DNA from: Patescibacteria group bacterium
GTDB taxonomy: Bacteria > Patescibacteriota > Patescibacteriia > JACRDY01
NCBI GenBank assembly: GCA_041650515.1
Contig: JBAZLA010000002.1
Location: forward strand, 167,659 to 231,658
Length of the DNA: 64,000 bases
Direction of reading: 5' to 3'
Of this stretch, positions 1-64,000 are shown one piece after another. A program made the position numbers and the translations under genes. The notes beneath the pieces are model-generated. The model did not search any database. It saw only the letters and a program-made list of their open reading frames with translations, and was not told the origin of the DNA. The first letter of the stretch is position 1. Each line of letters begins with the position of its first letter.

Positions 1-71
1 TATAACTACAAAAAAAATAACAACTTGTTTTTTACTTAGATAATCCAAAATGTTCATATTTTAAAAAATTA

Positions 72-2936
72 TTACAGCACCTTCCTCAAAAACTTCCCAG
101 TATAACCCTGCGTATCCTTAGCCAATTGTTCGGGTGTGCCAATGGCAATCACTTTGCCGCCCTTGTCACCGCCCTCGGGTCCCAAATCAATAATCCAATC
201 AGCGCATTTGATGACTTCTAAATTATGCTCAATAACCATCACCGTATTGCCTTTATCAACCAACCGATTCAAAATACCCAGCAAGCGCTCAACATCGGCA
301 AAATGCAAACCAGTGGTGGGCTCGTCTAGTATATATAGCGTACGCCCGGTGTCGCGTTTTGACAACTCCGCGGTTAGTTTGATCCGCTGGGCTTCGCCGC
401 CCGAAAGCGTGGTAGCGGATTGACCAAGCTTGATATAACCTAGGCCGACGTCCATCAATGTCTGCAGTTTATTATGAATCCGCGGAATGGGTGCAAAAAA
501 CTGCCAAGCCTCTTCCACGGTCATGTCTAGCACTTGAGCGATATTTTTGTCTTTGTAGATCACCTGCAGCGTTTCCTCATTATAGCGCTGGCCGTGGCAC
601 TGCTCGCAAGTGACATAAACATCAGGCAAAAAATGCATTTCGATTTTAATCAAACCGTCGCCGGAACAGTTGCCGCAACGACCGCCTTCAACATTAAAAC
701 TAAATCGACCCGGACCATAGCCGCGGATCTTAGCTTCTTTGGTCTGGCTAAATAAATCGCGGATATGAGTAAACACGCCGGTGTAGGTGGCGGGATTACT
801 GCGCGGCGTCCGACCGATCGGCGATTGGTCAATAATAATCACCTTATCAACGTAACCAAAATTTTCAATCTGGCGATGAGCACCCGGCGTGACTTTAGCG
901 CCGTAGAGTTTTTTGGCTAAGGCTGGATATAGCGTATCGGAGACTAAAGAAGATTTGCCTGAACCAGACACGCCAGTCACCACCGTCAAGACTTCCACCG
1001 GAAAATCAACGTTAATTTTTTTCAAATTATTATGCTCGGCACCTAAGAGACTAATAAATCCCCGCGGCTTGCGCCGCTTAGCTGGGATGGGAATCTTTTT
1101 CCGACCAGAAAGATATTGGCCGGTGAGCGATTTTTTGTCCGCCAAAATTTGTTTGGGTGTGCCTTGGCTGACAATATGACCACCATGCACCCCGGCCCCG
1201 GGTCCAATATCAATCACTTGATCAGCTGCCAAAATGGTTTCGGCGTCGTGCTCCACCACAATCACGGTATTGCCCAAATCGCGCAAACCGTACAGAGTTT
1301 TGATTAATTTTTGATTATCGCGCTGGTGCAGGCCGATCGACGGTTCGTCAAGAATGTACATTACCCCGCGCAGCTCCGAGCCGATCTGCGTCGCTAGCCT
1401 GATCCGCTGGGCCTCGCCACCCGAAAGTGTGCTGCCCCGCCGTGACAGATTAAGATAATCTAAACCCACGTCGAGCAAAAACCCGCAGCGACTGTTAACT
1501 TCCTTAAGAATTAATTTACCGATTTCGTGCTGGGTTTTATTAAGCTTTAAATCAGCTAAAAATTGGGCTAGTTCGCTGATCGGCATCTGGCTAAGCTGGT
1601 GAATATTCTGCTGACCTAAAGTCACGGCTAAACTCTCGGGCTTAAGCCGCTGGCCCTGGCAGGCGGTACAAGGTTTCTCGATCATATAACGTTCCATTTC
1701 CTGCCGCCGCATTTCTGATTCGGTTTGTTTATAAAGCCGCTCCAGACGCGGAATAATTCCTTTCCAAGTACCAGTCCACTCCCAATAACTATCACTACTC
1801 CGCGAATCAAACCGCCAGTCGATTTCATCTTCCGTACCAAACATTATAATATCGATTGCTTTTTTTGGTAGCCGCTCGGCGGCCACGTCCAGACTAAAAT
1901 GATATTTCTGGGCCAACTTTTCCAGCATCTGACCAAAATAACCCTCCACATTATAACCCTGGGGTTTGATCGCCCCTTCGCTTAGGCTCAAAGTTTTGTC
2001 CGAAATAATTAAATCAGGATCAAATTTCTGAATAAACCCTAGGCCGTGGCAAATCGGGCAAGCGCCAAACGGCGAATTAAAAGAGAAAAGACGCGGCTCG
2101 AGTTTATCTAGATTGATACCACAATCCGGACAAGCTAAATGCTGGGAATAAATTTTTTCTTCCACTTTGGGCCGGTTAACATTATGAGCCGCTGCTGTTT
2201 TAGTAATCAGAACTAAGACCAAACCACTAGCTAGTTTAAGCGCCGTCTCGACCGCACTCTGCAGCCGGCTTTTGTTAGCCGAATCAGCAGTTAGCTTATC
2301 GACCACCACCTCAATATTATGCGGCGCGTAGCGTTCAATGGTTTTTTTGCCTTCGCCTAAATAATCAGTCACCTCGCCCTCCACGCCGTCCACCCGAACT
2401 TTGACGTAGCCTTGGGTGTTAAAAGTATTAAACAGCTGTTCGTAATTACCCTTCTTGCCCCGAACCACTGGCGAGAGGACCTCCACTTTACGACCGTTAA
2501 ACTCACTCAACAAAGTTTTGGTGATTTGCTCGGCATCCTGCGAAGAAATCTCCTGGCCGCATAACGGACAGTGCGGCGTGCCAATCCGGGCGTAGAGCAA
2601 CCGCAAATAATCATAAATCTCCGTCACTGTGCCGACGGTCGACCGCGGATTATGCGAAATGCTTTTTTGTTCAATCGAAATGGCCGGCGAGAGCCCCTTG
2701 ATACTATCAACATCCGGCTTGCCCATGATACCCAAAAACTGCCGAGCATAGCTGGACAAACTCTCCACATAGCGCCGCTGGCCTTCAGCATAGATTGTAT
2801 CAAAAGCTAAAGTGCTTTTACCCGAACCAGATAAGCCGGTAATCACAATCATTTTGTTAATCGGTAAATCAACATTAATGTTTTTAAGGTTGTGCTCACG
2901 TGCCCCGCGGACTTGAATGTATTCTGGTTGGGTCAT
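72..2936 (-). CDS. uvrA: Excinuclease ABC subunit A (UvrA)
   Basis: 954 aa. N-terminus [25 protein letters not shown], and duplicated ABC ATPase Walker A motifs [16 protein letters not shown] and [11 protein letters not shown]. Zinc-finger Cys clusters CPLCGQ and CPDCG. Typical UvrA length and architecture. Confidence 0.95.
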
Positions 2937-2943
2937 ATTTAAA

Positions 2944-4863
2944 TTATTCTTTTTTAAGTTGTTTAATCTTCTCTCGCAGCTCGATCGCCCGTTCGAAATC
3001 TAGCTCTTCGGCCGCGGCTTGCATCGCTAATTCCAATTCAACAATCAGCTGTTCCCGATCTAATTCTTTACCTTGGAGATCGGGCAGAATCACTTCTTCC
3101 TGGATTTTAATTTCTTTAATAATCGACTGCGGGGTAATGCCGTGTTTCTGATTATATTCTTGTTGAATCAACCGCCGACGGTTAGTTTCGTCAATTGCTT
3201 CCTTGATCGAGCCGGTCTCTTGATCAGCGTACATAATCACGCGAGAATTAACATTACGCGCCGCCCGACCAATAGTTTGAATCAAGCTGCGAGCGTTGCG
3301 CAAAAAACCTTCTTGATCGGCGTCAAGAATCGCCACCAGAGCCACTTCGGGAATATCTAGTCCTTCGCGAAGTAGATTAATACCAACCAAAACATCAAAC
3401 TTACCTAAACGCAGATCCTGAATAATTTTGGTCCGCTCCATCGTATCAATTTCGCTGTGCATGTAGCGGGCTTTAATTTTTTGCTCCAACAGATAGCTGG
3501 TTAGATCTTCAGCCAAACGTTTGGTCAAAGTGGTGACTAAAACACGATAACCCTGATCAACGGTTTTGTTGATTTCTGCTTGCACATCCTGCACCTGCCC
3601 GGTTGCTGGTTTAATAATAATTTCTGGGTCCACCAAGCCAGTCGGCCGAATAATTTGCTCAACTACTTGGCCAGAATTTTGAAATTCATAATCAGCTGGC
3701 GTCGCGGAAACATAGATTACCTTATTCAAATACTTTTCAAACTCATCAAAAGTCAGTGGTCGGTTGTCATAAGCCGATGGCAAACGAAAACCATGATCAA
3801 TCAGATTAGCCTTACGCGAACGATCACCGCCGTACATCCCGTGCACTTGAGGCAAGCTAACATGACTTTCATCGATTACCAATAACCAATCACCCTTGGA
3901 TTTAAAATAATCTATCAAAGTATAGGGTTGCTCGCCTGGCTGCCGACCGTCAAAATGTCGCGAATAGTTTTCAATGCCCTTGCAATAGCCTAGCTCCTGG
4001 ATCATTTCCAAATCATAATTAGTCCGTTTTTCCAGCCGATAAGCCTCAATTTGACCCAACTGAGGCAAACGCTCTTTAAGCTCTTGGCGGATATCTCGCA
4101 GCGCCTGATCACGACCTGTTTCCGAAATGACAAAATGTCGCGCTGGGAAAATCCAAATATTGCGCAGTTCGCCGATTTTTTTAAACGAAATCGCTGTTAG
4201 CTCCGTAATCTTGATCAGCCGACTTTCATCAAACTCTAAACGCCAGACCGCCGTACTCGAAGCGGCCACCAGCTCAACAATACTGCCACGCACCCGAAAA
4301 CTACCACCTTTTAAACGGGCATCGTGGTTCTCGTACTGAATACTAACCAACATCTCAACTAATTCACGCGGGGTTAATTTCTGACCGACTTTGAGTTCAA
4401 ACGCGCTGGCTTTAAAATTATCCGGCTTGCCCAAACCGTAGATACAGGAAACCGAAGAGATAACGATCACATCATCTCGTGACATCAAACTGGCCGTTGC
4501 TTCTAATCGTAGCTGCTCAATTTTTTCATTGATTTGAACATCTTTCTCAATGTAAGTGTCGGTAATCGGCAGATAGCTCTCCGGCTGATAATAATCATAA
4601 TAAGAAACAAAAAAACAAACCTTATTATCAGGAAAAAAAGCCCGAAACTCATTATAGAGCTGGGCGGCCAAAGTTTTATTGTGCGACAAAACTAGAGTCG
4701 GCCGGTTGATCTTGTTGATCACGTTAGCCACGGTAAAAGTTTTGCCCGATCCGGTGACACCTAAAAGCGTCTGCTGACCATACTTTTTATAGCCAGAAAT
4801 TAAATCCTTGATCGCTTTAGGTTGATCACCCTTAGGCTCAAATTTGGTTTGTAGATTAAACAT
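2944..4863 (-). CDS. uvrB: Excinuclease ABC subunit B (UvrB)
   Basis: The tracked ORF runs to 4947. Its first 28 codons (MKYKGLNSTFVGHNFPLYSILHTLYFKN) are encoded by an intergenic heptad-repeat hairpin. The canonical UvrB N-terminus [21 protein letters not shown] begins at the ATG whose complement 'cat' is at 4861-4863. Helicase motifs [12 protein letters not shown] and QTIGRAARN, and a C-terminal UvrB/UvrC interaction helix (ELREKIKQL). Confidence 0.93.
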
Positions 4864-4868
4864 ATTCT

Positions 4869-4966
4869 TAAAGTATAGAGTATGAAGTATAGAGTATAGA
4901 GGGAAATTGTGCCCCACGAACGTGGAATTAAGCCCTTTATACTTCATACTCTATACTGCATACTAA
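4869..4966. repeat. Heptad-periodic inverted-repeat hairpin element (GTATAGA/GTATGAA arrays)
   Basis: Left arm aagtatagagtatgaagtatagagtatagag. Right arm tatacttcatactctatactgcatacta. Central ~36 nt has its own small hairpin ccacgaacgtgg. Lies between the uvrB start and the terminator of the HD gene. Confidence 0.75.
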
Positions 4967-5162
4967 AATAGGGCACCGGTATTTAGAGCCATACCCGCGC
5001 TCGGACCAAAATTAGATTGTTCAGTCATTTTACTACAGCTATTTAACTTAGTCAAAACCATCTTTACAGCCTTGGTTAAATAGGCTAAAATTCTTTGTGC
5101 GGACCTGAAGTCGATACCCTTGCATTACTCAAAGTTAGGGGTTCATCCCTTCAGGCCGCTTA

Positions 5163-5190
5163 AAAAACCCGCTAGTTAGCGGATTTTTTA
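5163..5190. terminator. Bidirectional intrinsic terminator downstream of the HD-domain gene
   Basis: aaaaaa-cccgctagttagcggg(a)-tttttt. Confidence 0.6.
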
Positions 5191-5198
5191 GTCTAAAT

Positions 5199-6059
5199 TT
5201 ATTCTCTAATAACTTCCAAGTAGCGTCGCGCTACCGCAATACTAGTTGGGTTTTGTTTGATCGCTCCAACTAACCGCGAATCCAAACCTTGCTTCTTAAC
5301 TAAGGCTTCAATTTGCGGCGTTTGAGCCTCAACCTCAGCGTCAGTAGCGGCAGTAATCCTAGGCTCAACCTTAGATAGGCTATCACCCAAAAATAAAACG
5401 CCGATTTCTTCTTTAAAATCGGGAAATTTATCAGCAATCAGGCGACAAATCTCGGCGCATTGATCGCTGGCGGCAAAAGCTAAATTATATTCTTGATCAG
5501 ACTCTTTTACCCGATCTCGCGCTTCACCTAGTTCATAGTGTAAACCAGCACAGCGAGCCACATACTCAATCTGTTGCTCGGTTAGGCCACAATCTCGACG
5601 TAATAAACTTTGAATCTGGGGACGATGCAAAATAAAATCTTCCGATCGGCCTTCGTGCCCGCCATAATTTGGACGACCGCCTTTTTTCTTAAAATAACGT
5701 TTGAATTTACCTACGTCGTGCAGAGCCACCGCGATTGTCAACAACTCATCTTTACTTCGACCATCAATTTGCTGCGCCAACTTCTGATCAATCTGTGGAG
5801 CTACTCCCCACTGCTCTAAATATTGAGGAATCTCTTTTTGGTAAACTTCGAGAAATTTTTGAGTATGAGTAATAATTCCCCACTGATGCCAACGCGGCTC
5901 ATGCTCTTGGGGATCATCGGGATTTTTTTTAAAATTAATATTCTCCGGCCGATCATCAATAATCGCTCGGGCGATCTCTGGCAAATGGCCAACTATATCT
6001 TTAGCCGCCTGGTCACGAGTATCTGTAAGAGTATATTCTTGGCCGCTTTCACGCACCAT
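5199..6059 (-). CDS. HD-domain-like hypothetical protein (putative metal-dependent phosphohydrolase)
   Basis: The ORF continues to 6104, but that would overlap the topA stop. The internal Met (MVRESGQEY) at 6059 leaves a 4-nt gap after the topA stop. Contains an HD-like motif LHDVGK. No closer family assignment is possible by eye. Confidence 0.55.
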   Translation of the reverse strand: MVRESGQEYTLTDTRDQAAKDIVGHLPEIARAIIDDRPENINFKKNPDDPQEHEPRWHQWGIITHTQKFLEVYQKEIPQYLEQWGVAPQIDQKLAQQIDGRSKDELLTIAVALHDVGKFKRYFKKKGGRPNYGGHEGRSEDFILHRPQIQSLLRRDCGLTEQQIEYVARCAGLHYELGEARDRVKESDQEYNLAFAASDQCAEICRLIADKFPDFKEEIGVLFLGDSLSKVEPRITAATDAEVEAQTPQIEALVKKQGLDSRLVGAIKQNPTSIAVARRYLEVIRE

Positions 6060-6063
6060 ATTA

Positions 6064-8271
6064 TTACTTCTTATTAGTTGAGCACTCTTTATTACTACAG
6101 CCAACCTTACCCTGTTTTTGGTAAACCATCAAACTATTGCAAATCGAACATTTGGCGCCAGTTGGTTTAGTCCACACGGTAAATTTACAATCAGGGTAAC
6201 GGCTACAACCGTAAAAAGTGCCTCGCTTGCTCCGTCGCTCAATGATATCACCGCTGCCACATTCTGGACACTTAACTCCAGTGGGCTTCAATATCTGCTT
6301 AGTTGTTTTACACGCTGGATAATCGGAGCAAGCAATAAATTTACCAAACCGACCGGTCTTCATTATCATCGGCTTACCGCATTTGGGACATTGTTCATCA
6401 ATCACCTCAGCTGGCTCAGCCTGTCCCTCACCATTAATATTTTTGGTATTTTTACATTCGGGATAACCAGTACAGGCCAAAAATTTGCCAAACCGGCCGG
6501 TCTTGATAATCATCGGCTGACCACATTTTTCACAAACTTCATCAGTTTTTTCATTCACTAGCTCATCTTTGCTAACTTCCTCATATTTCTTTTCTAAATT
6601 TTGGCTAAATGGTTCATAAAACTTTTTAATCATCGGCTGCCATTCTAGCTCGCCTTCGGCAACACTATCTAGCTCTTCTTCTAGCTCAGCCGTAAAATCA
6701 TAATCAACCACCTGCGGAAAATGCTCCACCAATAGATCGCTGACCAAGAAGGCAATATCCGTGGGTTTAAGACGACGGCCATCACGCTCAACATAGTGTC
6801 GAGTGATAATGGTCGCGATAATTGGCGCGTAAGTTGATGGCCGGCCGATCCCCTTTTCTTCCAGGGCTTTAACTAAGGTCGCGTCGCTATAACGCGCTGG
6901 CGGCTGAGTAAAATGCTGTAATGGTTCTAATTTTAATAAATCCAAAACCTCGTCTTTTTGAACATCGGGCAAAATTACTTCTTCGCTGGACTGTGGATAA
7001 ATTTTCAAAAAACCGGCGAATTTAATTACCTGACCAGTGGCGCGGAAAATATAATTAGTCTTATCGTTTTTAACATCAACCGCCGTGTTAGCCAAAACCG
7101 CCCCGGCCATCTGGCTGGCAATCGTCCGCCGCCAAATTAAATCATACAGTCTATATTGTTGTGGACTTAAAAACTCTTTGATTTGCTCGGGCAGGTTGTT
7201 CGGATCAGTGGGGCGGATTGCTTCATGAGCCTCCTGGGCGCCCTTGCTATTATTCTTAAATCGCCGCGGTGAACCCAAACTAAACTCTTGGCCATACTGG
7301 CTTTTAATGAATTGACTAGCTTCATTTAAAAAACGATCGGCTAAAATTAAAGAATCCGTACGCATGTAAGTGATCAAACCAATTTGCCCTCGCGAACCCA
7401 GTTTAATACCTTCATAAAGCTGCTGAGCAATCATCATGGTTTGTTTGGCTGAGAAGCCCAAACGACGATTGGCTTCTTGCTGCAGGGTAGAAGTCCGAAA
7501 TGGCGGCAGCGGACTTTTTTGAGTTTCTTTTTTCTCTACCTCGGCCACTTGATAAACCGCGCTGATTAATTTATCCGTAATCAATTTAGCTTCTGTCTCA
7601 GACTTAATCGCCAGCTTATCCAAAACCTTGTCATCCACCTTATGCAGCTTAGCGCGAAATTGACCGTCACCTGTCTTTTGTAAATCAACCTCAACACTCC
7701 AGTATTCTTCCTTAATAAATTTATCAATCTCCCGCTCGCGTTCAACGATTAAACGAACCGCTACTGATTGCACCCGGCCGGCTGATAAACCACGCACCAC
7801 CTTTTTCCAAAGAAACGGTGACAATTTATAACCAACCAAACGGTCCAAGACTCGCCGAGCTTGTTGCGCATCAACTAAATGAGAATCAATCTGCCGCGGA
7901 TTTTTGAGCGCTTCGGCCACCGCCTCATTAGTAATTTCGTGAAAAGCAATCCGCGACTGCTTGTCTTCTGGTAATTTAAAAATCTGCGATAAATGCCAAG
8001 CAATCGCCTCGCCCTCGCGGTCCTCGTCAGTAGCGTAGTAGACTTTATCAGCCTTGGCGGCTTCTTTTTTAAGCGCCGTCAACCTTTTTTGGTTTGCCCG
8101 AAAAACAATATATTTGGGTGTAAAATTGTTATCAACATCCACCCCCAGCTGCGATTTGGGCAAATCACGAACGTGGCCATAAGATGAATCAACTTTAAAA
8201 TCACGACCCAAAAATTTACTAATGGTTTTGGCCTTAGTTGGTGATTCGACAATAACTAGATTCTTAGCCAT
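6064..8271 (-). CDS. topA: DNA topoisomerase I
   Basis: 735 aa. Toprim N-terminus MAKNLVIVESPTKAKTISKFLG with active-site region YMRTDS. C-terminal region has several C4 zinc ribbons (CEKCGQPM, CPKCGKPM, CPECGSG). Lies in the conserved dprA-topA neighbourhood. Confidence 0.93.
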   Translation of the reverse strand: MAKNLVIVESPTKAKTISKFLGRDFKVDSSYGHVRDLPKSQLGVDVDNNFTPKYIVFRANQKRLTALKKEAAKADKVYYATDEDREGEAIAWHLSQIFKLPEDKQSRIAFHEITNEAVAEALKNPRQIDSHLVDAQQARRVLDRLVGYKLSPFLWKKVVRGLSAGRVQSVAVRLIVEREREIDKFIKEEYWSVEVDLQKTGDGQFRAKLHKVDDKVLDKLAIKSETEAKLITDKLISAVYQVAEVEKKETQKSPLPPFRTSTLQQEANRRLGFSAKQTMMIAQQLYEGIKLGSRGQIGLITYMRTDSLILADRFLNEASQFIKSQYGQEFSLGSPRRFKNNSKGAQEAHEAIRPTDPNNLPEQIKEFLSPQQYRLYDLIWRRTIASQMAGAVLANTAVDVKNDKTNYIFRATGQVIKFAGFLKIYPQSSEEVILPDVQKDEVLDLLKLEPLQHFTQPPARYSDATLVKALEEKGIGRPSTYAPIIATIITRHYVERDGRRLKPTDIAFLVSDLLVEHFPQVVDYDFTAELEEELDSVAEGELEWQPMIKKFYEPFSQNLEKKYEEVSKDELVNEKTDEVCEKCGQPMIIKTGRFGKFLACTGYPECKNTKNINGEGQAEPAEVIDEQCPKCGKPMIMKTGRFGKFIACSDYPACKTTKQILKPTGVKCPECGSGDIIERRSKRGTFYGCSRYPDCKFTVWTKPTGAKCSICNSLMVYQKQGKVGCSNKECSTNKK

Positions 8272-8274
8272 ATT

Positions 8275-9561
8275 TTAAACTGTTCTTTCTTTTAAAATTT
8301 TAGTCTCCGAACGCCAGTGCCGCCGTAACTGACCAGCTAAATAGAATGAACCAGTAACAACAATTAAATCCTGCGGTTTAGCTAATTTTAGAACCAGCTG
8401 CAGAGCCTTAACTGGATCCGGGATTACTTTCACTTTTTTGCTACAACCCATTTGTTTAGCTAACTGTTGGGGCGAATAACAATGACGCTGCGTCGAACGA
8501 TAACCAGTAACTAGGATTTGGTCAGCCACCTTTCTAATCCCGGCGGTGATTTCTTCCACCGGCCGGCCACTGGTCAGAGCAATAATAAAATATAACTTTT
8601 GGTATGTCAAACTTTTGATCGCGGCGAGTGTCGTTGTCATCTTCGAAGTATTATGAGCGCCATCTAGAACTATCAACGGCTTTTTCTGAACTATTTCTAA
8701 GCGGCATGGTAATTTAACTTTGACTAAACCGCGTTTAATTTTGATTAGACTAATACCCAAAAACTTGGCTACCGCTACGGCTAAAGCGGCATTATTCTGT
8801 TGGTGTTGACCCAACAAATTTAATTGATAAATCTGCTTAGCTGGTTGAATTAGATTGAATGGTACCTTATGTTGATGACAAGTTTGGCGAAAAACTGCCA
8901 AAACTGCTGGCCTTTGGGTAATGGTAAAAAAATGGGTTCCAGGTTTAATAATACCCGCTTTCTCAAAGGCAATCTTTTTTAAATTATGGCCTAGAATTTC
9001 AGTATGATCATAATCAATTAAATTAATCACTGTGGCCACCGCTGGGGGAATAATATTGGTCGCATCATAACGTCCACCCAAACCAACTTCAAGCACGACA
9101 TAGTCACACTTCTTCCGCCAAAAATAAAGCAAGGCCAAAGCAGTCCAAATCTCGAAATAAGACGGGCAGCCATAAGGTGAATGCGCAGTCGCCCAGTCGA
9201 TCATCGGTTTAAGCTCATTAACCAAATTAACAAAATCGTTCGGGCTAATTAACCGATTATCAATCTTTATTTTTTCAATCGCCGTGGTAATCTCCGGCGA
9301 AGTATACAATCCGACGCGATATCCCGCCTCGGTCAAAATAGACTGAATCATCGTCGCCACCGATCCTTTACCGCTAGTACCGCCAACGTGGATAAACTTG
9401 AGTTTTTTTTCGGGATTACCCAGTAATTTTAAAAAATAAGCTAAACGTTTCAAAAATAGTTCGCCCTGCTTATCGCCAACCAAGTAATCAAATTTAGTTC
9501 GCTGAAAAATTGAATCTAAGTATTGAAGTGCCGCTTGATATTTTTTTAGGTTTAATGCCAT
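8275..9561 (-). CDS. folC: Mur-ligase-family protein, FolC-like (folylpolyglutamate / dihydrofolate synthase-like)
   Basis: 428 aa. P-loop HVGGTSGKGS, and a DGAHN motif (LIVLDGAHNT) typical of FolC / Mur ligase family. Confidence 0.7.
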   Translation of the reverse strand: MALNLKKYQAALQYLDSIFQRTKFDYLVGDKQGELFLKRLAYFLKLLGNPEKKLKFIHVGGTSGKGSVATMIQSILTEAGYRVGLYTSPEITTAIEKIKIDNRLISPNDFVNLVNELKPMIDWATAHSPYGCPSYFEIWTALALLYFWRKKCDYVVLEVGLGGRYDATNIIPPAVATVINLIDYDHTEILGHNLKKIAFEKAGIIKPGTHFFTITQRPAVLAVFRQTCHQHKVPFNLIQPAKQIYQLNLLGQHQQNNAALAVAVAKFLGISLIKIKRGLVKVKLPCRLEIVQKKPLIVLDGAHNTSKMTTTLAAIKSLTYQKLYFIIALTSGRPVEEITAGIRKVADQILVTGYRSTQRHCYSPQQLAKQMGCSKKVKVIPDPVKALQLVLKLAKPQDLIVVTGSFYLAGQLRRHWRSETKILKERTV

Positions 9562-9574
9562 GAGTAGTAATTAA

Positions 9575-10693
9575 TTACTCTCTATTAATATCCTCACCAA
9601 CTGATTCTGTCAAATCAGCCGCTGAATAAATATCGCCATTGATTAAATCAATCTGGGTAAAAATTTTGGCTGCTTCGGTTTGAGTCGCCAGCCGCGGCGT
9701 GGAATAATTTTCAATAATCACTGGCTGTAATTTTAGAGAAACCAACTTTTTATTCTCCCAAATGGCCTGCAAAACCAAACCTTCCTTAGTTTCCTGTGAC
9801 CATTCCTGATCAAAAACAAAATTACCCAGGGAATAAAAAATCCAGCCTTCATTATATTGCTCAACTAGCTGTGTTACATGTGGATGGTGACCAATAATTA
9901 AGCTGGCGCCAGCCTCAATCGCCCGGTGAGCAAAATCCTGCTGCTGCTGGTTAGGCAAAAAAGTATATTCAATGCCAGCGTGCATGGAAACAACGATAAT
10001 ATCCGCTTCTTTTTTCAATTGAGTAATATCTTGACTAAGCTGCTCGAAATCAAAATTATTTAGAACTGGTGAAGAATAATTAACAATCGGTTCATAAGTA
10101 TAAGCTAAAAAGCCAAAAGTGGTATCATTAACTTTAATTTTGACCCCTTGGTGAGCGGTAATAAAATCAACGCCCGCGCCAATCGGCAAAATACCATTAT
10201 CATTTAAATAATCTAATGAATAAAGCAAGCCTTGGCGACCCTGATTTAAATTATGGTTATTAGCTAATGATAAAACATCAAAACCAGCCAATTTTAACCC
10301 AGCTATGGCCTCGGGCTGAGCCTTAAAACTCATACCTTCAAAGATCGGCTGACCAGTAGCAAACGGCGACTCTAAATTGCCAAAAGTAATATCGGCTTGG
10401 CTAAGTAGCGGTGCCAAATTTTTAAAAGGTAGGGTGAAATCGTCGGCTTGATGCATCTGCCAAGCTACGTGTCGCGAAAGCATAATATCGCCCACCGCCA
10501 CTAGGGTAATCGTGGCCGGCTGGGCAGGCTCCAACTTATTTGGAACATCAACTATATTATTAATAGTATAACTAGCCGACTCGACCGAACCACCGCTAAG
10601 CTGATAAACCAAAGTTAAAATCAAAATCACCCAAACAAGGGGTAATAAAACCATCGCCACTATCAAACCGATTTCTTTTCTATTCTTAAGCAT
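9575..10693 (-). CDS. CapA/PgsA-family metallophosphatase-like protein (poly-gamma-glutamate synthesis family)
   Basis: 372 aa with an N-terminal TM helix. Motifs VAVGDIMLSRHV, GNLESP, NNHNLNQG, MHAGIEY and GHHPHV match the CapA/PgsA calcineurin-like family. Confidence 0.72.
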   Translation of the reverse strand: MLKNRKEIGLIVAMVLLPLVWVILILTLVYQLSGGSVESASYTINNIVDVPNKLEPAQPATITLVAVGDIMLSRHVAWQMHQADDFTLPFKNLAPLLSQADITFGNLESPFATGQPIFEGMSFKAQPEAIAGLKLAGFDVLSLANNHNLNQGRQGLLYSLDYLNDNGILPIGAGVDFITAHQGVKIKVNDTTFGFLAYTYEPIVNYSSPVLNNFDFEQLSQDITQLKKEADIIVVSMHAGIEYTFLPNQQQQDFAHRAIEAGASLIIGHHPHVTQLVEQYNEGWIFYSLGNFVFDQEWSQETKEGLVLQAIWENKKLVSLKLQPVIIENYSTPRLATQTEAAKIFTQIDLINGDIYSAADLTESVGEDINRE

Positions 10694-10762
10694 AAATATA
10701 ATTTGTTCGCTGCAAGTTAATCAATATTTATTAATTCCAAAGCGCTAGACCTATAAACCCAA

Positions 10763-10932
10763 CGGGGGTTTGGGGGTGGGCTCGGCGCAGAATCCCGCCC
10801 CGACCTTGCTGACCCTAGCTAAGGGGCGGGACGGGTTAAACCGTAAGAAGATGAACAATGAATCGCGCCTCATGAGCCCCAGTCCGCCAGCTGGCGGATC
10901 TTTTGCTACTTTTTTGGCTTCAAAAAAGTAAA
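10763..10932 (+). repeat. ~160-nt structured intergenic repeat, copy A (diverged core)
   Basis: Begins GGGGGTTTGGGGG. Internal hairpin TCCCGCCCC...GGGGCGGGA. Ends CCCC-A-GT...CTACTTTTTTGGCTTCAAAAAAGTAAA. The 5' and 3' arms are complementary (a closing helix). Confidence 0.75.
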
Positions 10933-11078
10933 TAACTTTATGGTATAAACGTTCAGATCCCTCGACTCGGAGTTTACCCTGAGCGCAGCGAAGGGGTCGG
11001 GATGACAAATTGAATGGGCCTCGTGGAGTAGACGAAGATTGCTTCACCAGCTCACAATGACATATCAAATAATTAACT

Positions 11079-11114
11079 ACATGCTATGTACTGCGTACTA
11101 AGTACTAACATACA
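11079..11114. repeat. Single-arm GTACTNN heptad array fused to the dprA stop codon
   Basis: On the coding strand the dprA 3' end reads ...ATG TAT GTT AGT ACT TAG TACGCAG TACATAG. TAG plus the (TACNNAG) heptads is the same motif that follows the ppsA, O-antigen-ligase and FG-GAP-protein stops. Confidence 0.6.
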
Positions 11115-12192
11115 TCTGATTACCCAAATTTTTTACCTTACCCTTCATCTCCATCATCACCAAAACCGAGTTGACCACGCTAATTATTAAACCGCTCTGA
11201 GCGACTAATTCATCAATATGGACTGGCTCTTTAGACAGCAGAGACAAAATCACTGCCTCGGTTGGTGTTTCAGCTAGTACCTGTCGATTGGTAATATAAT
11301 TTTTGACTTGGCCTAGATTTAAAGCTTCCAAGATCTCACCAGCACCAGTAATTAACTTAGCTCCTTGTTTAATCAGATTATTAGGACCAACCGAGTTGGG
11401 GCTATAGATACTACCGGGCAAAGCAAAAACTTCGCGGTTTTGATCCAGCGCCGACTGAGCAGTGATTAAGGCGCCACTATCCTCAGCGGCCTCCACTACT
11501 ACGGTACCTAAACCTAGCCCAGAAATCAAGCGATTGCGTTGCGGAAAATTTTGGCGGTGACCCGGCATGCCGCAGGGAAACTCTGAAATTATCGCTCCAC
11601 CAGCAGCAACAATCTCTTTAATTAAATTTCGATTAGCGGCTGGATAAACGCTGTGCCAATCTAAACCCGTACCCAAGACGGCAATGGTGCGGCCGCCGGC
11701 AGCTAAAGTTGCCTGATGGGCAATCGAATCAATACCAAAAGCTAAACCACTGATCACCGTCACTTGATTGGCCACCAAACCTCTAACAATTTCGGCAGTT
11801 GTCTGCTGACCATAAATAGTTGGCTTGCGACTACCCACTACCGCTATACTAAACTTATCAGCCGCCGCCAACTGACCACGAATATAAAGCAAAGGTGGAT
11901 AATCATAAATTTCTTTAAGTAACGCTGGATACTCTTCGTCTTGATAATCTATCACTCTAATCCCCTCCTCGATTAATTGCTCAACTAAAAAGTCTAAATC
12001 TAGTCTCGCCCGATCAGCAACAATCTTCTGGGCGACGGCTAAGGAAAAACCAACGTTAATTAAATCACTTAAACTGGCTTGAAAAAAACTAGCCGCTGGT
12101 TTGAACCTGCTTAAAATCCGCACAAAACGCCGTGGGCCGATTGCCTCAATAGCTGAAATTCCCAACCAATATTTAAGCTCATTTTGATCCAT
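11098..12192 (-). CDS. dprA: DNA processing protein A (DprA/Smf)
   Basis: 364 aa. Rossmann-like core IAVVGSRKPTIYGQQ...VISGLAFGIDSIAHQ, and C-terminal winged-helix region. Upstream of topA on the same strand, as in many bacteria. Confidence 0.85.
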   Translation of the reverse strand: MDQNELKYWLGISAIEAIGPRRFVRILSRFKPAASFFQASLSDLINVGFSLAVAQKIVADRARLDLDFLVEQLIEEGIRVIDYQDEEYPALLKEIYDYPPLLYIRGQLAAADKFSIAVVGSRKPTIYGQQTTAEIVRGLVANQVTVISGLAFGIDSIAHQATLAAGGRTIAVLGTGLDWHSVYPAANRNLIKEIVAAGGAIISEFPCGMPGHRQNFPQRNRLISGLGLGTVVVEAAEDSGALITAQSALDQNREVFALPGSIYSPNSVGPNNLIKQGAKLITGAGEILEALNLGQVKNYITNRQVLAETPTEAVILSLLSKEPVHIDELVAQSGLIISVVNSVLVMMEMKGKVKNLGNQMYVST

Positions 12193-12250
12193 AATTTTGG
12201 CTTAAAATAACAAAATTTATTTAAAATAAGCTAAAATTTTCCACCTACCA

Positions 12251-12285
12251 TTGACAAAAAAATATAAGTATGCTAATATACAGTG
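12251..12285 (+). promoter_or_regulatory. Near-consensus sigma-70 promoter (TTGACA - 17 nt - TGcTAATAT extended -10) on the plus strand with no downstream ORF
   Basis: ttgaca at 12251-12256, then a 17-nt spacer ending in TG-c, then taatat at 12274-12279. The predicted TSS is about 12286. Confidence 0.5.
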
Positions 12286-12500
12286 TTATATACCGGTCAT
12301 TAAATTAATCTAAACTTTTCGTCCGTCTATTTGCCGGCGGTGAAATCAACGGAACCCCTCCTAACCGGAGAAAGTAACCACCAAGCCAAGGTTGGCTGGA
12401 TTTTTCCAGTTTGATCTTGCGCCGGCTAATAGGCGGAAGAACCGCCTAATTGTTCATTTAACTAAATGCAAAACCCCCGAGTTCGGGGGTTTTGTGTTAG
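12286..12500 (+). ncRNA. Candidate small RNA (~210 nt) delimited by the promoter above and a plus-strand intrinsic terminator
   Basis: No ORF on either strand. Internal helices: gccggcg / cgccggc enclosing about 80 nt, agccaagg/ttggct, and ctgga-tttt-tccag. The terminator aaaCCCCCGAGTTCGGGGGTTTTGTGTT at 12471-12498 reads best on the plus strand. Identity unknown. The SRP-RNA GGAA/AGCAG core is not seen. Confidence 0.35.
12471..12498. terminator. Intrinsic terminator (GC stem CCCCCGAGTTCGGGGG + T-run), downstream of pth and of the candidate sRNA
   Basis: 5-6 bp G/C stem, 4-nt loop, TTTTGTGTT on plus strand. Weaker U-run on minus strand. Confidence 0.65.
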
Positions 12501-12519
12501 TCAAAAATTATTTTTCCGA

Positions 12520-13080
12520 TTAATTAAACTGGCTCATCGCTTCTTGATAGCCTTGCTCAATAATTACTTTCACCGCCTCAGCCGCTTCGATGATAACGCC
12601 AGTTAATTCTTTTTTCTCACTCGCGCTAAATCGCTCCAGGACAAATTGGTCCGCTGGGATTTTAGCCGCTAGTTCATTCTTGATCCCCAATCGAACACGA
12701 ATAAAATCCTGACTGCCCAAAGCAGTAATAATTGATTTAACGCCGTTGTGTCCCGCTGCGCTGGCGTCTTTAGAAATTTTAATCTGCTCAAAAATTAAAT
12801 CCTTATCATCATGAATGATAATTAAATCGCTCAGCTTTAAACGTGGGTTTTTCTTTTTTAAAAACAAAAAAGTCTGGCCAGAATTATTCATAAAAGTTGT
12901 TGGTTTGACCAACATTATCTCTTGACCGGCTAATTCTATCTCATAATATAAACCAGGCAGACGCTTATTTTCTTTCCACTCCCCTTTACCAGCCAGTTGA
13001 TCCAAAACCAGCCAGCCAAAATTATGGCGGGTTTTTTGATATTGTCTGCCAGGGTTACCTAGACCAATAATGAGCTTCAT
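12520..13080 (-). CDS. pth: Peptidyl-tRNA hydrolase
   Basis: 186 aa. MKLIIGLGNPGRQYQKTRHNFGW is the Pth signature N-terminus, and the HNG motif (AAGHNGVKSI) is present. Confidence 0.9.
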   Translation of the reverse strand: MKLIIGLGNPGRQYQKTRHNFGWLVLDQLAGKGEWKENKRLPGLYYEIELAGQEIMLVKPTTFMNNSGQTFLFLKKKNPRLKLSDLIIIHDDKDLIFEQIKISKDASAAGHNGVKSIITALGSQDFIRVRLGIKNELAAKIPADQFVLERFSASEKKELTGVIIEAAEAVKVIIEQGYQEAMSQFN

Positions 13081-13088
13081 ATTAACAT

Positions 13089-13400
13089 TTAATAAGCGAT
13101 TTGCGCGCCCGGACAGTTAACCTCAACCCACTGACAATAAGCCGCCTCATCCTCGGTCATCATCGGCATGCAGCTAAGCCACTCACCAGCCGCTGGACAT
13201 TTAGGCGTCACCTTGGCGGTGACCGGCTGACTGGTATCGGCTGGCGCAGTTATATCAAGCGACGCCGGACCAACCACTGACTGATTAACTGCTGGCTCAT
13301 CAATGATGGGTTGATCATTATCAGCCGCTGGCTTTTTAGCGCAACCAGCCAAAACTACCAAACTAACTACAAATAATAAAATAAAGGCAGTTCGTCGCAT
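13089..13400 (-). CDS. Small lipoprotein, hypothetical
   Basis: 103 aa. Signal peptide plus lipobox MRRTAFILLFVVSLVVLAGC. Cys-containing C-terminal region. Confidence 0.5.
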   Translation of the reverse strand: MRRTAFILLFVVSLVVLAGCAKKPAADNDQPIIDEPAVNQSVVGPASLDITAPADTSQPVTAKVTPKCPAAGEWLSCMPMMTEDEAAYCQWVEVNCPGAQIAY

Positions 13401-13401
13401 A

Positions 13402-14280
13402 TTATAAACGCTTAATTAATGACTGCAATTCATCCTCGGAATAAAATTCAATTATAACTTTACCTCGGCCATTTTTCTTCTCAATTTTAACTTTAGTCCC
13501 TAGTTTACGCCGTAGTTCCTCTTCTTGGGCTAATAAATTAGCATCGGGTAATAGCGGACTACCATCAGCCTTAACCTTAGCTGGTTTGGCCGCTTTGATG
13601 TGCTGCTCAGTCTGTCGAACACTTAGCTCTTCTTTGATAATTTTCTTAAAAAATTTTACCTGCTCATTCGGATCTTCAATACCCGCCAACACCTTAGCAT
13701 GGCCCTCAGAAATTTTTTCCTGACTAATTGCTTCTTGAACCTCAGCTGGCAAATCTAACAACCGTAAGGTGTTAGCCACCGCCGCCCGCGATTTACTTAC
13801 TTTCTGGGCGACCTCTTCCTGAGTCAAAGAAAACTCATCAAGCAGCCGCTGATAAGCCACTGCTTCTTCGATAGGGTTTAGATCCTGGCGTTGCACATTT
13901 TCAATAATTGCCAACTCCAACTTTTGGCTCTCGCTAGCCTGGCGAACAATCGCCGGCACCGTTGCTAACGTCAAAACTTTGGCGGCTCGTAATCGTCGCT
14001 CGCCAGCAATCAATTCATAGCCAGCACCTTCTTGAGTAACAATTAATGGCTGCAGAATGCCGTGTTCTTTGATCGAATTGATTAATTCTTCCAAAGCGCT
14101 ATGACCAAACTCTTGCCGCGGCTGGTGGGGATTAACACTAATTTTTTCCACCGGCAACAACAAAATTCGTTCACCACCGATAGTCTCGTCGGGTTTATCC
14201 ACCGCCGGCATAGTCGGCAAAATAACTTTTTTGGGGATTAAGGAATCCAGACCTCTGCCTAATGACATAAATAAATCCAA
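13402..14280 (-). CDS. parB: Chromosome partitioning protein ParB
   Basis: 292 aa. ParB box GERRLRAAK (LIAGERRLRAAKVL), an HTH region, and a C-terminal dimerisation domain. Immediately downstream of parA. Confidence 0.87.
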   Translation of the reverse strand: MDLFMSLGRGLDSLIPKKVILPTMPAVDKPDETIGGERILLLPVEKISVNPHQPRQEFGHSALEELINSIKEHGILQPLIVTQEGAGYELIAGERRLRAAKVLTLATVPAIVRQASESQKLELAIIENVQRQDLNPIEEAVAYQRLLDEFSLTQEEVAQKVSKSRAAVANTLRLLDLPAEVQEAISQEKISEGHAKVLAGIEDPNEQVKFFKKIIKEELSVRQTEQHIKAAKPAKVKADGSPLLPDANLLAQEEELRRKLGTKVKIEKKNGRGKVIIEFYSEDELQSLIKRL

Positions 14281-14354
14281 TATTTGTTATTTGATATTTA
14301 TTATTTGATTATCTGTCTCAACCTTCCAAATAACAAATATCAAATAGCTAATAT
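14281..14354. promoter_or_regulatory. Heptad-periodic palindrome (TATTTGN x4 / CAAATAN x3) filling the parA-parB intergenic gap; operator-like
   Basis: tatttgttatttgatatttattatttga ... caaataacaaatatcaaatag. The arms are reverse-complementary. The same core (ATATTTGTT..AACAAATGGCAAATATC(AAATATC)x3) recurs upstream of ppsA at 61281-61345. Confidence 0.55.
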
Positions 14355-15116
14355 TCACTCCGTCGCTAAAATTTCTCGCGCTAATCTTTCGTAGGCTCGC
14401 GCCCCTTTAGAAAACGGCCGATAATGCAATATTGACTGGCCATAGGATGGCGCCTCGGCTAACTGCACCGTCCGCGGAATAATCGACCGAAAAATCCGAT
14501 TAGGAAAATAACGATATAACTGCTCCATCACCTCGGTCGATAGTTTGTTACGACGATCATACATCGTCAGCACCGCGCCCAGAACTTTCAAATCAGGCTT
14601 CAGATTATCCCGAACTAAATTAATCGTATTGAGTAACTGGCCCAAACCTTCCAAGGCGTAGTATTCGGCCTGCACCGGGATTAACACTTCTTGGCCGGCC
14701 GTCAAACTATTAATAGTAATTAAACCTAGAGAAGGCGGACAATCAATCAGAATATAATCATACCCACCATGGCCTTCGAGCAAAGCCTGATGTAACTTAT
14801 ACTCCCGTTCGTTTTCGTTAACTAATTCAATACCCGCGCCAGCCAAAGAGATAGTCGCCGGTGCCACCTTTAGACCAACGTGTTTAGTCGGTATAGTCAC
14901 CTGGCTCAATCGATGTTGACCAGTCAGCACTTCATAAATACCCTTGCTCAAACCTTGATGATCAATCCCCAGACCCGAAGTAGCGTTAGCTTGCGGGTCC
15001 ATATCAACTAATAAAACGTTCTGGCCAGCTTGGGCTAAATAAGCAGCTAGATTAACAGCCGTGGTGGTTTTACCCACCCCGCCTTTTTGGTTAACAATCG
15101 AAATAATGCGTGCCAT
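14355..15116 (-). CDS. parA: Chromosome partitioning ATPase ParA/Soj
   Basis: 253 aa. Deviant Walker A motif NQKGGVGKTTTAVNLAAYLA. Confidence 0.9.
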   Translation of the reverse strand: MARIISIVNQKGGVGKTTTAVNLAAYLAQAGQNVLLVDMDPQANATSGLGIDHQGLSKGIYEVLTGQHRLSQVTIPTKHVGLKVAPATISLAGAGIELVNENEREYKLHQALLEGHGGYDYILIDCPPSLGLITINSLTAGQEVLIPVQAEYYALEGLGQLLNTINLVRDNLKPDLKVLGAVLTMYDRRNKLSTEVMEQLYRYFPNRIFRSIIPRTVQLAEAPSYGQSILHYRPFSKGARAYERLAREILATE

Positions 15117-15119
15117 AAT

Positions 15120-15199
15120 AAATCACCTAACGTGAGACGCCTAACTCCTAACAAAATTATGTACTTTTGTTACGTATCTCATGTTACGTGTTACGTAAA
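15120..15199. repeat. Heptad tandem arrays (CCTAACN and GTTACGT) between parA start and upstream gene
   Basis: cctaacgtgagacgcctaactcctaac ... gttacgtatctcatgttacgtgttacgtaa. Same 7-nt periodicity, but a different unit from the GTACT family. Confidence 0.5.
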
Positions 15200-16522
15200 T
15201 TAAGAAGTGATTTCCGCCCCGTCCGGATAGCTCTCCCAATCCGGAATTGTAATAATCTCATCCCAGTGATAGCCCAGACCCAGAAAAACAGTTTCATTTA
15301 GAATATGCCGTCGCTGCCCATCGGCAGTAATTAAAAAAACTTGAGGATAAGTCTGATATTTAATCAAAGTCCCAGCTGGATGGCGATAAGTAATAATCAA
15401 ATCCGCGCCAGCGGTGTAGCGGTTTAGCTCGGTTTCACTAATAGTCTGTATCTTGTCCCAGTGATAACCCAAACCAAGAAAAACCGCCTCGCTAGTAATC
15501 CAGCATTTTTGGCCATTACTTAAAACATAGATTTGTGATCCTGCCGCCCCTTTGATCAAGGTACCATCTTTTAAAATCGGCATCGATTCCTCAACCGGCG
15601 GCGTTGATGGTTCAACGTTTTTAGTATAATTAACTATCGTTATTGAGCTATAACCAATATTACCAGAATTATCAGTCGCTTCGGCTTTCAAATAATAGAT
15701 GCCCTCGGCTAGCGGCGTCCAACCATATTGCCAGGCTAAATAACTCGCTGAGCTAATAGATAAAGTTGACCAGATTAGGTTAGCCTCGCTAGTGCCAATA
15801 CCTAAACGAACGCTAGTTATATTCCCCCGTCCTTGATCACGAGTCTCGCCGCTGATAGTAATCGGCAAACTGCTCAAACTGACGCCGGCAGCTGGCGTAT
15901 TAATAATAATCTGAGGTGCCAAAAAATCGATAGTGGAAGTATTCACCGCTTGTAAATTGGAGCTTAATAAATCGCCGTCGGTTGGACCATCGTGTGGTGA
16001 AGCTAAATATAGACCAGCATCGCTCAGATCAAAAACGCCGTTATCATTATTATCAACTAACGCCGGCACATAGAACTGAAGCGTTTTTCGGCTGTTAATC
16101 GAAACCGCCGTATCAATAGTAGCAAATAATCGTAGGCCGTTAGTGCCGACCGTAGCCGCTAAATTATTCAGATACCATAAGCTATTGTTACCATCATAAG
16201 TGGCGGTACCTAATAATTGATCCGTCCCCCAGCCTTGCCAGCCGGCCGACCCACCATCCGCCCAGACCTTAACTGCTGCAATCTCATAGCTTACTCGCGC
16301 GTTACCATTATTTTTAAAAGTAATCGCCTGCAAAGTGTCATTTGTCCCATCAGTTTTTAGATTAGGAACAGTGATATCCAAAACTAAATTATCCCAAGTC
16401 GTGGGATATAAAAAATCAGTGGCGGTATCATTAACTGTAAAATCACTAATCACCGCCGCTGAGACGCTACCAACTGCTAAGGCCAAAAATAAAAAACACA
16501 CTAAAGCAATTTTTTTAAACAT
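15200..16522 (-). CDS. Secreted hypothetical protein with C-terminal paired ~45-aa repeat module
   Basis: 440 aa. Signal peptide MFKKIALVCFLFLALAVGSVSA. The C-terminus has two copies of the motif ...ETVFLGLGYHWDxI.... The same module recurs in the 1238-aa and 1830-aa proteins. Confidence 0.55.
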   Translation of the reverse strand: MFKKIALVCFLFLALAVGSVSAAVISDFTVNDTATDFLYPTTWDNLVLDITVPNLKTDGTNDTLQAITFKNNGNARVSYEIAAVKVWADGGSAGWQGWGTDQLLGTATYDGNNSLWYLNNLAATVGTNGLRLFATIDTAVSINSRKTLQFYVPALVDNNDNGVFDLSDAGLYLASPHDGPTDGDLLSSNLQAVNTSTIDFLAPQIIINTPAAGVSLSSLPITISGETRDQGRGNITSVRLGIGTSEANLIWSTLSISSASYLAWQYGWTPLAEGIYYLKAEATDNSGNIGYSSITIVNYTKNVEPSTPPVEESMPILKDGTLIKGAAGSQIYVLSNGQKCWITSEAVFLGLGYHWDKIQTISETELNRYTAGADLIITYRHPAGTLIKYQTYPQVFLITADGQRRHILNETVFLGLGYHWDEIITIPDWESYPDGAEITS

Positions 16523-16542
16523 AAATTTTTTATAATAAAATC

Positions 16543-17211
16543 CTATTGAGTCAATTTGGCCCGAACCTCAGCCAATTCCTCCGCCGCGGCTACGTTATTG
16601 GGATCGAGTACTACTAATTGTTCGTAATATTTAATCGCTTCTTGCAAATTATCAATGTCTTTATAGAACACCGCCAACATAGCAACAAACTCGCGCTGAT
16701 TATCCGGATTCATCGCCAGGCCGTTAAGTAATATCGGACCAAGACTGGTATATTTTTCGGGCATCTTATATTGATATAAATCAGCCAAATCACGATAAGT
16801 ATTTAACCACTTCGGATTAAACTGAATAATTTTGAGATAAAGCTCCTCGGCTTGGTCATACTCACCGATTGAATAATAAACACCAGCCAAATTACTCATC
16901 GCCAAAGTGTCATTGGGCTTTTTGTCCAGCGCTTTTTTGTATAGCTTGACCGAACCATCCGGGTCGCCGCCGTAATCACGCAACCGGGCCAACTCAATAA
17001 CCGAGATAACATCCTGGTCATCTTGTTGTACTTTATTCACTACTTCCTGATATTCCACTTTCTGTTCAGGGGTCAATTGCAAATCATCTGGTTTGGTCCA
17101 GTCAAAGTTAGATTCGTGGGTGTTCGACCGCCAAACAAAAGTACCCAGAAGCACTACAAAAACTACTCCAATAATGATAAAAGGCAAGCTATTTTTGATC
17201 TTTTTGAACAT
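16543..17211 (-). CDS. TPR-repeat protein with N-terminal TM anchor
   Basis: 222 aa. TM helix LPFIIIGVVFVVLLGTFVW, then TPR-like repeats (AMSNLAGVYYSIGEYDQAEELYLKIIQFNP...). Confidence 0.6.
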   Translation of the reverse strand: MFKKIKNSLPFIIIGVVFVVLLGTFVWRSNTHESNFDWTKPDDLQLTPEQKVEYQEVVNKVQQDDQDVISVIELARLRDYGGDPDGSVKLYKKALDKKPNDTLAMSNLAGVYYSIGEYDQAEELYLKIIQFNPKWLNTYRDLADLYQYKMPEKYTSLGPILLNGLAMNPDNQREFVAMLAVFYKDIDNLQEAIKYYEQLVVLDPNNVAAAEELAEVRAKLTQ

Positions 17212-17321
17212 AAATTGTCCTCTCTTTCTTACTTTATTCTAGCATAATATTTTAATTTAGTTAAGCACGGATTAAACTTCCATTTTATCCTTTATAAAGC
17301 AATTGAGCAGATACAAAATAG

Positions 17322-17478
17322 TGGGGGTTTGGGGTTGGCACGGGGCAGAGCTGAGCTCCAACCGTTTCTGATTACGTCGAGGAGCGAGGCGGGTAAAACC
17401 GTAGGCAGACCAACAATACTTTACCCCTTGCCAACCCAAAAACTTTTTTGATTACTTTTTTGGTTACAAAAAAGTAAT
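17322..17478 (+). repeat. ~160-nt structured intergenic repeat, copy B
   Basis: GGGGGTTTGGGGTTGGCACGGGGC...TTCTGATTACGTCGAGGAGCGAGGCGGG...GCCCCTTGCCAACCCAAAAACTTTTTTGATTACTTTTTTGGTTACAAAAAAGTAAT. Confidence 0.8.
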
Positions 17479-17485
17479 CACATAC

Positions 17486-17513
17486 AAAAACCTCCGATTG
17501 CTCGGAGGTTTTT
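17486..17513. terminator. Bidirectional intrinsic terminator downstream of the 1238-aa surface protein gene
   Basis: aaaaa-cctccgattgctcggagg-ttttt. Confidence 0.7.
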
Positions 17514-17554
17514 GGGCAGTTTTGAAAAAGATGCTGCCAAACTCGATGAGACTA

Positions 17555-20500
17555 CTAGAAGCTGATCGTACCACCAGTAACCGGTAGGTTCTTGGTTAGA
17601 GCGCTGTCAACGTTAGAGCCGGATTCGGACACTAACTCAGCATCTCGCCATTCCAAACCAGCAGTAGTGGAATTGCCCGCCGCTGGAGCACTAACAGCCA
17701 CCTGTAATGTCTTGTCGCTAGCACCACCAGTGGTGTCACCAACTAAGACAACATTCAAGCTAGTGCCTTCAGCAACCTGTAGATTGCTTGTGGCAGCAGT
17801 TGAACCGAAGAGCGAAGTCGCATCGGCAGTGGCGTTAAAGTCAGAGGCATTCAACCAAGCTGTACCAGTTGCCCAGTGAACATACTTGACGCTAGTATCA
17901 GCCGTACAAGTAGTACCACCGTTGGTTGTACCATAGAGATACATTACGCCGGTACCAGTAATGGTTGAAGTACCGCTACGGACGAATTCAATGTCTTCGA
18001 CATCGACGTCCGCACCAGTCGCGGTCAAAGTCAGACAGAGGACACTGTTGCCAGTACCCGGAGTCTTAACACCCGAAGGTGAACCGCTGGCCAAAGCTAC
18101 GGTTAGAACACCATCATAAGCGTAGAAGGTGTTAGAACCATAAACACTACCGCTACCATCACCGACGCTGTCGATGTTGGCTTTGGCAATAGTCTGACCA
18201 GAGCTAGCGCCGGTCGCTACGATATAGTAGTTACCAACACCGCCCCATTCATTACCACCATTGTAACTAGCCGCTGGTGTCGTGCTGTCAGAAATACCGA
18301 TGACGATGGAGTCACCAGAATTTAGGTTGGCCTTAGCTGAAAGGTCAGCCTTGATTGACAACACTTTGTAACCATCGCGAGGAACCACGAAGGTACCAGG
18401 ATTAAGAACAAAGGTAGCATACTTATCAGCATTCAAATTTAAGGTCGAACCAATCTGAGTCGCGCCGTCATACAATTTGACGTTAGCGAAGTCAGCAACA
18501 GTACCGTTTAAGTAAACAGTAATTTGGCTGACATCAATCGGTTCATAAGAAGCCTCAAACTTGTACTTCATCAATAGGTTGCCAGTCGAAGCCGCAACTA
18601 ATTGAGAAGCCGCTGGGTAGTCAGAAGCGCGATTAACTTTCAAGATACCATTGTCAGCTAGGGTCTGGGCTTGGCCATTACCAGAGTAAGATTTACTCGG
18701 GGTTTGACCAGTCGACCAACCAACAGCGGTAACATTGTCGGAAGCAATATTGTAAGCGTGAGAACCGCTACCAGCATTACCGACCACATCAGCCTTCAAG
18801 GTTAAACGGCTAACATTTGATTTGCTAACCTTTAATGGGCTCTTGAAGGTGAAAGTAACGGTATTAGCATTGGTAGAAGTGGAGGTTGAAGTCTGCAACA
18901 TAACGTTCTCAGCTGTTGCATCAGTATTGTCTGGGTCACCCCATAACTCTAGGTTGGCTAAGTCGGCATAAGCCGCAGCGCCACCCAAAGTGTCGGTAAC
19001 AATCAGCTGAGTTATCTTGATATCTTCACCACCATTGGTAGCGTCAAAATCAAAATAAGCAAAACTCTGGTCCATACCATTGGTCACCATTGTGCCGACG
19101 ACCGGAATGGTCGCAGTGCTAATCGCCAAGGCTGGGCCTTGAACGGTCTGAACATTACCATCAACCGTCGAAGCGGTTGTCGAGGTAACGGTCTTACCAG
19201 AGTTAGCACCCTTAACGGTCAACTTGGTCGCTGGAGTGTTCAATTTGATTTGAGCAGTATCCAACGCCGAAGTGCCTGTTGAAACATCGGCTTTAATGGT
19301 GTAAGTGGTCGTACCAACCGGCACCTGAACAGAATCAGTAAAGGTGACGGTGTTGCCTGAGCTGGTATCAACTGGACCAGCAACGATTAGACCATTGGGG
19401 TCATACATCGTCACGTTGGTCAATTGATCATAAGTCATGGTACCAAAGGTCACACTATAGATCTGATTGGTAACATTGATTGGCTCACCAGTAACCACGA
19501 AATCATAAGCCACTAAGGCAGCTTGAGTGCCACCCTGAGCGATATAACCAGTCGCTGGGGTTGAGGAACTCTTGTTGACCTGTAAAGTGCCCTGATTAAT
19601 GGTTTGGGTCTGGCAAGTACCAGCCGCGGCGCAGAAATTATTTCTAGTGGGAGTGAGACCATAACCGTAGGTCAAACCCTTGGCCATAATGGTGTAAGCA
19701 ACGCCATCATGAAGATCAAAGGCAACCGTGCGGCCGGAACCACTACCAGTCAAAGAAGCTAAGATACTCAATTCAATTGATTGCCCCTTGGCAATATCAA
19801 CATTCAAGCCAGAGAAGACAGCCTTACCATTGCCGTCCAAAGAAGCCACAGTGGCTAAAGTGGTACCGGCAGTATCATTGACCAATTTGATGTCTTTGAT
19901 ATCGCTGGCAGCAGCTGTACCGTTCTTAATCGCGGTTAACTGAGTGATTTTGACACCCTCAGCACCACTGGCCGTAATCTTGATTTGAGTTAAGCGAGCA
20001 TCAACCGCATTGGGGTCAATACCAGTATCAGAACTGGGATTGAGCGTACCATTATACAATTGAGCGGCACCAATACCAACTGAAGAAATGGTCATCACAT
20101 TACCCATAATCGGGAATGTGCCACCAACAGAGGCAGTGGTAGTCAAATCGCTGGCAGCGTTAATCGCTAAACCAACTTGATGACCAGAAACCGCACCAGT
20201 AGGAGTACAAAGAGTACCACCAGTAACATCAGCAATATCAGCAGCTAAACCCAATTTAACCGTGCTATTAGCAGGAATGGCTAAATTGATGTTGTTGAAA
20301 GCGGCTTGATGAGCTGAATTCAAATTCTGGGAAGTACCCAATTGAATACCATCTTTATATAATTTAACGCTACCTAGGTTAGCATCAGCACCTAAACCGA
20401 CGCGAGTAACTTTCAAAGAAGTTAAAGTCGCGGCGTCAGCGCCAGCCGTCAAATTGACATAAGTCATGACGGTATTGGCTGCACAGTAAGGTACTGAACC

Positions 20501-21271
20501 AGCCGCTGGAGTCTCAGAGGCCAAAGACAAGGTCAACGCGCCAGTGGTAACTGGACCGATGGGTTGTTGAGCTGTATTGGTCAAATTCATCTCAGCGCCG
20601 GTGATTGCAGCACCGTCGGAATAAGTTAAAGTGTCAGAAATAGTCAAAACATCACTTAACTTATAGCGATTCGCGGTGAAGGCATCTTGAGAAGCAAAAG
20701 CTCTCTTTAAGCCACCATCCGCCATGTAATACATAGTAGCGCCACTAGCATACTTGACTAATGAACCGGCTGGGTGAACGTTAGAAGCTAAAGCTGTACC
20801 AATTGTGTAATTGGTAAAGAAAGCATCTGGAACGTCAACAACCCGTTGGGCCCAGTTAGCGCCATACAAAGTGGTCGCGCGAGCTTCACTATCAATGTGT
20901 CGTAAAACACCATTGGGTTCGACAGCGTAGACTTTGGGGTCAGTAGTGATTTTGGCCAATTTAGTACCTGGTCTCATCACTACGTTACCGCCCAAAAGAT
21001 AGGACTCTAATTCAGAAGCGTCGATAGTCTTAACACCAGAGAAGTCACTGTACCATGAAAAGTAAGTAGCTTCATTGGGGAAGACATATCTCTTGCCACC
21101 ATAGAAATAATACAATGAAGGCAAGCCGTCTTTCTTAATTAGGTCGCCATCTAAAGCTGCAGCGCCAGCACCCATAGGCAATAAGGCCGCTAAGCCAATC
21201 GCCCAAAAAATGGTGGTCACAACAACAGAGACGGTGAAAACTTTTTTAATTAATTTTGTCATATTAGACAT
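17555..21271 (-). CDS. Giant secreted Thr/Gly/Ala-rich surface (S-layer-like) protein
   Basis: 1238 aa. Signal peptide region IFWAIGLAALLPMGAGAAA. The N-terminal region carries the shared ~45-aa paired repeat (KRYVFPNEATYFSWY...VKTIDASELESY). The rest is a low-complexity T/S/G/A-rich beta-type region. A terminator hairpin lies at 17486-17513. Confidence 0.65.
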   Translation of the reverse strand: MSNMTKLIKKVFTVSVVVTTIFWAIGLAALLPMGAGAAALDGDLIKKDGLPSLYYFYGGKRYVFPNEATYFSWYSDFSGVKTIDASELESYLLGGNVVMRPGTKLAKITTDPKVYAVEPNGVLRHIDSEARATTLYGANWAQRVVDVPDAFFTNYTIGTALASNVHPAGSLVKYASGATMYYMADGGLKRAFASQDAFTANRYKLSDVLTISDTLTYSDGAAITGAEMNLTNTAQQPIGPVTTGALTLSLASETPAAGSVPYCAANTVMTYVNLTAGADAATLTSLKVTRVGLGADANLGSVKLYKDGIQLGTSQNLNSAHQAAFNNINLAIPANSTVKLGLAADIADVTGGTLCTPTGAVSGHQVGLAINAASDLTTTASVGGTFPIMGNVMTISSVGIGAAQLYNGTLNPSSDTGIDPNAVDARLTQIKITASGAEGVKITQLTAIKNGTAAASDIKDIKLVNDTAGTTLATVASLDGNGKAVFSGLNVDIAKGQSIELSILASLTGSGSGRTVAFDLHDGVAYTIMAKGLTYGYGLTPTRNNFCAAAGTCQTQTINQGTLQVNKSSSTPATGYIAQGGTQAALVAYDFVVTGEPINVTNQIYSVTFGTMTYDQLTNVTMYDPNGLIVAGPVDTSSGNTVTFTDSVQVPVGTTTYTIKADVSTGTSALDTAQIKLNTPATKLTVKGANSGKTVTSTTASTVDGNVQTVQGPALAISTATIPVVGTMVTNGMDQSFAYFDFDATNGGEDIKITQLIVTDTLGGAAAYADLANLELWGDPDNTDATAENVMLQTSTSTSTNANTVTFTFKSPLKVSKSNVSRLTLKADVVGNAGSGSHAYNIASDNVTAVGWSTGQTPSKSYSGNGQAQTLADNGILKVNRASDYPAASQLVAASTGNLLMKYKFEASYEPIDVSQITVYLNGTVADFANVKLYDGATQIGSTLNLNADKYATFVLNPGTFVVPRDGYKVLSIKADLSAKANLNSGDSIVIGISDSTTPAASYNGGNEWGGVGNYYIVATGASSGQTIAKANIDSVGDGSGSVYGSNTFYAYDGVLTVALASGSPSGVKTPGTGNSVLCLTLTATGADVDVEDIEFVRSGTSTITGTGVMYLYGTTNGGTTCTADTSVKYVHWATGTAWLNASDFNATADATSLFGSTAATSNLQVAEGTSLNVVLVGDTTGGASDKTLQVAVSAPAAGNSTTAGLEWRDAELVSESGSNVDSALTKNLPVTGGTISF

Positions 21272-21475
21272 TAATCTCCTTTAATCCAGTACTCACTGCT
21301 AATGCCCAATTGGGTCGCACCAACAGCTTTATACTAGAATTTTTTAATTATGCAAAAGCATTCCCCCTTTGGAGAATCCGACCTTTAGAGCTTTTACAAG
21401 TTAATAACATATAAATTTTTAACCCTTATCGACGTTACCGACTTGGGCTAAAATTTAATTAATTATTTTTTTACA

Positions 21476-22639
21476 TTAATTATTAGTGTTGGTCACCGGA
21501 ACGGTAGAGCTAGTATTGGTATTAGTCACTGGGATAACCGGAGCGATATTAGTATTGGTATTAGTATTATCTATTGGAACTGTTGAATCGGGCACGACTG
21601 GATTGCTCTCTTGTTTAATAATAACCGCTTCAATATTACTTAAAATCTCTTGACTAAATTGCACTTTGGCTAAGGAACCGTTTAAATCACTGGCTAGTAA
21701 TAACTCTTTGGCTTCGGCTAATAGTTTTTCAGCCGCTGTTAATTCTTCAGCTGGATCCAAACTGGTTGGCGGCAACTCGGCCGAAGTGGTGGCCGTCACC
21801 GCGGTATCTTCAACTTTAACTAAATCTTTAATCAACTGATTAATTTTATTGATTCGTTCCTCGGTGCTACTAATCTTTTCGTTTAAGGTGCCAGCGACTT
21901 CTTGAGAAATAGCCGCACCCGCTTCACCGGCTTTATAGTTTTCAACGATTACCACTAAGGCCTTATCACTGGTCGCTTCGGAAACTTTTAATGATTCCTG
22001 AACCGCTGGGGTGTTATCTTCAATATTCTCTTTATTTAAAATGTCGGCGTACTCTTTAGTCTGTTTACTAATTGTCCCCGCCAAGGCAGTCGCCTCCTGG
22101 GTCTGACCAGCGGACTGTAGTTTTTCTAAACGGCCAGCGGCGGTAGTTAAATTATCTTGGAAATTTTTCAAAGGTTCTTGAACTTTGGTCTGGTCTTCTT
22201 TAACTTTTTTAAACTCTTCCAACCGGCGACCAGCAAACTCAACCTCTAGATTGGCCTTATCCTGATCGGCCATAGTCAAGGCGACCTGCATCCGTTCGGT
22301 AGTCAATTTGACCGGATACAAAATATCACCGGGCAAACTACGATCAGCCCAAACGGTAGTGATCGAAGAACCAAAGACCAAAACGAACATTACAAAAATT
22401 GCCGCCGTTACTTTAGCCGCCAGCCGACTCGGAAAAAACAAAGTAACAGCTTGCCAGGTAAAATTGGCGCCGGCTTTAGAAAAAATTTGGAGATCAGCTC
22501 CGCGCTGCGCTTTAATAACGGATAACAAAATATCCCGGTTTTTACCTACCCACTCGGGGTTAGGCTGACCGGTTTTTAATTCTTTGATACGTTTGATGAG
22601 CAAATTGTTATTCATCAGATAAAGGTTTAGAAGATTCAA
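21476..22639 (-). CDS. Putative membrane-anchored anti-sigma factor
   Basis: 387 aa. Overlaps the stop of the upstream ECF sigma gene by ~30 nt. Single TM helix (AIFVMFVLVFGSSITTVWA), a coiled-coil-like extracytoplasmic domain, and a C-terminal NTNTN low-complexity tail. Assignment is by context only. Confidence 0.4.
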   Translation of the reverse strand: MNLLNLYLMNNNLLIKRIKELKTGQPNPEWVGKNRDILLSVIKAQRGADLQIFSKAGANFTWQAVTLFFPSRLAAKVTAAIFVMFVLVFGSSITTVWADRSLPGDILYPVKLTTERMQVALTMADQDKANLEVEFAGRRLEEFKKVKEDQTKVQEPLKNFQDNLTTAAGRLEKLQSAGQTQEATALAGTISKQTKEYADILNKENIEDNTPAVQESLKVSEATSDKALVVIVENYKAGEAGAAISQEVAGTLNEKISSTEERINKINQLIKDLVKVEDTAVTATTSAELPPTSLDPAEELTAAEKLLAEAKELLLASDLNGSLAKVQFSQEILSNIEAVIIKQESNPVVPDSTVPIDNTNTNTNIAPVIPVTNTNTSSTVPVTNTNN

Positions 22640-23180
22640 TAATATCTTTTAAAGCTTTAATGGCTCGATAGGCCAATACCCGAACGTTGCCCTTAGTTTT
22701 GTTGGTCACCCGCGCTACCTCGCCAGTCGACAGGCCATCCAGGTAACGTAGAATGATAATCTCGCGGTATTCATCTTTTAATTTGCGAATCGCTTTTTCT
22801 AGCACCTCAGCATCAGCCTGTAGATCTAACTGCTGATCAACGGCCAAACGGTGATCTGGTATTTGTTCCAACATCTCTTGGTTATCATCTTCTCTAACTA
22901 TCTTCTGCTGCGACTTTTGGCGGTAGTGGTCAACCACTAAGTTTCTAGCCACCTGATAGACAAAAGCGTTGAGGTGATCAATTTTTTTATTATCAGCGAG
23001 ATGCTGCCAAATTTTTAAGAACACTTCTGAGGTCAGGTCTTCGGCCTCTTCAGCCGAAGAAACTTTGTAGAAAATGAAGCGATAAATCTTGCTAACATAC
23101 AAATCGTAAAACTGTCCAAAAACTTCTGGGTCCTTAGTTTTGAGCTTTAACAAAAAAAATTTAGGAAAGAGATTGGACAT
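22608..23180 (-). CDS. ECF-type sigma-70 family RNA polymerase sigma factor
   Basis: 190 aa. Region 2 motifs FGQFYDLYVSKIYRFIFYKV...DLTSEVFLKIW. Region 4 HTH TGEVARVTNKTKGNVRVLAYRAIKAL. Confidence 0.8.
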   Translation of the reverse strand: MSNLFPKFFLLKLKTKDPEVFGQFYDLYVSKIYRFIFYKVSSAEEAEDLTSEVFLKIWQHLADNKKIDHLNAFVYQVARNLVVDHYRQKSQQKIVREDDNQEMLEQIPDHRLAVDQQLDLQADAEVLEKAIRKLKDEYREIIILRYLDGLSTGEVARVTNKTKGNVRVLAYRAIKALKDIIESSKPLSDE

Positions 23181-23317
23181 TAATTTAGACGTAATAAAGG
23201 TAAAAACGTTACAGTATTATAATATAGGGTTTGGTAAAAGTAAAACGATTTAGATTTAATTTTAAACATAATTTCAACCTAAATACAAAAATTTAGCAAA
23301 CTAATAACAATACCATC

Positions 23318-23415
23318 ATTGCGAGAACTCCGATGTAAATCGGAGGACGAAGCAATCTGGTGGATCATCCAGGAGATTGCTTCGCTCCGCTGGCTGGCGA
23401 AGCTCGCAATGACAT
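23318..23415. repeat. Palindromic element family 'TCATTGCGAG...CGAAGCAATCT', copy 1
   Basis: tcattgcgag...cgaagcaatct-ggtggatcatccagg-agattgcttcg...ctcgcaatgaca. Nested inverted repeats. In the divergent sigma-factor / HTH promoter region. Confidence 0.7.
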
Positions 23416-23540
23416 TTCTTGTTTTTTGTCCACAATATTCTAGACAAACATCAATAAAATATGCTATAATAACCTTATAAAACCTACTAATTATAAAAAT
23501 CTGGGATAGGATATATTATCTCGTCCCCACCCTAAATATT

Positions 23541-23852
23541 ATGCCCACTCCCCCGCTGCGACTAAGTATTTCTGAGGCCGAAAAACTCTTTGGCCTCAGC
23601 TCAAAAACCCTGCGCCGGGCCATCAAGAATGGCGAAGTTAACTACATTGTAGTTCGCGGTCGTTATCGTCTTAATTTTGATAACCTCTTAAAATGGTCTC
23701 AAAAACGCCCAACCACCAAAAATAAGCTAGAACATCAAGGACTTGGTCAATATGTGGAAAAATGGAAAATCAACAATAAATATTATTCCCCTAACCCCGA
23801 ATTGGCTAAGTTATCCACAGTCAAAATAGATAAAAAAAACACCAAAAAATGA
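23541..23852 (+). CDS. Small HTH DNA-binding protein (excisionase/MerR-like), hypothetical
   Basis: 103 aa. LSISEAEKLFGLSSKTLRRAIKNGEVNYIVVRGRYRL resembles an HTH_17 / excisionase-type helix-turn-helix. Divergent from the sigma-factor gene. Terminator at 23962-23990. Confidence 0.45.
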   Translation: MPTPPLRLSISEAEKLFGLSSKTLRRAIKNGEVNYIVVRGRYRLNFDNLLKWSQKRPTTKNKLEHQGLGQYVEKWKINNKYYSPNPELAKLSTVKIDKKNTKK

Positions 23853-23961
23853 TATAATTAATAAGGTAATAATAATCACCTCTATGAATCGACCTGGAGA
23901 CTCGATTAATTTATTTGGTACTAAATCTAATTTTTTAAATATTCTAATAACTAATAAATAG

Positions 23962-23990
23962 AAACGGCGTTCAGCCGTTTATTTTATTTC
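23962..23990 (+). terminator. Intrinsic terminator after the HTH gene
   Basis: aaacggcgttcagccgttt followed by attttattt. Confidence 0.55.
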
Positions 23991-24000
23991 TCAAAAAAAT

Positions 24001-27000
24001 ATGGAAAAAGTAAAAAAATTTCCAAAAACACACTCGCGTCTTTTCTTAACCGGAGCGGCCGCCCTAGTTTTAGTTATCGGTATCTATTCCGCTGTGCTTT
24101 ATCCCCTAACCGGAACTAAAGCTATACCACTGCCCCCGAGTGAATTAGCTGACGCCTCTGCTGCTCCTCAAGGATTAGCTGATGGCGTGACTGGTGCCGA
24201 AGACACCACCTGGACTTTTACTTTTGATAATACTGGCGGCGAGGCTTTGACTGCTTTTGATCCGCCAGGAGTGATGACTCAAGACATGATTAAAATCACC
24301 CTGCCTAACGTTGAGCAAGGTAGCCCGTGGTTTTCTAGTCCTGATGATTTGGTGGTGACCGCTAACCCAGGGGCCACGGGTTTAATTTTCCAAGGTAATT
24401 TTTATGCCAACGACGCTCGGCTCACCTATGACGGTCAAGAATATGTTAATTCGACCGAGGACGGAGATGAAACTGCCATTTACTACAACGGCGGTGGCAT
24501 GGACGGTATGATTTCAGTTAGCGAGGACAATACAGAAATTGATCTGGCCGACGGCATTAATGATTTTAATTTAGCTCTCTGTGAAGTTGTTGTTTCAGCT
24601 GGAGGAGAACCAGTAATGAGCTTTCCCACAACCCTTTTTGCCAGAAATGATAATTATCCTGACGCTGCTACCTTGGAGACAGAAGTCGATTCTTGGACAA
24701 TGGACGACGGGGAAGGCGGCGAGATGACAATCGACTTAACCATCGACCTCTGGGCACCAGCGGCTTTAACTGCCAACGGCGCTAATACTGCCTATACCTG
24801 GAATACACCTGATGGTGTTACTTTTGATCAAGAACCGACCCTATATTTCGACGCTCAAAAAATTCTAGATCATTCTCAGCCAGATGGCCCGCCAGATATT
24901 ATCAAAATCCCGTTAGTGGACGGCCAAGATGCTCTGGGTGAATTTAGTATAACCATAGTTGGTTTAAATGTGCCTACTGCTCCCTTGGCTAATTTAGAAG
25001 ATCTAGAATTTATGCTAGAAACCTGCCGTTTAGCCGACCCGACGCAGCCGGATAGCGAGTGTGCTACTCTGGAAAGCGGTGTCTCGGTAGTCACTGTCGA
25101 CCGGCTGGGGGAAATGATTCCTTATAATGCCGATTTTGATCTTTATCCGGCCAACTACGCTACTGGGGAAAACACCAACTATACCATCTCTTTCACTGCC
25201 CCAAGCGGCTTAAGTGACACTAATAAAATTGTTTGGCAGTTCCCCGGCGGCTTTATCCTAACAGCGGCTGACGTGGAATTCGGCCTGCCTGACATTAATG
25301 GCACTGGCGCTGACACACCAGCCATTGCCCCGGACGATAACTCTGGTCTAGGCGGCGGCATCTATGCCAATACTATCAATGGCAAAAACCAACTGGAATT
25401 AACGGTCACCGGCACAGTCAATCCTGGCGATCAGGTCACAATTACAGTTAAAGACATCTATAATCCCAACATGGTGGATGTCTATCGCGGTTTTGGTATT
25501 TACACTGCCCTAGCTAACGGTGGTATTATTGATGGCTTACCAGCTAACGCCGGCCAAGAACCAGAAAGAAACGGCCCATCATTGCTTGAATCCCTGCCGA
25601 TCGGCGGCACTAATACAATCATCGGCACGGTGAAAAAAGACGAAGGCGCCGGCCCAGTCCCCTTGGAAGCGGACGAAGCAACCCAAATTATGATTGGCCT
25701 AGGCTGTCCAGATAAAGGCTACTTTGTTGGCCAAAAATATCTACAACCAGATGGCAGCTTCACCTACAATAATTTATTAGACTGTAACTACAAGATGAAT
25801 ACCGAACCGACTGATAAAGAAAATAACCCGACCTTCTTTATGGATTTTCTCCAGCCAGCGATGCTGGATATCCCGGCCCAAGGCGGGCAATCTTTCACTG
25901 TTGATCCGACTTTTATTGTGCCCGACGCTTACATCAGCGGCACGATAACTAGTGATGATTCAGTCGGCGGCAGTCAAATAGTTTTTATGAATGCTTTTAA
26001 TAGCACTCACATGTCCTGGTCACCAGTTTTTCAAGAAGACCCGATAGCTAATCCGGCCGCGGCGCCGGGTTTGACGGCGGAAGGCACTGGTTATTTTGTT
26101 CTGCCGGTCAAAAGCGACTACACCTGGTCAATCAACATCATGATAAATAACCAGACTCAAACGCTTATTGATCTAATAACTGATGACGAATACTGGCCAC
26201 CGGTGATTAGCCCGGTGGTAGTAGCTGAGGCCGGGGAAACTTATGATATTGGCGCGAACGCTTTTGTTAAAGCAGATAAAACCCTTAATATTTTTCTCCG
26301 CAACGCCCAAAACGACCAGATTATGAACTCAGCCTGCGTGGCGGTCCGTCGACCCAACCCGATGGGCTTTATGGGCGGTTTTGCTAAATGCTCCTCGCAG
26401 AATATCGGCGATGTTCAGGGCTACCAATTTAAAGTTCCTTCGGGCGCGCTTTTAGTGGATATCGGCCAATGGGGACTGGGTAAACCAATCCAGAAACAGA
26501 TTACCGTCAAAGCTAGCGACAATGCCGTGGATAAAACTTTTTATCTGGAAATGCCAACCTCCCATATTGACGTGACGGTCGAAGATAGTGATGGCAATCC
26601 CCTTAACCAGGTTTCGCTCTTTGCCCACGGCTCTAATGGCTTTGGCCAGGCGGTTACTGGTTCTCAGGGCCAAGCCACAATTTACGTTCGCGAAGGTGTT
26701 TATCGAGTAGAAGGGTTCGTACCTAACCTCGGCCAACTGGATGACCAAGATGGTATAGTCGTTAACGAGGAAACTAGCCCAGAAATAACCTTCACTGTTG
26801 ATGTTAGTGAATTAAATATTATTTCTGGCGTTGTTTATATTGATGCTAATAGTAATAGCGAATATGACGCTGGCGAAGGCGTTAGCGGCGCCCAAATCGG
26901 CTGCCATGGTCCTGATGGCGGTAACGGCACAGTCACTCTGACTGACGGCACTTACCAGTTGCGGGTCAAGGCCGGCACTTATAAAGTCGGCGGCTGGTCC

Positions 27001-29493
27001 AACCAAACCGGCGGCCTGCCGGAGCAAGAGATTGATGCCAGCGGCGGCGATGTGGAAGATGTTGACTTTGCTATCAGCTCGCCGGGTACTCTGCGGATCA
27101 CGGTGGAAGGCGCGGCCGGTCTGGAATTTTTTGCCGGCGCCCATAACCCGACCACCCATAAAGGCAATGGCACTAACGTCTGGACAACCACCGGCGACAA
27201 TCTAGTTACCACCCTGCCTTTGCCCGAAGGTACTTATAATCTTCATGTCGGTTCCCCGGCTTTCGGCGAGATATCTAATCCGGGTGGCGATCAGGCTACT
27301 ATTGTTGCCGGCCAAACCACAGCTGTCAGCTACACCTTGCCTGACTTTAACACCTTAAGCGGCACGGTCACTGACGGCACTGATCCAGTGGAAAATGCTG
27401 AGGTCTGGGCAGCCAATAAAAACGGCCCGGGTTTTGGCAAAACCTTAACTGACGCTAACGGCGACTATTCACTGAAATTAACTGCCAATTTTGACTATGA
27501 TGTCGGCGCTAACGTACCCGGTTATATCTCAACGGTTAGCAATATTGAAGATTTTGACGGCGATGTTGCCGACTACGATCTGGTGATCACCGAAGCTACC
27601 GGCGTTATTACCGGCACCGTAATTGATGGCGGCGGCGACCCATTAAACCAGGGTTTTGCCTGGGCGGAAAAATCTGGCGAGGATGCTTGGGTCGGCGCAC
27701 CAGTGGAAGCTAATGGCACTTTTGAGCTGCCAGTTGATGACGGTATTTGGGTTGTTCATGCTGATTCGCCTTGTTACCAGCCGGATTTTGAGGGCAACGA
27801 AGCCCAAGACGGCGATGATTTGGAAATTGAATTGACTTATATGGAAGGCTGCGAACCACCCAAGCCAAAAATGAACGCCATTACCCCGGCTTCCGGCGGC
27901 ACTATTTATAATGATGAAGACGAAGACGGTACTAATGATGTGGAAGTGGTTATTCCCGCTAATGCCCTGGGCACCGGCAGTGATAATGTCACCTTCTCGG
28001 TCACGCCCAATGACAATCCGATCTCGACTCCTAATGCCACGCCCTTAAAAGCCGAGGATTTAGACGCCACCTCTGCCAGCGGCGGGGCGATCTCCAGTCT
28101 CAATACTAATATTGAAATAACCATTGATTATGGCTCTTTGGATCTGCCTGATGATTTTGATGAATCAACCATGCAGTTGGCCTACTTCGACAGCGCCAGC
28201 AATAACTGGGTAGCTATTGCCTCAACAGTCAACACCAGTAATGAAACTATCACCGCGCAGGCCGACCACTTAACTACTTTTGGCATTATTACCAATGTCC
28301 CAGACGCACCAACTAGCCCCAGTGCTGAAGCGGACGGCACCGAGATCACTCTATGCTGGAACACTTCAACCGGCGCCACCAGTTACAACGTCTATCGCAG
28401 TGATGAAGAAGACGGCACCTATACCGCTGTTGGCTCAAACGAAAGTACCGGCTACACTGATTCTGACCTAGAAGGCGAAACCACTTATTACTATAAAATA
28501 ACGGCTGTTAACAGCGCCGGCGAGTCAGCTTACTCCGAGGATACTAACGCTACCACGGGCGCAGCTAGCGGCGGCCGCAATGACGTGCCAGGTGGCGGCG
28601 GATCCGCTACTGTCCCAACTACCCCGACTGCTCCAACCACTACTACCGCTGGCTCAACCGCTCTAACTGTTGGCCAGGGCGGAACAACAACTGCCACCAC
28701 GAGCACGGGTTCAACACTCGTGATCAATGTTCCCGCTGGCGCCATGACCTCTGCCACTACCCTCTCGGTTACACCTCAAACGAACGCCGAAGCCGCCGCG
28801 CCCGCGCCAGCGGCCACTAGCGGTTTATTTATGGTTGGTAACTTAGTATTTGAGATCGATAATTCTAGCGGTCAAAAAACCTTTACGACCCCCCTAACTC
28901 TAACCTTTAATTATACCGACGCTCAAATCAGCGGCCTTGATGAGAATAGTTTGAAGGTTTATTGGTACGATCCCGTCACTAGCCAATGGCAACAGCTAAC
29001 TACTACTATTAACACAGCCACTAATACTCTAACGGCAACGATTAGTCATTTAACCGTCTTTGGTATTTTAGGTACAGCCACGACCACCGAGCAACCTGAA
29101 GGGCCAGCTGAACAAACCCTGCCAACCGGGATTAAGCTCTACCGTTCACCCAGTGTTTCAACTGTTTTCTTGATCGACGAAACAGCTAAGACCAAACGGC
29201 CCGTCTTTAATGAGATTGTCTTTCTAGCTATGGATTATAATTGGTCAGATGTCCAGTTCGTATCGGAGAGTAAGCTAGCTGAATATACTTTAGGTAAGAT
29301 GCTGCTCTACCCCGAAGGATCGGTAATTAAGTTCTTAACTTCACCTAAAGTTTTTAAAGTCGGCGCTGACTATATGCTCCATTGGATTACTAACGAAACC
29401 GTCTTTAGCCGATTGGGCTACAGCTGGAACCAGGTTAAAGATTTAACTGACTCTTTCTGGTCGCTCTTCAAAGAGAGTACGGACGTTAATTAG
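24001..29493 (+). CDS. Giant secreted cell-surface protein with FN3 and Ig/CarboxypepD_reg-like domains
   Basis: 1830 aa. Signal/TM LFLTGAAALVLVIGIYSAVL. Fibronectin-III-like segment (PDAPTSPSAEADGTEITLCWNTSTGATSYNVYRS...TTYYYKITAVNSAGES). A T/A/G-rich linker. The C-terminus carries the shared ~45-aa paired repeat (IVFLAMDYNWSDVQFV...ETVFSRLGYSWNQVKDL). Confidence 0.7.
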   Translation: MEKVKKFPKTHSRLFLTGAAALVLVIGIYSAVLYPLTGTKAIPLPPSELADASAAPQGLADGVTGAEDTTWTFTFDNTGGEALTAFDPPGVMTQDMIKITLPNVEQGSPWFSSPDDLVVTANPGATGLIFQGNFYANDARLTYDGQEYVNSTEDGDETAIYYNGGGMDGMISVSEDNTEIDLADGINDFNLALCEVVVSAGGEPVMSFPTTLFARNDNYPDAATLETEVDSWTMDDGEGGEMTIDLTIDLWAPAALTANGANTAYTWNTPDGVTFDQEPTLYFDAQKILDHSQPDGPPDIIKIPLVDGQDALGEFSITIVGLNVPTAPLANLEDLEFMLETCRLADPTQPDSECATLESGVSVVTVDRLGEMIPYNADFDLYPANYATGENTNYTISFTAPSGLSDTNKIVWQFPGGFILTAADVEFGLPDINGTGADTPAIAPDDNSGLGGGIYANTINGKNQLELTVTGTVNPGDQVTITVKDIYNPNMVDVYRGFGIYTALANGGIIDGLPANAGQEPERNGPSLLESLPIGGTNTIIGTVKKDEGAGPVPLEADEATQIMIGLGCPDKGYFVGQKYLQPDGSFTYNNLLDCNYKMNTEPTDKENNPTFFMDFLQPAMLDIPAQGGQSFTVDPTFIVPDAYISGTITSDDSVGGSQIVFMNAFNSTHMSWSPVFQEDPIANPAAAPGLTAEGTGYFVLPVKSDYTWSINIMINNQTQTLIDLITDDEYWPPVISPVVVAEAGETYDIGANAFVKADKTLNIFLRNAQNDQIMNSACVAVRRPNPMGFMGGFAKCSSQNIGDVQGYQFKVPSGALLVDIGQWGLGKPIQKQITVKASDNAVDKTFYLEMPTSHIDVTVEDSDGNPLNQVSLFAHGSNGFGQAVTGSQGQATIYVREGVYRVEGFVPNLGQLDDQDGIVVNEETSPEITFTVDVSELNIISGVVYIDANSNSEYDAGEGVSGAQIGCHGPDGGNGTVTLTDGTYQLRVKAGTYKVGGWSNQTGGLPEQEIDASGGDVEDVDFAISSPGTLRITVEGAAGLEFFAGAHNPTTHKGNGTNVWTTTGDNLVTTLPLPEGTYNLHVGSPAFGEISNPGGDQATIVAGQTTAVSYTLPDFNTLSGTVTDGTDPVENAEVWAANKNGPGFGKTLTDANGDYSLKLTANFDYDVGANVPGYISTVSNIEDFDGDVADYDLVITEATGVITGTVIDGGGDPLNQGFAWAEKSGEDAWVGAPVEANGTFELPVDDGIWVVHADSPCYQPDFEGNEAQDGDDLEIELTYMEGCEPPKPKMNAITPASGGTIYNDEDEDGTNDVEVVIPANALGTGSDNVTFSVTPNDNPISTPNATPLKAEDLDATSASGGAISSLNTNIEITIDYGSLDLPDDFDESTMQLAYFDSASNNWVAIASTVNTSNETITAQADHLTTFGIITNVPDAPTSPSAEADGTEITLCWNTSTGATSYNVYRSDEEDGTYTAVGSNESTGYTDSDLEGETTYYYKITAVNSAGESAYSEDTNATTGAASGGRNDVPGGGGSATVPTTPTAPTTTTAGSTALTVGQGGTTTATTSTGSTLVINVPAGAMTSATTLSVTPQTNAEAAAPAPAATSGLFMVGNLVFEIDNSSGQKTFTTPLTLTFNYTDAQISGLDENSLKVYWYDPVTSQWQQLTTTINTATNTLTATISHLTVFGILGTATTTEQPEGPAEQTLPTGIKLYRSPSVSTVFLIDETAKTKRPVFNEIVFLAMDYNWSDVQFVSESKLAEYTLGKMLLYPEGSVIKFLTSPKVFKVGADYMLHWITNETVFSRLGYSWNQVKDLTDSFWSLFKESTDVN

Positions 29494-29504
29494 CTGATAA
29501 TAAT

Positions 29505-29537
29505 AAAAGAGGCTCCCGTTGGGAGCCTCTTTTTAGT
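29505..29537. terminator. Bidirectional terminator between convergent 1830-aa gene and GT4 gene
   Basis: aaaagaggctcccgttgggagcctcttttt. Confidence 0.75.
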
Positions 29538-29546
29538 TAATTTAAT

Positions 29547-30692
29547 TTAAGCTTGTTGGGAAGAATAACTAACTAACTTCTTGTAACCCATTTCCTCATC
29601 GTAGACAACTTGAATCTTCTGAACGATATCATCCCAATTATAATTCTCCATCACATAACCACGCGACTGGCGGCCAATCTTACGAACCAATAGTGGCTGG
29701 CCCAAGAGAAATTTTAACTTTCTTTCTAAATCACTAACGCTTTTATTACGAAAGCTAAAACCATTACCTTTGACCACTTCCAGATTCTCCGCAATGTCTG
29801 AAGCTAGTACTGGCGTACCGTAACTCATCGCTTCGAGAACGGCTAAAGGCAACCCTTCGGATTCGGACGGGTGAACCACTAAAAAAGCGTTATTAAATAA
29901 TTGATCTAACATTTTACCTTCCTGATAACCAGTAAAGATAATCTGCGGACTATTAGCCGCCAGTTGCTTTAACTCATCAACATAATCATCAGTAAAGGCG
30001 GAGCCACCAACAATCACTAACTTTTTGTTAGTGTGTAAATGCTGATAAGCCTGAACTAAATAATGAATACCTTTATGGCGAACCAGCCGAGCGACAGCCA
30101 AGATATAGCTACCTTTTTCTAGGGCAAATTTTTGTTTGATTAGATTATCATCGTATTTACCTTTGGGGCTGACACCATTAGGAATATAGACGGTATCACA
30201 ATTAAAAATCTGCGAACAATAATATTGCAGTGTCTTAGAAACAGTAATAGTTTTGTGGGGAAAATAACACGCCGCGGCTTCACCCAGCTTTAAAGATAAC
30301 CGAGCGAACCAACCCCACTTCTGGTGCTTGCGATCAATACAGTGAAAAGTAACGATTACCTTGGTTTTGGGCTTAAAAATCCGCGGAATAAAAGATAATA
30401 GAGCCGGGCCAACACCATGATAATGAATAATATCATAGTCCTGGGTTAGAGCATGCAAGGTCGAGATTAAGGTATGGGAGATAGCATCTAAATGCTTCCT
30501 TTGGATCGAGGGCAAGGTAACTAAATTAATCCCTTGAAAGCGGGATCGATTTTTAGGTGTATACCAAGGCCGACAGTAAACAAAAACTTGATTACCAGCT
30601 TTAACCAAACGACGGCTTAATTCTTCCACATGACGCTCGATGCCGCCAAATTTGGTGGGAATTCCTTTTTGTCCGATAAAGGCAATACGCAT
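29547..30692 (-). CDS. Glycosyltransferase family 4
   Basis: 381 aa. GT4 C-terminal motif EGLPLAVLEAMSYGTPVLASD. N-terminal GT-B fold. Confidence 0.8.
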   Translation of the reverse strand: MRIAFIGQKGIPTKFGGIERHVEELSRRLVKAGNQVFVYCRPWYTPKNRSRFQGINLVTLPSIQRKHLDAISHTLISTLHALTQDYDIIHYHGVGPALLSFIPRIFKPKTKVIVTFHCIDRKHQKWGWFARLSLKLGEAAACYFPHKTITVSKTLQYYCSQIFNCDTVYIPNGVSPKGKYDDNLIKQKFALEKGSYILAVARLVRHKGIHYLVQAYQHLHTNKKLVIVGGSAFTDDYVDELKQLAANSPQIIFTGYQEGKMLDQLFNNAFLVVHPSESEGLPLAVLEAMSYGTPVLASDIAENLEVVKGNGFSFRNKSVSDLERKLKFLLGQPLLVRKIGRQSRGYVMENYNWDDIVQKIQVVYDEEMGYKKLVSYSSQQA

Positions 30693-30770
30693 AATTTAGA
30701 CTAATAATACTCTTGATTTTTAATCTCTTACCTTAGCATAATTCAATTTCTTTGTCAATACCCAGCACCT

Positions 30771-30803
30771 AAAAAAAGTTAGCCCCCAATGGGCTAACTT
30801 TTG
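30771..30803. terminator. Bidirectional terminator downstream of the 622-aa gene
   Basis: aaaaaaa-gttagcccccaatgggctaac-ttttg. Confidence 0.7.
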
Positions 30804-30828
30804 TCTTAGCTAAATTGACTAAAATTGG

Positions 30829-32697
30829 CTAAAAATCAACCACTTTACCACCCTGATTACTAGCTCGCTTATCACTATACAAATCAGTCGTAACTGTCCC
30901 AACATACTTTTCAATAATTCGACCGGTGATTTTATCTTTGCCAGTAATCTTAATATCTTGAATAAGCGGCGCCAGTCTGCCGATCTGATCGACTCGAGGG
31001 GTCAAGATAACAGCAAAACCAGCTTGCGGCGCGATACTCAAATCACCGGCAAATTTGGCCACTTCCCCCGGTTGCCAGCTAATCTCGCGCGTAACCACAT
31101 CAAAGGCTTGGCTAGCGCCCTGACCAACTGATTCCTTGGCTAACCAAGTTACATTATTAGGCAAAGTACCAGACACTCGAATATCAGTGACGTCGTTGTA
31201 AGAATTTAAAATTTTACCCATGATCCAGTACTTAGTTTCGACACCAACTACTGGCGGCAACGGACCAATGCCTAGCTGTTCGCCCTCCAAAGTATAATAA
31301 CGAGCTAGAACAACCAGCTCTAAATTAGTAGTCATAATATTATTAATCGGAGATAACTCGGCGTCAAAAGCGGTTTTTTGGCCTTGGAACTCCAAAGTGT
31401 AATTAACTTTAGGCACTAAAGTTAAATAGGCCGGCGACTCCGAACCAATAGTTTTGGTCTGAGTTTTTATTTTAAATTTCACTTCACCACCTTGACCCGG
31501 CTCCAACCGAGCTAAATCGGGAAAATTATCTGGGTTGAGGATCAAGGTTTTACCCGTCAAACTAATCGACTGCTCGGTGCTAAAAGTGCTGACGTTATAC
31601 AATGGGTCAGATAAATCTAAAGTAATATTAACATTTTCAATCGTCTGGTTTTCCTGATTCGAATATTTAATCAAATATTCAACCTCTTCACCAGGTAATG
31701 GCGAATAATCAGCTAGACCATTGACCAGGGCCGCCACTAAAAACTTGGGGTAGAAGATATTAGTTGATAAAACAGCTTGATTAGCCAAAAGCGGTTGCTC
31801 TTGGTGATTACAAAAGACTTGGAAGGTAGTTTTAACTTTAACCGGCGACTCAGCCTTATCCGAATTAATTTTTCCCCGGACTTTGATCGCTTTAGTCTCG
31901 CCAGCTTCTAACGTAGCTAGCGACCAGGCGCCACTAATTACCTGGGTGTCAGAATTAATCAGCGTGAAGTCACTAGACCATTGTGGTATCAGCTTAATAT
32001 TATTCAATGGTTGAGAATAATTGTTTTGGATAACCAGATAAAAATCAAACGGGCTATTACTAGCGACCACCAACGGCGCCTCAACTTTTAGATCCAAAAC
32101 TGAACCTTCAACTTGGTAATTAGCCTGAGCGGTTCTTTCTTCAAACCAATTCATATCGCGGCCCGATACGGCCTGCTGATAATAATCCAGGCGAGCGATG
32201 ACTTTTTGCTTTGTTTGATATGGCGCCCAAACCTCGCCGGTTAACTCGAGCTGACCACCGGTTTTGGGCGGTAAATCGCCAATTAATAAAATATGCTTCT
32301 CTGGATCATAACGCTCGTCATTGGCTTTGATAAACACAAAATCAGCTGGCAAATTCATAACTATCCTAGCGGCCGTCAACTCCTGACTGCGACTAGAATT
32401 ATGGTAATAAACCGTATAAATCGTCTTGGCACCACTAAGCACTGGCTGACTGACACTAATATCTAGCTTAACTTGCAACGAGACCACCCACTTAGTAAAA
32501 ATAAAAGAAATAAACACATTAATCAGAATCAAACTAACAACCGCTAGACCAAGGATTAAATCCGCAATCAAATGCTTACGGTTATACTTATAACGAACTC
32601 GATAACGCCTACCCAGCCGCTCAACCGTAAAATTAAAAGGACCAATGACGAGCTGACGAATAATTTTTTTGTGGATATCCATATAATTGTGGTACAC
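30829..32697 (-). CDS. Membrane-anchored hypothetical protein (possible surface/adhesin-like beta-rich protein)
   Basis: 622 aa. The tracked start is GTG-encoded, and an internal ATG (MDIHKK) is plausible. TM helix LILGLAVVSLILINVFISFIF. No recognisable catalytic motif. Terminator at 30771-30803. Confidence 0.5.
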   Translation of the reverse strand: MYHNYMDIHKKIIRQLVIGPFNFTVERLGRRYRVRYKYNRKHLIADLILGLAVVSLILINVFISFIFTKWVVSLQVKLDISVSQPVLSGAKTIYTVYYHNSSRSQELTAARIVMNLPADFVFIKANDERYDPEKHILLIGDLPPKTGGQLELTGEVWAPYQTKQKVIARLDYYQQAVSGRDMNWFEERTAQANYQVEGSVLDLKVEAPLVVASNSPFDFYLVIQNNYSQPLNNIKLIPQWSSDFTLINSDTQVISGAWSLATLEAGETKAIKVRGKINSDKAESPVKVKTTFQVFCNHQEQPLLANQAVLSTNIFYPKFLVAALVNGLADYSPLPGEEVEYLIKYSNQENQTIENVNITLDLSDPLYNVSTFSTEQSISLTGKTLILNPDNFPDLARLEPGQGGEVKFKIKTQTKTIGSESPAYLTLVPKVNYTLEFQGQKTAFDAELSPINNIMTTNLELVVLARYYTLEGEQLGIGPLPPVVGVETKYWIMGKILNSYNDVTDIRVSGTLPNNVTWLAKESVGQGASQAFDVVTREISWQPGEVAKFAGDLSIAPQAGFAVILTPRVDQIGRLAPLIQDIKITGKDKITGRIIEKYVGTVTTDLYSDKRASNQGGKVVDF

Positions 32698-32781
32698 AGT
32701 ACTCAGTACATAGTACCTAGGAAGCCGCTAGTCTAGCGCTAATTAACTTCCTAAAGTACTGGGTACTATGTACTGGGTACT
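32692..32781. repeat. Heptad-periodic inverted-repeat hairpin element (GTACTNN arrays)
   Basis: Left arm gtacacagtactcagtacatagtacc. Right arm agtactgggtactatgtactgggtact. The arms are reverse-complementary. The inner loop taggaag...cttccta is itself palindromic. The element fills the whole gap between the stop of one minus-strand gene and the start of the next. Confidence 0.8.
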
Positions 32782-32783
32782 TT

Positions 32784-34793
32784 TTAAAATACACTCAAAC
32801 TGGTGGTTAAAATTTCTTTTTGGTTATCACCATTAATATCATTAACCATTACTTCGATCCCATCACGGTTACCGACGTCGAAAGCCAAAAAGGTGTTACC
32901 AAGCTGTTTACCTCGAGAATCATAAACTTTAACCTCGGGCTTACCACCATAGCCAGGTGCCGCTACAATCTCGGCTGCCCCGTCGCCATTAATATCCCCC
33001 ACCGCGACATTAACCCCGCCACGAAAATTAGCATCAAAAGCAAACCAGCCGGCCGATAGTAGTTTACCATCTTTATTAAAAATCCGAATCTGTGGCCCGC
33101 CGCCAACGCCAGCACCGGCGATAATCTCGCTGGTGCCATCGCCATTAAGATCGCCCACCGCGACATTAACCCCGCCACGGTAGTCAGAACCATAAGCGAA
33201 AAAGCCCGGATTAATCAATCTACCCTGAGCATTAAAAACTCGAATCTGCGGCCCGCCGCCTTTTTCTGTGCCAGTAATAATCTCAATCGTACCATCGCCA
33301 TTAAGATCGCCAAATGACAAATTAATCCCCTTATTATATTTCTCGCCATAAGGATAAAAAGTAGTTTCTAACGTGCCAGCCGAGTTATAAATAGCCACCG
33401 AGCGATCACCGGCGATCAAAGTCTCCAGTGAACCGTCAACATCAATATCGGTAGTCAGAATTTGGCTACTGCCGGGATATTGAGCTTTATAGGTAAAAAA
33501 CCCACCCCGCTGCCGCTGACCGGTATTATCAAAAATACGCACAAACGACCCGTTAACAAAAGTAGAGCCAATGATCTCGGCCAATGGCTTAAGCAGTAAA
33601 ATGCCATCATTAGAATTTAGCCTTAAATAATTGATAATCGAGCCATCGTTGGTCAATGGATCTTGGGTACCTTTAATTTTTTCCAGCTCTTCACGACCCA
33701 AGTTGACTGCCTGACGGTCGTTAGTTGAATTGACAAACACAACACCTTTCTCAAAATCCCGACGCCAAACGCCGCTACTAATTGTCGTACTATTATTATG
33801 TAAGACATCCTGCGGTCCAGAAGTTGGTTGGCCCAAAGCAACATCATACTCGTCAAACCACCAAGTTTGGCCATGGCTAGTATCACCAAAATCAAAACTA
33901 TACAGACCATTACCTAATAAAGTGCTAGTTAGACCAAAACGCATCTTCTGATAATCAGCCTGGTTACCGGTATTAGCGGTATTAGCATTAACAATATGCA
34001 AAATTGTGCCAGAATAAGCCGACGTCTTGAGATAGTTACTTTGATCATTCGACCAACTATACGGAAAATTTTCAAAAACAACGCCGTTAAGCCGGTTGCC
34101 AAAACAAGTTGTACCGTTACCAATAATTATTTTGTCTTTCCCAATCAGGTTGCGAGTCTGATCAATAATTACCGCCTCACCGTTGCGCCAGGCTGGATCC
34201 GCCACGCTAGCCGTATCCTGACTACAGTTATTGTCCAAATCATAATTACTAATAAAGTAGCTAATATTATCCCAAGTATTATCCAATAAAACACCGTCCC
34301 AAAGACCACTGCTCATGATTTTGGTATTGATAAATTTAGGCAAAAAAGTATTCCAGCGGTCACCGTTAACCAAAGGACAATAGTCGCTGATATTTAATAG
34401 CCAACTACCTGACCACCAGCTGATTTTGTTTCCTGCTGCGTCTTTGAGATACCAAGCTACCGGGATACTATCCGCTAATTGACGCGAGAGCAAATAACTC
34501 TCACTGGTCAAATTAACCTCTTTGATTTCCTGACTAGCTAAATAAGCTAAAATTTTTATTTGCGGATTTAATTGGCGCAGACGGCGAATCTTATCCGGAT
34601 TGCGCACCTGTTGATCCATATCCAAAACGACTAAATCCCATTTGGCTAAATTGGTAATATCCTGATCACTTAATTGCCAACTATAAAAAAGATTAGCCAA
34701 TTTGGGGTACTCCTCCATCTGGCCAAAATTTAGTGGATATAAAAAAGAGGTTAGAATTAAAATAGCAATAATTGTGGGGAAAATACGTTGCAT
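32784..34793 (-). CDS. Secreted protein with N-terminal glycoside-hydrolase-like TIM-barrel-type domain (tentative) and C-terminal FG-GAP/VCBS repeats
   Basis: 669 aa. Signal peptide MQRIFPTIIAILILTSFLYPLNFG. Repeated GDLNGDGTIEIITG, GDLNGDGTSEIIAGAG and GDINGDGAAEIVAAPG motifs are FG-GAP-like. The N-terminal domain call is low confidence. Confidence 0.6.
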   Translation of the reverse strand: MQRIFPTIIAILILTSFLYPLNFGQMEEYPKLANLFYSWQLSDQDITNLAKWDLVVLDMDQQVRNPDKIRRLRQLNPQIKILAYLASQEIKEVNLTSESYLLSRQLADSIPVAWYLKDAAGNKISWWSGSWLLNISDYCPLVNGDRWNTFLPKFINTKIMSSGLWDGVLLDNTWDNISYFISNYDLDNNCSQDTASVADPAWRNGEAVIIDQTRNLIGKDKIIIGNGTTCFGNRLNGVVFENFPYSWSNDQSNYLKTSAYSGTILHIVNANTANTGNQADYQKMRFGLTSTLLGNGLYSFDFGDTSHGQTWWFDEYDVALGQPTSGPQDVLHNNSTTISSGVWRRDFEKGVVFVNSTNDRQAVNLGREELEKIKGTQDPLTNDGSIINYLRLNSNDGILLLKPLAEIIGSTFVNGSFVRIFDNTGQRQRGGFFTYKAQYPGSSQILTTDIDVDGSLETLIAGDRSVAIYNSAGTLETTFYPYGEKYNKGINLSFGDLNGDGTIEIITGTEKGGGPQIRVFNAQGRLINPGFFAYGSDYRGGVNVAVGDLNGDGTSEIIAGAGVGGGPQIRIFNKDGKLLSAGWFAFDANFRGGVNVAVGDINGDGAAEIVAAPGYGGKPEVKVYDSRGKQLGNTFLAFDVGNRDGIEVMVNDINGDNQKEILTTSLSVF

Positions 34794-34996
34794 AGTGTTG
34801 TTACCTTTTTGAAGACAAAAAAGTAGCCAAAAAATCGCTGGGGCTCATAAGGCGCGACTCACTGTTCAACCTTAGTTCATCCTACCCATCCCGCTCCCAA
34901 GGAAAGATCAAAAAAGCCGGGACGGGACTACGCGCCATATTCGCCCCAGACCCCAATTATTTCTAAATGTTCAACGCGACTAAATAATTAAACTCG

Positions 34997-35155
34997 GCGG
35001 GGTTTGGGGTCGGCACGGGGCCGGAGCCGAGCTCCGACTCGTTCTGATTACGCCGAGGAGCGAGGCGAGTTAAACCTTCAGCGGGTAAACAACGCTTTGC
35101 CCCTTGCCGACCCCAAAACTTTTTTATGTTACTTTTTTAGTTATAAAAAAGTAAC
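34997..35155 (+). repeat. ~160-nt structured intergenic repeat, copy C
   Basis: GGGGTTTGGGGTCGGCACGGGGC...TTCTGATTACGCCGAGGAGCGAGGCGAG...GCCCCTTGCCGACCCCAAAACTTTTTTATGTTACTTTTTTAGTTATAAAAAAGTAAC. Compared with copy B, the T-to-C change in the 5' arm is compensated by A-to-G in the 3' arm. Confidence 0.8.
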
Positions 35156-35157
35156 AA

Positions 35158-36375
35158 CTAAACACCAACTAACGTGGTATAAACCTTCATCAACTCTCCA
35201 TAATGCTTCTCCGGACTGTAATTAAGCCGAGCGCGAGCGCGAGCTTGTTCACCACGCAAAACTAATTCGGAATCGCTTAACTTATAAATCTTTTCTAAAA
35301 CCAGTTTTAATTCATCAACTACACCGGCAGAAAAAACAAAACCATCATATTGGTCGGTGATCAACTCGGGTAAACCACCCAACTTGGTCGCCACCACCAC
35401 TTTGCCCAATGCCTGGGCCTCCAGTACCGAATAAGGATTGTTCTCATACCATTCTGATGGTACTACCACTGCCCGAGCACCACTGATAATTTCTTTAACC
35501 TGATCACCAGCCACTCGACCTAAAACCTTAATGTTTTTTTGCCCTTTAGTCAAGGCTAAAATCTCGTCTTGAAGCGGGCCCTCGCCTAAAATTTGCAATT
35601 TAGCCTGCGGCAGAGCCAAAACCGCCTTAACCAAAGTCAGAATCCCTTTTTCTGGAACCAACCGCCCGGCATAAACTAAATAATCGCCCACTGTAGAAAT
35701 AGCTTCAAACTGAGCCAAATCAATAAAATTATAAATCTGCCTAATTTCTTTTTTGACCCCCCAATCCTGACAGACCTCTTGCATAAATTTACTCGGTGCG
35801 ATATAGGTCTGGATGCCCCGACGATAGCCACCATAAATTTTGACCGCTGTCTGCTCGAGGCCGGCCCAAGCGCCTTGTAGATAAGAATTATGAACGCAGC
35901 GATGTAAACAAGCGTTATAATAATGATATCGATAGCAGCGATCACAAACCGCGCCTTGGGTATACAGCCGATAGTTAGGACAAATCAGCTGATAATCATG
36001 CAACGTCCAAACCACTGGAATCTTATGTTTTCTAAAAACAGAAATTATTGACGGCGTCAGCTGGTGAGCAAAATTTTGCAGATGGACAACATCAGGCTTA
36101 AAATCTTTAACTAAAGCGGCCACTTTCTTTTTGGCTTCTAGCGAATAAAAATAATGGCCCGCCGTTTGGAGATCTTTAGCCAAACCCTGTTGCTGGTCGA
36201 GCTTAACTTCCGAGATAAAATATTTACTCCAGGGTGAGGGTAAATTATCCGGGTGAGCCATGCTAAAAATCGCCACTTCGTGGCCATGGGATTTTAGTAA
36301 TTCGGCTAGACTTAAAAGATAAGTCTCAGCACCGCCGCGACGGTAATAAAATTTATTAACTAATAAAACTTTCAT
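35158..36375 (-). CDS. Glycosyltransferase family 4
   Basis: 405 aa. GRLVPEKGILTLVKAV...LGGLPELI are GT4 signatures. Confidence 0.8.
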   Translation of the reverse strand: MKVLLVNKFYYRRGGAETYLLSLAELLKSHGHEVAIFSMAHPDNLPSPWSKYFISEVKLDQQQGLAKDLQTAGHYFYSLEAKKKVAALVKDFKPDVVHLQNFAHQLTPSIISVFRKHKIPVVWTLHDYQLICPNYRLYTQGAVCDRCYRYHYYNACLHRCVHNSYLQGAWAGLEQTAVKIYGGYRRGIQTYIAPSKFMQEVCQDWGVKKEIRQIYNFIDLAQFEAISTVGDYLVYAGRLVPEKGILTLVKAVLALPQAKLQILGEGPLQDEILALTKGQKNIKVLGRVAGDQVKEIISGARAVVVPSEWYENNPYSVLEAQALGKVVVATKLGGLPELITDQYDGFVFSAGVVDELKLVLEKIYKLSDSELVLRGEQARARARLNYSPEKHYGELMKVYTTLVGV

Positions 36376-37429
36376 ATAATTTTTGATATTCGCTAATCAT
36401 AGTTTCTAGGCCAAATTTTTCTTTGGTCAAAGCCTGACCTTGCAAACCAAGGCTCTTTCTTAATTCCGGATCTAGAATTAATTGACGCAGAGCCTGAGCT
36501 AAGTTTTTTTCATCTTTGGCTGGTACCAAAATCCCAGTTTGGTTAGGTAAGACCACCTCAGGAATACCACCAACCCGAGTAGCCACCACCGGCAACCCCG
36601 CCAACCCCGCCTCGATTAGAGCAATCGATAATCCTTCTTCTAGCGAAGGTAGGACAAAAATATCCATCTGCTCTAGATAACGTTTGATATCCAACTGCCA
36701 ACCAAAAAACTTGATTCGGTGATCTAGATCAGAGCGCCGCGCTAAGTCTTCGAGCCGGCCACGGTCCGCTCCGTCACCTACCAACCAACATTCCCAATTT
36801 AATTCCCGGATCCGATCTAGGGCCTTAATTAAATAAGTATAACCTTTATCTCGCTCGAGCCGACTAATCGAGCCAATGATCAACCGATTGTGCTGGCGTT
36901 GTTTTTCCAGCTTAGCCATTTTAACACCATTATGGATAACGCTAATCTTGTTTGGTTCGATTTTTTCTACCTGCACCGAATAGCCCTTAGCGGCTTGAGA
37001 GACCGCCACAATCCGCTGAGTTACTTTGGCTAAGCGATATTTCAACCATTTTTTTATCTTGCCTTCTTGATAATTTAAACTATGCTCAGTGGAAATAATA
37101 ATTGGCTTACCGTCGCGTCTCGCTAGCCAAGCGGCCAAGCGGCCATAGGTATCAGCGCCAAATAAATGAGTGTGAATAATATCCGGCTGTTCGGCTTTTA
37201 AATATTGATATAACCGCCATAAAGTACCCAAACCTAATTTGGTCGATTTGCCAATGATTTTAACTTCAATCCCCTGCTGCAGAAGTTTTTCCGCCAAAAT
37301 CCCGCCCCGGACCACCGCCACGACTTTAACTTGGTATTTATCTCTGGGTAAATGAGTGGCCAAATCCACCACCATTTTTTCGGCGCCACCAATACCCAGG
37401 GTCGCTACAATTTGAATTATTTTGATCAT
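36356..37429 (-). CDS. Glycosyltransferase family 4
   Basis: 357 aa. N-terminal VATLGIGGAEKMVVDL, and EGLSIALIEAGLAGLPVVATRVGGIPEV. Overlaps the next GT4 gene by 20 nt (operon). Confidence 0.8.
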   Translation of the reverse strand: MIKIIQIVATLGIGGAEKMVVDLATHLPRDKYQVKVVAVVRGGILAEKLLQQGIEVKIIGKSTKLGLGTLWRLYQYLKAEQPDIIHTHLFGADTYGRLAAWLARRDGKPIIISTEHSLNYQEGKIKKWLKYRLAKVTQRIVAVSQAAKGYSVQVEKIEPNKISVIHNGVKMAKLEKQRQHNRLIIGSISRLERDKGYTYLIKALDRIRELNWECWLVGDGADRGRLEDLARRSDLDHRIKFFGWQLDIKRYLEQMDIFVLPSLEEGLSIALIEAGLAGLPVVATRVGGIPEVVLPNQTGILVPAKDEKNLAQALRQLILDPELRKSLGLQGQALTKEKFGLETMISEYQKLYESFIS

Positions 37430-37434
37430 GAGCT

Positions 37435-37559
37435 AGTGCTTAATACATAGTACATAATACAATAGTAACAAATAACTAACTTCCCCGGTCAACTGCAACC
37501 TTGGAATTCACCGAATAATACTGGAATTAGTAGCTGCGTACTAGGTACTGTGTACTAGG
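37435..37559. repeat. Heptad-periodic inverted-repeat hairpin element (GTACTNN arrays)
   Basis: Left arm atacatagtacataatac. Right arm gcgtactaggtactgtgtactagg. The right arm contains the TAG stop (complement at 37555-37557) of the O-antigen-ligase gene. Confidence 0.65.
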
Positions 37560-38916
37560 TGCTATTTTTAACAAACTTCGTCGCGGCTAAAGCAACGCCT
37601 AACGGAAACCACATTTTGGAAACAAAATAAGACGTCTGAAAAAGCTGAAAAACCATAGCGCCAATAGCGACCACTAAACAAATCAAAACCACGCTCGACC
37701 ATGGGTCCTGTCTAGTCAAGGCAAATCGGTAAGCCCAGACAATCCGCCACAAAACAAAAACCAATAATAAAGTAAAGGTAAACAAACCCAGAACGCCCGA
37801 CTCAGCCAATAGTTTTTGGATCACTCCGTGCGACTCTTGAGTATCGCCAAACTCCAGCATAAAAATCGGATCACTGGCTACCAGCTCAGTAAAACTACCT
37901 GCGCCATTACCTAATAATGGATGTTTGTGCCACGACTGGATGGCAATCGTTGTCAGATACAATCGATGCCAATTAGAGCTCTGGGCAATATAGCTGGTCG
38001 AAAACAAATACATATAAATCAAAGCCGGCGAGAGACAAATAGCGATCAAGACTGTGTAAACCACAATCTTTTGCCACTGGCGCCAGTACTGGATTAGAAA
38101 TAAGATTAATAACTCCACAATCAAGGCAATCCAGCCTGTCCGCGAAAAAGTCGCTAAATTAATCAAAACCATTAATAAGACACCCAAAAATAACCAACGT
38201 TTTCTGTTGCCTTCTCTAGCCTGCCAAATCAAAATTACGCTAAACGGAATAGCGGCGATCAGCACCTCGGCAATCAGATTATGATTCCAGCCTAATGGCC
38301 GGATACCAAAGAGCGCTAACGGCACCGCCCGCCGAAAAAAGCCCTCAGCGCCGACACCAGCTATCAACGACCAGAGACCCATGATCGCCACACTAATACC
38401 CAAGAAATAAAAAATCTTAAAAATGTTTTTGAGGATTTTTTTGTCCTCAATCAGATTGTAAGGCAAGATAACAAACATCAGATAAAAAAATGACAACGGC
38501 CGCAGAATATATTTGATAGTCAAAAGATTGTCAGCCGCATTAATCAATGACAAACTAGAAGCAATAATAAACAAGACAAAATAAAATAAACCCGGGAAAT
38601 TGGCCCAAGATAGCTTTTGTTCACCTTTGAAATGGCGCACTAACGCCTTGATCGCCCAAGCGACAAAAACTACCATTGCTAAGACATCAACATAGGGCAC
38701 GTTTAAGTCTTTATAAATTATTTCCAGATAAGTCAGCGGGTACAAAAAAGTAATCAAATAAAGGCCCAGGGTGGTATAACGGTAAAAAAGGCCAATTGCC
38801 AAAACCAGAATTAGGACAAATAAAATATAGCTGGGTTTTATTATCACAGCTAAAACCGCCAAAATTACCAAAAAAATGGCTAGCAAATAAATTTGGGCCT
38901 GATTTTCTTTGTTCAT
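37555..38916 (-). CDS. O-antigen ligase / Wzy-like polytopic membrane protein
   Basis: 453 aa, roughly 10-12 predicted TM helices, and a large periplasmic loop with H/R-containing motif typical of the O-antigen ligase (Wzy_C) family. Sits in the glycosyltransferase cluster. Confidence 0.62.
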   Translation of the reverse strand: MNKENQAQIYLLAIFLVILAVLAVIIKPSYILFVLILVLAIGLFYRYTTLGLYLITFLYPLTYLEIIYKDLNVPYVDVLAMVVFVAWAIKALVRHFKGEQKLSWANFPGLFYFVLFIIASSLSLINAADNLLTIKYILRPLSFFYLMFVILPYNLIEDKKILKNIFKIFYFLGISVAIMGLWSLIAGVGAEGFFRRAVPLALFGIRPLGWNHNLIAEVLIAAIPFSVILIWQAREGNRKRWLFLGVLLMVLINLATFSRTGWIALIVELLILFLIQYWRQWQKIVVYTVLIAICLSPALIYMYLFSTSYIAQSSNWHRLYLTTIAIQSWHKHPLLGNGAGSFTELVASDPIFMLEFGDTQESHGVIQKLLAESGVLGLFTFTLLLVFVLWRIVWAYRFALTRQDPWSSVVLICLVVAIGAMVFQLFQTSYFVSKMWFPLGVALAATKFVKNST

Positions 38917-39007
38917 TAACTTAATTATATCCTATTTAAGCCAAAAAATAAAGATTAGTCCGTCCTCAGCCCATAGTAATCCGTATGTCATGACGGTGGA
39001 TCACCCA

Positions 39008-39505
39008 TCATCCACGATTATTCCGATCCTTACCCCAATTTTTGGGGTTATTTTTAATATATTGGTAAATTTTTTGATATTCCCATTGGTTACGGATAAC
39101 CCGGTCATGGAACGACCGTTGCCATTGAAAATGGAAATCACGGGAACGAATTTGTTTGGTCACAACATTTTTAAATGAATTAACAATTTTCGATAACAAA
39201 CCATATCGCATTGTAGGGACAGGGCATTGCCCTGTCCCTACGGGATCATCAATCATAATTATTCCGTGTAAATGGTTGGGCATAACGACAAAAATATCAA
39301 TTTGAATATTTAAATAATGTTGGGGTATTTGTTGCCAACATTTTTTGGCGATTTTACCATATTCATTCAATACCATTTTCCCGTTGATAACATCGCCAAA
39401 AACCATTTCCTTATTGTGGGTGCAAATGGTAATGAAATATTGGCCAATTTGGGAATAATCATATCCTAACCAACGGTTTAATTTGCGTTCACGGTATTCA
39501 ACCAT
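39008..39505 (-). CDS. tnpA: IS200/IS605-family Y1 (HUH) transposase, REP-associated tyrosine transposase-like
   Basis: 165 aa. HUH motif MPNHLHGII. C-terminal catalytic Tyr region QWQRSFHDRVIRNQWEYQKIYQYIKNNPKNW matches the Y1_Tnp/RAYT pattern (WQ..YHD..IR....Y.YI..NP). No tnpB partner. A perfect 29-nt palindrome lies inside the CDS at 39213-39241. Confidence 0.8.
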   Translation of the reverse strand: MVEYRERKLNRWLGYDYSQIGQYFITICTHNKEMVFGDVINGKMVLNEYGKIAKKCWQQIPQHYLNIQIDIFVVMPNHLHGIIMIDDPVGTGQCPVPTMRYGLLSKIVNSFKNVVTKQIRSRDFHFQWQRSFHDRVIRNQWEYQKIYQYIKNNPKNWGKDRNNRG

Positions 39506-39555
39506 AGTGCCATGATAAATGGCTGGGGATTAAAAAAATCTAAAATATTTTATCA

Positions 39556-39583
39556 ATAAAAAAACCCGTACGGAGTACGGGAC
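39556..39583 (-). terminator. Terminator downstream of the island Cys-rich lipoprotein gene; also upstream flank of the transposase gene
   Basis: aaaaaaa-cccgtacggagtacggg. The palindrome contains GTAC twice. Confidence 0.6.
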
Positions 39584-39639
39584 CTGCTCCACTGAGGAAG
39601 ATCAGGGTTTGGTAATGGTTCCCTCCTGGGGAAATGGGG

Positions 39640-41280
39640 TCAGGGCGCGTAGTTGGCCCGGACCATGTACTCCTCGGTCCACGCCGGGTTGGAGTAGTAG
39701 TCCTCCAGCCAAGCGTCGGAACATTCATCAAGCGGGAGCACGGTGGGCGGCGTGGTGCAGGACGACGCGTAGTACTCACCCAGACCGGCGGGGCTGGCCT
39801 TCCAACGGAGTTGGCTCCACTGTCCCAAATGGACGACGGTGAAGACTCCATTGATGTCCAACCCGCAGTCTTGGCAGTTGCAGATGAGCTGCGCCGCGAA
39901 GGGGTGCTCGTCGGTGCCGTTGCAGCGGTCACCCGGCGGGGTGCCCGACTCGGTCACCGCCACCAGGAATTCCACCGTCGCGCTGGCCGCGCCGCACGTG
40001 TCGATGAAGTACAGCCGCAGAACGTGAAAGCCGACGGTCAAAGAAGCGGTGCCGTAGTGGTACTCGTAGGGTCCTTCGCCCTGCGACCACGAGGAACAGA
40101 CAACCGTCGGGGGTAACAACGACGGCACATAGGCGCTGCCGTCCACGGCGAACTGCACCCGGCCGCGCTCGGTGACGCTGCTCAGGTTGCAGTCGGCGTC
40201 CAGGTAGTTGACCACAATGTCCAGGTTCGCGCCCTGGGCAAAAATGATCGGGTCGCTGGCCGGCACGCCGTCGACCAAAACCTGGTTGAGCCCGATGATC
40301 GGCGCCGTGTTGTCCTGGCACTCGGTGCTGATGGTGGTACATGAGTCGTTGCCCTCGTCGCACTGTTGCGTCAAGGGGTTGCACTCGTCCGGGCCGACGT
40401 TGACGCACTGGCCAACCTGGCACTCGTCCAAACCGTCGCACCAGTAGCCGTTGTTGCAGGCGCTGCCGTTGATCTTGTCGGTCCAGCCCGTGGGGTTGAG
40501 CCCGGGCTGGCACTCTTCGCACTGATTCAGGGGGTTGTCGTCCCCGGTCTGGTAGACGTACCCGCTGATCGTGCACTCGGTGGGCACAGGGATCAGATCG
40601 CATTCGTCGTTGCTTTCGTCACACACCTCGGTGATCGGATCGCACTCGTCGGGACCCACGTTGGCGCAGACGCCGGCCTGGCACTCGTCCAAACCGTCGC
40701 ACCAGTAACCGTTGTCACAAACCGCACCGTTGGGACGGACGGTCCAGCCCGTGGGGTTGAGCCCGGGCTGACATTCTTCGCAGGGATTCGCGGGGTTGAT
40801 GGCGCCGCTCTCGTAGTGATAGCCGTTGATGATGCATTCGTTGTCGTCGTCATCGTCGTCATCGTCACCCAACGGATCGCATTCATCCGCGGACTCGTTG
40901 CAAACCTCCGTGAGGGGGCTGCACTCGTCCGGCCCGACGTTCACGCAGTCGCCGGCCTGGCACTCGTCCGGGCCGTCACACCAATAGCCGTTGCTGCAAA
41001 CCGCACCGTTGGGACGGACGGTCCAGCCCGTGGAGTCGAGCCCGGGCTGACATTCTTCACAGGAATTCGCGGGGTTGATGGCGCCGCTCTCGTAGTGATA
41101 GCCGTTGATGATGCATTCGTTGTCGTCGTCATCATCCAGGGAGATGTCATCATCGGTGTCGCCACCGTTGTCGTCGTCATCGCCGCCGCCGTACTCGCAG
41201 GCGACAACGAAGCCGACAATCAGGAAAAAGAACAAGGCGACCAACAGTCCGTTGGTCAGGGGGGTTCTCGTCGTCTTCAT
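39640..41280 (-). CDS. Secreted Cys-rich lipoprotein with three tandem ~90-aa Cys-rich modules and poly-Asp linkers (GC-rich island)
   Basis: The ORF is tracked to 41307, but the RBS 'ggagg' lies 7 nt before the ATG at 41280 (MKTTRTPLTNGLLVALFFFLIVGFVVAC = signal plus lipobox). Repeats: NECIINGYHYESGAINPAN.CEECQPGL..TGWTVRPNGAVC.NGYWCDG.DECQAG.C.NVGPDEC. Poly-D runs DDDDNGGDTDDD and DDDDDDDD. The region is much more GC-rich than the rest of the window. Confidence 0.6.
   Translation of the reverse strand: MKTTRTPLTNGLLVALFFFLIVGFVVACEYGGGDDDDNGGDTDDDISLDDDDDNECIINGYHYESGAINPANSCEECQPGLDSTGWTVRPNGAVCSNGYWCDGPDECQAGDCVNVGPDECSPLTEVCNESADECDPLGDDDDDDDDNECIINGYHYESGAINPANPCEECQPGLNPTGWTVRPNGAVCDNGYWCDGLDECQAGVCANVGPDECDPITEVCDESNDECDLIPVPTECTISGYVYQTGDDNPLNQCEECQPGLNPTGWTDKINGSACNNGYWCDGLDECQVGQCVNVGPDECNPLTQQCDEGNDSCTTISTECQDNTAPIIGLNQVLVDGVPASDPIIFAQGANLDIVVNYLDADCNLSSVTERGRVQFAVDGSAYVPSLLPPTVVCSSWSQGEGPYEYHYGTASLTVGFHVLRLYFIDTCGAASATVEFLVAVTESGTPPGDRCNGTDEHPFAAQLICNCQDCGLDINGVFTVVHLGQWSQLRWKASPAGLGEYYASSCTTPPTVLPLDECSDAWLEDYYSNPAWTEEYMVRANYAP
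40300..41130. repeat. Tandem ~280-bp DNA repeats (3 copies; the two at higher coordinates are near-identical) inside the Cys-rich lipoprotein gene
   Basis: Blocks such as cgcggggttgatggcgccgctctcgtagtgatagccgttgatgatgcattcgttgtcgtcgtcatc occur at 40791 and 41071. accgttgggacggacggtccagcccgtgg occurs at 40726 and 41006. The period is 280 bp. Confidence 0.8.
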
Positions 41281-41337
41281 TTCGAAACCTCCGTTTGCAG
41301 AAGACATTACTCACTTCGTTTCTGTCGCTTCGGTGTT

Positions 41338-42888
41338 TTACCAGGAAATTACGATTCGTCCCGCGCCACCGAAATAGCGGGATTCATCGGTTACCAGGGG
41401 GTTATCAAAGTCGGGCGACCATTGTCGCCAGCCAAAGGCCGGTCCGAGCATCAGCCGAATCGGGTGTTGCCCGAAGAGCCAGTACTCATAACCGATACCC
41501 AGGCTGACAAATTGGTCAAGACCATACGGTCCGCCCTGACTGCCCAGACTCTCCGAGATGGCGTTGCCGCTCACCTCAAAGGCCAGATAGTGGGACGGGG
41601 TAATGGCCCAGGCCGCGCCAAGATGGCCGCTCCCAATGAGGGAGTTGTGATAGCCATACCCGACGTAGCCACCGACCCGAAGCACGTTGGGTTGTCCGGC
41701 GATGGTGAAATCGCCCTCAACCTCGAGAACGCCGAAACCGCTTGCGTGTTGCGCATTCGCGGTAACGACACCTCCAGCACCAACGTGCAGAAATTTCGGC
41801 CAAGACACAGTAACCGGAACAGGAACAAGAACAGGAACTTTTCCCGAGGGACGTTGCGTCCGCTCGGCTGCGAGTCGCTGACCCGATTCTGCCGTGTTAA
41901 GGGCAGCTTGGGCCCGGGCTCGCAGATCCGCAAAGTCATCCCCGGTGTAGATCCGGAGGAAGGCTTGGCCTCGGTCTTGAACCTTGGCCCAGTCTTTTGA
42001 CTTTACTGCGGCTTCAATCTCTTCGACCTCCTCTTCCGCCAGTTGGCGGTTGACTTGCCCCACCATCTCAGGCAGGGTGCCCCTGGTGATCACCAGGGCG
42101 GTGACCGCCGTAGGCGGAGTGAGGTCAGGCGGGGTAGTGGTGGGTTCTTCTGTCTCAGACGGCAGATTAGGCTCAGCCTGCGCCAAGACCCTTTCCGACC
42201 ACCGAGACGTCTCTGGCTCTGGGGCGTTAGTCACCCGGTAGCGCTCACCTGGCGGCGGCGCCGACACGGTGTACTCCCGATAGCCCCCTTGGCCGTAGAC
42301 AAGTTGGAACTCATCATTAAGCCAGTGAACTGCCGGGGTTGTACTAACGTCCCAGATCTCCACCCAAACTTCTTCTTCCAGCACATCGCTGCCCAAGGTG
42401 AGCATAATGGCCTCACCCTTGTACGGATATTCGGTCCACTGACCGTCCACCAGTACGCGGGCAATGATCCGACCGTCACGTGGTGTCTCCTTAAACCGCA
42501 GCTCTAACCGGTCGGAATTGGGCGGCGGGGTAAAGGTTCTGATGCACGGGCCGGCATCAATCGGTATTTCCGGCCCGTCATATCCGGCAGATTGCACCCG
42601 GATGGCCTCAGCCACGCCCAAATACCCGTAGAGCGTGACCTCCGCGACTTCGGTTACCGGTTTAGCCAGGATATGATGCCAGACCTGGTACTTGTACGTA
42701 CCGGCCGTGACTGTCGCTTTCCAGGGATGGTTGCTGTCAAATGGATGGCTCTCGGGATCCCTATTTCCCGGTCGCCACAACCTCAGCTCATACACGCCGT
42801 CAGGGCAGATTGCGCTGGTGGCGCATTGAATCCCGATCACGGGCGGTTTGAGTTTCGGTGGTGAACCGCGAGCAACCGCTTCCTCCAC
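41338..42888 (-). CDS. Putative outer-membrane beta-barrel-like protein (GC-rich island); start uncertain
   Basis: 516 aa as tracked, but the start is actually GTG-encoded. An in-frame upstream extension encodes KTKGKFLIAVFLLLIFGSV (signal peptide) with an AGGAGG RBS near 42945, so the true start is probably non-canonical and upstream. The C-terminal ~180 aa are rich in alternating G/Y/aromatic beta-strand residues and end in ...GRIVISW (OMP-like C-terminus). Confidence 0.5.
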   Translation of the reverse strand: MEEAVARGSPPKLKPPVIGIQCATSAICPDGVYELRLWRPGNRDPESHPFDSNHPWKATVTAGTYKYQVWHHILAKPVTEVAEVTLYGYLGVAEAIRVQSAGYDGPEIPIDAGPCIRTFTPPPNSDRLELRFKETPRDGRIIARVLVDGQWTEYPYKGEAIMLTLGSDVLEEEVWVEIWDVSTTPAVHWLNDEFQLVYGQGGYREYTVSAPPPGERYRVTNAPEPETSRWSERVLAQAEPNLPSETEEPTTTPPDLTPPTAVTALVITRGTLPEMVGQVNRQLAEEEVEEIEAAVKSKDWAKVQDRGQAFLRIYTGDDFADLRARAQAALNTAESGQRLAAERTQRPSGKVPVLVPVPVTVSWPKFLHVGAGGVVTANAQHASGFGVLEVEGDFTIAGQPNVLRVGGYVGYGYHNSLIGSGHLGAAWAITPSHYLAFEVSGNAISESLGSQGGPYGLDQFVSLGIGYEYWLFGQHPIRLMLGPAFGWRQWSPDFDNPLVTDESRYFGGAGRIVISW

Positions 42889-42958
42889 TGACCCGAAGAT
42901 CAGCAGGAGGAAGACGGCTATCAGGAACTTTCCTTTGGTCTTCGTGACTTCCTCCTTT

Positions 42959-44014
42959 CTAGAAGCGGTAACCGACCCGGAACATCACCCCGTAGGGGAT
43001 GGTGACGCGCGTAACGTCTTCCTGGGCCGGGCTCTTGGACTCGAACTGGAGTCCGCAGTTGGGGCCAACACCCCAGATCAGCCGATCGTCGAAGTGACGG
43101 CCAACCAGGCCGGCGTTAAGGATCGGAAACCCCCAGCGATCGGTATGGTTGCCGTGCTCGACTTGGAACCACCGCGAGGTGATCCCAGCTTCGAAACCGG
43201 CCCAGCTCTCGCCGAAAATACGGTACCCGCCACCGACCTCGGTGTCGAGACCCGCATGTTGGTTGGGGCCCAACCCGCCGTGGAAGAAGAACTCGTGCCT
43301 TCCCCACAGCAGGTCAAACCCGCCTTCGGCGATGAAGTAGGAGTAATTGCCGTTGCTGTCCATGTAGGTTTGGTAACCCGCGTACAGCAGAGCGCTCACC
43401 CCGTCGCCGCCGCTCGCACCCGCAGCACCCGGTCTGGCGGTCGGCATGAAGATCCGCGAGATGATGCCTTGCGGGCTATCCCGGTTCTCCACCCGAACTT
43501 CTTCATCCGGATCAACCGGTTCGATCTCAACGTCCGCAATCCCGCGGCCACGCTCACCCGGAGCGCCAGCCGCACCGCTGGTCGGCGGTTTGCGAACATA
43601 AATCCGAACCACCCGGTTTTTGTTGCGGAAGTTCCCGTCGGCATCGCACAAAGTTTGTGCCTCGGGGAGACCAGCCTCAATCTCAACTCGCTTTACCTCA
43701 GTTGCCCGCAGGTGAGCGAGTTGGCCGTTGCCGGTGAAGCCGCTGGTTTCGCCGTGGTAATCGGCGTAACCAGTAAACTTCACTTCCCAGCCCGGGTAGT
43801 CGGACCTAATCTTGGCGGCGACCGCCTTCAGCTTATCCATCTGTGCCTGACGCACATTGGACGGAAAAGCTTCCGGCAATCGCCACTCGTTGATCGTAAA
43901 ATCGGCGGTGGCGTGGATCAGGATCCACCCATCGCCGGCCTCTGCCGTTTTGGCACTTGCCAGGATGGCGAGCGCCACGATGGACAATGCCACCGCCAAC
44001 AGGATTCTTCGCAC
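42959..44014 (-). CDS. OmpA/MotB-like peptidoglycan-binding domain protein with C-terminal beta-barrel-like region (GC-rich island)
   Basis: 351 aa. Signal peptide MRRILLAVALSIVALAILASAKTAEA. OmpA_C-like motif FTGYADYHGETSGFTGNGQLAHLRATEV...NRVVRIYV. The C-terminus ...MFRVGYRF ends in Phe like diderm outer-membrane proteins. Confidence 0.6.
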   Translation of the reverse strand: MRRILLAVALSIVALAILASAKTAEAGDGWILIHATADFTINEWRLPEAFPSNVRQAQMDKLKAVAAKIRSDYPGWEVKFTGYADYHGETSGFTGNGQLAHLRATEVKRVEIEAGLPEAQTLCDADGNFRNKNRVVRIYVRKPPTSGAAGAPGERGRGIADVEIEPVDPDEEVRVENRDSPQGIISRIFMPTARPGAAGASGGDGVSALLYAGYQTYMDSNGNYSYFIAEGGFDLLWGRHEFFFHGGLGPNQHAGLDTEVGGGYRIFGESWAGFEAGITSRWFQVEHGNHTDRWGFPILNAGLVGRHFDDRLIWGVGPNCGLQFESKSPAQEDVTRVTIPYGVMFRVGYRF

Positions 44015-44078
44015 AATTGCCTCCTTCCTACGTCTTTTGCGTAGGTATCAGAAAGGTTGAATCACCGTTTTAAGACTC

Positions 44079-44127
44079 ATCTAGCACTAACTTCTGCCAA
44101 ATAACTTATCAAACAAAAGTTAGTGCT
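44079..44127. repeat. 49-nt hairpin with conserved 27-nt loop, copy 1 (boundary of GC-rich island)
   Basis: ctagcactaac-ttctgccaaataacttatcaaacaaaa-gttagtgctag. Perfect 11-bp stem. Confidence 0.65.
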
Positions 44128-44258
44128 AGATTGCTAGAGTTAAAAACACTAATGACAAAAATTAACACTTTATAATAACTTTATAACTTTTGAACTTTAT
44201 AACTTGTTTTTGATGTCTCTCTACACTGACATGTTTGTCAACGAACTAACCAGCCAGC

Positions 44259-44307
44259 CCTAGCCTTTGCCAAATAGCTTATCAGACAAAAGCTAGAGCT
44301 GGGTAAA
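44259..44307. repeat. 49-nt hairpin with conserved 27-nt loop, copy 2
   Basis: cagccctagc-ctttgccaaatagcttatcagacaaaa-gctagagctg. The stem sequence differs from copy 1, but the loop is conserved at 23 of 27 positions. Confidence 0.65.
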
Positions 44308-44389
44308 AGCACTCAGTCTGGTCTATTAACCGCTAGGCTAACAGACCAATTCAATGCTTTTTTGTTTTCTTGCTTTTTTGCTTTCTTGA

Positions 44390-45403
44390 TTAGACTTCAA
44401 TCCCTCGGCTGTCTTCCTCCGTGGAAACCGGATACGCCCAGTGGTCGTACATTGTTTCAATTTTATCATCAGTCAGATCTGACTCCATCACCGACGCCAC
44501 TGGCTCAGCCGCCACTCGCACCGGCACCAATTGCGGCTCAGCTGAATTCAAAATATTCTCGATACTAATTTTGGTCTTAGCTACTTCGCCATCATTACTA
44601 AACCGCACCGGAATCACCGCCTCATCATCAATCGTCTCTTGAGCTAAAACCGATTGAGATTGTGGTCGAGCGTTGACTAATGTTTTATTTAGAGCCGCCG
44701 CCAGATCGCTATTCAATCTAGTTGTAGCTACTGTTTTATTTTTTTCTTCGCCCAATAAATAAATCACGGCTAGACTTAAAACTGCACCTAGCGCTAGGGC
44801 GATCCCCAGATTTATAACGATGTTAGGCTGGACTGGGTAACGTGAAGTTAACGGCGCATCAATATTTTTGATTCCAACTTCTTGGCCACCGCCATGATAC
44901 TCTGATCCCTGGTTAACCAAAACCGAGGAGATCGCTTGGGCGTAGGCAATCGCCTGATTGCGATTGTGATGATAGACCTCGATTTTTAAAATACCGGTCT
45001 CGGGCACCACCTCGGCGTTGACTGTCCGCTGCCATTCTTTTTTGCGCTCGATCGGATCAATCGATAGATCATCTTTGAGGGTGGAATTAGTCTGCGTCAC
45101 CCGATCTAGAAAAGATGAGGTATAAACCACCGAAGCTAGATTACTAGCCATCTTCTCAGCGGAACGCAAGGCCGTATAGGCATCAATCGAGGCCCCCTGC
45201 TTTTGGATAACCAAAAGCTGGATGGTCGAACGGTATTTGAAAGTCTGGACCAAGGTCAAAACCAAGGTAATAATCAAAATACCGCCGATAATACCAACTA
45301 AAATTTGGTAACGACTTTTCACTAGTTTTAGATACTGATTTAAATTCATAAATTTAAATTTAGATTTAAATAAATTATAAATAAATAACCGATCAAATAA
45401 CAC
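44390..45403 (-). CDS. Polysaccharide co-polymerase (Wzz/chain-length determinant)-like protein
   Basis: 337 aa. Two TM helices (ILVGIIGGILIITLVLTLV near the N-terminus, NLGIALALGAVLSLAVIYLLG near the C-terminus) flanking a periplasmic domain. This is PCP/Wzz architecture, and the gene sits in the polysaccharide locus. Confidence 0.65.
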   Translation of the reverse strand: MLFDRLFIYNLFKSKFKFMNLNQYLKLVKSRYQILVGIIGGILIITLVLTLVQTFKYRSTIQLLVIQKQGASIDAYTALRSAEKMASNLASVVYTSSFLDRVTQTNSTLKDDLSIDPIERKKEWQRTVNAEVVPETGILKIEVYHHNRNQAIAYAQAISSVLVNQGSEYHGGGQEVGIKNIDAPLTSRYPVQPNIVINLGIALALGAVLSLAVIYLLGEEKNKTVATTRLNSDLAAALNKTLVNARPQSQSVLAQETIDDEAVIPVRFSNDGEVAKTKISIENILNSAEPQLVPVRVAAEPVASVMESDLTDDKIETMYDHWAYPVSTEEDSRGIEV

Positions 45404-45632
45404 GCGTAATTATTTAGCTAAAATTAGCCAATTTTTTTCGCTGTTAATTCTAAAAATGATCTTTACTTTTAATCCCGTACCTTAGCATAAACATGAATCT
45501 TTGTCAACAAGAAGTCTTTTGGGGATAAATGAGCTCCAGCACCTTCATATTTATAATGCCACCGAACAAAAAAACAAACATCAAAAAAGGACCACTTCGA
45601 TCCCCTTTTTTATTAAATAATCTTTATTAAAA

Positions 45633-46886
45633 TTATTCTCCCAACTTCTCCAATTTAACCGTTATTTTAAGCTCTTGACCCTCAGGCACGGCGGCTGATT
45701 GGCGCCAAACGGTCAGACTAACTTCGTCGCCCACTTTATAGCCCTGAATTAACTGCGCCAAACTTTGACTTTCGTTTATCTCTTCGCCTTCAACTTTTAA
45801 GATAACATCGCCAACCAATAAACCAGCGCTCTCGGCCGGACTCTTTGGCCGGACGCCAAGAATGTTCAAACTTTTATTACTATAAAGCAACGCTCCCCTA
45901 CCGAGCTGACGAACTTCTTTGGCTGCGTCCGCAGCCAAAACTAAATGCGACAGATCTAAATAATTTACACCCAAATAAATACGTTGAACCTGCTGATCTT
46001 TTAAGACTTGATTAATTAAAACCGCAAAATTATTCAGAGGCAAAATCACTTTAGCTTTTTCCCAACTAACAACCAAACCAATCACTTGCCCTTGGTCGTC
46101 AATCACCGGGCTACCAATCGGCGCGTCAGCTAAGTCCTCATTGGTTAAAATATAATTATCCAATTGCTCCGACGACATCACTCGATCTGCTGATTGATTA
46201 GCTGGCTGATAAAAAGTATTTTGAATATTAACAATTTTGGTGCCGCCAGCGCCGCCCAACGTTAGGCTAACTTGACCAGGCTGGATAATCTGACTTTTGT
46301 TAAAATGCAGAATCGGCAAATTAGTCGCGGCGATTTTACAAAACACAGCCTCAGTCAAAGAGTCGGCAATTACTCGCTCAATAGAATATGTCTCGCCGCG
46401 TTTGGTCGCTACAACATAGTTTGCATAATTGCCTTTTATAACCTGCTTGGTCGTTACCAACCAACCGTCATTAGTCAAAATAAAACCTCGACCCAAACTC
46501 TCGTCATCAAAGTAAGAGCTAAGCAAAACATCCGAACCGGCGTTATCTTTTTTTACAAAAAAATTGACTGTCCCCTGTTCCAGATTATCTAACAAACCAC
46601 CAACTTGAATCTGTTTAGCTGTTCCCAGTAGTGAATTCTCCGACCGACGAATAACAATCTCTAATGGCTCTTCACCACCGCTCTGGGATATAAATTTATA
46701 CTGACTCAACAACTCATAAAAGTTGCTGTTCAAGTCTTGGAGTAAACGAGTATCCAAAAAATAATTAAGAAACAACGACCGAGAAGAAAAATTACCCACC
46801 GCTCCAGCGGCAAAACCGACAATCATCGAAATCAATAAAACCAAAATGATAATTTTTGACCGTTCATTTTTATATTGATCAAACAT
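45633..46886 (-). CDS. Trypsin-like (S1C/HtrA-like) protease homologue with C-terminal PDZ domain and N-terminal TM anchor
   Basis: 417 aa. TM IIILVLLISMIVGFAAGAVG. Trypsin-fold segments GFILTNDGWLVTTKQV and DAPIGSPVIDDQGQVIGLVVS. PDZ-like domain GVRPKSPAESAGLLVGDVILKVEGEEI. The canonical catalytic His is not obvious (TTKQV where TNNHV is expected). Confidence 0.6.
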   Translation of the reverse strand: MFDQYKNERSKIIILVLLISMIVGFAAGAVGNFSSRSLFLNYFLDTRLLQDLNSNFYELLSQYKFISQSGGEEPLEIVIRRSENSLLGTAKQIQVGGLLDNLEQGTVNFFVKKDNAGSDVLLSSYFDDESLGRGFILTNDGWLVTTKQVIKGNYANYVVATKRGETYSIERVIADSLTEAVFCKIAATNLPILHFNKSQIIQPGQVSLTLGGAGGTKIVNIQNTFYQPANQSADRVMSSEQLDNYILTNEDLADAPIGSPVIDDQGQVIGLVVSWEKAKVILPLNNFAVLINQVLKDQQVQRIYLGVNYLDLSHLVLAADAAKEVRQLGRGALLYSNKSLNILGVRPKSPAESAGLLVGDVILKVEGEEINESQSLAQLIQGYKVGDEVSLTVWRQSAAVPEGQELKITVKLEKLGE

Positions 46887-46948
46887 AGGTTACTCTATTT
46901 AATACCCAATTAAAGAATACGTCAACTACCTAGCCACCGCTCAGACGA

Positions 46949-47749
46949 TTACATCCACTGGGCGGTCGCCAAGACCAAAACTAAAATGCTCAAACTAACA
47001 ATCAAATAACGCTTAATCATCTCCGGCTGTAAAATTTTTAATAGCCAATTACGCGACAAATTGATTACCGAATAATAAACCACGGTCAAAACTAAAGCCT
47101 TAATATAGAACGTATTAGGCAAAAAATTTAATACCCAAAAAAGCTCGATCATCACCAAACTGTCGATTAGAATAAACAGCCAACTCTGGCCCAATTTAAG
47201 CCCGGCGATCCACATACTTTGATAAAAAAGTAAAATACAGCAAGCCAAAAGTAGAATCGCTACCACATAAACCGCCCAGTTTAAAAAAACAATCAAACTA
47301 TAGAGAACCGTCGTCAGAACAAAAATAGATAACGTATTGATATTATTAGAAATAATCTCAAACGATCGAGCCGAATAGCTGGCCCCACGATAAAACCGAT
47401 CAAATAAATTCTGGAGGGTAGCTAAAATAACAACGGCGCTTAGCCAAACTAGTACTTGCTGCCACCAAGTCGACTCCAAAATCACTAAGAACCCAAAAAT
47501 AGCCACCACAAAAAATAACGGGCTGAGCGAAAAACGCCAAAATTCCCGGCGATGAAAACTCGACTGTAGTTGACTGACCGCTAGCGGCCGCAGCGTCAAA
47601 TACCAAATCGCTAGAGCAATAACTAATATGGTTAGACAAAAGGCTTCGACAATCGCCAAAGGTTGACCAAGCCAAATTTCCCAAATAACCACCAGCAAGG
47701 CTGGCGCTAAAAAAACGGTTAATCGTTTTAACAAAATATTATCCTTCAC
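46949..47749 (-). CDS. Polytopic membrane protein, hypothetical
   Basis: 266 aa. About 7 hydrophobic helices. No motif recognised. Confidence 0.45.
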   Translation of the reverse strand: MKDNILLKRLTVFLAPALLVVIWEIWLGQPLAIVEAFCLTILVIALAIWYLTLRPLAVSQLQSSFHRREFWRFSLSPLFFVVAIFGFLVILESTWWQQVLVWLSAVVILATLQNLFDRFYRGASYSARSFEIISNNINTLSIFVLTTVLYSLIVFLNWAVYVVAILLLACCILLFYQSMWIAGLKLGQSWLFILIDSLVMIELFWVLNFLPNTFYIKALVLTVVYYSVINLSRNWLLKILQPEMIKRYLIVSLSILVLVLATAQWM

Positions 47750-47757
47750 AATGATTA

Positions 47758-48507
47758 TTATTTGGCCGACTTCGGGACCAAATTTAATTTAATTATCCCC
47801 GGCTCAAGGCTAATCCCTTTTAATTCCAAGGGCACGCCGCTCAATTTACTTAGTTCCGAAGCCAGCATCTTTTGGACATAAGACTCGCCAATAAAACGCG
47901 GGATAACCAAATTACCGATCTTGAGCTGGTTGACCTTAATCTTTTTTTCGTCATCTAATAATGGCACAATATTAACTGTCAAAAAACCGCGCAGTGGTTT
48001 TTCTAATTGAACAAAAAACTCAATCCCACTATCGGCAACGGCCACTTGAACATAACTAACAACCAAACTTTCGCTATCACTCTCCAAAAAACCATTCTGC
48101 ACTACGGCGGTCAACTCGGCCTCGGTTAAACTGAGATCTATTTCTTTAGCTCCCAAGATAACACTTTGGCCCAGCTTATTATTAAAACTCTCCAAATCGC
48201 TCGGCGTGGCTGTTACCAAATGACTCGGCGCCGGGGTCTGGTAAAACAGAGCCGAAAAAATAGGGATCTGGAATAGGCCAGTTCTAGCTAGAGTATAACC
48301 AGCTAGACTGCTAAAAAGTAAAAGCAAAACTAACAAAAAAAGAACGCAATTACCGCAGCTAAATAAGCTTCTTTTTTTGATAACCGTTTTTTCTGGTCGC
48401 AGCTTCTGTGCTTCTTCTTTAATCGCTTGTTGGATATCGGCTGGCGCGCTGGCCAAAGATTGATTGTCGTCTAGGCGAGTCATTATTTTGCTTCTCCTTT
48501 TAGCCAA
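47758..48507 (-). CDS. Hypothetical protein with single TM anchor
   Basis: 249 aa. TM CVLFLLVLLLLFSSLAGYTLA. Extracytoplasmic domain of unknown function. Confidence 0.45.
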   Translation of the reverse strand: MAKRRSKIMTRLDDNQSLASAPADIQQAIKEEAQKLRPEKTVIKKRSLFSCGNCVLFLLVLLLLFSSLAGYTLARTGLFQIPIFSALFYQTPAPSHLVTATPSDLESFNNKLGQSVILGAKEIDLSLTEAELTAVVQNGFLESDSESLVVSYVQVAVADSGIEFFVQLEKPLRGFLTVNIVPLLDDEKKIKVNQLKIGNLVIPRFIGESYVQKMLASELSKLSGVPLELKGISLEPGIIKLNLVPKSAK

Positions 48508-48980
48508 GGATTGTCGGTCAAAATTTGGTCTAACCGAGCATTAGCCTCGTCAACTCGGTCACTATCACCTTGCAACCCTTGCTCTAAAATATTAAAAGTA
48601 ATAACTAGATCTAAATGGAGTCCCTGATATTTGGCGGGCAACTTTAGATCCAACAATTGGTTTTTGGTCTGAGTCGCTAGCGCCAGCCACTTTGATTCAT
48701 CTTGATCATTTGCTAAAATAGCGCTTCGTTGCTGTAGATAGCTAGAAATAATCTCAGTGCTTTTGGCCTGATAATTAGCCGCTAAATCCTGAGTAGCTAC
48801 CTCTTTTTCCGCTTCTGTGGCGGCCTGCATCTCTTGAATCGTCTGAGAACTATCCGGCGAACCAACAACCGGTAGACTATCATTACTCAAACTAGCTAAT
48901 ATTATCAAGATCAAACCAAAGGTCACCAGCACCGCTAATAATAAAACAACGACTTTGTTATTGGCATCTTTCCAAGGCAT
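48483..48980 (-). CDS. Hypothetical membrane-anchored protein
   Basis: 165 aa. TM VVVLLLAVLVTFGLILIILASL. Overlaps the next gene by 25 nt. Confidence 0.4.
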   Translation of the reverse strand: MPWKDANNKVVVLLLAVLVTFGLILIILASLSNDSLPVVGSPDSSQTIQEMQAATEAEKEVATQDLAANYQAKSTEIISSYLQQRSAILANDQDESKWLALATQTKNQLLDLKLPAKYQGLHLDLVITFNILEQGLQGDSDRVDEANARLDQILTDNPWLKGEAK

Positions 48981-49013
48981 ATTTTGTTTTTATTTAATTA
49001 TTTATTACTTAAT

Positions 49014-50062
49014 TTAATTTTCTTCCAGCCGTTCAAAAAAATCAGCCGTAATCACCATCAGAGCCGTCGCTACCGGAATAGCTAATAAAATCCCGATCAA
49101 ACCACCAATCTTAGCGCCAATCATTAGGGCAATGATTGTCACTACTGGATTAAGCCCAACGGCCCGCCGCATAACCTGGGGCACCAGAATATTATTTTCT
49201 AACCACTGCATCACAACATAAAAAATCAAAACAAACAAAGCTAACGACGGTGAAACGGTAAAAGCGACAAAAATCGCCGGGATAGCCGAAAGAATCGGCC
49301 CCAAATATGGAATAAACTCACCCAAAAAAGCGATCAAAGCTAAGACCAAAGCAAACTGACGCATAGTTGGATCAATAAAACCAAACCCGTTCATGCCAAT
49401 AAAAACTAAACAGCCAACAATTAATGACAGAACCACCTGTCCTCGCAGCCAGAGACCGATTTTATCTTTAACCTTGTAGATCAACTGAGTCAAATAAGGC
49501 TGATATTTAGCCGGCGCCACCAGCCGCAGGATTCTTTTAACCGCATTTTCTTCGACAATAATATAAAAAGTAATAACCAAAATGACACAAAAAGAAATTA
49601 CCCCGCCAAAAATGCTAATCACAGTTGATAATACACTCTGACCGCTGTTTTCTAAAGTTAGCTGCAACGATTTTAAGCTCTGCTGAATACTGTCGCCTAA
49701 TCCATGCTGACGAGAATAGTATTAATATTAGATAAACTAGTATCAATCTTCTGCCAATAAGCCGGAAAATTGGAAGAAAACTTCTGAATCTGGTTAGAAA
49801 CTAACGGCACAAATAAAATAATAACTAAACTGATCAAAACGATCAGCGTTAGATAAATCGTCAAAACGCTGACCCAAGCCGGTATCCGATGGCGCCGAAG
49901 CCAGCTAACCAGCGGATCAATAGCCGAAACAAAGATTAAAGCCACAAATAAAATAATCAAAATCCCTTTGATCAAATACAAAAACCATAATAACAAAATT
50001 ACGGCCACGATTTTAAAAATCGAAGAAGTGGAAAGCTCAATTTTGACCTTTTGGTCCGGCAT
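49014..50062 (-). pseudogene. AI-2E family (UPF0118/PerM-like) transporter, interrupted by a frameshift
   Basis: The N-terminal 121-aa ORF (49697-50062) and the C-terminal 217-aa ORF (49014-49667, PYLGPILSAIPAIFVAF motif) together make one ~345-aa AI-2E transporter. The downstream reading frame stays open across the junction (RQHGLGDSIQQSLKSLQLTLENS) but in a different frame from the upstream ORF. That means a single frameshift, or a sequencing error. Confidence 0.55.
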
Positions 50063-50193
50063 AGTAATTTGCTCTAATTATACAAAAAATAAAGCAAAAT
50101 AACAACTTAACCAACCAGCATCCCACTTCTTAGAGAATTGACAAAAACTGATAATCAGTTAATATTATCTTAACCTCAAATAAGGAGTTGCCG

Positions 50194-50457
50194 GTGAGTA
50201 ACAAAAGTTTTGCTATCTGCATGGCTATTGGCGCTCTGATCATCGTCCTACTGTTCTGGGTTACTGACTGGGGACAACACCCCCTCTTCGGCACCCTGGG
50301 CGGTGAAGAAACAGCTTCCACCCCGGCGATAGCCGCGCAGCCAGAGCCAGCCGATTCACCAAGGCCTGATGGTGGCAGCCAAACAACCGAACCAGAATGG
50401 GTCCTGGGCCAAGAAATAGTGGTCCACGGCCGTCGATCAGACGCAAAAACTCAATAA
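50194..50457 (+). CDS. Small membrane-anchored hypothetical protein (GC-rich islet)
   Basis: About 88 aa. RBS aaggag, then a probable GTG start at 50194 (the tracked ORF starts with TTG at 50188). TM AICMAIGALIIVLLFWV. Pro/Glu/Ala-rich tail. Own intrinsic terminator at 50474-50498. Confidence 0.35.
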   Translation: MSNKSFAICMAIGALIIVLLFWVTDWGQHPLFGTLGGEETASTPAIAAQPEPADSPRPDGGSQTTEPEWVLGQEIVVHGRRSDAKTQ

Positions 50458-50473
50458 CCAGGAGGACGCAACT

Positions 50474-50498
50474 AGCGGTTTAGCCGCTTTTTTTTATT
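50474..50498 (+). terminator. Intrinsic terminator after small GC-islet gene 1
   Basis: agcggtttagccgct-tttttttt. Confidence 0.7.
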
Positions 50499-50554
50499 GA
50501 CAGCCGCATATCCATTATTTAAAATATAGCCAACTATCTCAGGAGGATTTTTTT

Positions 50555-50998
50555 ATGAAGCGGACAACTAGCGCGATGTTGGTGATCTTGGCTGGAATGG
50601 TTTTGCTCCTGGTCAACGGACAGGAGCGGTCAGATTACATCAACATGCAGAGCAGTGATAACGCTAATGACAGCAGCAGTATCGCCATCCGATCTATTGG
50701 TCAATCGGCTACCGAGACCGAGACTATCCTGTCGGAATTGGATGTAGTCGTCACCTGCATCGATGCCTATAGCGTTGCCTACTGCGACTGCAGCGCGGAC
50801 ACGCTGTTGACCGAGGAGATGGAACGAGCAGTAGAGCTCTGTGAAACCGGTCATCCGGCCTACGGCGGTGTCTACCTGCAATGTATCATCGACCACTACG
50901 ATGATGCTGATTGTCAGGAGTTGATGGACTGCCTGGAAGAAGTCAGTCAGCCCTATGCTCCAGTGACATTTTCTCCCACCAAAACCACCATCGGGTAA
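50555..50998 (+). CDS. Small secreted Cys-rich hypothetical protein (GC-rich islet)
   Basis: 147 aa. RBS aggagg 7 nt upstream of the ATG. Signal peptide MKRTTSAMLVILAGMVLLLVNG. Ten Cys in the mature part. Own terminator at 51022-51046. Confidence 0.5.
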   Translation: MKRTTSAMLVILAGMVLLLVNGQERSDYINMQSSDNANDSSSIAIRSIGQSATETETILSELDVVVTCIDAYSVAYCDCSADTLLTEEMERAVELCETGHPAYGGVYLQCIIDHYDDADCQELMDCLEEVSQPYAPVTFSPTKTTIG

Positions 50999-51021
50999 CA
51001 GCCAACGCGCTACTACCTCTA

Positions 51022-51046
51022 ACGGGACCTTCCCGTTTTTTTTATT
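51022..51046 (+). terminator. Intrinsic terminator after Cys-rich GC-islet gene
   Basis: acgggaccttcccgt-tttttttt. Confidence 0.75.
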
Positions 51047-51162
51047 GGCTAAATATCCACAATTTAATCTAAAAATCTATTGACTTTTTTATAAAAATAT
51101 TCTACAATTTGATGTCCTTAATTCTAAGGACAAACCGAAAACAACCGCGTAAAGGAGGGTAC

Positions 51163-51789
51163 ATGAACGCGGATGGTCCTAGTTCGACCGAACGGCAGTT
51201 GCGGTTACTTCGCTGGGTGATTGCCCTGAACGTCCTGGCGACAGTAATCGAAATCTTCGGCTTCTGCCAGACATTCAGCCTGGCAGTAGTCGTCAATGTA
51301 GTCATGGGGCTGGTAGATGCCAGCGCCTTGGGCCTCAACTACTACGGTAGGAGGCTCGAGGAAAAAAACGGCCAGCGCAAGGCCAAAGAGGACCGGGCGA
51401 AAAAAATCGCCCACTACTCCAATTTGGCTATCGGTGCCATTTGCCTCGCACCCATGATTTCCGCGGCGTACCGGCTGTACGTCAACCAAACAACCGGCGA
51501 GGTCTTGCCGTTCAACGGCACTCTGATCATGCTGGTTGCCGGCCTCGGACTGCTCTGTGATGGGATCTCCCTTAAGATCTATCCGGAGCAAAACGGCAAC
51601 GAGAGTTCGCCGAATATCCGGTCTGGGAAGATCAAAGTGATCAACGGGGTTGTTAGTTGCGGTACCTCGTTTATCACTGGCGCCATCATCTGGCGCTTCG
51701 GCTTCCATTGGCTGGATTCAGTCGCCGCCATCGGCGTCGGTGGCTTCATCCTGTGGTTGCTCTGGGACGAATTCCGGAACAATCACTGA
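51163..51789 (+). CDS. Polytopic membrane hypothetical protein (GC-rich islet)
   Basis: The tracked ORF starts at 51109, but the RBS aaggagg precedes the ATG at 51163 (MNADGPSS...). Four to five TM helices. No family recognised. Confidence 0.5.
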   Translation: MNADGPSSTERQLRLLRWVIALNVLATVIEIFGFCQTFSLAVVVNVVMGLVDASALGLNYYGRRLEEKNGQRKAKEDRAKKIAHYSNLAIGAICLAPMISAAYRLYVNQTTGEVLPFNGTLIMLVAGLGLLCDGISLKIYPEQNGNESSPNIRSGKIKVINGVVSCGTSFITGAIIWRFGFHWLDSVAAIGVGGFILWLLWDEFRNNH

Positions 51790-51799
51790 TCACCAACCT

Positions 51800-51834
51800 T
51801 GGCCTAAGCTAACCACGCTGCGGCCTTTTTTTAT
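51800..51834 (+). terminator. Probable terminator after GC-islet membrane protein gene
   Basis: ggcc...cacgctgcggcc followed by tttttttatt. The stem is weaker than the others. Confidence 0.4.
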
Positions 51835-51839
51835 TGATT

Positions 51840-51938
51840 AGTACACAGTGCAGAGTACTATAGTACACAGTAACTTATAACCCAGCGACGACAGATTTTA
51901 GATTTCTATGGACTATGTACTAGGTACTGTGTACTATT
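51840..51938. repeat. Heptad-periodic inverted-repeat hairpin element (AGTACNN/GTACTNN arrays)
   Basis: Left arm agtacacagtgcagagtactatagtacacagta. Right arm ctatgtactaggtactgtgtactat. Lies between the GC-rich islet terminator and smpB. Confidence 0.7.
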
Positions 51939-51950
51939 TCTTGGTATAAT

Positions 51951-52424
51951 ATGATTACTTCTATGCCCATTCTTGCTGACAATAAAAAAGCCCTTTTTGA
52001 CTACCAAGTCGTTAAAACTTGGGAAGCGGGTTTGATTTTGACTGGCCAGGAGGTCAAATCTGTTCGCAATAAACAGCTTAGCCTTAAAGAATCTTACGTG
52101 GTTATTAACTTAACCGCTAACCGGTCGCCTCAAGCTTATCTGCTCAACTGCCATATCTCGCCCTACAAAATGGCCGGCCACTTAACTGGCTATGATCCGA
52201 CTCGCACTCGCCGCCTCTTATTACACCAAAAAGAGATCAATTCGCTTTATGGCCAAGCGCAGCAAGCTGGCTTGACATTAATCCCCTTACGAGTGTATAC
52301 TAAGGGAACTAAAATTAAAGTTGAAATTGGCTTAGTTAAAGGAAAAAAACAGTTTGATAAGCGAACGGCCATCAAAAAACGTGAGGTCGACCGCGAACTC
52401 CGCCGTAAATTGAAAAATATCTAG
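51951..52424 (+). CDS. smpB: SsrA-binding protein SmpB
   Basis: 157 aa. DYQVVKTWEAGLILTGQEVKSVR and the C-terminal basic tail (KREVDRELRRKLK) match SmpB. tmRNA lies directly downstream. Confidence 0.9.
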   Translation: MITSMPILADNKKALFDYQVVKTWEAGLILTGQEVKSVRNKQLSLKESYVVINLTANRSPQAYLLNCHISPYKMAGHLTGYDPTRTRRLLLHQKEINSLYGQAQQAGLTLIPLRVYTKGTKIKVEIGLVKGKKQFDKRTAIKKREVDRELRRKLKNI

Positions 52425-52543
52425 TTCTTTATGTGGACCTGTCCCCCTGTTTCGGCGCATCTTAAATTGATAGAACCACAAAGTGAGGCGCCAGCCGCTC
52501 CCACTCCTAAGGTTTTTAAAATGCTTAAGGTGAATGGAAATGG

Positions 52544-52941
52544 GGGGATGACGGGTTTCGCTAGGAAGATTATTGATTAAACTAGGCAAGTCGAGCTAGT
52601 ACTCTCGTAAAACAGGCTAAAAAATATAAGTGCCAACTTATACAACAAAGCCAAACAAGCAGTAGCTTCGCTATTTGCTGTTCCGGCCTTTGCTCCAGTC
52701 GTCGCCTAATTGCGTACGACTCATCGGTCCCTGATGTCTAATAGGGGTTTTACCGGTGTTATACCTTAGACTAGATAAACCGGACGGTCTGGGGCCGTTT
52801 ATCAAAAATTACCAGACTAGGTAAGCTCGGGTTTTGTCCGTTTTCCACTTAGCTGACCGAACCAAACCAAATGTGACTACGCTTGTAGAGCTAGCTTATT
52901 CAACTTTCTAGACGTGGGTTCAACTCCCACCATCTCCACCA
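52544..52941 (+). ncRNA. ssrA: tmRNA (ssrA)
   Basis: 5' end GGGGAUGACGGGUUUCG pairs with the 3' acceptor strand CAUCUCC-A-CCA. tRNA-like T-arm GGGTTCAACTCCCACC. CCA is encoded. Directly downstream of smpB. A candidate tag ORF ends ...AFAPVVA-TAA, but the frame is not verified. Confidence 0.85.
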
Positions 52942-53057
52942 CGTAAAGTCGCGCCTTTGGCGCGACCACGTGGCGCAGCCACGAGGCGACGAAGTCGCTT
53001 TACGTGGTGCCCCGTGTTCCGTGTAGCGGAACTTTACGGGGCGAGACAAGAGTAATT

Positions 53058-53318
53058 ATGTATTATATCGTTTACATCCTAGAAAATAGTAACAAAACTT
53101 GGTACACTGGTTTTACTACTAACTTAAAACAAAGAATAAAACAACACTTACAAAAAGTATCGCCCTTTACCGCCAAAAAATCCGGCTGGAAACTGATTTA
53201 TGCAGAACTATATTTAAATAAAAATGACGCCCTGGGTAGAGAAAAATTTCTCAAAAGCGGTGCCGGCAAAAGATTCATCAAAAAACAGTTAAAAAATTAT
53301 TTAGTAAATAAAAGTTAG
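53058..53318 (+). CDS. GIY-YIG nuclease-family small protein
   Basis: The tracked ORF starts at 53004 inside a GC-rich hairpin. The probable start is the ATG at 53058 (MYYIVYILENSNKTWYTGFTTNLKQRIKQH = GIY-YIG motif, with conserved R and H). Confidence 0.7.
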   Translation: MYYIVYILENSNKTWYTGFTTNLKQRIKQHLQKVSPFTAKKSGWKLIYAELYLNKNDALGREKFLKSGAGKRFIKKQLKNYLVNKS

Positions 53319-53329
53319 TTACAAAAAAA

Positions 53330-53875
53330 ATGCGTAAAAGTTATCATCGTCGCCCCGCTCCGATCGCTCAACCCCTTTATCGGGTTAACGAAAGAATTCG
53401 CGTACCACAAGTTAAATTAATTGATGAGAGCGGCCAAATGGTCGGCGTGGTTAGTATCGAAAAAGCCCTCCAGATGGCCCACGACGTCGAGATGGATCTC
53501 GTCGAAGTTTCACCCAAAGATAACCCGCCAGTAGTCAAAATTTTAGACTACGGCCAATTCAAATACCGCAAAGAAAAGGAACAAAAGCAACAAAAGACTA
53601 AACAAAAAGCTAGCGAGACTAAGGGTGTCCGTCTATCTTTCCGCATCGGCCAACACGACCTGGATATCCGTCTCAATCAAGCCAAAAAATTTTTAGAAGA
53701 CAAGGATAAAGTCAAAATCGAAATGATGCTTAAAGGCCGCGAACGTCAACACGGCGACCAAGCCAGGGAAATTATTAATCAGTTTATCAAAAACCTAGGT
53801 GATGGAATCGGAATAGAACAACCGCTGACTAAACAAGGCGGTAAACTAATCGTCATTATTGCTCCTAAATTGTAA
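53330..53875 (+). CDS. infC: Translation initiation factor IF-3
   Basis: 181 aa. INERIRVPQVKLIDESGQMVGVVS...MDLVEVSP...PPVVKILDYGQFKY are IF3 N- and C-domain signatures. infC-rpmI-rplT operon order. Confidence 0.9.
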   Translation: MRKSYHRRPAPIAQPLYRVNERIRVPQVKLIDESGQMVGVVSIEKALQMAHDVEMDLVEVSPKDNPPVVKILDYGQFKYRKEKEQKQQKTKQKASETKGVRLSFRIGQHDLDIRLNQAKKFLEDKDKVKIEMMLKGRERQHGDQAREIINQFIKNLGDGIGIEQPLTKQGGKLIVIIAPKL

Positions 53876-53899
53876 ACCAATAATTAATGAGATATCTAT

Positions 53900-54097
53900 A
53901 TGTCTAAATTAAAAACCCATAAAAACGTTGCTAGCCGGATTAAGATCACAAAAAATGGTAAAATGTTTATTCGCAAGGGTGGCCAAGATCATTTTAATGC
54001 TCGCGAATCAGGCAAAGTCACTATAGCTAAAAGACGGAATCATCGTCTAGCCAAAACCGAAGAAAACACCATCAAAAAGCTTCTCCCGTATTCTTAA
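53900..54097 (+). CDS. rpmI: 50S ribosomal protein L35
   Basis: 65 aa. MSKLKTHKNVASRIKITKNGK is the L35 signature. Confidence 0.9.
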   Translation: MSKLKTHKNVASRIKITKNGKMFIRKGGQDHFNARESGKVTIAKRRNHRLAKTEENTIKKLLPYS

Positions 54098-54137
54098 CCT
54101 TTAAACTTGCTATTTAACTTTTTAAATTTGTTATTTT

Positions 54138-54485
54138 ATGCCCCGAGTCAAAAGAGGAGTCCTCAGAATCAAAAAAAGAAAAGCTCTACGCCAAAAAGCT
54201 AAAGGTTTTCGCGGCCGGAATAAAAACCTAATCCGCATGGCCCGTCCGACGGTCACCAAAGCCGGTAAACAAGCTTTTGCTGGTCGCCGCGTCCGCAAAC
54301 AAGAAATGCGCCAGCTTTGGCAGATTCGGATCAACGCCGCCGCCCGCCTACATGGTCTAACTTACAGCAAATTAATGGCTGGACTCAAAAAGAATAAAAT
54401 TGACATCGACCGCAAAATTCTCGCTCAGCTAGCTAACGAACAGCCAAAGATTTTTACCGCTATCATCGAAGCTGCCAAAAAATAA
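54138..54485 (+). CDS. rplT: 50S ribosomal protein L20
   Basis: 115 aa. MPRVKRGVLRIKKRKALRQKAKGFRGR is the L20 signature. Terminator at 54498-54528. Confidence 0.92.
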   Translation: MPRVKRGVLRIKKRKALRQKAKGFRGRNKNLIRMARPTVTKAGKQAFAGRRVRKQEMRQLWQIRINAAARLHGLTYSKLMAGLKKNKIDIDRKILAQLANEQPKIFTAIIEAAKK

Positions 54486-54497
54486 ACTTCAAACAAA

Positions 54498-54528
54498 AAT
54501 CGGCCCGCTAAATATCGGACCGATTTTT
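54498..54528. terminator. Bidirectional terminator after the infC-rpmI-rplT operon
   Basis: aaaatcggcccgctaaatatcggaccgattttt. Confidence 0.65.
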
Positions 54529-54539
54529 ATATTATTATT

Positions 54540-55820
54540 TTATTCATTAGCTGCCTTTTTATCCCTATCTGTCTCTAAACTATCAAGCAACAGTTCGCGT
54601 GCCTGAGGTAATAAATTTTTATTTTTACCCCGAGAATAAAGACGCATCTTCTCGGCAAAATCTCTTAACTTTTCTCTTGGCACCTTCAGACCATTGCCTA
54701 AATCAACTTCATCACCGGTCGGCGTTTGCCGAAAATTATTAAAAATTTGCTCCAAAACACTATTGGTTAAATAAGTAATTAATTCTACTTTGGGATTAAT
54801 TTCTTTCTTAAAACCTGACTTAGCCCGAGCGGACTTATCAACTTCAGCACGACTAGCTTTAAAAATATTTAATAACTCATGAGTGATCGACTCAACATCA
54901 GTTTTTAAGCCAGCAGTTTTCAAGGCCGCCATCAAATCGCTATCGGCTTGAATTCGCTCATTTAAACTAGCGCGGTCCTCAGTCAACGAGGATAGAAGAT
55001 TTAAAGCCCGAGTAGCGGCATTAAAATCCTTAAGATGTAAGGCGTCAACGAGACTACCACGGAATTGTTCCCATTCTTTTTCGGCCCGCTCCTGACGTTT
55101 ATGAGCTAGCTCCTGACGTTTACGCAGATGAGCAACTTCCGTTTCCTCAGGAGTTAATCGTTTTTTCTCTGGCTTGGTGGTGCTAAACCAACCACCGACT
55201 TTTTCTTTTATACTGCCCCATAAAGTTTTTTTAGGTTGAGCCGCTCGATATTCAACCAACTGCTCGGCAACACTTTTAGCTGGTTTAGCGATTTTGGTCT
55301 CATCAATTTTTTCACTTAATATCCAATCTTTTAGAATAAGGCCGGTCCGATAAATATCATCCAATTTAGATACTCGGTCGCGTTCATCTTTGATTTGGCT
55401 CAAACCCTTAAAACTCTGCAACCATTCGAGACGCTGCGCGGCTAAATGTGCTGGTACGACTTTACCACCAAAGTCCCGCATTAATTCCAAAATCTGATCA
55501 CGTAGAGCCTGCTCGGCTGGTGAATATTTTAATTCTTGTTTGGCAATATTATCAGCCGGCTGAGTCTCAATCTCTATTTCTATTTCTTCTGGCTGACCTT
55601 TCTTTTCGCTATCAAAGGGTCGTCCGCCACGGCGTTCGCGGATATTATTAACTGCCTCGGCCGAGGCCGGATATTCTGGATCGCCTGGTAAACTGCCCTC
55701 AAATCTTAACAACTTAGGCGCATCATGTCCTAACATTGGCTGGTTTTTACCGCCTTCGATCTTAGTCAATCTTGGTCTGGGTTGGATATCGCGTTCGGGA
55801 TTAATATAGGCTTCAGCCAT
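54540..55820 (-). CDS. Hypothetical charged (K/E/R-rich) soluble protein
   Basis: 426 aa. No recognisable motif. Flanked by terminator-like hairpins. Confidence 0.5.
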   Translation of the reverse strand: MAEAYINPERDIQPRPRLTKIEGGKNQPMLGHDAPKLLRFEGSLPGDPEYPASAEAVNNIRERRGGRPFDSEKKGQPEEIEIEIETQPADNIAKQELKYSPAEQALRDQILELMRDFGGKVVPAHLAAQRLEWLQSFKGLSQIKDERDRVSKLDDIYRTGLILKDWILSEKIDETKIAKPAKSVAEQLVEYRAAQPKKTLWGSIKEKVGGWFSTTKPEKKRLTPEETEVAHLRKRQELAHKRQERAEKEWEQFRGSLVDALHLKDFNAATRALNLLSSLTEDRASLNERIQADSDLMAALKTAGLKTDVESITHELLNIFKASRAEVDKSARAKSGFKKEINPKVELITYLTNSVLEQIFNNFRQTPTGDEVDLGNGLKVPREKLRDFAEKMRLYSRGKNKNLLPQARELLLDSLETDRDKKAANE

Positions 55821-56013
55821 ATTTTTAGCTAAAATTACTATTTTTTATACTTTTAATGTAACTTGTTGATAAGTTAATGTCAATCTGATACCAACCTTTA
55901 CATGATACCACAAATATAAAAAATAGTCAAGTTTGACACCTTCATTTAATTAAAATATAATAAGGCCGAACTACTCAGAATTGACTTAAAAATTTTAAAA
56001 ACAACCTGATGCT

Positions 56014-56089
56014 GGGTCCGTGGTGTAGTGGTTAACATGCCTCCCTGTCACGGAGGAGATCGCCGGTTCGAATCCGGTCGGGCCCGCCA
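56014..56089 (+). tRNA. tRNA-Asp (anticodon GTC)
   Basis: Cloverleaf is readable by eye. Acceptor GGGTCCG/CGGGCCC. Anticodon stem CCTCC/GGAGG with loop cTGTCAc. T-arm CCGGTTCGAATCCGG. 3' CCA is encoded. Confidence 0.9.
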
Positions 56090-56914
56090 TTAGGTTGTTT
56101 TTTTGTTTCTAAAAAATTGAACCAACCAAAATACCAGGATACCAACAAAAATTATTGCCGAGACCAATTGCGCCCAACGCACGCCAAAAACCACTGGCGA
56201 GCTATCCAACCGCAAAAACTCCATATTAAACCTAACTACCGAATACAGCAGCAAAAAGCTCAGGGTAATATTTCCTCTACTCACCCATCTTTTATCCTCT
56301 GTCCGGCCTAATCTCCGACGATGCAGGAGCATCAACACGCCAAATACTATCAAATCAAGCAAACTCTCATACAAAAACGTCGGGTGAAAATATTCAAAAT
56401 TCTGATACGCCGCTGGTCGGTTAAACCAACTGATACCAATCCCCCAAGGTAGATTGGTTGGCCGACCAAAAAGCTCCTGATTAAAATAATTACCCCACCG
56501 ACCAATAGCTAAACTCAGCGGCACGGCGGTCGCTATGATATCAGTTAATAAACCAAAAGAATATTTCTTCTGTCGACAATAAAAATACAAAGTTACTAAC
56601 GCGGCAATAATGGCACCATGGATGGCTAACCCACCCCGCCAGACCTTGATCACCTCCGACAAATGCTGGCTATAATATTCCCAAGAATACAAAACATAAT
56701 AAATCCGCGCACCGATTAGGCCAAAAATGATTAAATAAAAAAACAAATCATAGGCCTGGTTGACTGGTAAACTATACTTTTTGAATAAATAAACCACTAC
56801 TGCTAACCCAGCCAAAAACCCCAAAACTACCAACAGACCATACCAGTGGATGTTAACCGGCCCGAGGCTTAGTAAAGTCGGCGAAGGATAGTAACTATGG
56901 AACCAACTAATCAT
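56090..56914 (-). CDS. lgt: Prolipoprotein diacylglyceryl transferase
   Basis: 274 aa. VNIHWYGLLVVLGFLAG...GARIYYVLY...WRGGLAIHGAIIA...GRWGNYFNQELFGRPT are Lgt signatures. Confidence 0.85.
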   Translation of the reverse strand: MISWFHSYYPSPTLLSLGPVNIHWYGLLVVLGFLAGLAVVVYLFKKYSLPVNQAYDLFFYLIIFGLIGARIYYVLYSWEYYSQHLSEVIKVWRGGLAIHGAIIAALVTLYFYCRQKKYSFGLLTDIIATAVPLSLAIGRWGNYFNQELFGRPTNLPWGIGISWFNRPAAYQNFEYFHPTFLYESLLDLIVFGVLMLLHRRRLGRTEDKRWVSRGNITLSFLLLYSVVRFNMEFLRLDSSPVVFGVRWAQLVSAIIFVGILVFWLVQFFRNKKTT

Positions 56915-57560
56915 TTTTTTGTACCGCGATTAGATGCAAAATCTGCTGATTTAAACTCTGCCAACTGCTACCCAAGTTCTGCTCATTAATAAAAATAGCT
57001 GGCGCACTAGTCGCCCCTCGACTAGTAGCTTGTCCAGAATCAGCCGAGACGACCCTAGCAGTCGCCTGACTATCTAGACACTGATTAAAAACTGTCATTT
57101 CCAGACCTGAATCCTGGGCATAGCGTTTCAGATTATCACTACCAAAGGCCGGCGCTTTACGGAAGAGTATATCTGCATAAGGCCAAAACTTGTTCTGCTG
57201 ATTGGCGCACTCAGCAGCGATCGCAGCTAAAAAAGTATCATTACTCAACGGCAAATAGCGAAAATCTAGTCTCACTTGATCGCCAAAAAGTTGTTGAATT
57301 TTTTTTATCTCTTCGGTTGCCTGTCGACAATGAGGGCAACTAAAATCAACGTATTCAGTAATCACGATCGTTGCCTCCTTGCCGCCCAAAAAAGGCCGAT
57401 CGGTTTGTACTAGATCTTCTTGACTGGTTTTCACCGGCACCTTGCTACTAAGCCAAATTAAGGTAACAAAAATCAGGGCTAAGGTAATAAAAAAAATAAA
57501 TTTAGTCTGGGGTTTAAGCATAGCTGTGATCAGTATAGCAAAAACTGGATTGATTTTCAA
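56907..57560 (-). CDS. DsbA/thioredoxin-fold thiol:disulfide oxidoreductase, membrane-anchored
   Basis: 217 aa. TM anchor, and the CxxC active site FSCPHCRQ. Confidence 0.7.
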   Translation of the reverse strand: MKINPVFAILITAMLKPQTKFIFFITLALIFVTLIWLSSKVPVKTSQEDLVQTDRPFLGGKEATIVITEYVDFSCPHCRQATEEIKKIQQLFGDQVRLDFRYLPLSNDTFLAAIAAECANQQNKFWPYADILFRKAPAFGSDNLKRYAQDSGLEMTVFNQCLDSQATARVVSADSGQATSRGATSAPAIFINEQNLGSSWQSLNQQILHLIAVQKND

Positions 57561-57586
57561 AAGTACACTAAAAAATATAAACCCAG

Positions 57587-57746
57587 CGGGGGCTTGGGGG
57601 CAAGCTAGGCGCTAAGTCCCGCCCCGGCCTTTTCTGATTACGCCGAGAGGCGGGACGGATAAGGCAAACCGTTGACTAACAATGAATTGCGCCTAGCTTG
57701 CCCCCAAAACTTTTTTTGATTACTTTTTTAGTTATAAAAAAGTAAT
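57587..57746 (+). repeat. ~160-nt structured intergenic repeat, copy D
   Basis: GGGGGCTTGGGGGCAAGCTAGGCGC...GTCCCGCCCCGGCCTTTTCTGATTACGCCGAGAGGCGGGAC...GCGCCTAGCTTGCCCCCAAAACTTTTTTTGATTACTTTTTTAGTTATAAAAAAGTAAT. Perfect 17-bp closing helix. Confidence 0.85.
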
Positions 57747-57832
57747 TTTAGATAAAAAAAGTCCCCCGCCGAGTACACCACCAAAGCGCCGAAGCACTAT
57801 GGAGTGACTAGACAGGGGCAGGGACAAAGTCC

Positions 57833-58483
57833 CTAGTTTGGGCGGTCAGGATTCTGACGGCGTGCGCGGATTTTGTCCGCGTCAGCCACCAGATGCGCCC
57901 AGTAGGCGTGCCACCTCTCCAGCCAGATAGGGCCGTGTTCCCGGATCAGTCCAACCCCGCCGATCGAGGCCGCAAAGATCACGGTGAAAAACGTCCAGTC
58001 CGGCCAGAAGCCGTAAAGCCACGCCGGCGCGAAACGCCAGCAAGACAGCACGGCAATGGCGAAGAAGAACACCGGAGTTCCCAGCCAGAAACCGACGAAC
58101 AACCGGAAGTCATGGCTAGTGTGAATCACTACCCACTGGTAGATGTGGGAACGTCGCCAGGGGCGAGGCGACCATATCTTTTCCGTTGTTCGATGCAACT
58201 TCGGCCCATGGTAAGGCCGAATGAGCAGAACCAGACCGATGACCGTGGCGATGGCGCCAACGATAATCTGGTAGCTCCAGCCCTGCGGAGGCCGTGGCTC
58301 GCCCAGAACACCGGTCCAGTGGCTCCAAGCCACATAGACCAACCACAGCAACATCCCGCCGCCGAGGCTGAACCAGAAACCGACCGTCTGCTGCTTGTTC
58401 AGTTGCTTGGACACAGTAAACCTCCTTGCTCGATGATTGAGCGTAGGGACTACTCTTGGAACTGATTTATTGTACGCTACCAT
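57833..58483 (-). CDS. GC-rich polytopic membrane hypothetical protein
   Basis: 216 aa. Trp/Arg/Pro-rich, with about 4 TM helices. Composition by eye is clearly GC-richer than its neighbours. Flanked on both sides by copies D and E of the ~160-nt repeat. Confidence 0.45.
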   Translation of the reverse strand: MVAYNKSVPRVVPTLNHRARRFTVSKQLNKQQTVGFWFSLGGGMLLWLVYVAWSHWTGVLGEPRPPQGWSYQIIVGAIATVIGLVLLIRPYHGPKLHRTTEKIWSPRPWRRSHIYQWVVIHTSHDFRLFVGFWLGTPVFFFAIAVLSCWRFAPAWLYGFWPDWTFFTVIFAASIGGVGLIREHGPIWLERWHAYWAHLVADADKIRARRQNPDRPN

Positions 58484-58545
58484 TTTTTATAATTACTGTC
58501 AAGCATAAATTCAAAACCACTTTCTAAAAATCTAAGAAAATAAAC

Positions 58546-58705
58546 CCGGTTGGGGTCTGGGGAGAATACGGCGCAAAGTCCCGCCCCAACCTTTTCTGAT
58601 TACGCCGAGGGGCGGGACGGGTAGAACGATAAAAAGTTGAACAATGAATCGCGCCTTATGAGCCCCAGAGCTTTTTTGTTACTTTTTTGGCTTCAAAAAA
58701 GTAAA
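58546..58705 (+). repeat. ~160-nt structured intergenic repeat, copy E
   Basis: TTGGGGTCTGGGGAGAATACGGCGC...GTCCCGCCCCAACCTTTTCTGATTACGCCGAGGGGCGGGAC...TTGAACAATGAATCGCGCCTTATGAGCCCCAGAGCTTTTTTGTTACTTTTTTGGCTTCAAAAAAGTAAA. Shares the TTGAACAATGAATCGCGCCT(C/T)ATGAGCCCCAG block with copy A. Confidence 0.85.
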
Positions 58706-58904
58706 GAGGCTTCGTAGATGGGAAAGAGATCCTTCGCTTCGCTCCTGACACATGGGTCAGGAGCTACACTCAGGATGACGAATTAAAAAATTCTCAATGA
58801 CAACAAAAAACGGCCCCCTCGGACCGTTATTTTGAAATCTTGCTTTTTTTCTTGTCCTTCGGCTCCGCTCAGGACAGGCTTTATTGCTTTTTCAATTCTA
58901 TAAA

Positions 58905-58927
58905 CTCTGTACTGTGTACTAAGTACT
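58905..58927. repeat. Single-arm GTACTNN heptad array fused to the ppsA stop codon
   Basis: Coding strand: ATG AAA TAG TACTTAG TACACAG TACAGAG. Nearly identical to the sequence after the dprA stop. Confidence 0.6.
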
Positions 58928-61277
58928 ATTTCATTTTACTCACGGCCTGCCAAGTTTTTAAAACTGAATCGGAAGTCAGCGATAACGAATCAATCCCGGC
59001 TTTGACTAAAAATTTAGCAAAGTCTGGAAAGTCCGATGGCGCTTGGCCGCAGATACCAATTTTGCGTTTGGCTCGATGGGCTTCTTTAATCACCTGCTTA
59101 ACCATTATTTTGACCGCTTCATTGCGTTCGTTACCAACCGTAGAGACCAAAGTGGAATCACGATCAAGACCCAAAACTAATTGGGTTAAATCATTAGAAC
59201 CAATTGAAAAGCCATCAAAAATCTTAGCAAACTCCTTAGCCAAAATAACATTAGACGGAATCTCGCACATCACATAGAGTTCTAAACCATGCTGACCGCG
59301 TCGCAGACCGTTCTGAGCCATGATTTTAACCACCTTTTGTCCTTCTTCTGGCGTCCGACAAAAAGGAATCATCACCGTCACATTAGTTAGACCCATCTCT
59401 TCGCGCACCTTTTTGATTGCCTGACATTCTAATTCAAAAGCCGGCTGGTAACTCTCACTGTAATAGCGCGACGCGCCCCGCCAGCCAATCATCGGATTTT
59501 CTTCTTTTGGTTCGTAGAGCTTGCCGCCGATCATCGTCGCGTATTCATTAGTTTTGAAATCCGAAGTCCGGACAATCACTGTTTTGGGGTAAAAACCAGC
59601 CGCCAGCCGGGCAATACCATGCGCTAGACGATCAACAAAATATTCCCGCTTATCTTCGTAACCAACGGTTAGTTTATCAATTTTATTTCTCAATCGCCGG
59701 TCTTTAATCTTCTTATAATTTAATAAAGCCAGAGGATGAACCTTAATATAATTGGAAAAAATAAACTCTAATCGAGCTAACCCCACCCCGTCATTAGGAA
59801 TCTGACAATCAGTAAAGGCCAGCTCTGGGTTGCCAAGATTCATCATAATCTTGATTCTGGGCCGACCCAGTTTTTTAAGATTAATCTTGCGTACTTTGAA
59901 TGGCAATAACCCTTGGTAAACATTTCCCCGCTCGCCCTCGGCGCAACTAACCGTTACTTGATCCCCATTTTTAAGTTTACGGGTAGCGTTTTTAGTGCCA
60001 ACAATACAAGGAATGCCCAGTTCGCGGGAAACAATCGCTGCGTGAGATGTCCGGCCACCTTGATCAGTGACAATCGCCGCGGCCACTTTCATCACCGGTT
60101 CCCAATCTGGGTCAGTAATGGTGGTCACCAAAACTTCGCCACGCTTAAAACGACTAATCTCTCTGACATTTTTGATTACTCGCACGCCACCTTGACCGAT
60201 CTTAGAGCCAATAGCCAAACCAGACAAAATCGCCTTGCCTTTATGAGTTAAATAGTATTCTTCAAAAATATTCTGGTCCCGGGTTGACTCCACTGTTTCC
60301 GGCCGCGCTTGAACGATATAAAGCTTTTTATTCAGACCATCCTTAGCCCATTCAATATCCATGGGCATCTTATAATGCTGCTCAATAATTTGCCCCCACT
60401 TAGCGAGTTGATCGATCTCTCGATTATTCAAAACAAAACTCTGCCGTTGCTTTTTGGGCGTATTGATATTAATTGTCGCACCAGTCAAACCAAATTTATT
60501 TGCATAGATTAATGTTTTCTCCTTACTGCCTAGCTCTTTAGAAATAATCGCGTTGGTTTTTTTAAAATATAAATACTCATCAGGGACTACTCGGCCCTTA
60601 ACGACATTTTCCCCCAGCCCCCAGGCCGCATCAATCATCACCACATCGCGAAACCCCGAATCAGTATCCAGAGTAAACATTACGCCCGACGAGGCTAAAT
60701 CCGAACGCACCATTTTTTGCACGCCAACGGAAAGAGCCACCTGATTATGCAAAAAACCCTTATCCACTCGATAAGAAATCGCTCGATCAGTAAATAGTGA
60801 AGCAAAACAACGCTTGCAAGCTAGTAGAATATTCTCTTTACCTACGACGTTTAAAAAAGACTCTTGCTGACCAGCAAAAGAAGCGCCGGGCAGATCTTCA
60901 GCGGTTGCTGACGACCGCACGGCCACACTGCCACCGCCAAGCTTTTTATAATCAGCCAAAATTTGTTTTTCCAGATCGGCTGGCCAAGCACCAGCTAAAA
61001 TCAGTTGTCGGATCCGATTGCCGCGTCGGCTGAGATCTTTAACTTGCCTAATATTTAAACCAGCCAAAATTTGTTTGATTGGTTTTTCCAAAGAATTAAA
61101 GCGTAAGAAATAACGATAAGCCGCGGCCGTAATGGCAAAACCATCAGGAATACTAATACCCCGTTTAGTCAGCTTATTATACATTTCACCTAACGAAGCG
61201 TTCTTGCCGCCGGCTAAAGCTAGATCACCAATACCAATTTCCGAAAACCACAAGATTAATTGGTCTCTTTTAAACAT
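58926..61277 (-). CDS. ppsA: Phosphoenolpyruvate synthase (pyruvate, water dikinase)
   Basis: The ORF is tracked to 61313 with a probable start at the internal Met (MFKRDQLILWFSE) at 61277. PEP-utilising enzyme His domain GGRTSHAAIVSRELGIPCIVG. ATP-grasp N-terminal and PEP-binding TIM-barrel C-terminal (ICGQAPSD). Confidence 0.85.
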   Translation of the reverse strand: MFKRDQLILWFSEIGIGDLALAGGKNASLGEMYNKLTKRGISIPDGFAITAAAYRYFLRFNSLEKPIKQILAGLNIRQVKDLSRRGNRIRQLILAGAWPADLEKQILADYKKLGGGSVAVRSSATAEDLPGASFAGQQESFLNVVGKENILLACKRCFASLFTDRAISYRVDKGFLHNQVALSVGVQKMVRSDLASSGVMFTLDTDSGFRDVVMIDAAWGLGENVVKGRVVPDEYLYFKKTNAIISKELGSKEKTLIYANKFGLTGATININTPKKQRQSFVLNNREIDQLAKWGQIIEQHYKMPMDIEWAKDGLNKKLYIVQARPETVESTRDQNIFEEYYLTHKGKAILSGLAIGSKIGQGGVRVIKNVREISRFKRGEVLVTTITDPDWEPVMKVAAAIVTDQGGRTSHAAIVSRELGIPCIVGTKNATRKLKNGDQVTVSCAEGERGNVYQGLLPFKVRKINLKKLGRPRIKIMMNLGNPELAFTDCQIPNDGVGLARLEFIFSNYIKVHPLALLNYKKIKDRRLRNKIDKLTVGYEDKREYFVDRLAHGIARLAAGFYPKTVIVRTSDFKTNEYATMIGGKLYEPKEENPMIGWRGASRYYSESYQPAFELECQAIKKVREEMGLTNVTVMIPFCRTPEEGQKVVKIMAQNGLRRGQHGLELYVMCEIPSNVILAKEFAKIFDGFSIGSNDLTQLVLGLDRDSTLVSTVGNERNEAVKIMVKQVIKEAHRAKRKIGICGQAPSDFPDFAKFLVKAGIDSLSLTSDSVLKTWQAVSKMK

Positions 61278-61280
61278 AGA

Positions 61281-61345
61281 TATTTGTTCCAAATAACAAA
61301 TGGCAAATATCAAATATCAAATATCAAATATCAAATATCAGCAAT
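61281..61345. promoter_or_regulatory. CAAATAT heptad tandem array (x4) plus inverted ATATTTGTT half-site upstream of ppsA, downstream of pyk
   Basis: tatttgttccaaataacaaatggcaaatatcaaatatcaaatatcaaatatcagc. Related to the parAB intergenic palindrome. Confidence 0.55.
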
Positions 61346-62773
61346 CTTCACCAGATTAAGATTCTCCTTGCTACCGACTGGATAAGCCGAGGCAATGATA
61401 ATTTTATCTCCCTTTTTACCAATTTTTTCTTGATGAACTAGGCTCACCGCCTGCTGAATCAATTTATTGAGGTTATTTTGAACTTTGATTAATCGAGCTT
61501 CCACTCCCCAGACCAAAGTTAATTGTTGCTGAGTGGCCTGATCTTCGGTCATCACCAAAATTTTAGTCTCCGGCCGAAAGCGAGCAATGATTCTCGCCGT
61601 ATGGCCAGAATTAGTCGCGGCCACAATAGCTTTGATATGTAATTTTTTAACCAGATGGTGGATCGAATCCGCCGCCGCTACCGCTACCGACTCATAAGCT
61701 GGCAAGCTAGTTTCGAGTAAATCATCATAAGGAGAACTCTCGGTTCGACTAATAGTCTTAGCCATAATCGTTACGGCCTCGACTGGGAAATTACCCGTGG
61801 CTGTTTCGCCCGAAAGCATCACGGCATCGGTGTGGTCAATAACGGCATTAGCAACATCCGAAACTTCGGCCCTAGTTGGCCGAGGGTTAACCATCATTGA
61901 TTCGAGCATCTGGGTGGCCACAATCACCGGCTTGGCTACGGCCAAACATTTTTCAATAATTTTCTTTTGAATTAACGGGATCTGCTGCGCTGGCAACTCA
62001 ATACCCAGGTCGCCTCGCGCGACCATTACGCCATCAACTACGGCCAAAATTTGATCAAAATTATCGACTGCCTCTCGTCGCTCGATTTTGGCCATCACCT
62101 TAACTTGACTATGCGGCTGGTAGGTTTTAATTAATTTTCTTAAGGCAACCACATCTTTGGCTTCTTTAACAAAAGACAACGCCACCCAATCAACATTTTG
62201 CTTTAGGCCAAAACGCAAATCTTCTTTATCTTTGCTAGTAATTACATCGGCCTGAATTTTGACCCCAGGTACGTTCATCCCCCGGAAAGAAAAAATCGTC
62301 CCGCCCCGAACTACTACGCAAGAAATCAACGATGATAGTTTTTTAACCTTACGAACTTTTAGCTCAATTAAACCGTCACTAATCAAAATCTTGGAGCCGG
62401 GTTTGACCTCTTTAACTAAAGCCTCATATTGGATCGGCAAAATTTTATCGCTCGAAGCCGCTAGTAATTGATAGTTAATCTTTGATTCGGGGATTAGAAT
62501 AACCTTATCACCGCGCGCAATACTCAGACCAACTTGAGGCAATTTACCCACTCGAACGCGTGGACCCTGCAGATCCTGTAACAGCCCGACTGGCTGACCA
62601 AGCTTCCAACCCACCTCGCGGATATTTCTAATTAACAGTTCGTGATTTTTATAATTACCATGAGAAAAATTAAGCCGAGCCACATTCATGCCGGCATTAA
62701 TCATTTTTTCCAAAACTACCCGGCTTTCCGAAGCCGGCCCAATGGTACAAACAATTTTTGTTCGTTTAGTCAT
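61331..62773 (-). CDS. pyk: Pyruvate kinase
   Basis: 480 aa. MTKRTKIVCTIGPASESRVVLEKMINAGMNVARLNFSHG and MVARGDLGIE are PK signatures. Confidence 0.92.
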   Translation of the reverse strand: MTKRTKIVCTIGPASESRVVLEKMINAGMNVARLNFSHGNYKNHELLIRNIREVGWKLGQPVGLLQDLQGPRVRVGKLPQVGLSIARGDKVILIPESKINYQLLAASSDKILPIQYEALVKEVKPGSKILISDGLIELKVRKVKKLSSLISCVVVRGGTIFSFRGMNVPGVKIQADVITSKDKEDLRFGLKQNVDWVALSFVKEAKDVVALRKLIKTYQPHSQVKVMAKIERREAVDNFDQILAVVDGVMVARGDLGIELPAQQIPLIQKKIIEKCLAVAKPVIVATQMLESMMVNPRPTRAEVSDVANAVIDHTDAVMLSGETATGNFPVEAVTIMAKTISRTESSPYDDLLETSLPAYESVAVAAADSIHHLVKKLHIKAIVAATNSGHTARIIARFRPETKILVMTEDQATQQQLTLVWGVEARLIKVQNNLNKLIQQAVSLVHQEKIGKKGDKIIIASAYPVGSKENLNLVKIADI

Positions 62774-62785
62774 AGCATCTCTCCG

Positions 62786-62865
62786 TCATTGCGAGCGGAG
62801 CGAAGCAATCTCCCGGGTAACCAACCAGATTGCTTCGTCGCTTTGCTCCTCGCAATGACAATATA
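62786..62865. repeat. Palindromic element family 'TCATTGCGAG...CGAAGCAATCT', copy 2
   Basis: gtcattgcgagcggagcgaagcaatctcccgggtaaccaaccagattgcttcgtcgctttgctcctcgcaatgaca. Lies between the pyk start and the upstream gene's stop. Confidence 0.7.
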
Positions 62866-62868
62866 GCT

Positions 62869-63189
62869 TTATAAATTAATCTTCTCGGCGTAATTACCAA
62901 TTATTGGCATCTTCCAATACTCACCATTGAGAACTTTGACAATACCAATGATTGACACGACGACAAACACGATGGTGAATAGTGGCAGTAAAAACCAAAC
63001 CAATGAGCAAACTACTTCCAGGGCAAAAAGAATTAAGCCCTGTTTAGCGTGGAATTGGGCAAATTTACTCTCTTTCTTGCTAAGCAGCGGCACTAAACAT
63101 AGTACCCAAAAATAGCTTAAAGCAGCGACGATCTTATTATCGTCAATGTCTTTTTGGTCAACACTATTGACCTTCTTTTCTTCGGCCAT
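62869..63189 (-). CDS. Small membrane protein, hypothetical
   Basis: 106 aa. Three hydrophobic helices. Confidence 0.4.
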   Translation of the reverse strand: MAEEKKVNSVDQKDIDDNKIVAALSYFWVLCLVPLLSKKESKFAQFHAKQGLILFALEVVCSLVWFLLPLFTIVFVVVSIIGIVKVLNGEYWKMPIIGNYAEKINL

Positions 63190-63190
63190 A

Positions 63191-63661
63191 TTATTGCTCC
63201 TTATTGGTGGAAGATTGTGAGCCTTCCCCGATTTTATTTTTTATTTGAAAAATTCTACTCACCAGCCAGGCCAAAATTAGACCCACTAAAGCCGTCAAAA
63301 CCGGCTCGACTATCAAATTAACAATTTGCCACCAGCTAAAAAACCAAATTGATTTCAAAATAGCGACTAACAAACCAAGGCCTAACCCAGCAATCGCCGC
63401 GGCCGTCATCGGATGACGAACGTCGGCTTTCTTTTCTTTACTGATTACCCAACTAATATAAATAGCAACAATAATCTTAACCCCCCAGCTCAAATAGTTT
63501 AGAACTGCTTTGGACCAATCTAAAAAGCTAACCAAGCTAATCAGATAGAAAAGCGAGATAACCAAAAACCCAATAAAAAAAGGTTTCCTAATTACCTTCA
63601 AATAAAAACGCAAATCTTTAGCTTCTTCGGCTTCTTGCCAATAGTTTTGTTCGGCAATCAT
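63191..63661 (-). CDS. Membrane protein, hypothetical
   Basis: 156 aa. Four hydrophobic helices. Confidence 0.4.
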   Translation of the reverse strand: MIAEQNYWQEAEEAKDLRFYLKVIRKPFFIGFLVISLFYLISLVSFLDWSKAVLNYLSWGVKIIVAIYISWVISKEKKADVRHPMTAAAIAGLGLGLLVAILKSIWFFSWWQIVNLIVEPVLTALVGLILAWLVSRIFQIKNKIGEGSQSSTNKEQ

Positions 63662-63704
63662 AGGTTTAAGGTAACCTCATTATAACATAAAATCAATCTG
63701 CGTG

Positions 63705-63810
63705 GTACTAACATAAGTATGCGGTATGCAGTATGCGGTATACAGGGACTAAACTCCACCATTCGTGTAGATTAACCCCCGCATACTGCATACTAATCCC
63801 TGCATACTAC
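63705..63810. repeat. Heptad-periodic inverted-repeat hairpin element (GTATGCN arrays)
   Basis: Left arm agtatgcggtatgcagtatgcggtatac. Right arm cgcatactgcatactaatccctgcatactac. Upstream of the 156-aa membrane protein gene. Confidence 0.75.
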
Positions 63811-64000
63811 TAAAAACCCCACCGTCCTAGTTAACAGGAAATCGGCGGGGTCTTAGAAAAAACTTTAAATTTTAGCAACCTACATTCCCATATCCATGCC
63901 GCTCGGCCCTTGGCTCTCACGGCAACAGCTCTTTTTATCAGGTAAATCAGTAACCACCGCTTCAGTAGTAATAAAAAGTGAAGCAATTGAAACAGCATTC

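Follow-up and report, generated by a model that had tools for sequence, protein, structure and literature searches.

The window analyzed here is a 64-kb stretch (64,000 nucleotides) of a genome from the Patescibacteria (CPR), whose genomes are among the smallest and most streamlined of all bacteria and whose non-coding DNA is little known. The genome is a MAG, and its DprA matches at 100% a protein listed by NCBI under 'Patescibacteria group bacterium'. Six copies of a structured element lie between its genes, five on the plus strand (A to E) and one on the minus strand (F). The genes that neighbor the copies are unrelated to one another and mostly have housekeeping roles (PGA_cap, DprA, TPR, GT4, GHL15, DsbA-like and PpsA). 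The copies take up 975 of the 6362 intergenic bases, corresponding to ~15% of the intergenic space and 1.5% of the window. The positions are given below, with the scores of a covariance model that we built from the six window copies.

10750..10934, plus strand: copy A, module 1 (142 bits)
10882-10899, plus strand: extra GC hairpin of copy A, between the closing helix and the AT hairpin
10956..11006, plus strand: module 2 hairpin of copy A (GATCCCTCG...GGGATGAC; 0.00 expected by chance), which makes A a long form
17308..17480, plus strand: copy B (160 bits)
34798..34970, minus strand: copy F (156 bits), with E as its nearest kin
34983..35157, plus strand: copy C, whose AT hairpin adjoins the GT4 stop codon (35158)
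57574..57748, plus strand: copy D, the reference for the anatomy (fold and covariance model)
58536..58707, plus strand: copy E, module 1 (175 bits)
58728..58779, plus strand: module 2 hairpin of copy E (motif match)

A sequence-only reading of the window had reported five copies, all in the same orientation. We located all five (A to E) by direct reading, on the plus strand and at the coordinates where they had been placed, and the model scores across the six window copies range from 142 to 175 bits. Reading of positions 34760-35010 added copy F (34798-34957 without the outer box), a full copy on the minus strand whose 5' end is head-to-head with that of C at a distance of ~40 nt. The claim of a uniform orientation thus holds for five of the six copies. 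When the 64-kb window was scanned with the covariance model, nothing beyond the six copies was found except weak reverse-strand echoes at the same sites.

Further signals agree with this inventory. The AT-hairpin motif that ends the element occurs seven times in the window, against 0.16 expected by chance. A repeat finder picks up the five plus-strand copies (as families D2-D6), and a MAFFT alignment of these five has a mean column identity of 71%. Across all six window copies, pairwise identity is 53-81% (mean 65%). An independent ENA assembly is 100% identical to the window over 29008-49505, and since this span includes F and C, the repeats are not assembly artefacts. The organism was assembled from SRR8542065 and ERZ27247363. 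Logan short-read contigs terminate within copies A and C, as happens at repeats.

Other features of the window include a separate short repeat family made of tandem NNGTACT heptads, three to four at each site (11077-11107, 32759-32789, 37534-37564, 51906-51936 and 58898-58928). The heptads straddle or directly follow stop codons (DprA, GHL15, Wzy and PpsA), and one more set lies between a CDF gene and SmpB. SmpB is directly followed by the tmRNA (144 bits; the two together lie in 51951-52941), and a tRNA-Asp (GTC) lies at 56014-56089. An AI-2E family transporter is split into two ORFs 30 nt apart (49014-49667 and 49697-50062) and may be a pseudogene or a frameshift. A 301-aa ORF between UvrB and TopA (5199-6104) has a weak Cas3_HD / HD-domain match (E = 9e-5); no CRISPR array was seen.

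Anatomy of the element

On the sense strand, all copies begin with an A-rich stretch and a TATAAA(C)CC-like box ending in ACCC, followed by GGGGNNTGGGG. The GGGG-NNT-GGGG sequence, present in the copies (as GGGG(N)NTGGGG) much as the sequence-only reading had described it, precedes the long closing helix P1. The middle of P1 varies among copies, and a GGCGC...GCGCC segment is invariant in most of them. P1 encloses P2, a 10-bp hairpin with a conserved loop of ~20 nt, and then a single-stranded stretch of ~35 nt that carries an invariant AACAA. The 3' strand of P1 ends in CCCC and is followed by a 5-nt linker, which pairs with the NNT linker, and by T6-7. The 3' terminus is a 12-13-bp A/T hairpin (NTACTTTTTT, a tetraloop, AAAAAAGTAN') flanked by YTAC...GTAR. 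The body of the element is no simple doublet, and the P1 arms are inverted repeats. Copy D, on the plus strand, has the following parts.

57574-57586: A-rich/ACCC box
57588-57592: first G-tract
57596-57612 paired with 57689-57705: P1
57616-57625 paired with 57647-57656: P2, with the loop at 57626-57646
57657-57688: single-stranded AACAA region
57711-57717: T-run
57720-57745: AT hairpin

The T-run begins 5-6 nt past the CCCC in 15 of the 18 family members (loci outside the window carry L numbers). In copy A and in L016:4330, it is replaced by a small GC hairpin (TCCGCC...GGCGGA). The extra GC hairpin of copy A (GTCCGCCAGCTGGCGGAT) is followed by CTTTT and was called terminator-like by our scan. 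The ending of CCCC, T-run and AT hairpin that had been ascribed to every copy is present, except that copy A has no T-run directly past the closing helix. Including the paired linker, the helix ends at the C just before T6-7; the terminator scan was limited to loops of ≤ 8 nt and cannot score this arrangement.

Copies occur in a short form of ~175 nt and a long form of ~250 nt. The long form carries module 2, a second hairpin that follows the AT hairpin on the 3' side after ~24 nt and is present in A, E, L023, L022, L026:534 and L016:4330. Its motif is GATYCYTCG...RGRATGAC, and within the window it never occurs without module 1. The stem of module 2 covaries (ATCCT/AGGAT, ATCCC/GGGAT and ATTCC/GGAAT) and its interior is variable.

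Relatives in other genomes and metagenomes

We searched genomes and metagenomes with a pattern that demands an exact match at both ends, so that more diverged relatives would escape it. The pattern found one true relative in the GTDB species representatives, in a Candidatus Magasanikbacteria MAG (L003), and eleven in the JGI metagenomes. Eight of the eleven JGI relatives share the architecture described above (type 1). They lie on four Ga0265297 contigs from a different organism, three of them within 11.7 kb. The genes that flank them have no counterpart in the window, and homologous copies are non-syntenic between the organisms. Subfamilies are common to the two organisms, and copy E and the other organism's copy at L023 are 87% identical. 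The only pair as close as 96% lies on a single 61-kb Ga0265297 contig.

The three remaining JGI relatives and L003 constitute type 2, which is thus found in Magasanikbacteria and in two other samples. Type 2 shares only the ends of the element, i.e., a GGGGTCTGGGG start and a CCCCAG-N3-T6-GG-ATAC...GTAT end. Its interior is unrelated to that of type 1 and is almost fully paired. Conserved ends bracket a GC-rich body that has a common fold in every copy, whose sequence is variable and which, as type 2 shows, is wholly replaceable.

The element does not belong to a described RNA family or repeat family that we could find. Rfam 15 at gathering thresholds returned only the tmRNA and the tRNA-Asp for the window, and in permissive scans of B and of D-E nothing came up but unspecific matches resembling terminators or AT hairpins, with scores far under the threshold. 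A known RNA family is rejected on these grounds, in agreement with the sequence-only reading, which had named a novel ncRNA as a candidate. Viral, phage and plasmid collections contained no match to the element, and in text searches of the literature we found no such repeats described for CPR/Patescibacteria.

We also scanned ~37 kb from relatives of PpsA (85% and 77% protein identity) and DprA (60% and 57%). The model matched nothing there; the loci are, however, too short or too far removed to count as empty sites. The contig of the 85% PpsA relative stops ~120 nt past PpsA, in sequence weakly like module 2. For the DsbA-like protein, no sampled relatives were found. In the relative with 77% PpsA identity, PpsA is followed by a hairpin (L034, 3700-3790; CCACCTTCGTCCCG...CGGGACTTCGGTGGAC) that is like the type-2 interior and lacks the type-2 ends, a hint that repeat families exchange modules.

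Conservation of the fold

Copy D folds at -70.7 kcal/mol (z = -6.7) and contains the perfect 17-bp helix that the sequence-only reading had attributed to it. The two P2 subfamilies that it had distinguished are also present. So is the compensatory change between B and C (T>C in one arm, A>G in the other), although the 3' arm of B reads ACCCCTTGCCAACC, contrary to the GCCCC... that had been given.

To assess covariation, we aligned 13 type-1 copies with MAFFT, independently of any model fit, and folded the alignment with RNAalifold. This recovers P1, P2 and the AT hairpin, with 95.6% of cells paired. Changes on both sides affect 14 of the 35 pairs, compared with 1-2 in controls with slid 3' partners, and the shuffle control for two-sided changes gave 1 of 500. 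The covariation score reaches 0.32, whereas the slid controls give 0.05-0.09. A 20-sequence model-fitted alignment gives the same picture. In the AT hairpin, covariation affects both the outer pair at the foot (T-A, C-G and A-T) and the top pair (G-C and A-T). Compensatory changes back all three helices, and the earlier proposal of a structured family is upheld.

The kind of pairing was used to ask which strand is under selection. The paired cells comprise 605 Watson-Crick pairs, 10 G-U and 16 A-C, and the wobble pairs have no bias to either strand. Folded from P1 to P1, the core has no strand preference: in 9 of 18 copies, the greater stability belongs to the sense strand. For the full-length element, the sense strand is more stable in 14 of 18 copies, because the first G-tract pairs by wobble with the C + U-run. 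This G-tract is invariant, and only as sense-strand RNA does it pair in this way. We conclude that the fold is real, and that the helices are silent on the strand and on whether RNA or DNA is under selection.

Genomic context and orientation

Outside the window, the copies have neighbors such as RecR, L21, SodA, MurC, AsnRS and Hsp20. A gene's terminator lies on one side of a copy, and the promoter of the following gene on the other. Copy B, for instance, is flanked by the canonical terminator (17490-17515) of a 1238-aa gene and by the TPR promoter. Canonical terminators of neighboring genes adjoin B, E, L026:3276, L015, L023 and others.

The orientation of the copies is biased. Between same-direction genes, 9 of 10 copies are antisense to the genes (binomial p = 0.02). 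In 13 of 17 copies, a convergent gene has its 3' end on the side of the AT hairpin; the distance from the stop codon to the start of this hairpin is 0-7 nt at C, L020 and L003. Copy F is the exception, being oriented in the sense of the gene that follows it, GHL15/FG-GAP, whose ATG is 4 nt away from the end of the AT hairpin. The 3' arm of this hairpin (34796-34827) has an A>G substitution that makes AAGG, which could serve as a ribosome-binding site. Copies D and E bracket, in direct orientation, a membrane-like ORF of 216 aa (57833-58483; 58% GC; no family match), an arrangement that looks like a cassette or a composite.

RNA-level readings of the element

Each copy may be an independent sRNA gene of ~125-135 nt, transcribed on the sense strand from the GGGG to the T-run, whose P2 loop and AACAA region would bind a protein or a target. 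We consider this reading unlikely. Several observations speak for it. The intrinsic-terminator look that the sequence-only reading had noted on the plus strand, a helix followed by a T-run, does lie on the sense strand; a terminator-like helix with U6 is present in 15 of 18 copies, with a putative small terminator as its substitute in A. A TATAAA-like box lies 6-7 nt before the first G in many copies. The pairing of the G-tract with the C + U-run exists only as sense RNA and goes with the greater stability of the full-length sense strand. Diverged copies remain nearly perfectly paired while their single-stranded segments are conserved, the subfamilies occur in two organisms, and a placement antisense to neighboring genes is usual for intergenic sRNA genes. 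However, no plus-strand (sigma-70-like) promoter was called upstream of the five plus-strand window copies, and no conserved -35 was found upstream of the copies. The TATAAA-like box lacks the -7 T, the last base of a -10 hexamer, that is present in the genome's own predicted promoters, and conservation stops ~14-25 nt upstream of the GGGG, even for copies that are 87-96% identical. G-U pairs are no more frequent than A-C mismatches and the core has no strand preference. Moreover, the AT hairpin and module 2 are conserved and covary beyond the would-be 3' end, and homologous copies are not syntenic between organisms. The proposal of a self-contained sRNA gene is weakened by the lack of a called promoter, the abrupt upstream end of conservation and the absence of wobble bias.

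The functional molecule may instead be the antisense (gene-sense) RNA. The element would then act in a 3' UTR or between cistrons, as protection against exonucleases or as a processing or termination site, like E. coli REP/BIME. The position of the AT-hairpin end, facing the 3' end of a convergent gene in most copies and close behind the stop codon in C, L020 and L003, is as this reading would have it, and such a transcript would extend over the full element with its AT hairpin and module 2. On the gene-sense strand, the small ACCC...GGGT hairpin and its U-rich stretch were called terminator-like in D and E, and a recurrent GCTTG linker variant forms a G-U wobble only on that strand. However, the genes upstream of B, E, L026:3276 and L015 have a strong terminator of their own before the element, so that it would seldom be transcribed from there. 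In A, L022 and L003, little or no U-rich stretch follows the 5' hairpin. Wobble pairs as a whole do not favor the gene-sense strand, and three copies (F, L019 and L009) precede genes in the other orientation. We find this reading somewhat harder to credit than an sRNA gene.

Three further RNA or coding candidates were discarded. A riboswitch or 5' leader is rejected, the neighbors being unrelated in function and most copies antisense to them. A 26-codon ORF in copy A ends in the AT hairpin, and on reading, its frame is lost in E and stopped in D. Hammerhead-like CUGA..GAAA cores were considered; on inspection, neither the motif of the loop nor that of module 2 conforms to them, and Rfam is silent.

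A RAYT-like transposase gene and tests of mobility

The sequence-only reading had pointed to a RAYT-type gene in the window. The gene is there, and scores under the curated cut-off of its family.

39008..39505, minus strand: RAYT-like / IS200-like Y1 (HUH) transposase gene, 165 aa, with HLH and YQYIKNNP motifs

The 165-aa ORF matches NCBIfam REP_Tyr_transpos with E = 1.3e-14 and 54 bits, below the curated cut-off of 80. It has the HUH motif (HLH) and a Y-x3-NP motif. In a permissive pass, it has a weak match to Pfam Y1_Tnp (E = 0.004); at E ≤ 1e-5, Pfam detected no transposase among the window ORFs. Apart from this Y1-type gene, we found no transposase in the ~50 ORFs of the window or beside the copies elsewhere, and no homologue of the gene in 227 kb of other loci. 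The window contains no tnpB. No copy of the element flanks the RAYT-like gene, the nearest being 3.8 kb away, and its flanks hold no related palindrome. We regard the RAYT-like Y1 enzyme as a candidate trans-acting partner of the element.

The gene itself contains a perfect 29-nt palindrome (GTAGGGACAGGGCA T TGCCCTGTCCCTAC; 39213-39241), in frame. It contributes ~10 residues, VGTGQCPVPT, to the stretch that separates the HUH motif from the Tyr motif, and is GC-rich in a gene of 36% GC. Kinship of this palindrome to the P1 arm of copy B was rejected, the similarity being at chance level. The gene lies at the edge of an island (39640-44014) that looks foreign. The island has 61% GC, compared with 45% for the window, contains large ORFs without Pfam match and carries tandem repeats of 262-279 nt at 40335-41136.

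The sequence-only reading had named a REPIN or a MITE as alternatives. Two defining tests went against a REPIN, as the RAYT-like gene is not flanked by the element and the copies are only 53-81% identical. Nor does the element behave like a classical MITE, i.e., a deletion derivative of an IS with a DDE transposase, moved via its terminal inverted repeats (TIRs) and leaving target-site duplications (TSDs). We consider this reading largely refuted and highly improbable. The copies are interspersed, numerous and confined to intergenic DNA, two on one contig are 96% identical, and the P1 arms resemble long inverted repeats. In addition, an 8-bp direct repeat (ATACAAAA) flanks copy B. However, the termini of the element are unrelated to each other (ACCC/GGGGNNTGGGG G-tract box versus T-run + AT hairpin) and form no inverted repeats, and the P1 arms vary with compensatory changes, which a double-stranded binding site for a transposase would not need. 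To evaluate direct repeats, we looked for the longest word shared by the two flanks of 17 copies; p < 0.05 was obtained for B (8 bp) and L016b alone, and the offsets are inconsistent. A TATAAAC repeat at copy A was rejected as a target-site duplication, being homologous to the spacer of other long-form copies. The only transposase found in the window ORFs or beside the copies is of the Y1 type.

We also looked for hallmarks of other mobile elements. No cleavage tetranucleotide is conserved at the left flank, where there is only an A-rich, TAAA-like preference, and no full-length IS with the ends of the element was seen. An integron attC site is rejected, since on reading the ends have no R''/R' cores (RYYYAAC / GTTRRRY), there is no cassette array, with housekeeping genes separating the copies, and no integrase Pfam match was obtained.

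Proposed reading: a hairpin-forming repeat with a built-in terminator

The element is most likely a REP- or MITE-like repeat, selfish or domesticated. More specifically, the reading we favor, tentatively and as a composite of several parts, is that of a lineage-specific, interspersed, hairpin-forming intergenic repeat of Patescibacteria that bears a one-way terminator or insulator and is copied through single-stranded DNA. The presence of six copies in 64 kb, among unrelated housekeeping genes, argues for this reading. So do the covariation with Watson-Crick-only pairs, the sharing of ends by type 2, the T-run or its substitute hairpin, the orientation bias and the RAYT-like gene. The Ga0265297 type-1 copies in unrelated contexts (with their 87% and 96% identities), the adjoining canonical terminators and the breaks in Logan contigs are further points in its favor.

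With regard to copying, changes within pairs are almost all from Watson-Crick to Watson-Crick without wobble strand bias, from which we infer that copying or maintenance of the element involves a hairpin of single-stranded nucleic acid, most likely DNA. The diverged RAYT-like Y1 transposase would be the obvious candidate for the copying enzyme. Conserved ends around a replaceable body are the pattern expected if such an enzyme recognizes the ends, and a Y1/HUH enzyme acting on single-stranded DNA would fit the Watson-Crick-only compensation, the asymmetric ends and the absence of TIRs and TSDs.

With regard to transcription, the extended closing helix running into the T-run on the sense strand has, judged from its sequence, the form of an intrinsic terminator. 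This terminator appears to be kept even in the two copies that lost the helix/T-run arrangement, by means of the substitute GC hairpin. Between same-direction genes, tolerance is therefore probably confined almost entirely to the non-stopping orientation, which would be a simple cause of the orientation bias. A copy in antisense orientation would block antisense or divergent transcripts from entering the upstream gene, and would thus be a one-way insulator.

Several observations count against the favored reading. Copy F is sense-oriented 4 nt before an ATG, where a fully efficient terminator would silence the gene. Our searches turned up neither empty sites nor target-site duplications nor an autonomous partner (the nearest sampled relatives have 57-85% protein identity), and the RAYT-like gene is unflanked by the element and below the NCBIfam cut-off. 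Identities of 53-81% together with near-perfect pairing are explained by recent spread no better than by selection acting on every copy over the long term, the expectation for functional RNAs. If the element were nothing but a structural hairpin of DNA, the conservation of the AACAA region and of the P2 loop would be unexplained. Finally, the first G-tract pairs with the C + U-run in sense RNA alone, and in 14 of 18 copies the greater stability belongs to the full-length sense strand.

A bolder version of these ideas seems doubtful to us. Here the copies would be a new class of multi-copy structured RNA of ~130 nt (GGGG at the 5' end, a U-run at the 3' end and a swappable body), amounting to ~1.5% of the genome on window density. 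Or they would be terminator cassettes spread by a domesticated Y1 transposase that insulate tightly packed genes from antisense transcription.

The element is shared between distant lineages, with conserved ends, a swappable interior and a fold kept by compensatory change. It may be selfish and persistent, in genomes from which such DNA is believed to have been purged, and may then be linked to a diverged RAYT transposase; alternatively, it may be a recruited transcription insulator or RNA. In practical terms, the element breaks short-read assemblies of these genomes, and the covariance model built from its copies would let others annotate it.

Comparison with known systems

The element is comparable in kind to REP/BIME/REPIN, ERIC, BOX and Correia repeats, and is unrelated to any of them in sequence and architecture. 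REP/BIME/REPIN sequences of E. coli and Pseudomonas are likewise GC-rich extragenic palindromes located just past genes, with a hairpin kept by compensatory change and without terminal inverted repeats or target-site duplications, and this genome, too, has a RAYT-like gene. REP/BIME elements act as transcript-end structures and partial terminators. Whereas REP sequences comprise 20-40 nt, or a REP doublet, the element has ~160-250 nt, three distinct hairpins and a non-palindromic core. It lacks a fixed GTAG-type tetranucleotide, and the foot of its AT hairpin covaries. Unlike REPINs, it does not flank the RAYT-like gene, and its window copies do not cluster closely around one master sequence.

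BOX (Streptococcus pneumoniae), ERIC/IRU (enterobacteria) and Correia/NEMIS (Neisseria) are intergenic repeats of 100-250 nt with stable folds, optional modules and transcript-end effects that make up ~1-2% of the genome. The element resembles them in size, in fold, in its optional module 2 and in its share of the window (1.5%). However, it has no sequence similarity to them and, unlike Correia, has no TIRs or TA duplication. A strong gene-orientation bias, a putative built-in T-run terminator and the Patescibacteria host further set it apart.

The PATEs of the IS200/IS605 group also have asymmetric ends, each with its own hairpin, and lack TIRs and TSDs. They depend on a Y1 transposase that acts on single-stranded DNA, with an expected strand or orientation bias; for the element, this enzyme is a candidate. 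In contrast to PATEs, the element has no full-length IS with the same ends, no definable cleavage tetranucleotide at the left flank and no tnpB in the window.

Lastly, the element differs from intrinsic terminators and terminator-bearing sRNA genes in being a branched structure of 110 nt without a conserved promoter, in which the AT hairpin, and sometimes module 2, lies past the U-run. It shares with them a GC-rich helix that, on the sense strand, leads straight into 6-7 U.

Follow-up and report, generated by a model that had tools for sequence, protein, structure and literature searches.

The locus examined here raises a simple question, namely why several genes end where a tandem array of seven-base repeats begins. 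The window, i.e. the whole 64-kb stretch of DNA that was analysed, comes from a Patescibacteria metagenome-assembled genome (MAG), and a sequence-only reading of it had proposed that the arrays are positioned relative to translation termination or, alternatively, that their insertion repeatedly creates stop codons. We found at least ten period-7 arrays in the window, in intergenic spacers. A search for any 4-mer recurring at least three times at period 7 returned 11 arrays, and one further array type was added by reading all the spacers. At the sites found by the 4-mer search Tandem Repeats Finder reported a period of 7 or 14; that it often favours the 14-nt period shows that alternate units are more alike. 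The AGTAC unit, initially read as the six-nucleotide GTACNN, is seven nucleotides long and consists of a constant AGTAC followed by two free bases; the units differ at two of seven positions. There are four core types (AGTAC, AGTAT, TGATATT/CAAATA and ACGTAAC). Seven of the elements are inverted array pairs around a unique centre, whereas three are single arms (3' of dprA, 3' of ppsA and in the pyk-ppsA spacer). The elements are as follows.

4872 to 4964, minus strand: AGTATRN heptad hairpin upstream of uvrB (likely ATG at 4866-4864).
11079 to 11106, minus strand: single-arm AGTAC array of dprA (units AGTACTT, AGTACGC, AGTACAT, AGCATGT).
14281 to 14357, minus strand: TATTTGN/CAAATAN heptad hairpin in the parA-parB spacer.
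15125 to 15196, minus strand: ACGTAAC/GTTAGGN heptad hairpin in the spacer between a 440-aa gene and parA.
32692 to 32781, minus strand: AGTAC heptad hairpin in the spacer between the FG-GAP/GHL15 gene and the DUF11 gene.
37436 to 37557, minus strand: AGTAC hairpin with a degenerate 3' arm in the spacer between the Wzy_C gene and a GT4 glycosyltransferase gene.
51840 to 51935, plus strand: AGTAC heptad hairpin preceded by a canonical terminator and followed by the smpB box TGGTATAAT.
58907 to 58928, minus strand: single-arm AGTAC array of ppsA (units (T)AGTACTT, AGTACAC, AGTACAG, then AG).
61290 to 61340, minus strand: single array of about seven units (five TGATATT, TGCCATT, TGTTATT) in the pyk-ppsA spacer.
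63717 to 63811, minus strand: GTATGCN/NGCATAC heptad hairpin between the terminator-like GGTGGGGTTTTT, which is upstream, and a promoter-like site (TTGATT-N-TATAAT) of the gene at 63191-63661.

The enrichment concerns period 7. Arrays of this period occur at a density of 0.172 per kb in the window versus 0.021 per kb in a control set of 80 unrelated bacterial parA loci (1.34 Mb), which is an approximately eightfold difference; at periods 6, 9 and 12 the density of the window equals that of the controls, and periods 5, 8, 10 and 11 are rare. The pattern GTACNNNGTACNNNGTAC, in which three GTAC follow each other at period 7, has eight occurrences in the window against 0.00 expected from 100 shuffles. 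The tetranucleotide itself is not depleted (139 GTAC in the window versus 113 expected, and no depletion in ORFs), thus restriction-site avoidance, and with it a link to restriction-modification, was rejected. An independent (Logan) assembly was 100% identical over 11.2 kb including three arrays, which shows that the arrays are not assembly artefacts; comparing only these two identical assemblies we saw no variation in array copy number. All arrays of the window are intergenic, and their overlap with genuine CDS ends does not exceed about 10 nt. The overlaps with the starts of uvrB and of the DUF11 gene are apparent, and come from over-long ORF calls. Heptad arrays occupy about ten of the approximately 36 spacers longer than 25 nt, and in the spacers that hold them they make up 85-100% of the length; the inverted pairs begin at a stop codon and leave only some 3-15 nt free ahead of the following start.

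Only seven of the window arrays adjoin a stop codon, which is a small sample. The sequence-only reading had four genes end where a heptad array begins, with stop codons of several genes embedded in it; its description of the four sites was confirmed, and three of the stop codons (dprA, Wzy_C, ppsA) are embedded. The dprA ORF (11098-12192, minus strand) ends with GTT AGT ACT TAG, then TACGCAGTACATAG; the TAG (11100-11098) is located at the junction of heptads 1 and 2, and heptad 1 forms the last two codons. The ORF of the Wzy-type O-antigen ligase (Wzy_C, 37555-38916, minus strand) ends with ACC TAG, then TACACAGTACCTAGTACGCAG, and its TAG (37557-37555) is composed of a T and the AG of the first AGTAC unit; the GT4 glycosyltransferase gene downstream of this hairpin has its ATG at 37429. 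The ppsA ORF (58926-61313, minus strand) ends with AAA TAG, then TACTTAGTACACAGTACAGAG, and as in the Wzy_C gene the TAG (58928-58926) is T plus the AG of an AGTAC unit. Beyond the 3' side of the ppsA array there are other repeat elements, followed by a canonical terminator. The fourth stop codon is outside the array: the FG-GAP/GHL15 ORF (32784-34793, minus strand) ends with TTT TAA, then AA, then AGTACCCAGTACATAGTACCCAGTAC, so that the TAA (32786-32784) lies 2 nt upstream. The 5' arm of this hairpin has four AGTACNN units (32781-32756) and the 3' arm four NNGTACT units (32716-32692); the likely ATG of the DUF11 gene is at 32683-32681.

In the window the pattern extends beyond these genes, to those of pyruvate kinase and ParA. 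The stop codon of pyruvate kinase (61333-61331) is the TGA of the second TGATATT unit, and the likely ATG of ppsA, at the other end of that spacer, is at 61277-61275. The TGA of parA (14357-14355) belongs to a degenerate first unit of the TGATATT type; the parA-parB spacer is 74 nt long, all of it hairpin, and the ATG of parB is 12 nt past the 3' arm. Upstream of parA, the TAA of the 440-aa gene (15202-15200) precedes the first unit of the hairpin by 3 nt, and the ATG of parA is 8 nt past its 3' arm. Pfam matches agree with the gene names. The earlier suggestion that the repeat unit itself supplies the stop codon is supported at five arrays, with TAG at three AGTAC arrays and TGA at two TGATATT arrays. 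The stop codons at the arrays (TAG, TAG, TAG and TAA at AGTAC; TGA and TGA at TGATATT) can be compared with the usage in the whole window (TAA 29, TAG 14, TGA 5): the stop type appears to track the abutting heptad, a trend which, because of the small numbers, is only suggestive (TAG in three of four AGTAC-abutting genes versus a background of about 26%, P ~0.06).

The sequence-only reading had also suggested checking whether insertion of the array truncated the C-termini of the proteins, and the comparison with homologues speaks against this. DprA has 364 amino acids as compared to 363-367 in the 14 best aligned homologues, and only its last two residues, ST (encoded by AGT ACT) instead of the consensus AR, derive from the array. 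In PpsA (795 residues) the PEP-utilizers_C domain extends to residue 794, in pyruvate kinase (480 residues) the PK_C domain extends to residue 477, and ParA can be aligned with its relatives up to residue 250 of 253. These C-termini are full length, i.e. none of the four proteins is truncated: the repeat took over just the stop codon and between zero and three codons before it, and no gene was truncated or notably extended. The genome belongs to a sparsely sampled part of the Patescibacteria (identity reaches 60% for the best DprA homologue and 66% for the best ParA locus), so the relatives available for a gain/loss comparison are distant, and the comparison covers the length of the parA-parB spacer only. 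In related Patescibacteria and Saccharibacteria this spacer is usually 0-20 nt long, or the two genes overlap, from which it follows that anything put there must touch the stop codon.

The explanation that we prefer, with moderate confidence, is that slippage-prone heptameric intergenic repeats fill whole spacers of a compact genome, and that the embedded stop codon is a by-product. The repeats are brief head-to-tail series of a 7-nt unit in which a core of 5-6 nt is constant and one or two positions are free, mostly arranged as inverted pairs; they presumably arise and turn over by slippage of 7 and 14 nt, and would be tolerated outside coding sequence only. If the ancestral spacers were 0-20 nt long, an array filling such a spacer would begin at the upstream stop codon and end a few bases before the next start. 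Stop-capable triplets could be provided by T plus the AG of AGTAC, by the TGA of TGATATT or TGAGTAC, and by the TAA of ACGTAAC. Because 7 equals 1 modulo 3, successive units put these triplets in all three frames, and with all three frames covered a frame that runs into the array is closed within one to three units. The edge of the array would creep over the last, unconstrained codons of the gene until the frame closes in this way, and a stop codon in the first heptad would be a geometric by-product of compaction and stop-rich heptads rather than a signal to the ribosome.

The inverted pairs, with a centre of 12-35 nt, could form imperfect hairpins of 20-35 bp in DNA or RNA. The folding energies of the seven pairs range from -22 to -47 kcal/mol (dG), and relative to dinucleotide shuffles six pairs have z scores between -3.6 and -7.0. 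The values are -34.8 kcal/mol and z = -6.6 for 4872-4964, which has a perfect 20-bp stem, -23.4 kcal/mol and z = -7.0 for 14281-14357, with a perfect 21-bp stem, -21.8 kcal/mol and z = -3.8 for 15125-15196, -41.6 kcal/mol and z = -5.9 for 32692-32781, -31.1 kcal/mol and z = -3.6 for 51840-51935, and -46.7 kcal/mol and z = -6.5 for 63717-63811. The hairpin at 37436-37557 (folded as 37428-37560) is weak (-33.8 kcal/mol, z = -1.7), and the single arms gave no hairpin (z = +0.27 at dprA, z = -1.1 at ppsA). Three hairpins, those at 4872, 51840 and 63717, stand behind canonical terminators and before the next gene; the first of them is 235 nt from the upstream stop codon, past such a terminator, and the second has no adjoining stop codon.

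There is no T run 3' of the heptad hairpins, and ordinary intrinsic terminators are present elsewhere in the window. A scan for promoter or terminator consensus in the arms, in which the background was high (60 promoter-like sites versus 37 expected), flagged no hairpin as a terminator; in the region 1-20 kb it listed canonical terminators (e.g. 12494-12469) and none of the heptad hairpins. With no T run directly after the stem, identity with intrinsic (Rho-independent) terminators was rejected. Membership of a known Rfam family was likewise rejected, since only tmRNA and tRNA reach the gathering score in the window; the segment 32600-32850 gave sub-threshold, miRNA-like matches only. The sense strand folds better in just four of the seven hairpins, i.e. 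there is no consistent strand asymmetry, and this feature is uninformative as a sign of a role at the RNA level.

A REP-like role of the heptad hairpins in RNA is plausible. As intercistronic or 3'-end stem-loops they may block 3'-exonucleases, be processed, or be partly terminating, and a ribosome positioned on the adjacent stop codon would melt the 5' arm of the hairpin. While some role of the hairpins at the mRNA 3' end is possible, the observations neither require nor establish the ribosome-release or mRNA 3'-end signal originally envisaged: of the ten arrays, three are far from stop codons, at least four unrelated cores behave alike, the stop distances elsewhere form a continuous spread, from -9 to +20 nt, and the short parA-parB spacers of relatives would by themselves bring an array into contact with the stop codon.

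These distances come from metagenomes. The inverted AGTAC design was found in at least 120 metagenome stretches (GC 31-73% among the matches listed) by a pattern of three AGTACNN, 10-40 nt and two NNGTACT, which by itself enforces intact cores. Among the matches listed there were 79 hairpin-type elements, and 59 array sides faced the stop codon of an ORF, counting ORFs of at least 200 aa whose stop falls within -30 to +60 nt of the AGTAC array; the ORFs were called mechanically, and high-GC DNA gives spurious ones. Among these listed matches the array overlapped the stop codon at 19 of the 59 sides, so that the pattern goes beyond the genes first noted, was at 0 to +9 nt at 21 and at +10 to +60 nt at 19, and showed no fixed register. 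There were, again among the matches listed, small distance peaks at -8 (TGA), -2 (TAG) and -1 (TGA or TAA), explained by the ability of AGTAC units to form TGA, TAG and TGA/TAA at these positions. Of 53 elements with classified flanks among the matches listed, 34 were of the stop/start, 11 of the stop/stop and 8 of the start/start type. In viral sequences, four AGTACNN units in a row were found in 67 stretches, mostly as perfect runs such as (AGTACTG)n; the stop distances of the viral arrays cluster at -1 to +4 nt and their start distances at +1 to +10 nt, and one phage contig has at least five AGTAC arrays, each between a stop codon and the next start.

Such geometry invites the interpretation that the hairpin is purposely placed, in such a way that its stem has the stop codon at the 5' base and is followed, immediately beyond the 3' base, by the next start. 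In one version of this reading the terminating ribosome melts the stem and frees or reaches the start (coupling, re-initiation, shunt-like transfer), in the other it stalls at the stem, which tunes the output of the upstream gene; Liang, Rudd and Deutscher reportedly found in 2015 that the output of upstream genes is tuned in this sense by REP elements of E. coli that lie no more than 15 nt from the stop. Four junctions of the window agree with purposeful placement, having the stop codon at -2 to +3 nt of the 5' arm and the start 3-12 nt past the 3' arm, and so do the stop/start elements among the metagenome matches listed, many with the stop at -8 to +9 and the start at +1 to +14. Moreover, 40 of the 59 stop-facing sides among those matches are within the footprint of a ribosome (-9 to +9 nt), and the geometry is kept in atpA-atpG orthologues (see below). 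We still regard this reading as unlikely. Three of the seven window hairpins are far from stop codons, behind canonical terminators; dprA and ppsA, which have the most clearly embedded stop codons, have single arms with no hairpin and no adjacent downstream gene; the 11 stop/stop elements among the metagenome matches listed lie between convergent genes; and the distances are spread. The absence of a Shine-Dalgarno sequence after the hairpins, which might have been taken as evidence of coupling, was rejected as such because it is not special: only about 7 of 48 window genes have one and about 85% lack it.

The variation between orthologous junctions counts in favour of the preferred reading. 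In two orthologues of the atpA-atpG junction (L165 and L172) the upstream gene ends on a TAG that overlaps the first AGTAC, but the loop, the number of units and the bases at the free positions have changed between flanking coding sequences that are about 93% identical. Change of the repeat next to such similar flanks argues for fast, slippage-type turnover, and slippage would also account for the origin of the arrays. Contigs with AGTAC hairpins contain, among the matches listed, heptad arrays other than GTAC at 0.203 per kb, often as inverted pairs, which points to a sequence-independent process.

Another way to account for the recurrence of one design is that the elements are mobile palindromic DNA, similar to MITEs or REPINs, which inserts at or next to stop codons, where TA or TAG might serve as the target, and carries the AGTAC ends with it. 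The element between parA and parB is an insertion relative to the related genomes, the AGTAC design is present in many unrelated contigs and phages, an outer unit AGTTGCC/GGCAACT is recurrent in the soil contigs, and there is a weak similarity between the loops of the two AGTAT elements (a score reached by 16 of 500 shuffles). Yet a search of the window with the loops of the AGTAC hairpins gave no further match, and every copy has its own free positions and copy number. We saw no target-site duplication flanking the 4872, 14281 and 32692 hairpins, on which ground MITE identity was rejected, and none of the 20 ORFs of the 64-kb window scanned against Pfam is a transposase. With at least four cores in the window and dozens elsewhere, many separate mobile families, all with period 7, would have to be assumed. 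We consider this origin distinctly unlikely.

A further reading takes the heptads as DNA iterons for an oligomerising protein, resembling an operator or a centromere, or as RNA repeats of the HutP kind. The omega repressor of pSM19035, a ribbon-helix-helix protein, binds contiguous 7-bp WATCACW units, and HutP is a ring protein that binds RNA in which UAG is spaced at period 7. The window arrays share with the omega heptads the 7-bp unit, the constant 5-bp core, here with two free positions, and the occurrence in direct and inverted orientation, and two hairpins flank parA. It also fits this reading that the core rather than exact complementarity of the arms is kept: when the free dinucleotides of the 3' arm were permuted in 41 metagenome elements the fold did not become weaker (mean change -0.64 kcal/mol, p = 0.26). 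In the same set the copy numbers of the two arms were uncorrelated (r = 0.05), and covariation of the free positions between the arms is unsupported in the metagenome set, yet two window hairpins have the perfect 20-21-bp stems mentioned above. However, one protein could not cover at least four unrelated cores here and many more in other heptad-rich contigs. Omega sites are contiguous, have a single consensus and are located in promoters, whereas the arms in the window are split by 12-35 nt of unique sequence, have multiple cores and mostly come after stop codons in co-directional junctions. Identity with omega-type iterons was rejected for these reasons. A HutP-type site, two sets of three UAG at period 7, was rejected too, the conserved part being AGUAC: UAG needs a T as the seventh base and is present in only some units (by eye, 6 of the 13 units of the 5' arms). 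The analysis yielded no candidate binding protein, and we hold a binding-site function of this kind to be very improbable.

The preferred reading, in which spacer-filling repeats produce embedded stop codons as a by-product, has its own difficulties. In nearly every unit five positions are constant and two vary, and AGTAC or AGTAT is the core of 8 of the 11 array arms of the window; simple decay fails to explain either observation. The 3' edge of the arrays is tight, too, at 3-15 nt before start codons, other phyla included. Together with an overlap that is conserved between orthologues, the tight 3' edge could indicate function rather than tolerance. Carried further, this line of thought leads to a distinct, sequence-independent class of intercistronic elements, extending from Patescibacteria to high-GC soil bacteria and phages, with the stop at the 5' base and the start at the 3' base, in which the terminating ribosome would govern unfolding, processing or re-initiation, and the 7-nt period would serve frame closure as well as fast tuning of stem length by slippage. 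We give little credence to this possibility.

Whichever reading applies, heptad repeats make up about a quarter of the longer spacers of a streamlined Patescibacteria genome, mostly as stop-to-start hairpins, and the heptad hairpin design is present also in soil bacteria (e.g. atpA-atpG) and phages. There are practical consequences: gene callers run ORFs into the arrays, as for uvrB and the DUF11 gene here, several genes take their final codons and their stop from the repeat, and assemblies break in repeat families neighbouring the arrays. If the hairpins affect mRNA ends or translational coupling, they would represent a simple, widespread and fast-evolving control element.

It is useful to compare the window arrays with the known repeats that they resemble. 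REP families consist of many near-identical copies with a conserved 5' end of the GTAG type, spread by a RAYT transposase. Similarly to the REP, BIME and REPIN elements of Enterobacteria and Pseudomonas, the heptad hairpins are intergenic imperfect palindromes of tens of bases, located in operons or after genes; REP-type elements, too, frequently lie no more than 15 nt from a stop codon and presumably act as stem-loops in mRNA. Unlike in REP and REPIN, the loops and free positions are not shared between copies, the arms have a periodicity of 7, and no RAYT was seen in the 64-kb window. With loops that are unique and free positions that are different in every copy, REP/REPIN identity was rejected.

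The window arrays have more in common with heptameric repeats of other bacteria. The STRR heptanucleotide repeats of cyanobacteria were reportedly described by Mazel et al. in 1990. As summarised in PMC4679880, heptanucleotides are, according to Mrazek 2007, the most abundant class of long simple sequence repeats (SSRs) in many bacteria, attributed to polymerase slippage. The long SSR/STRR repeats and the window arrays have in common that, in particular genomes, period 7 exceeds the remaining periods not divisible by 3, and that they are intergenic. The long repeats have mostly been reported to be perfect or near-perfect and proposed to be involved in phase variation, in contrast to the window arrays, which are imperfect (5+2), short (3-7 units) and the same in two assemblies.

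TAACTGA arrays of marine Beggiatoaceae, also present in some cyanobacteria and Bacteroidetes, comprise 2-6 copies and directly precede start codons, most of which have no Shine-Dalgarno sequence (MacGregor 2015, PMC4679880). The forward repeats yield stop codons and overlap CDS ends by at most 18 nt, for which the same frame argument was used (PMC4679880). In both systems short intergenic heptamers precede start codons and overlap CDS ends by a few codons only. In the TAACTGA arrays, however, one heptamer is repeated perfectly and in direct orientation, inverted pairs are essentially absent and no structure is predicted, whereas the arrays of the window have free positions and are mostly hairpins.

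GGGAATC heptamers of Xanthomonas and GGGGAYT heptamers of Nostoc (Rehm et al. 2015, PMC4692102) are near or overlap stop codons, prefer about four units and sometimes form inverted pairs; they are enriched between co-directional ORFs and depleted between divergent ones (PMC4692102). They resemble the window arrays in being intergenic 7-nt tandem repeats with a strong bias for the proximity of stop codons and some inverted pairs. The differences are that the cores found here are AT-rich or palindromic and have no G-quadruplex potential, that the inverted-pair hairpin is dominant, that several cores coexist in one genome, and that the host is a Patescibacteria MAG. In the papers covered by our literature search neither heptad repeats of Patescibacteria nor AGTAC arrays are described. 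Seven-base repeats overlapping stop codons have thus already been reported for other heptamers in other bacteria, and to these known heptamer repeats the window arrays add cases from a further group of hosts, with novel cores, units that are imperfect (5+2) and a predominance of the hairpin arrangement.

The window holds at least five copies of a repeat of about 190 nt, all on the minus strand, together with a second, palindromic intergenic repeat family, at the following positions:

about 10700-10930, 17250-17450, 34800-35000, 57600-57800 and 58500-58700, minus strand, copies of the ~190-nt repeat
10950-11060, 23320-23440, 58700-58880 and 62780-62865, copies of the second, palindromic repeat family

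The ~190-nt repeat has the layout TTACTTTTTTGWAACYAAAAAAGTAAC ... GTTTTGGGG ... CGGCGTAATCAGAA ... CCCCAAACCCC, it looks like a structured element, and there appear to be compensatory differences among its copies. It had no match in Rfam. The Logan contig, an independent assembly of the same DNA, ends within the copy adjoining dprA, and because of this break the ORF at 10751-11068 must be regarded as doubtful. Members of the palindromic family take the form GTCATTGCGAG..GAAGCAATCT..AGATTGCTTCGCTC..CTCGCAATGAC or GTCATCCTGAG..GAGCGAAGCGAAGGATCTC, and copies of it adjoin both one-sided AGTAC arrays, i.e. those located 3' of dprA and of ppsA.

Two arrays of a different period lie in a single 345-nt spacer between convergent genes, which they share with two long hairpins:

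44175-44205, period-8 tandem array, ATAACTTT x3.9
44355-44388, period-8 tandem array, TGCTTTCT x4.2

An island of 4.4 kb (~39650-44050) has a GC content of about 60%, compared with 43% for the window, and its edges are sharp. It contains long, overlapping ORFs on both strands; the long ORFs gave no Pfam match, and the island gave no Rfam match. Foreign origin is one possible reading of the island, a large RNA of a kind not yet described another.

The known RNA genes of the window are ordinary:

52544-52941, tmRNA gene, immediately 3' of smpB
56014-56089, tRNA-Asp gene

GGAG, GAGG or AGGA occurs within 22 nt of the start in only about 7 of the 48 window genes, and at several genes a TATAAT box abuts the ATG (e.g. 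TGGTATAAT 5' of smpB, 51943-51950). These two features suggest that the genome is poor in Shine-Dalgarno motifs and possibly has leaderless mRNAs. At 4864-4947 and 32681-32697, the mechanical ORF calls of uvrB and of the DUF11 gene, respectively, run too far 5', into heptad arrays; the true starts are likely the ATG codons at 4866-4864 and 32683-32681.

Outside the window, AGTACC-type hairpins in soil metagenome contigs (~56-60% GC) recurrently carry the variant AGTTGCC/GGCAACT as their outermost unit (L165 and L172, also L170, L177, L178, L221, L255 and L264). This unit lies 2-5 nt 5' of the start codon of unrelated genes, and the atpA-atpG junction is one conserved site of such hairpins. The viral contig IMGVR_UViG_3300035125_000073, high-GC phage DNA (L083, L088, L143, L145), has at least five arrays of the (AGTACTG)n type, which lie after a TGA stop and before the ATG that follows it. 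Their final unit is often altered to GGAGTAC, placing a Shine-Dalgarno-like GGAG about 11 nt 5' of the start.

Follow-up and report, generated by a model that had tools for sequence, protein, structure and literature searches.

Convergent heptamer-repeat hairpins in the intergenic spacers of a Patescibacteria genome and their association with PF05635 genes in relatives

Among the intergenic tandem repeats of prokaryotes, those with a heptamer unit are the most frequent, and the literature gives "no clear clue" to their function (PMC6344855). The closest described counterparts of the elements analyzed here are the GGGAATC repeats of Xanthomonas, with 70-75 convergent pairs in each genome (PMC4692102), and the MTYCTGA "class 3" repeats of Geobacter metallireducens (PMC2700814). 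Like our elements, both consist of intergenic tandem 7-mers (at least 3-5 units) in convergent arrays that lie tens of nucleotides apart and may form a stem-loop; the repeat number, but not the single or paired type, varies from one related genome to another, and neither a link to IS elements nor a known function is associated with them. The elements reported below belong to a class that is already known but unexplained. A second similar system is the 23S rRNA intervening sequence (IVS), associated with the S23p/PF05635 protein in Coxiella and Leptospira (PMC4990558) and in rRNA genes of CPR bacteria (PMC11270868), which shares with our elements terminal inverted repeats that pair into a stem longer than 20 bp, strain-variable tandem heptamers in that stem, ORF-containing and ORF-less versions, and a sporadic, insertion-like distribution. 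The IVS of Coxiella has a 28-bp terminal stem upstream of S23p with two to three GACAGAT heptamers, depending on the strain, and RNase III cuts this stem at the first GACAGAT heptamer (PMC4990558). Period-7 intergenic repeats are also represented by the cyanobacterial STRR heptamers, the TAACTGA repeats of Beggiatoaceae, Cyanobacteria and Bacteroidetes (PMC4679880) and the heptamers of Nostoc (bioRxiv 10.1101/2022.06.06.494920), which resemble ours in being often located a few nucleotides from a start codon, in little use of Shine-Dalgarno sequences and in a phylogenetically patchy occurrence; for those of Beggiatoaceae and Nostoc, a role as regulatory sites has been proposed.

We analyzed a 64-kb stretch of DNA from an uncultured Patescibacteria group bacterium (hereafter the window). 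The initial annotation had described five gaps between genes as filled by inverted tandem 7-mer arrays, and this is borne out by sequence, counts and folding, with one of the five (hairpin C) being degenerate. Beyond these gaps, the window holds two extra hairpins (F and G) and two single-arm arrays, so that the total is nine arrays, seven hairpins versus two single arms, and the inverted pair is the rule (cf. Table 1). The STRR and TAACTGA repeats differ in this respect, since they are mostly direct arrays and only 1 of 170 TAACTGA sets is inverted. The hairpins are roughly 60-125 nt long and are composed of a 5' arm of three to five tandem heptads (AGTATAG, AGTACNN or GTATGCR), a spacer or loop of about 19-65 nt, in which a GGG...CCC clamp and a small palindrome are often present, and a 3' arm of reverse-complement heptads. 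Pairing is uninterrupted over about 18-21 pairs in the stems of hairpins A and F, and extends over about 25-30 pairs, mismatches included, in those of B and E.

Table 1. Heptamer arrays and neighboring features of the window. Positions are those of the window; z, RNA folding z score, followed in brackets by the interval folded.
Feature	Positions	Strand	Composition	Folding or score	Relation to neighbors
Hairpin A	4871-4964		5' arm (AGTATAG/AGTATGA) x4, ~4872-4901; loop with palindrome CCACGAACGTGG; 3' arm CTATACT-type, ~4935-4964	z -5.4 (4866-4970)	ends 7 nt before uvrB ATG (4863, minus strand)
Terminator-like stem	4966-5012	-	GCGCGGGTAT...ATACCGGTGCC + T-run; not a heptad element		between upstream region and hairpin A
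Single-arm GTACT array	11081-11108		GTACTGC GTACTAA GTACTAA		overlaps stop of gene 11098-12192 (-)
Hairpin F	14281-14354		(WTATTTG)x4, 19-nt spacer, (CAAATAW)x3	z -5.8	from stop of 14355-15116 (-) to 0-12 nt from next gene's start
Hairpin B (focal)	32692-32781		5' arm GTACACA GTACTCA GTACATA GTAC; inner stem AGGAAG/CTTCCT; loop palindrome CGCTAGtCTAGCG; 3' arm GTACTGG GTACTAT GTACTGG GTACT	dG -41.6; z -5.9 (32688-32786)	starts 2 nt past stop of 32784-34793 (-); ends 9 nt before ATG at 32682
Hairpin C, decayed	37436-37562		5' arm degenerate, ATACATA GTACATA ATACAAT; 3' arm intact, GTACTAG GTACTGT GTACTAG GTGCT	z -1.55 (37430-37566)	overlaps stop of 37555-38916 (-); ends 6 nt before ATG at 37429
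165-aa Y1 (RAYT-like) transposase	39008-39505			NF047646, 54.3 bits vs cut-off 80
Terminator cccgtacggagtacggg	39565-39581	-	CCCGTAC-tcc-GTACGGG, then T7		just past stop of gene 39640-41307
Hairpin D	51841-51937		AGTACAC AGTGCAG AGTACTAT AGTACAC ... GGACTAT GTACTAG GTACTGT GTACTA	z -3.95 (51838-51942)	T-run precedes; ends 13 nt before smpB ATG (51951, plus strand)
Single-arm GTACT array	58902-58928				overlaps stop codon of PEP synthase gene (58926-61277, minus strand)
Hairpin/array G	61284-61342		one ATATTTG unit opposite expanded CAAATAA CAAATGG (CAAATAT)x5, seven units		overlaps pyruvate kinase stop; ends ~6 nt before PEP synthase ATG
Hairpin E	63716-63806		(GTATGCG/GTATGCA)x4, loop with CACGAATGGTGG (minus strand), (YGCATAC)x3-4; same family as A	z -5.1 (63703-63812)	ends 54 nt before ATG at 63661; canonical terminator ~63811-63852, minus strand

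At least four units coexist within the 64 kb (AGTATAG, GTACNNN, GTATGCR and CAAATAT) and none is dominant, whereas a single unit dominates in Xanthomonas and Geobacter, as it does in Beggiatoaceae; a further difference from the Xanthomonas and Geobacter repeats is that our arms are A/T-rich AGTAY units without G-quadruplex potential and reside in a reduced CPR genome. Most of the arms have a short AGTA core in common. Both the 7-nt period and a GTA(C/T) core had been annotated as constant, and the period indeed is, but hairpins F and G are built from a WTATTTG/CAAATAW-type unit, and the core is therefore not universal. These two hairpins cannot be aligned with the AGTAY family, in which A and E, near-identical copies of each other, are the only alignable subfamily. 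The loop motif CRCGAAYGGTGG, found in A and E as well as in two related genomes (L127 and L128), has 15 matches with at most two mismatches in the window vs 11 expected, which is no enrichment, and was therefore kept as a family marker only. Hairpins D and E are identical in three assemblies that represent one strain (L001, L002 and L159), with no microvariation in heptad copy number.

Both periodicity and pairing go far beyond chance. The GTAY-heptad triplet pattern GTAYNNNGTAYNNNGTAY, with at most one mismatch allowed, matches 32 times in the window versus 0.90 ± 1.11 expected, a number that no shuffle reached, and there are eight strict period-7 arrays versus 0.3 expected; the arrays are also listed by Tandem Repeats Finder. 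Convergent complementary arrays are present at seven loci, and the folding z scores of five hairpins (A, B, D, E and F) are between -4 and -6; for the degenerate hairpin C, 12 of 200 shuffles folded equally well or better. The folding energies of sense and antisense strands were mixed, with no consistent asymmetry, and therefore give no reason to assume that pairing matters in RNA rather than in DNA. No Rfam family covered the hairpins at gathering score, and none was found for the terminator-like stem next to hairpin A; at a permissive E-value, the region 4860-5260 gave sub-threshold chance matches only, for instance one of the hairpin to the model of a plant miRNA precursor.

Each of the nine arrays is located between genes or reaches into a gene end by at most 12 nt, in a window with a coding fraction of 0.86 and roughly 14% of non-coding DNA. 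They occupy the otherwise very short spacers of this compact genome, and roughly one in four of the larger intergenic gaps holds such an element. There is no rRNA gene in the window; every copy is located between protein-coding genes and none in an rRNA helix. Most hairpins begin at or on a stop codon, and six of the seven end 6-13 nt ahead of the next start codon, most genes here being devoid of a Shine-Dalgarno sequence. The annotated span from one gene's stop to the next gene's start holds for hairpins B, C, F and G, but not for A, E and D: an intrinsic-terminator-like hairpin separates the upstream gene from A and from E, while D has only a weak GGCC stem with a T run ahead of it. A promoter reading, in which the -10 box of a leaderless mRNA would be the TATACT of the 3' arm, was also considered and was dropped because it fits hairpin A only, not the other units.

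The presence of strong stems directly past stop codons, some of them followed on one strand by a run of five T (32781-32785 and 37566-37570), is what would be expected if the hairpins were transcription terminators at gene ends, either bidirectional and independent of a U-tract, as had been proposed at annotation, or assisting Rho. However, in most hairpins the T-run is absent or on the wrong strand, and the elements depart from the features of an intrinsic terminator (a short G+C-rich stem, a small loop and a U-tract) in that their loops span 19-65 nt and their T-runs are inconsistent. Hairpins A and E already stand beside a canonical terminator, and a terminator scan of the 30-40 kb region called neither of the two hairpins in this range, B and C, terminator-like. 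Furthermore, the hairpins lie within apparent operons, the next start being only 6-13 nt away, and in relatives whole genes are enclosed by the arms. A role as terminators is thus very unlikely.

The initial annotation had also suggested that the hairpins might be REP-like substrates of the Y1 transposase; in this reading, they would be REP/REPIN-like and would be made and moved by the RAYT-like protein encoded in the window. In size and shape they do resemble REPINs, being intergenic and built from two inverted arms, each about 25-30 nt long, around a spacer, and the REP/REPIN-RAYT system (PMC3116915) is likewise characterized by intergenic hairpins of comparable size present in many copies per genome. 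The short AGTA core of most arms, the RAYT-like gene itself and weak Y1_Tnp genes near uvrA in two related genomes (L128 and L129) point in the same direction. Yet the arms of REP sequences are near-identical imperfect palindromes that flank the RAYT gene (PMC3116915), whereas ours are tandem repeats that vary in sequence between copies, and our RAYT-like gene is unflanked: inspection by eye, blastn and a heptad regular expression revealed no heptads within 1 kb of it, no hairpin of this family and nothing that is repeated elsewhere in the window. The 165-aa protein itself is a weak RAYT match below the curated cut-off, with no Pfam hit at 1e-3, though an HUH-like motif (NHLHGII) is visible, and its gene adjoins a foreign-looking island of 60% GC. 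The GTAC hairpin in its flank, which had been likened to the heptads, turned out to be no heptad element but the intrinsic terminator cccgtacggagtacggg of the neighboring gene and the best terminator-like site in the 30-40 kb region. Finally, among the matches listed in a scan of other genomes (see below), none of 87 small ORFs adjoining heptad arrays in 120 genomes encoded a Y1 transposase. Taken together, an origin of the hairpins from this transposase is very unlikely.

More insight was gained from related genomes. The hairpin upstream of uvrB occupies the same position in five genomes (the window, L127, L128, L129 and L131) whose UvrB proteins are 76-100% identical, while its heptad units differ; in the four relatives it is also preceded by the terminator-like motif that adjoins hairpin A. 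Gain or loss of an element is visible at the uvrB-uvrA junction, which was found in three states: a 7-nt spacer with no insert in the window, an empty hairpin (dG -64) in L128, and arms together with a PF05635 gene in L127. The empty hairpin nearly duplicates, even in its loop, the uvrB-upstream hairpin of the same genome. No target duplication, which a MITE would have along with terminal inverted repeats and multiple near-identical copies, was evident at this junction, the flanks being too diverged to align. As for the focal gap, the gene upstream of hairpin B has four metagenome relatives (39-56% identity); in one of them the stop is immediately followed by a heptad array of another unit (AGTGCAA), with an inverted partner about 720 nt away, and the other three have no heptad array after the stop, and the focal hairpin is therefore not conserved. 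Six homologous hairpins could be aligned, and they show compensatory changes between the arms: 87.7% of the cells are paired, both sides have changed in 14 of 34 pairs, and the covariation score is 0.371, compared with 0.163 for shuffles (none of 500 reaching 0.371) and at most 0.143 for slid controls. Such changes could, however, also result from a mechanical coupling of the arms, for example by gene conversion or templated repair within a cruciform, and not from selection for structure.

The gene enclosed at the L127 junction is not an isolated case. Arms belonging to the family seen in the window bracket, in close relatives, a gene for PF05635, the protein of 23S rRNA intervening sequences (Pfam E-values 1e-30 to 1e-38), and the same kind of arms encloses PF05635 genes in at least four other phyla; cassettes with heptamers were found in L127, L128, L027, L068, L110, L007 and on plasmids. 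The IVS is alike in this point too, as the PF05635 gene lies in the loop. There is no PF05635 gene in the window itself, a point against this relationship, and its copies would be ORF-less derivatives of such cassettes. In a sample of 13 plasmid-borne PF05635 genes, collected by tblastn and picked irrespective of repeats, 11-12 are flanked by short tandem-repeat arms, mostly inverted 7-mers, that abut the ATG and the stop. In L155 and L158 the arrays around the gene are direct instead of inverted, and L162 has none; both observations weigh against the reading proposed below.

These findings led us to propose that the hairpins are convergent intergenic heptamer repeats that correspond to ORF-less IVS-type stem-loops and act as RNase III-type processing or stability sites, an explanation to which we give about an even chance of being correct. 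The elements would be the ORF-less form of a stem-loop cassette that elsewhere carries the four-helix-bundle gene PF05635 in its loop. If they are transcribed, presumably together with the neighboring genes, they are most likely sites that lie shortly ahead of start codons and at which double-stranded RNA is processed or mRNA stability is set: a stem of about 20-30 pairs may be recognized by an RNase III-type enzyme, and its cleavage would separate the adjacent cistrons and release the downstream gene, which lacks a Shine-Dalgarno sequence, with its leader of 6-13 nt. The arms would evolve fast by slippage of 7-nt units, their complementarity being restored in concert. An inter-cistronic processing or stability role was among those proposed at annotation and is the best supported of them, given the duplexes, the proximity to start codons, the covariation and the arms around PF05635 genes; we infer the cleavage itself, as well as transcription through the hairpin and any benefit to the cell. 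The search for an RNase III gene in the 64 kb and in four 22-kb stretches of relatives gave none, in a span too small to be informative. This mode of action is that of the Correia/NEMIS MITEs of Neisseria and of the RNase III sites of phage T7 early genes, long co-transcribed hairpins that are cut by RNase III, with consequences for how stable the flanking cistrons are or how they are translated. In Correia elements the terminal inverted repeats are fixed and TA target duplications are present, and to our knowledge neither these elements nor the T7 sites show heptad periodicity or an association with PF05635. The 23S IVS differs in that its cleavage by RNase III has been demonstrated and in that our copies are ORF-less and lie between protein-coding genes.

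Several of the same observations fit selfish or neutral DNA, i.e., MITE-like dispersed elements or products of slippage on small palindromes that bring no benefit to the cell, survive only in short harmless spacers and stay complementary through cruciform- or hairpin-templated repair and gene conversion. The near-identical copies within one genome, loop included (L128), the presence or absence of elements at orthologous junctions, the decayed or single-arm copies (hairpin C and the arrays at 11081 and 58902) and the folding without strand asymmetry all point this way, and the Coxiella IVS has been called selfish, with no detectable phenotype (PMC4990558). Against it stand the hairpin retained at the same spot before the uvrB start in five genomes despite turnover of its sequence, the regular ends 6-13 nt before start codons, which would be an odd coincidence for junk, the lack of an evident target-site duplication at the uvrB-uvrA junction with its diverged flanks, and the lack of a transposase association in the window and among the 87 ORFs. 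We thus regard this explanation as possible but rather unlikely. Less probable still, and in our judgment doubtful, is that the heptad is the binding unit of a protein with affinity for single-stranded or duplex nucleic acid, such as a cold-shock or S1-type protein or the PF05635 pentamer, and tunes translation initiation or transcription of the downstream gene. The arrays do abut start codons where most genes lack a Shine-Dalgarno sequence, as do those of Beggiatoaceae (PMC4679880) and Nostoc (bioRxiv 10.1101/2022.06.06.494920), PF05635 genes adjoin arrays, and the existence of single-arm and direct arrays implies that a hairpin is not obligatory. However, since the units vary by locus within one genome (AGTATAG, GTACTGG, GTATGCG and CAAATAT), a single sequence-specific binder cannot read all of them, and the strong arm-to-arm covariation is explained by pairing and not by binding.

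Compared with the heptamer pairs described previously, what is new is that PF05635 is bracketed by the same arm family in relatives and by short tandem-repeat arms in nearly all of the plasmid sample, that the uvrB-uvrA junction exists in three states, and that the arms of six hairpins have undergone compensatory changes. The phenomenon is here shown in a very compact CPR genome, and the relatives offer three handles on it, namely gain and loss at a junction, compensatory evolution of the arms and a recurrent partner gene, PF05635/S23p. If the link with PF05635 holds, the heptamer puzzle becomes a testable hypothesis of RNA processing or of a selfish element, and it would bear on the punctuation of polycistronic mRNA where initiation led by a Shine-Dalgarno sequence is absent.

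A scan for paired GTAC heptads in one genome per species revealed at least 120 loci across many phyla, 35 of the matches listed being inverted pairs; the scan is biased by its pattern, and frequencies therefore cannot be derived from it. Among the matches listed, PF05635 was the only recurrent Pfam family in the 87 small ORFs neighboring heptad arrays, occurring four times and each time bracketed by inverted arrays. It is conceivable, albeit unlikely, that heptamer arrays and PF05635 genes are two parts of one unrecognized, pan-bacterial, IVS-type selfish system, in which the arrays would serve as ends or landing pads recognized by PF05635 or generated through it, rRNA helices and gene spacers would both be colonized, and most copies would persist as ORF-less hairpins. 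If true, this would account for the fact, noted long ago, that period-7 repeats are in excess in the intergenic DNA of prokaryotes, and would be the first function of PF05635 outside diversity-generating retroelements.

Two minor observations on the paired GTAC heptads concern their orientation and their occurrence in viruses. Among the 35 listed inverted pairs, the polarity AGTAC...GTACT prevails over the reverse by 15 to 5, which is only a mild bias, and paired GTAC heptads are also present at 19 loci of viral contigs.

All five intergenic gaps singled out in the initial annotation (hairpins starting at 4871, 32692, 37436, 51841 and 63716) contained 3 to 5 tandem 7-mers (heptads), a spacer and complementary 7-mers, and the window's heptad arrays were also reported by Tandem Repeats Finder. 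With up to one mismatch, the pattern GTAYNNNGTAYNNNGTAY matched the window 32 times against 0.90 expected, a count that no shuffle reached, and strict period-7 arrays numbered 8 against 0.3 expected. RNA folding yielded z between -3.95 and -5.9 for four of the five gaps, the exception being 37430-37566 (z -1.55), which has a decayed 5' arm. Two hairpins and two single-arm arrays were added to these (see the table). Since the hairpins at 14281 and 61284 carry unrelated units of the CAAATAT/WTATTTG type, the 7-nt period is general in the window, but the GTA(C/T) core, previously described as constant, is not.

Heptad elements added in the window and features of the uvrB locus in the window and related genomes (L127, L128, L129, L131)
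Feature	Position	Description
Hairpin	14281-14354	(WTATTTG)x4 facing (CAAATAW)x3; unit unrelated to the GTA(C/T) type; folding z -5.8
Asymmetric hairpin	61284-61342	single ATATTTG opposite seven CAAATAT-type units
Single-arm GTACT array	11081-11108	on stop codon
Single-arm GTACT array	58902-58928	on stop codon
TTTGGGCCTAAGCAGGGGTA(N7-8)ATACCGCTGCC + T-run	window 4966-5012 minus strand; L127 9826-9868; L128 9293-9340; L129 ~9860-9900; L131 ~9865-9905	precedes uvrB hairpin
uvrB-uvrA junction, window		bare spacer, 7 nt
uvrB-uvrA junction, L128		empty hairpin, dG -64 kcal/mol; near copy (loop included) of L128's own uvrB-upstream hairpin
uvrB-uvrA junction, L127		(AGTATAG)x5 + (CTATACT)x4 around 122-aa gene + A/T-rich stretch
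uvrB-uvrA junction, L129-L131		terminator + tRNA-like sequence (by eye)

By a conservative gene set, 86% of the window is coding, and the nine arrays all fall in the rest. The next start codon followed the 3' arm by 6-13 nt in six of the seven hairpins (54 nt at 63716). The proposal that the hairpins span from stop to start held at 32692, 37436, 14281 and 61284, where the 5' arm starts at the upstream stop codon or runs over it, as the arm of each single-arm array also does; at 4871 and 63716, however, the upstream gene is followed first by a canonical terminator-like stem with T-run and only then by the hairpin. Leaders of most window genes are A/T-rich (…aaat ATG) and without Shine-Dalgarno sequences, a Shine-Dalgarno-like tetramer being present at -20 to -4 in only about 10 of 38 genes. 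Near the hairpin at 51841, smpB (51951-52424) is directly followed by a one-piece tmRNA gene (52544-52941, 143.9 bits), and a tRNA gene lies at 56014-56086.

We then compared the window with 22-kb uvrB loci from four related genomes. In all five, a conserved terminator-like motif and then a heptad hairpin ending 3-11 nt before the ATG were present upstream of uvrB, with different units in each (AGTATAG; AGTATTT/ACATACT; AGTATTC-AGGGAAC; AGTAGCT; ATTGCCA). The motif, TTTGGGCCTAAGCAGGGGTA(N7-8)ATACCGCTGCC, was kept despite differing upstream genes, is conserved at the nucleotide rather than the reading-frame level, matched no Rfam family, and may represent a terminator or a small RNA's 3' end. 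The uvrB-uvrA junction takes several forms across these genomes (see the table), which indicates that hairpins are gained, lost and copied. In an alignment of arms and loop from six hairpins (window 4871, window 63716 read on the minus strand, two L128 hairpins and one apiece from L127 and L129), 87.7% of cells were paired and 14 of 34 pairs had changed in both partners. Covariation scored 0.371; shuffles gave 0.163, with none of 500 reaching the observed value, and sliding the partners by 1-3 columns gave at most 0.143. Thus, the two arms change together, which could equally reflect concerted evolution at the DNA level. At L128 9340-10000, the order is arm, reverse PF05635 gene (S23p, the ORF of 23S-rRNA intervening sequences, IVS), arm, loop, complementary arm and uvrB ATG; the 3' arm could form a local hairpin with the near arm or pair with the far arm and so enclose the gene, a possible alternative-pairing switch. 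In L125, related to the gene that precedes the hairpin at 32692, inverted AGTGCAA/TTGCACT arrays about 720 nt apart (836-867 and 1584-1616) surround an ORF whose product starts MPITASTIIKTRFGDF, so PF05635 may not be the only kind of ORF that heptad arms enclose.

Searching one genome per species for pairs of GTAC-heptad triplets separated by 12-42 nt returned at least 120 loci, against a rough random-sequence expectation well below one match, in Bacteroidota, Acidobacteriota, Chloroflexota, Planctomycetota, Gemmatimonadota, Actinomycetota, Verrucomicrobiota, Nitrospirota, Cyanobacteriota, Elusimicrobiota, Patescibacteria and others. Bacteroidota and Cyanobacteria, prominent among the heptamer-repeat matches, typically make low use of Shine-Dalgarno sequences. 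Among the loci listed, at least 35 were inverted pairs (spacers 13-67 nt), the remainder being direct or long single arrays. In an Elusimicrobia MAG (L119 5736-5982), two near-identical GTACAGA/GTACATA ... GTACTCT/GTACTGT hairpins, with units close to those of the window, flank a tRNA-like sequence. Of the 87 small ORFs found no more than 150 nt from arrays in the matches listed, four belonged to PF05635, the only Pfam family to recur; each of the four came from a different lineage and lay between inverted arrays. None of the 87 was a Y1 transposase, and the window itself has no PF05635 gene. Because this association is open to ascertainment bias, we also sampled PF05635 blind to repeats, using tblastn with the L127 protein against plasmids of cultured bacteria and reading 13 matches. 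Short tandem-repeat arms abutted the ATG and stop in 11-12 of the 13 genes; the arms were mostly 7-mers (few 8- or 16-mers) and mostly inverted, two being direct, and one gene was without arms. Several genes lay within cas operons, as previously recorded for PF05635 (PMC3936711). Arm-flanked copies sit between cas6 and cas4, or cmr2 and cmr3, on cyanobacterial plasmids (L155, L161, L164), and the Pseudanabaena copy is surrounded by a direct array with over 25 AAGCTAA/AAGCCAA units.

The window hairpins are a fresh instance, in a CPR genome, of the known class of convergent heptamers. Like them, the stem-loop-capable heptamer pairs of Xanthomonas, 70-75 per genome, are convergent (PMC4692102); Geobacter has heptanucleotide sites that loop between strands (PMC2700814), and heptamers adjoin start codons, with poor Shine-Dalgarno use, in Beggiatoaceae (PMC4679880) and Nostoc (bioRxiv 10.1101/2022.06.06.494920). 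In Coxiella, the terminal stem of the 23S IVS is 28 bp long; RNase III cleaves this stem at the first of 2-3 GACAGAT heptamers, which vary between strains and closely precede the S23p ORF (PMC4990558). CPR bacteria likewise have PF05635 ORFs in rRNA insertions (PMC11270868). In the literature searched, no paper stated a general link between PF05635 and heptamer arms. The evidence ties the window hairpins to IVS-type cassettes, as ORF-less copies. By analogy, they most likely work as RNA: within polycistronic transcripts, RNase III-type enzymes would cut or bind the long double-stranded stem, uncoupling adjacent cistrons and freeing the downstream gene's short leader. The main rival is that they are purely selfish or neutral; sequence-specific protein binding to the heptads is unlikely, given the many different units within one genome. 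Folding energies of the window hairpins showed no sense/antisense bias and so do not favour pairing in RNA over pairing in DNA. The initial observation is confirmed and extended and its interpretation partly supported: the processing or stability role still stands, with its cutting step drawn from analogy, while the bidirectional-terminator role failed its tests. Junction polymorphism, covariation and the PF05635/IVS link offer handles on the heptamer question.

The suggestion that the hairpins are REP-like substrates of a Y1 transposase also failed its defining tests. The 165-aa ORF (39008-39505) is weakly RAYT-like (NF047646, 54 bits against a cut-off of 80), without a Pfam match, and its flanks hold no heptads and no sequence repeated elsewhere in the window. 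The flanking hairpin cited for its GTAC tetranucleotide, cccgtacggagtacggg, is on the minus strand a 7-bp G+C-rich stem followed by T7, directly past the stop of gene 39640-41307, and ranks first among terminator-like sites at 30-40 kb. The RAYT-like gene adjoins an island of about 4.4 kb (39600-44050; around 60% GC, 58-63%, in a 43% GC genome). This island, closed by a clean intrinsic terminator, has the look of foreign DNA or of a chimeric join; its three large minus-strand ORFs (555, 516 and 351 aa) have Cys/Asp-rich repeats and no Pfam match besides a weak OmpA hit.

The window UvrB is identical to a protein labelled 'Patescibacteria group bacterium', and its next relatives (76-82% identity) are from Patescibacteria and Candidatus Falkowbacteria. 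Two public assemblies of the same strain matched the window: a metagenome contig of 200 kb (ENA ERZ27247363) and Logan SRR8542065. The sole difference from both is one A missing from the window at 49719, which breaks up an AI-2E transporter gene, encoding 349 aa in the two assemblies, and leaves the ORFs 49014-49667 and 49697-50062.
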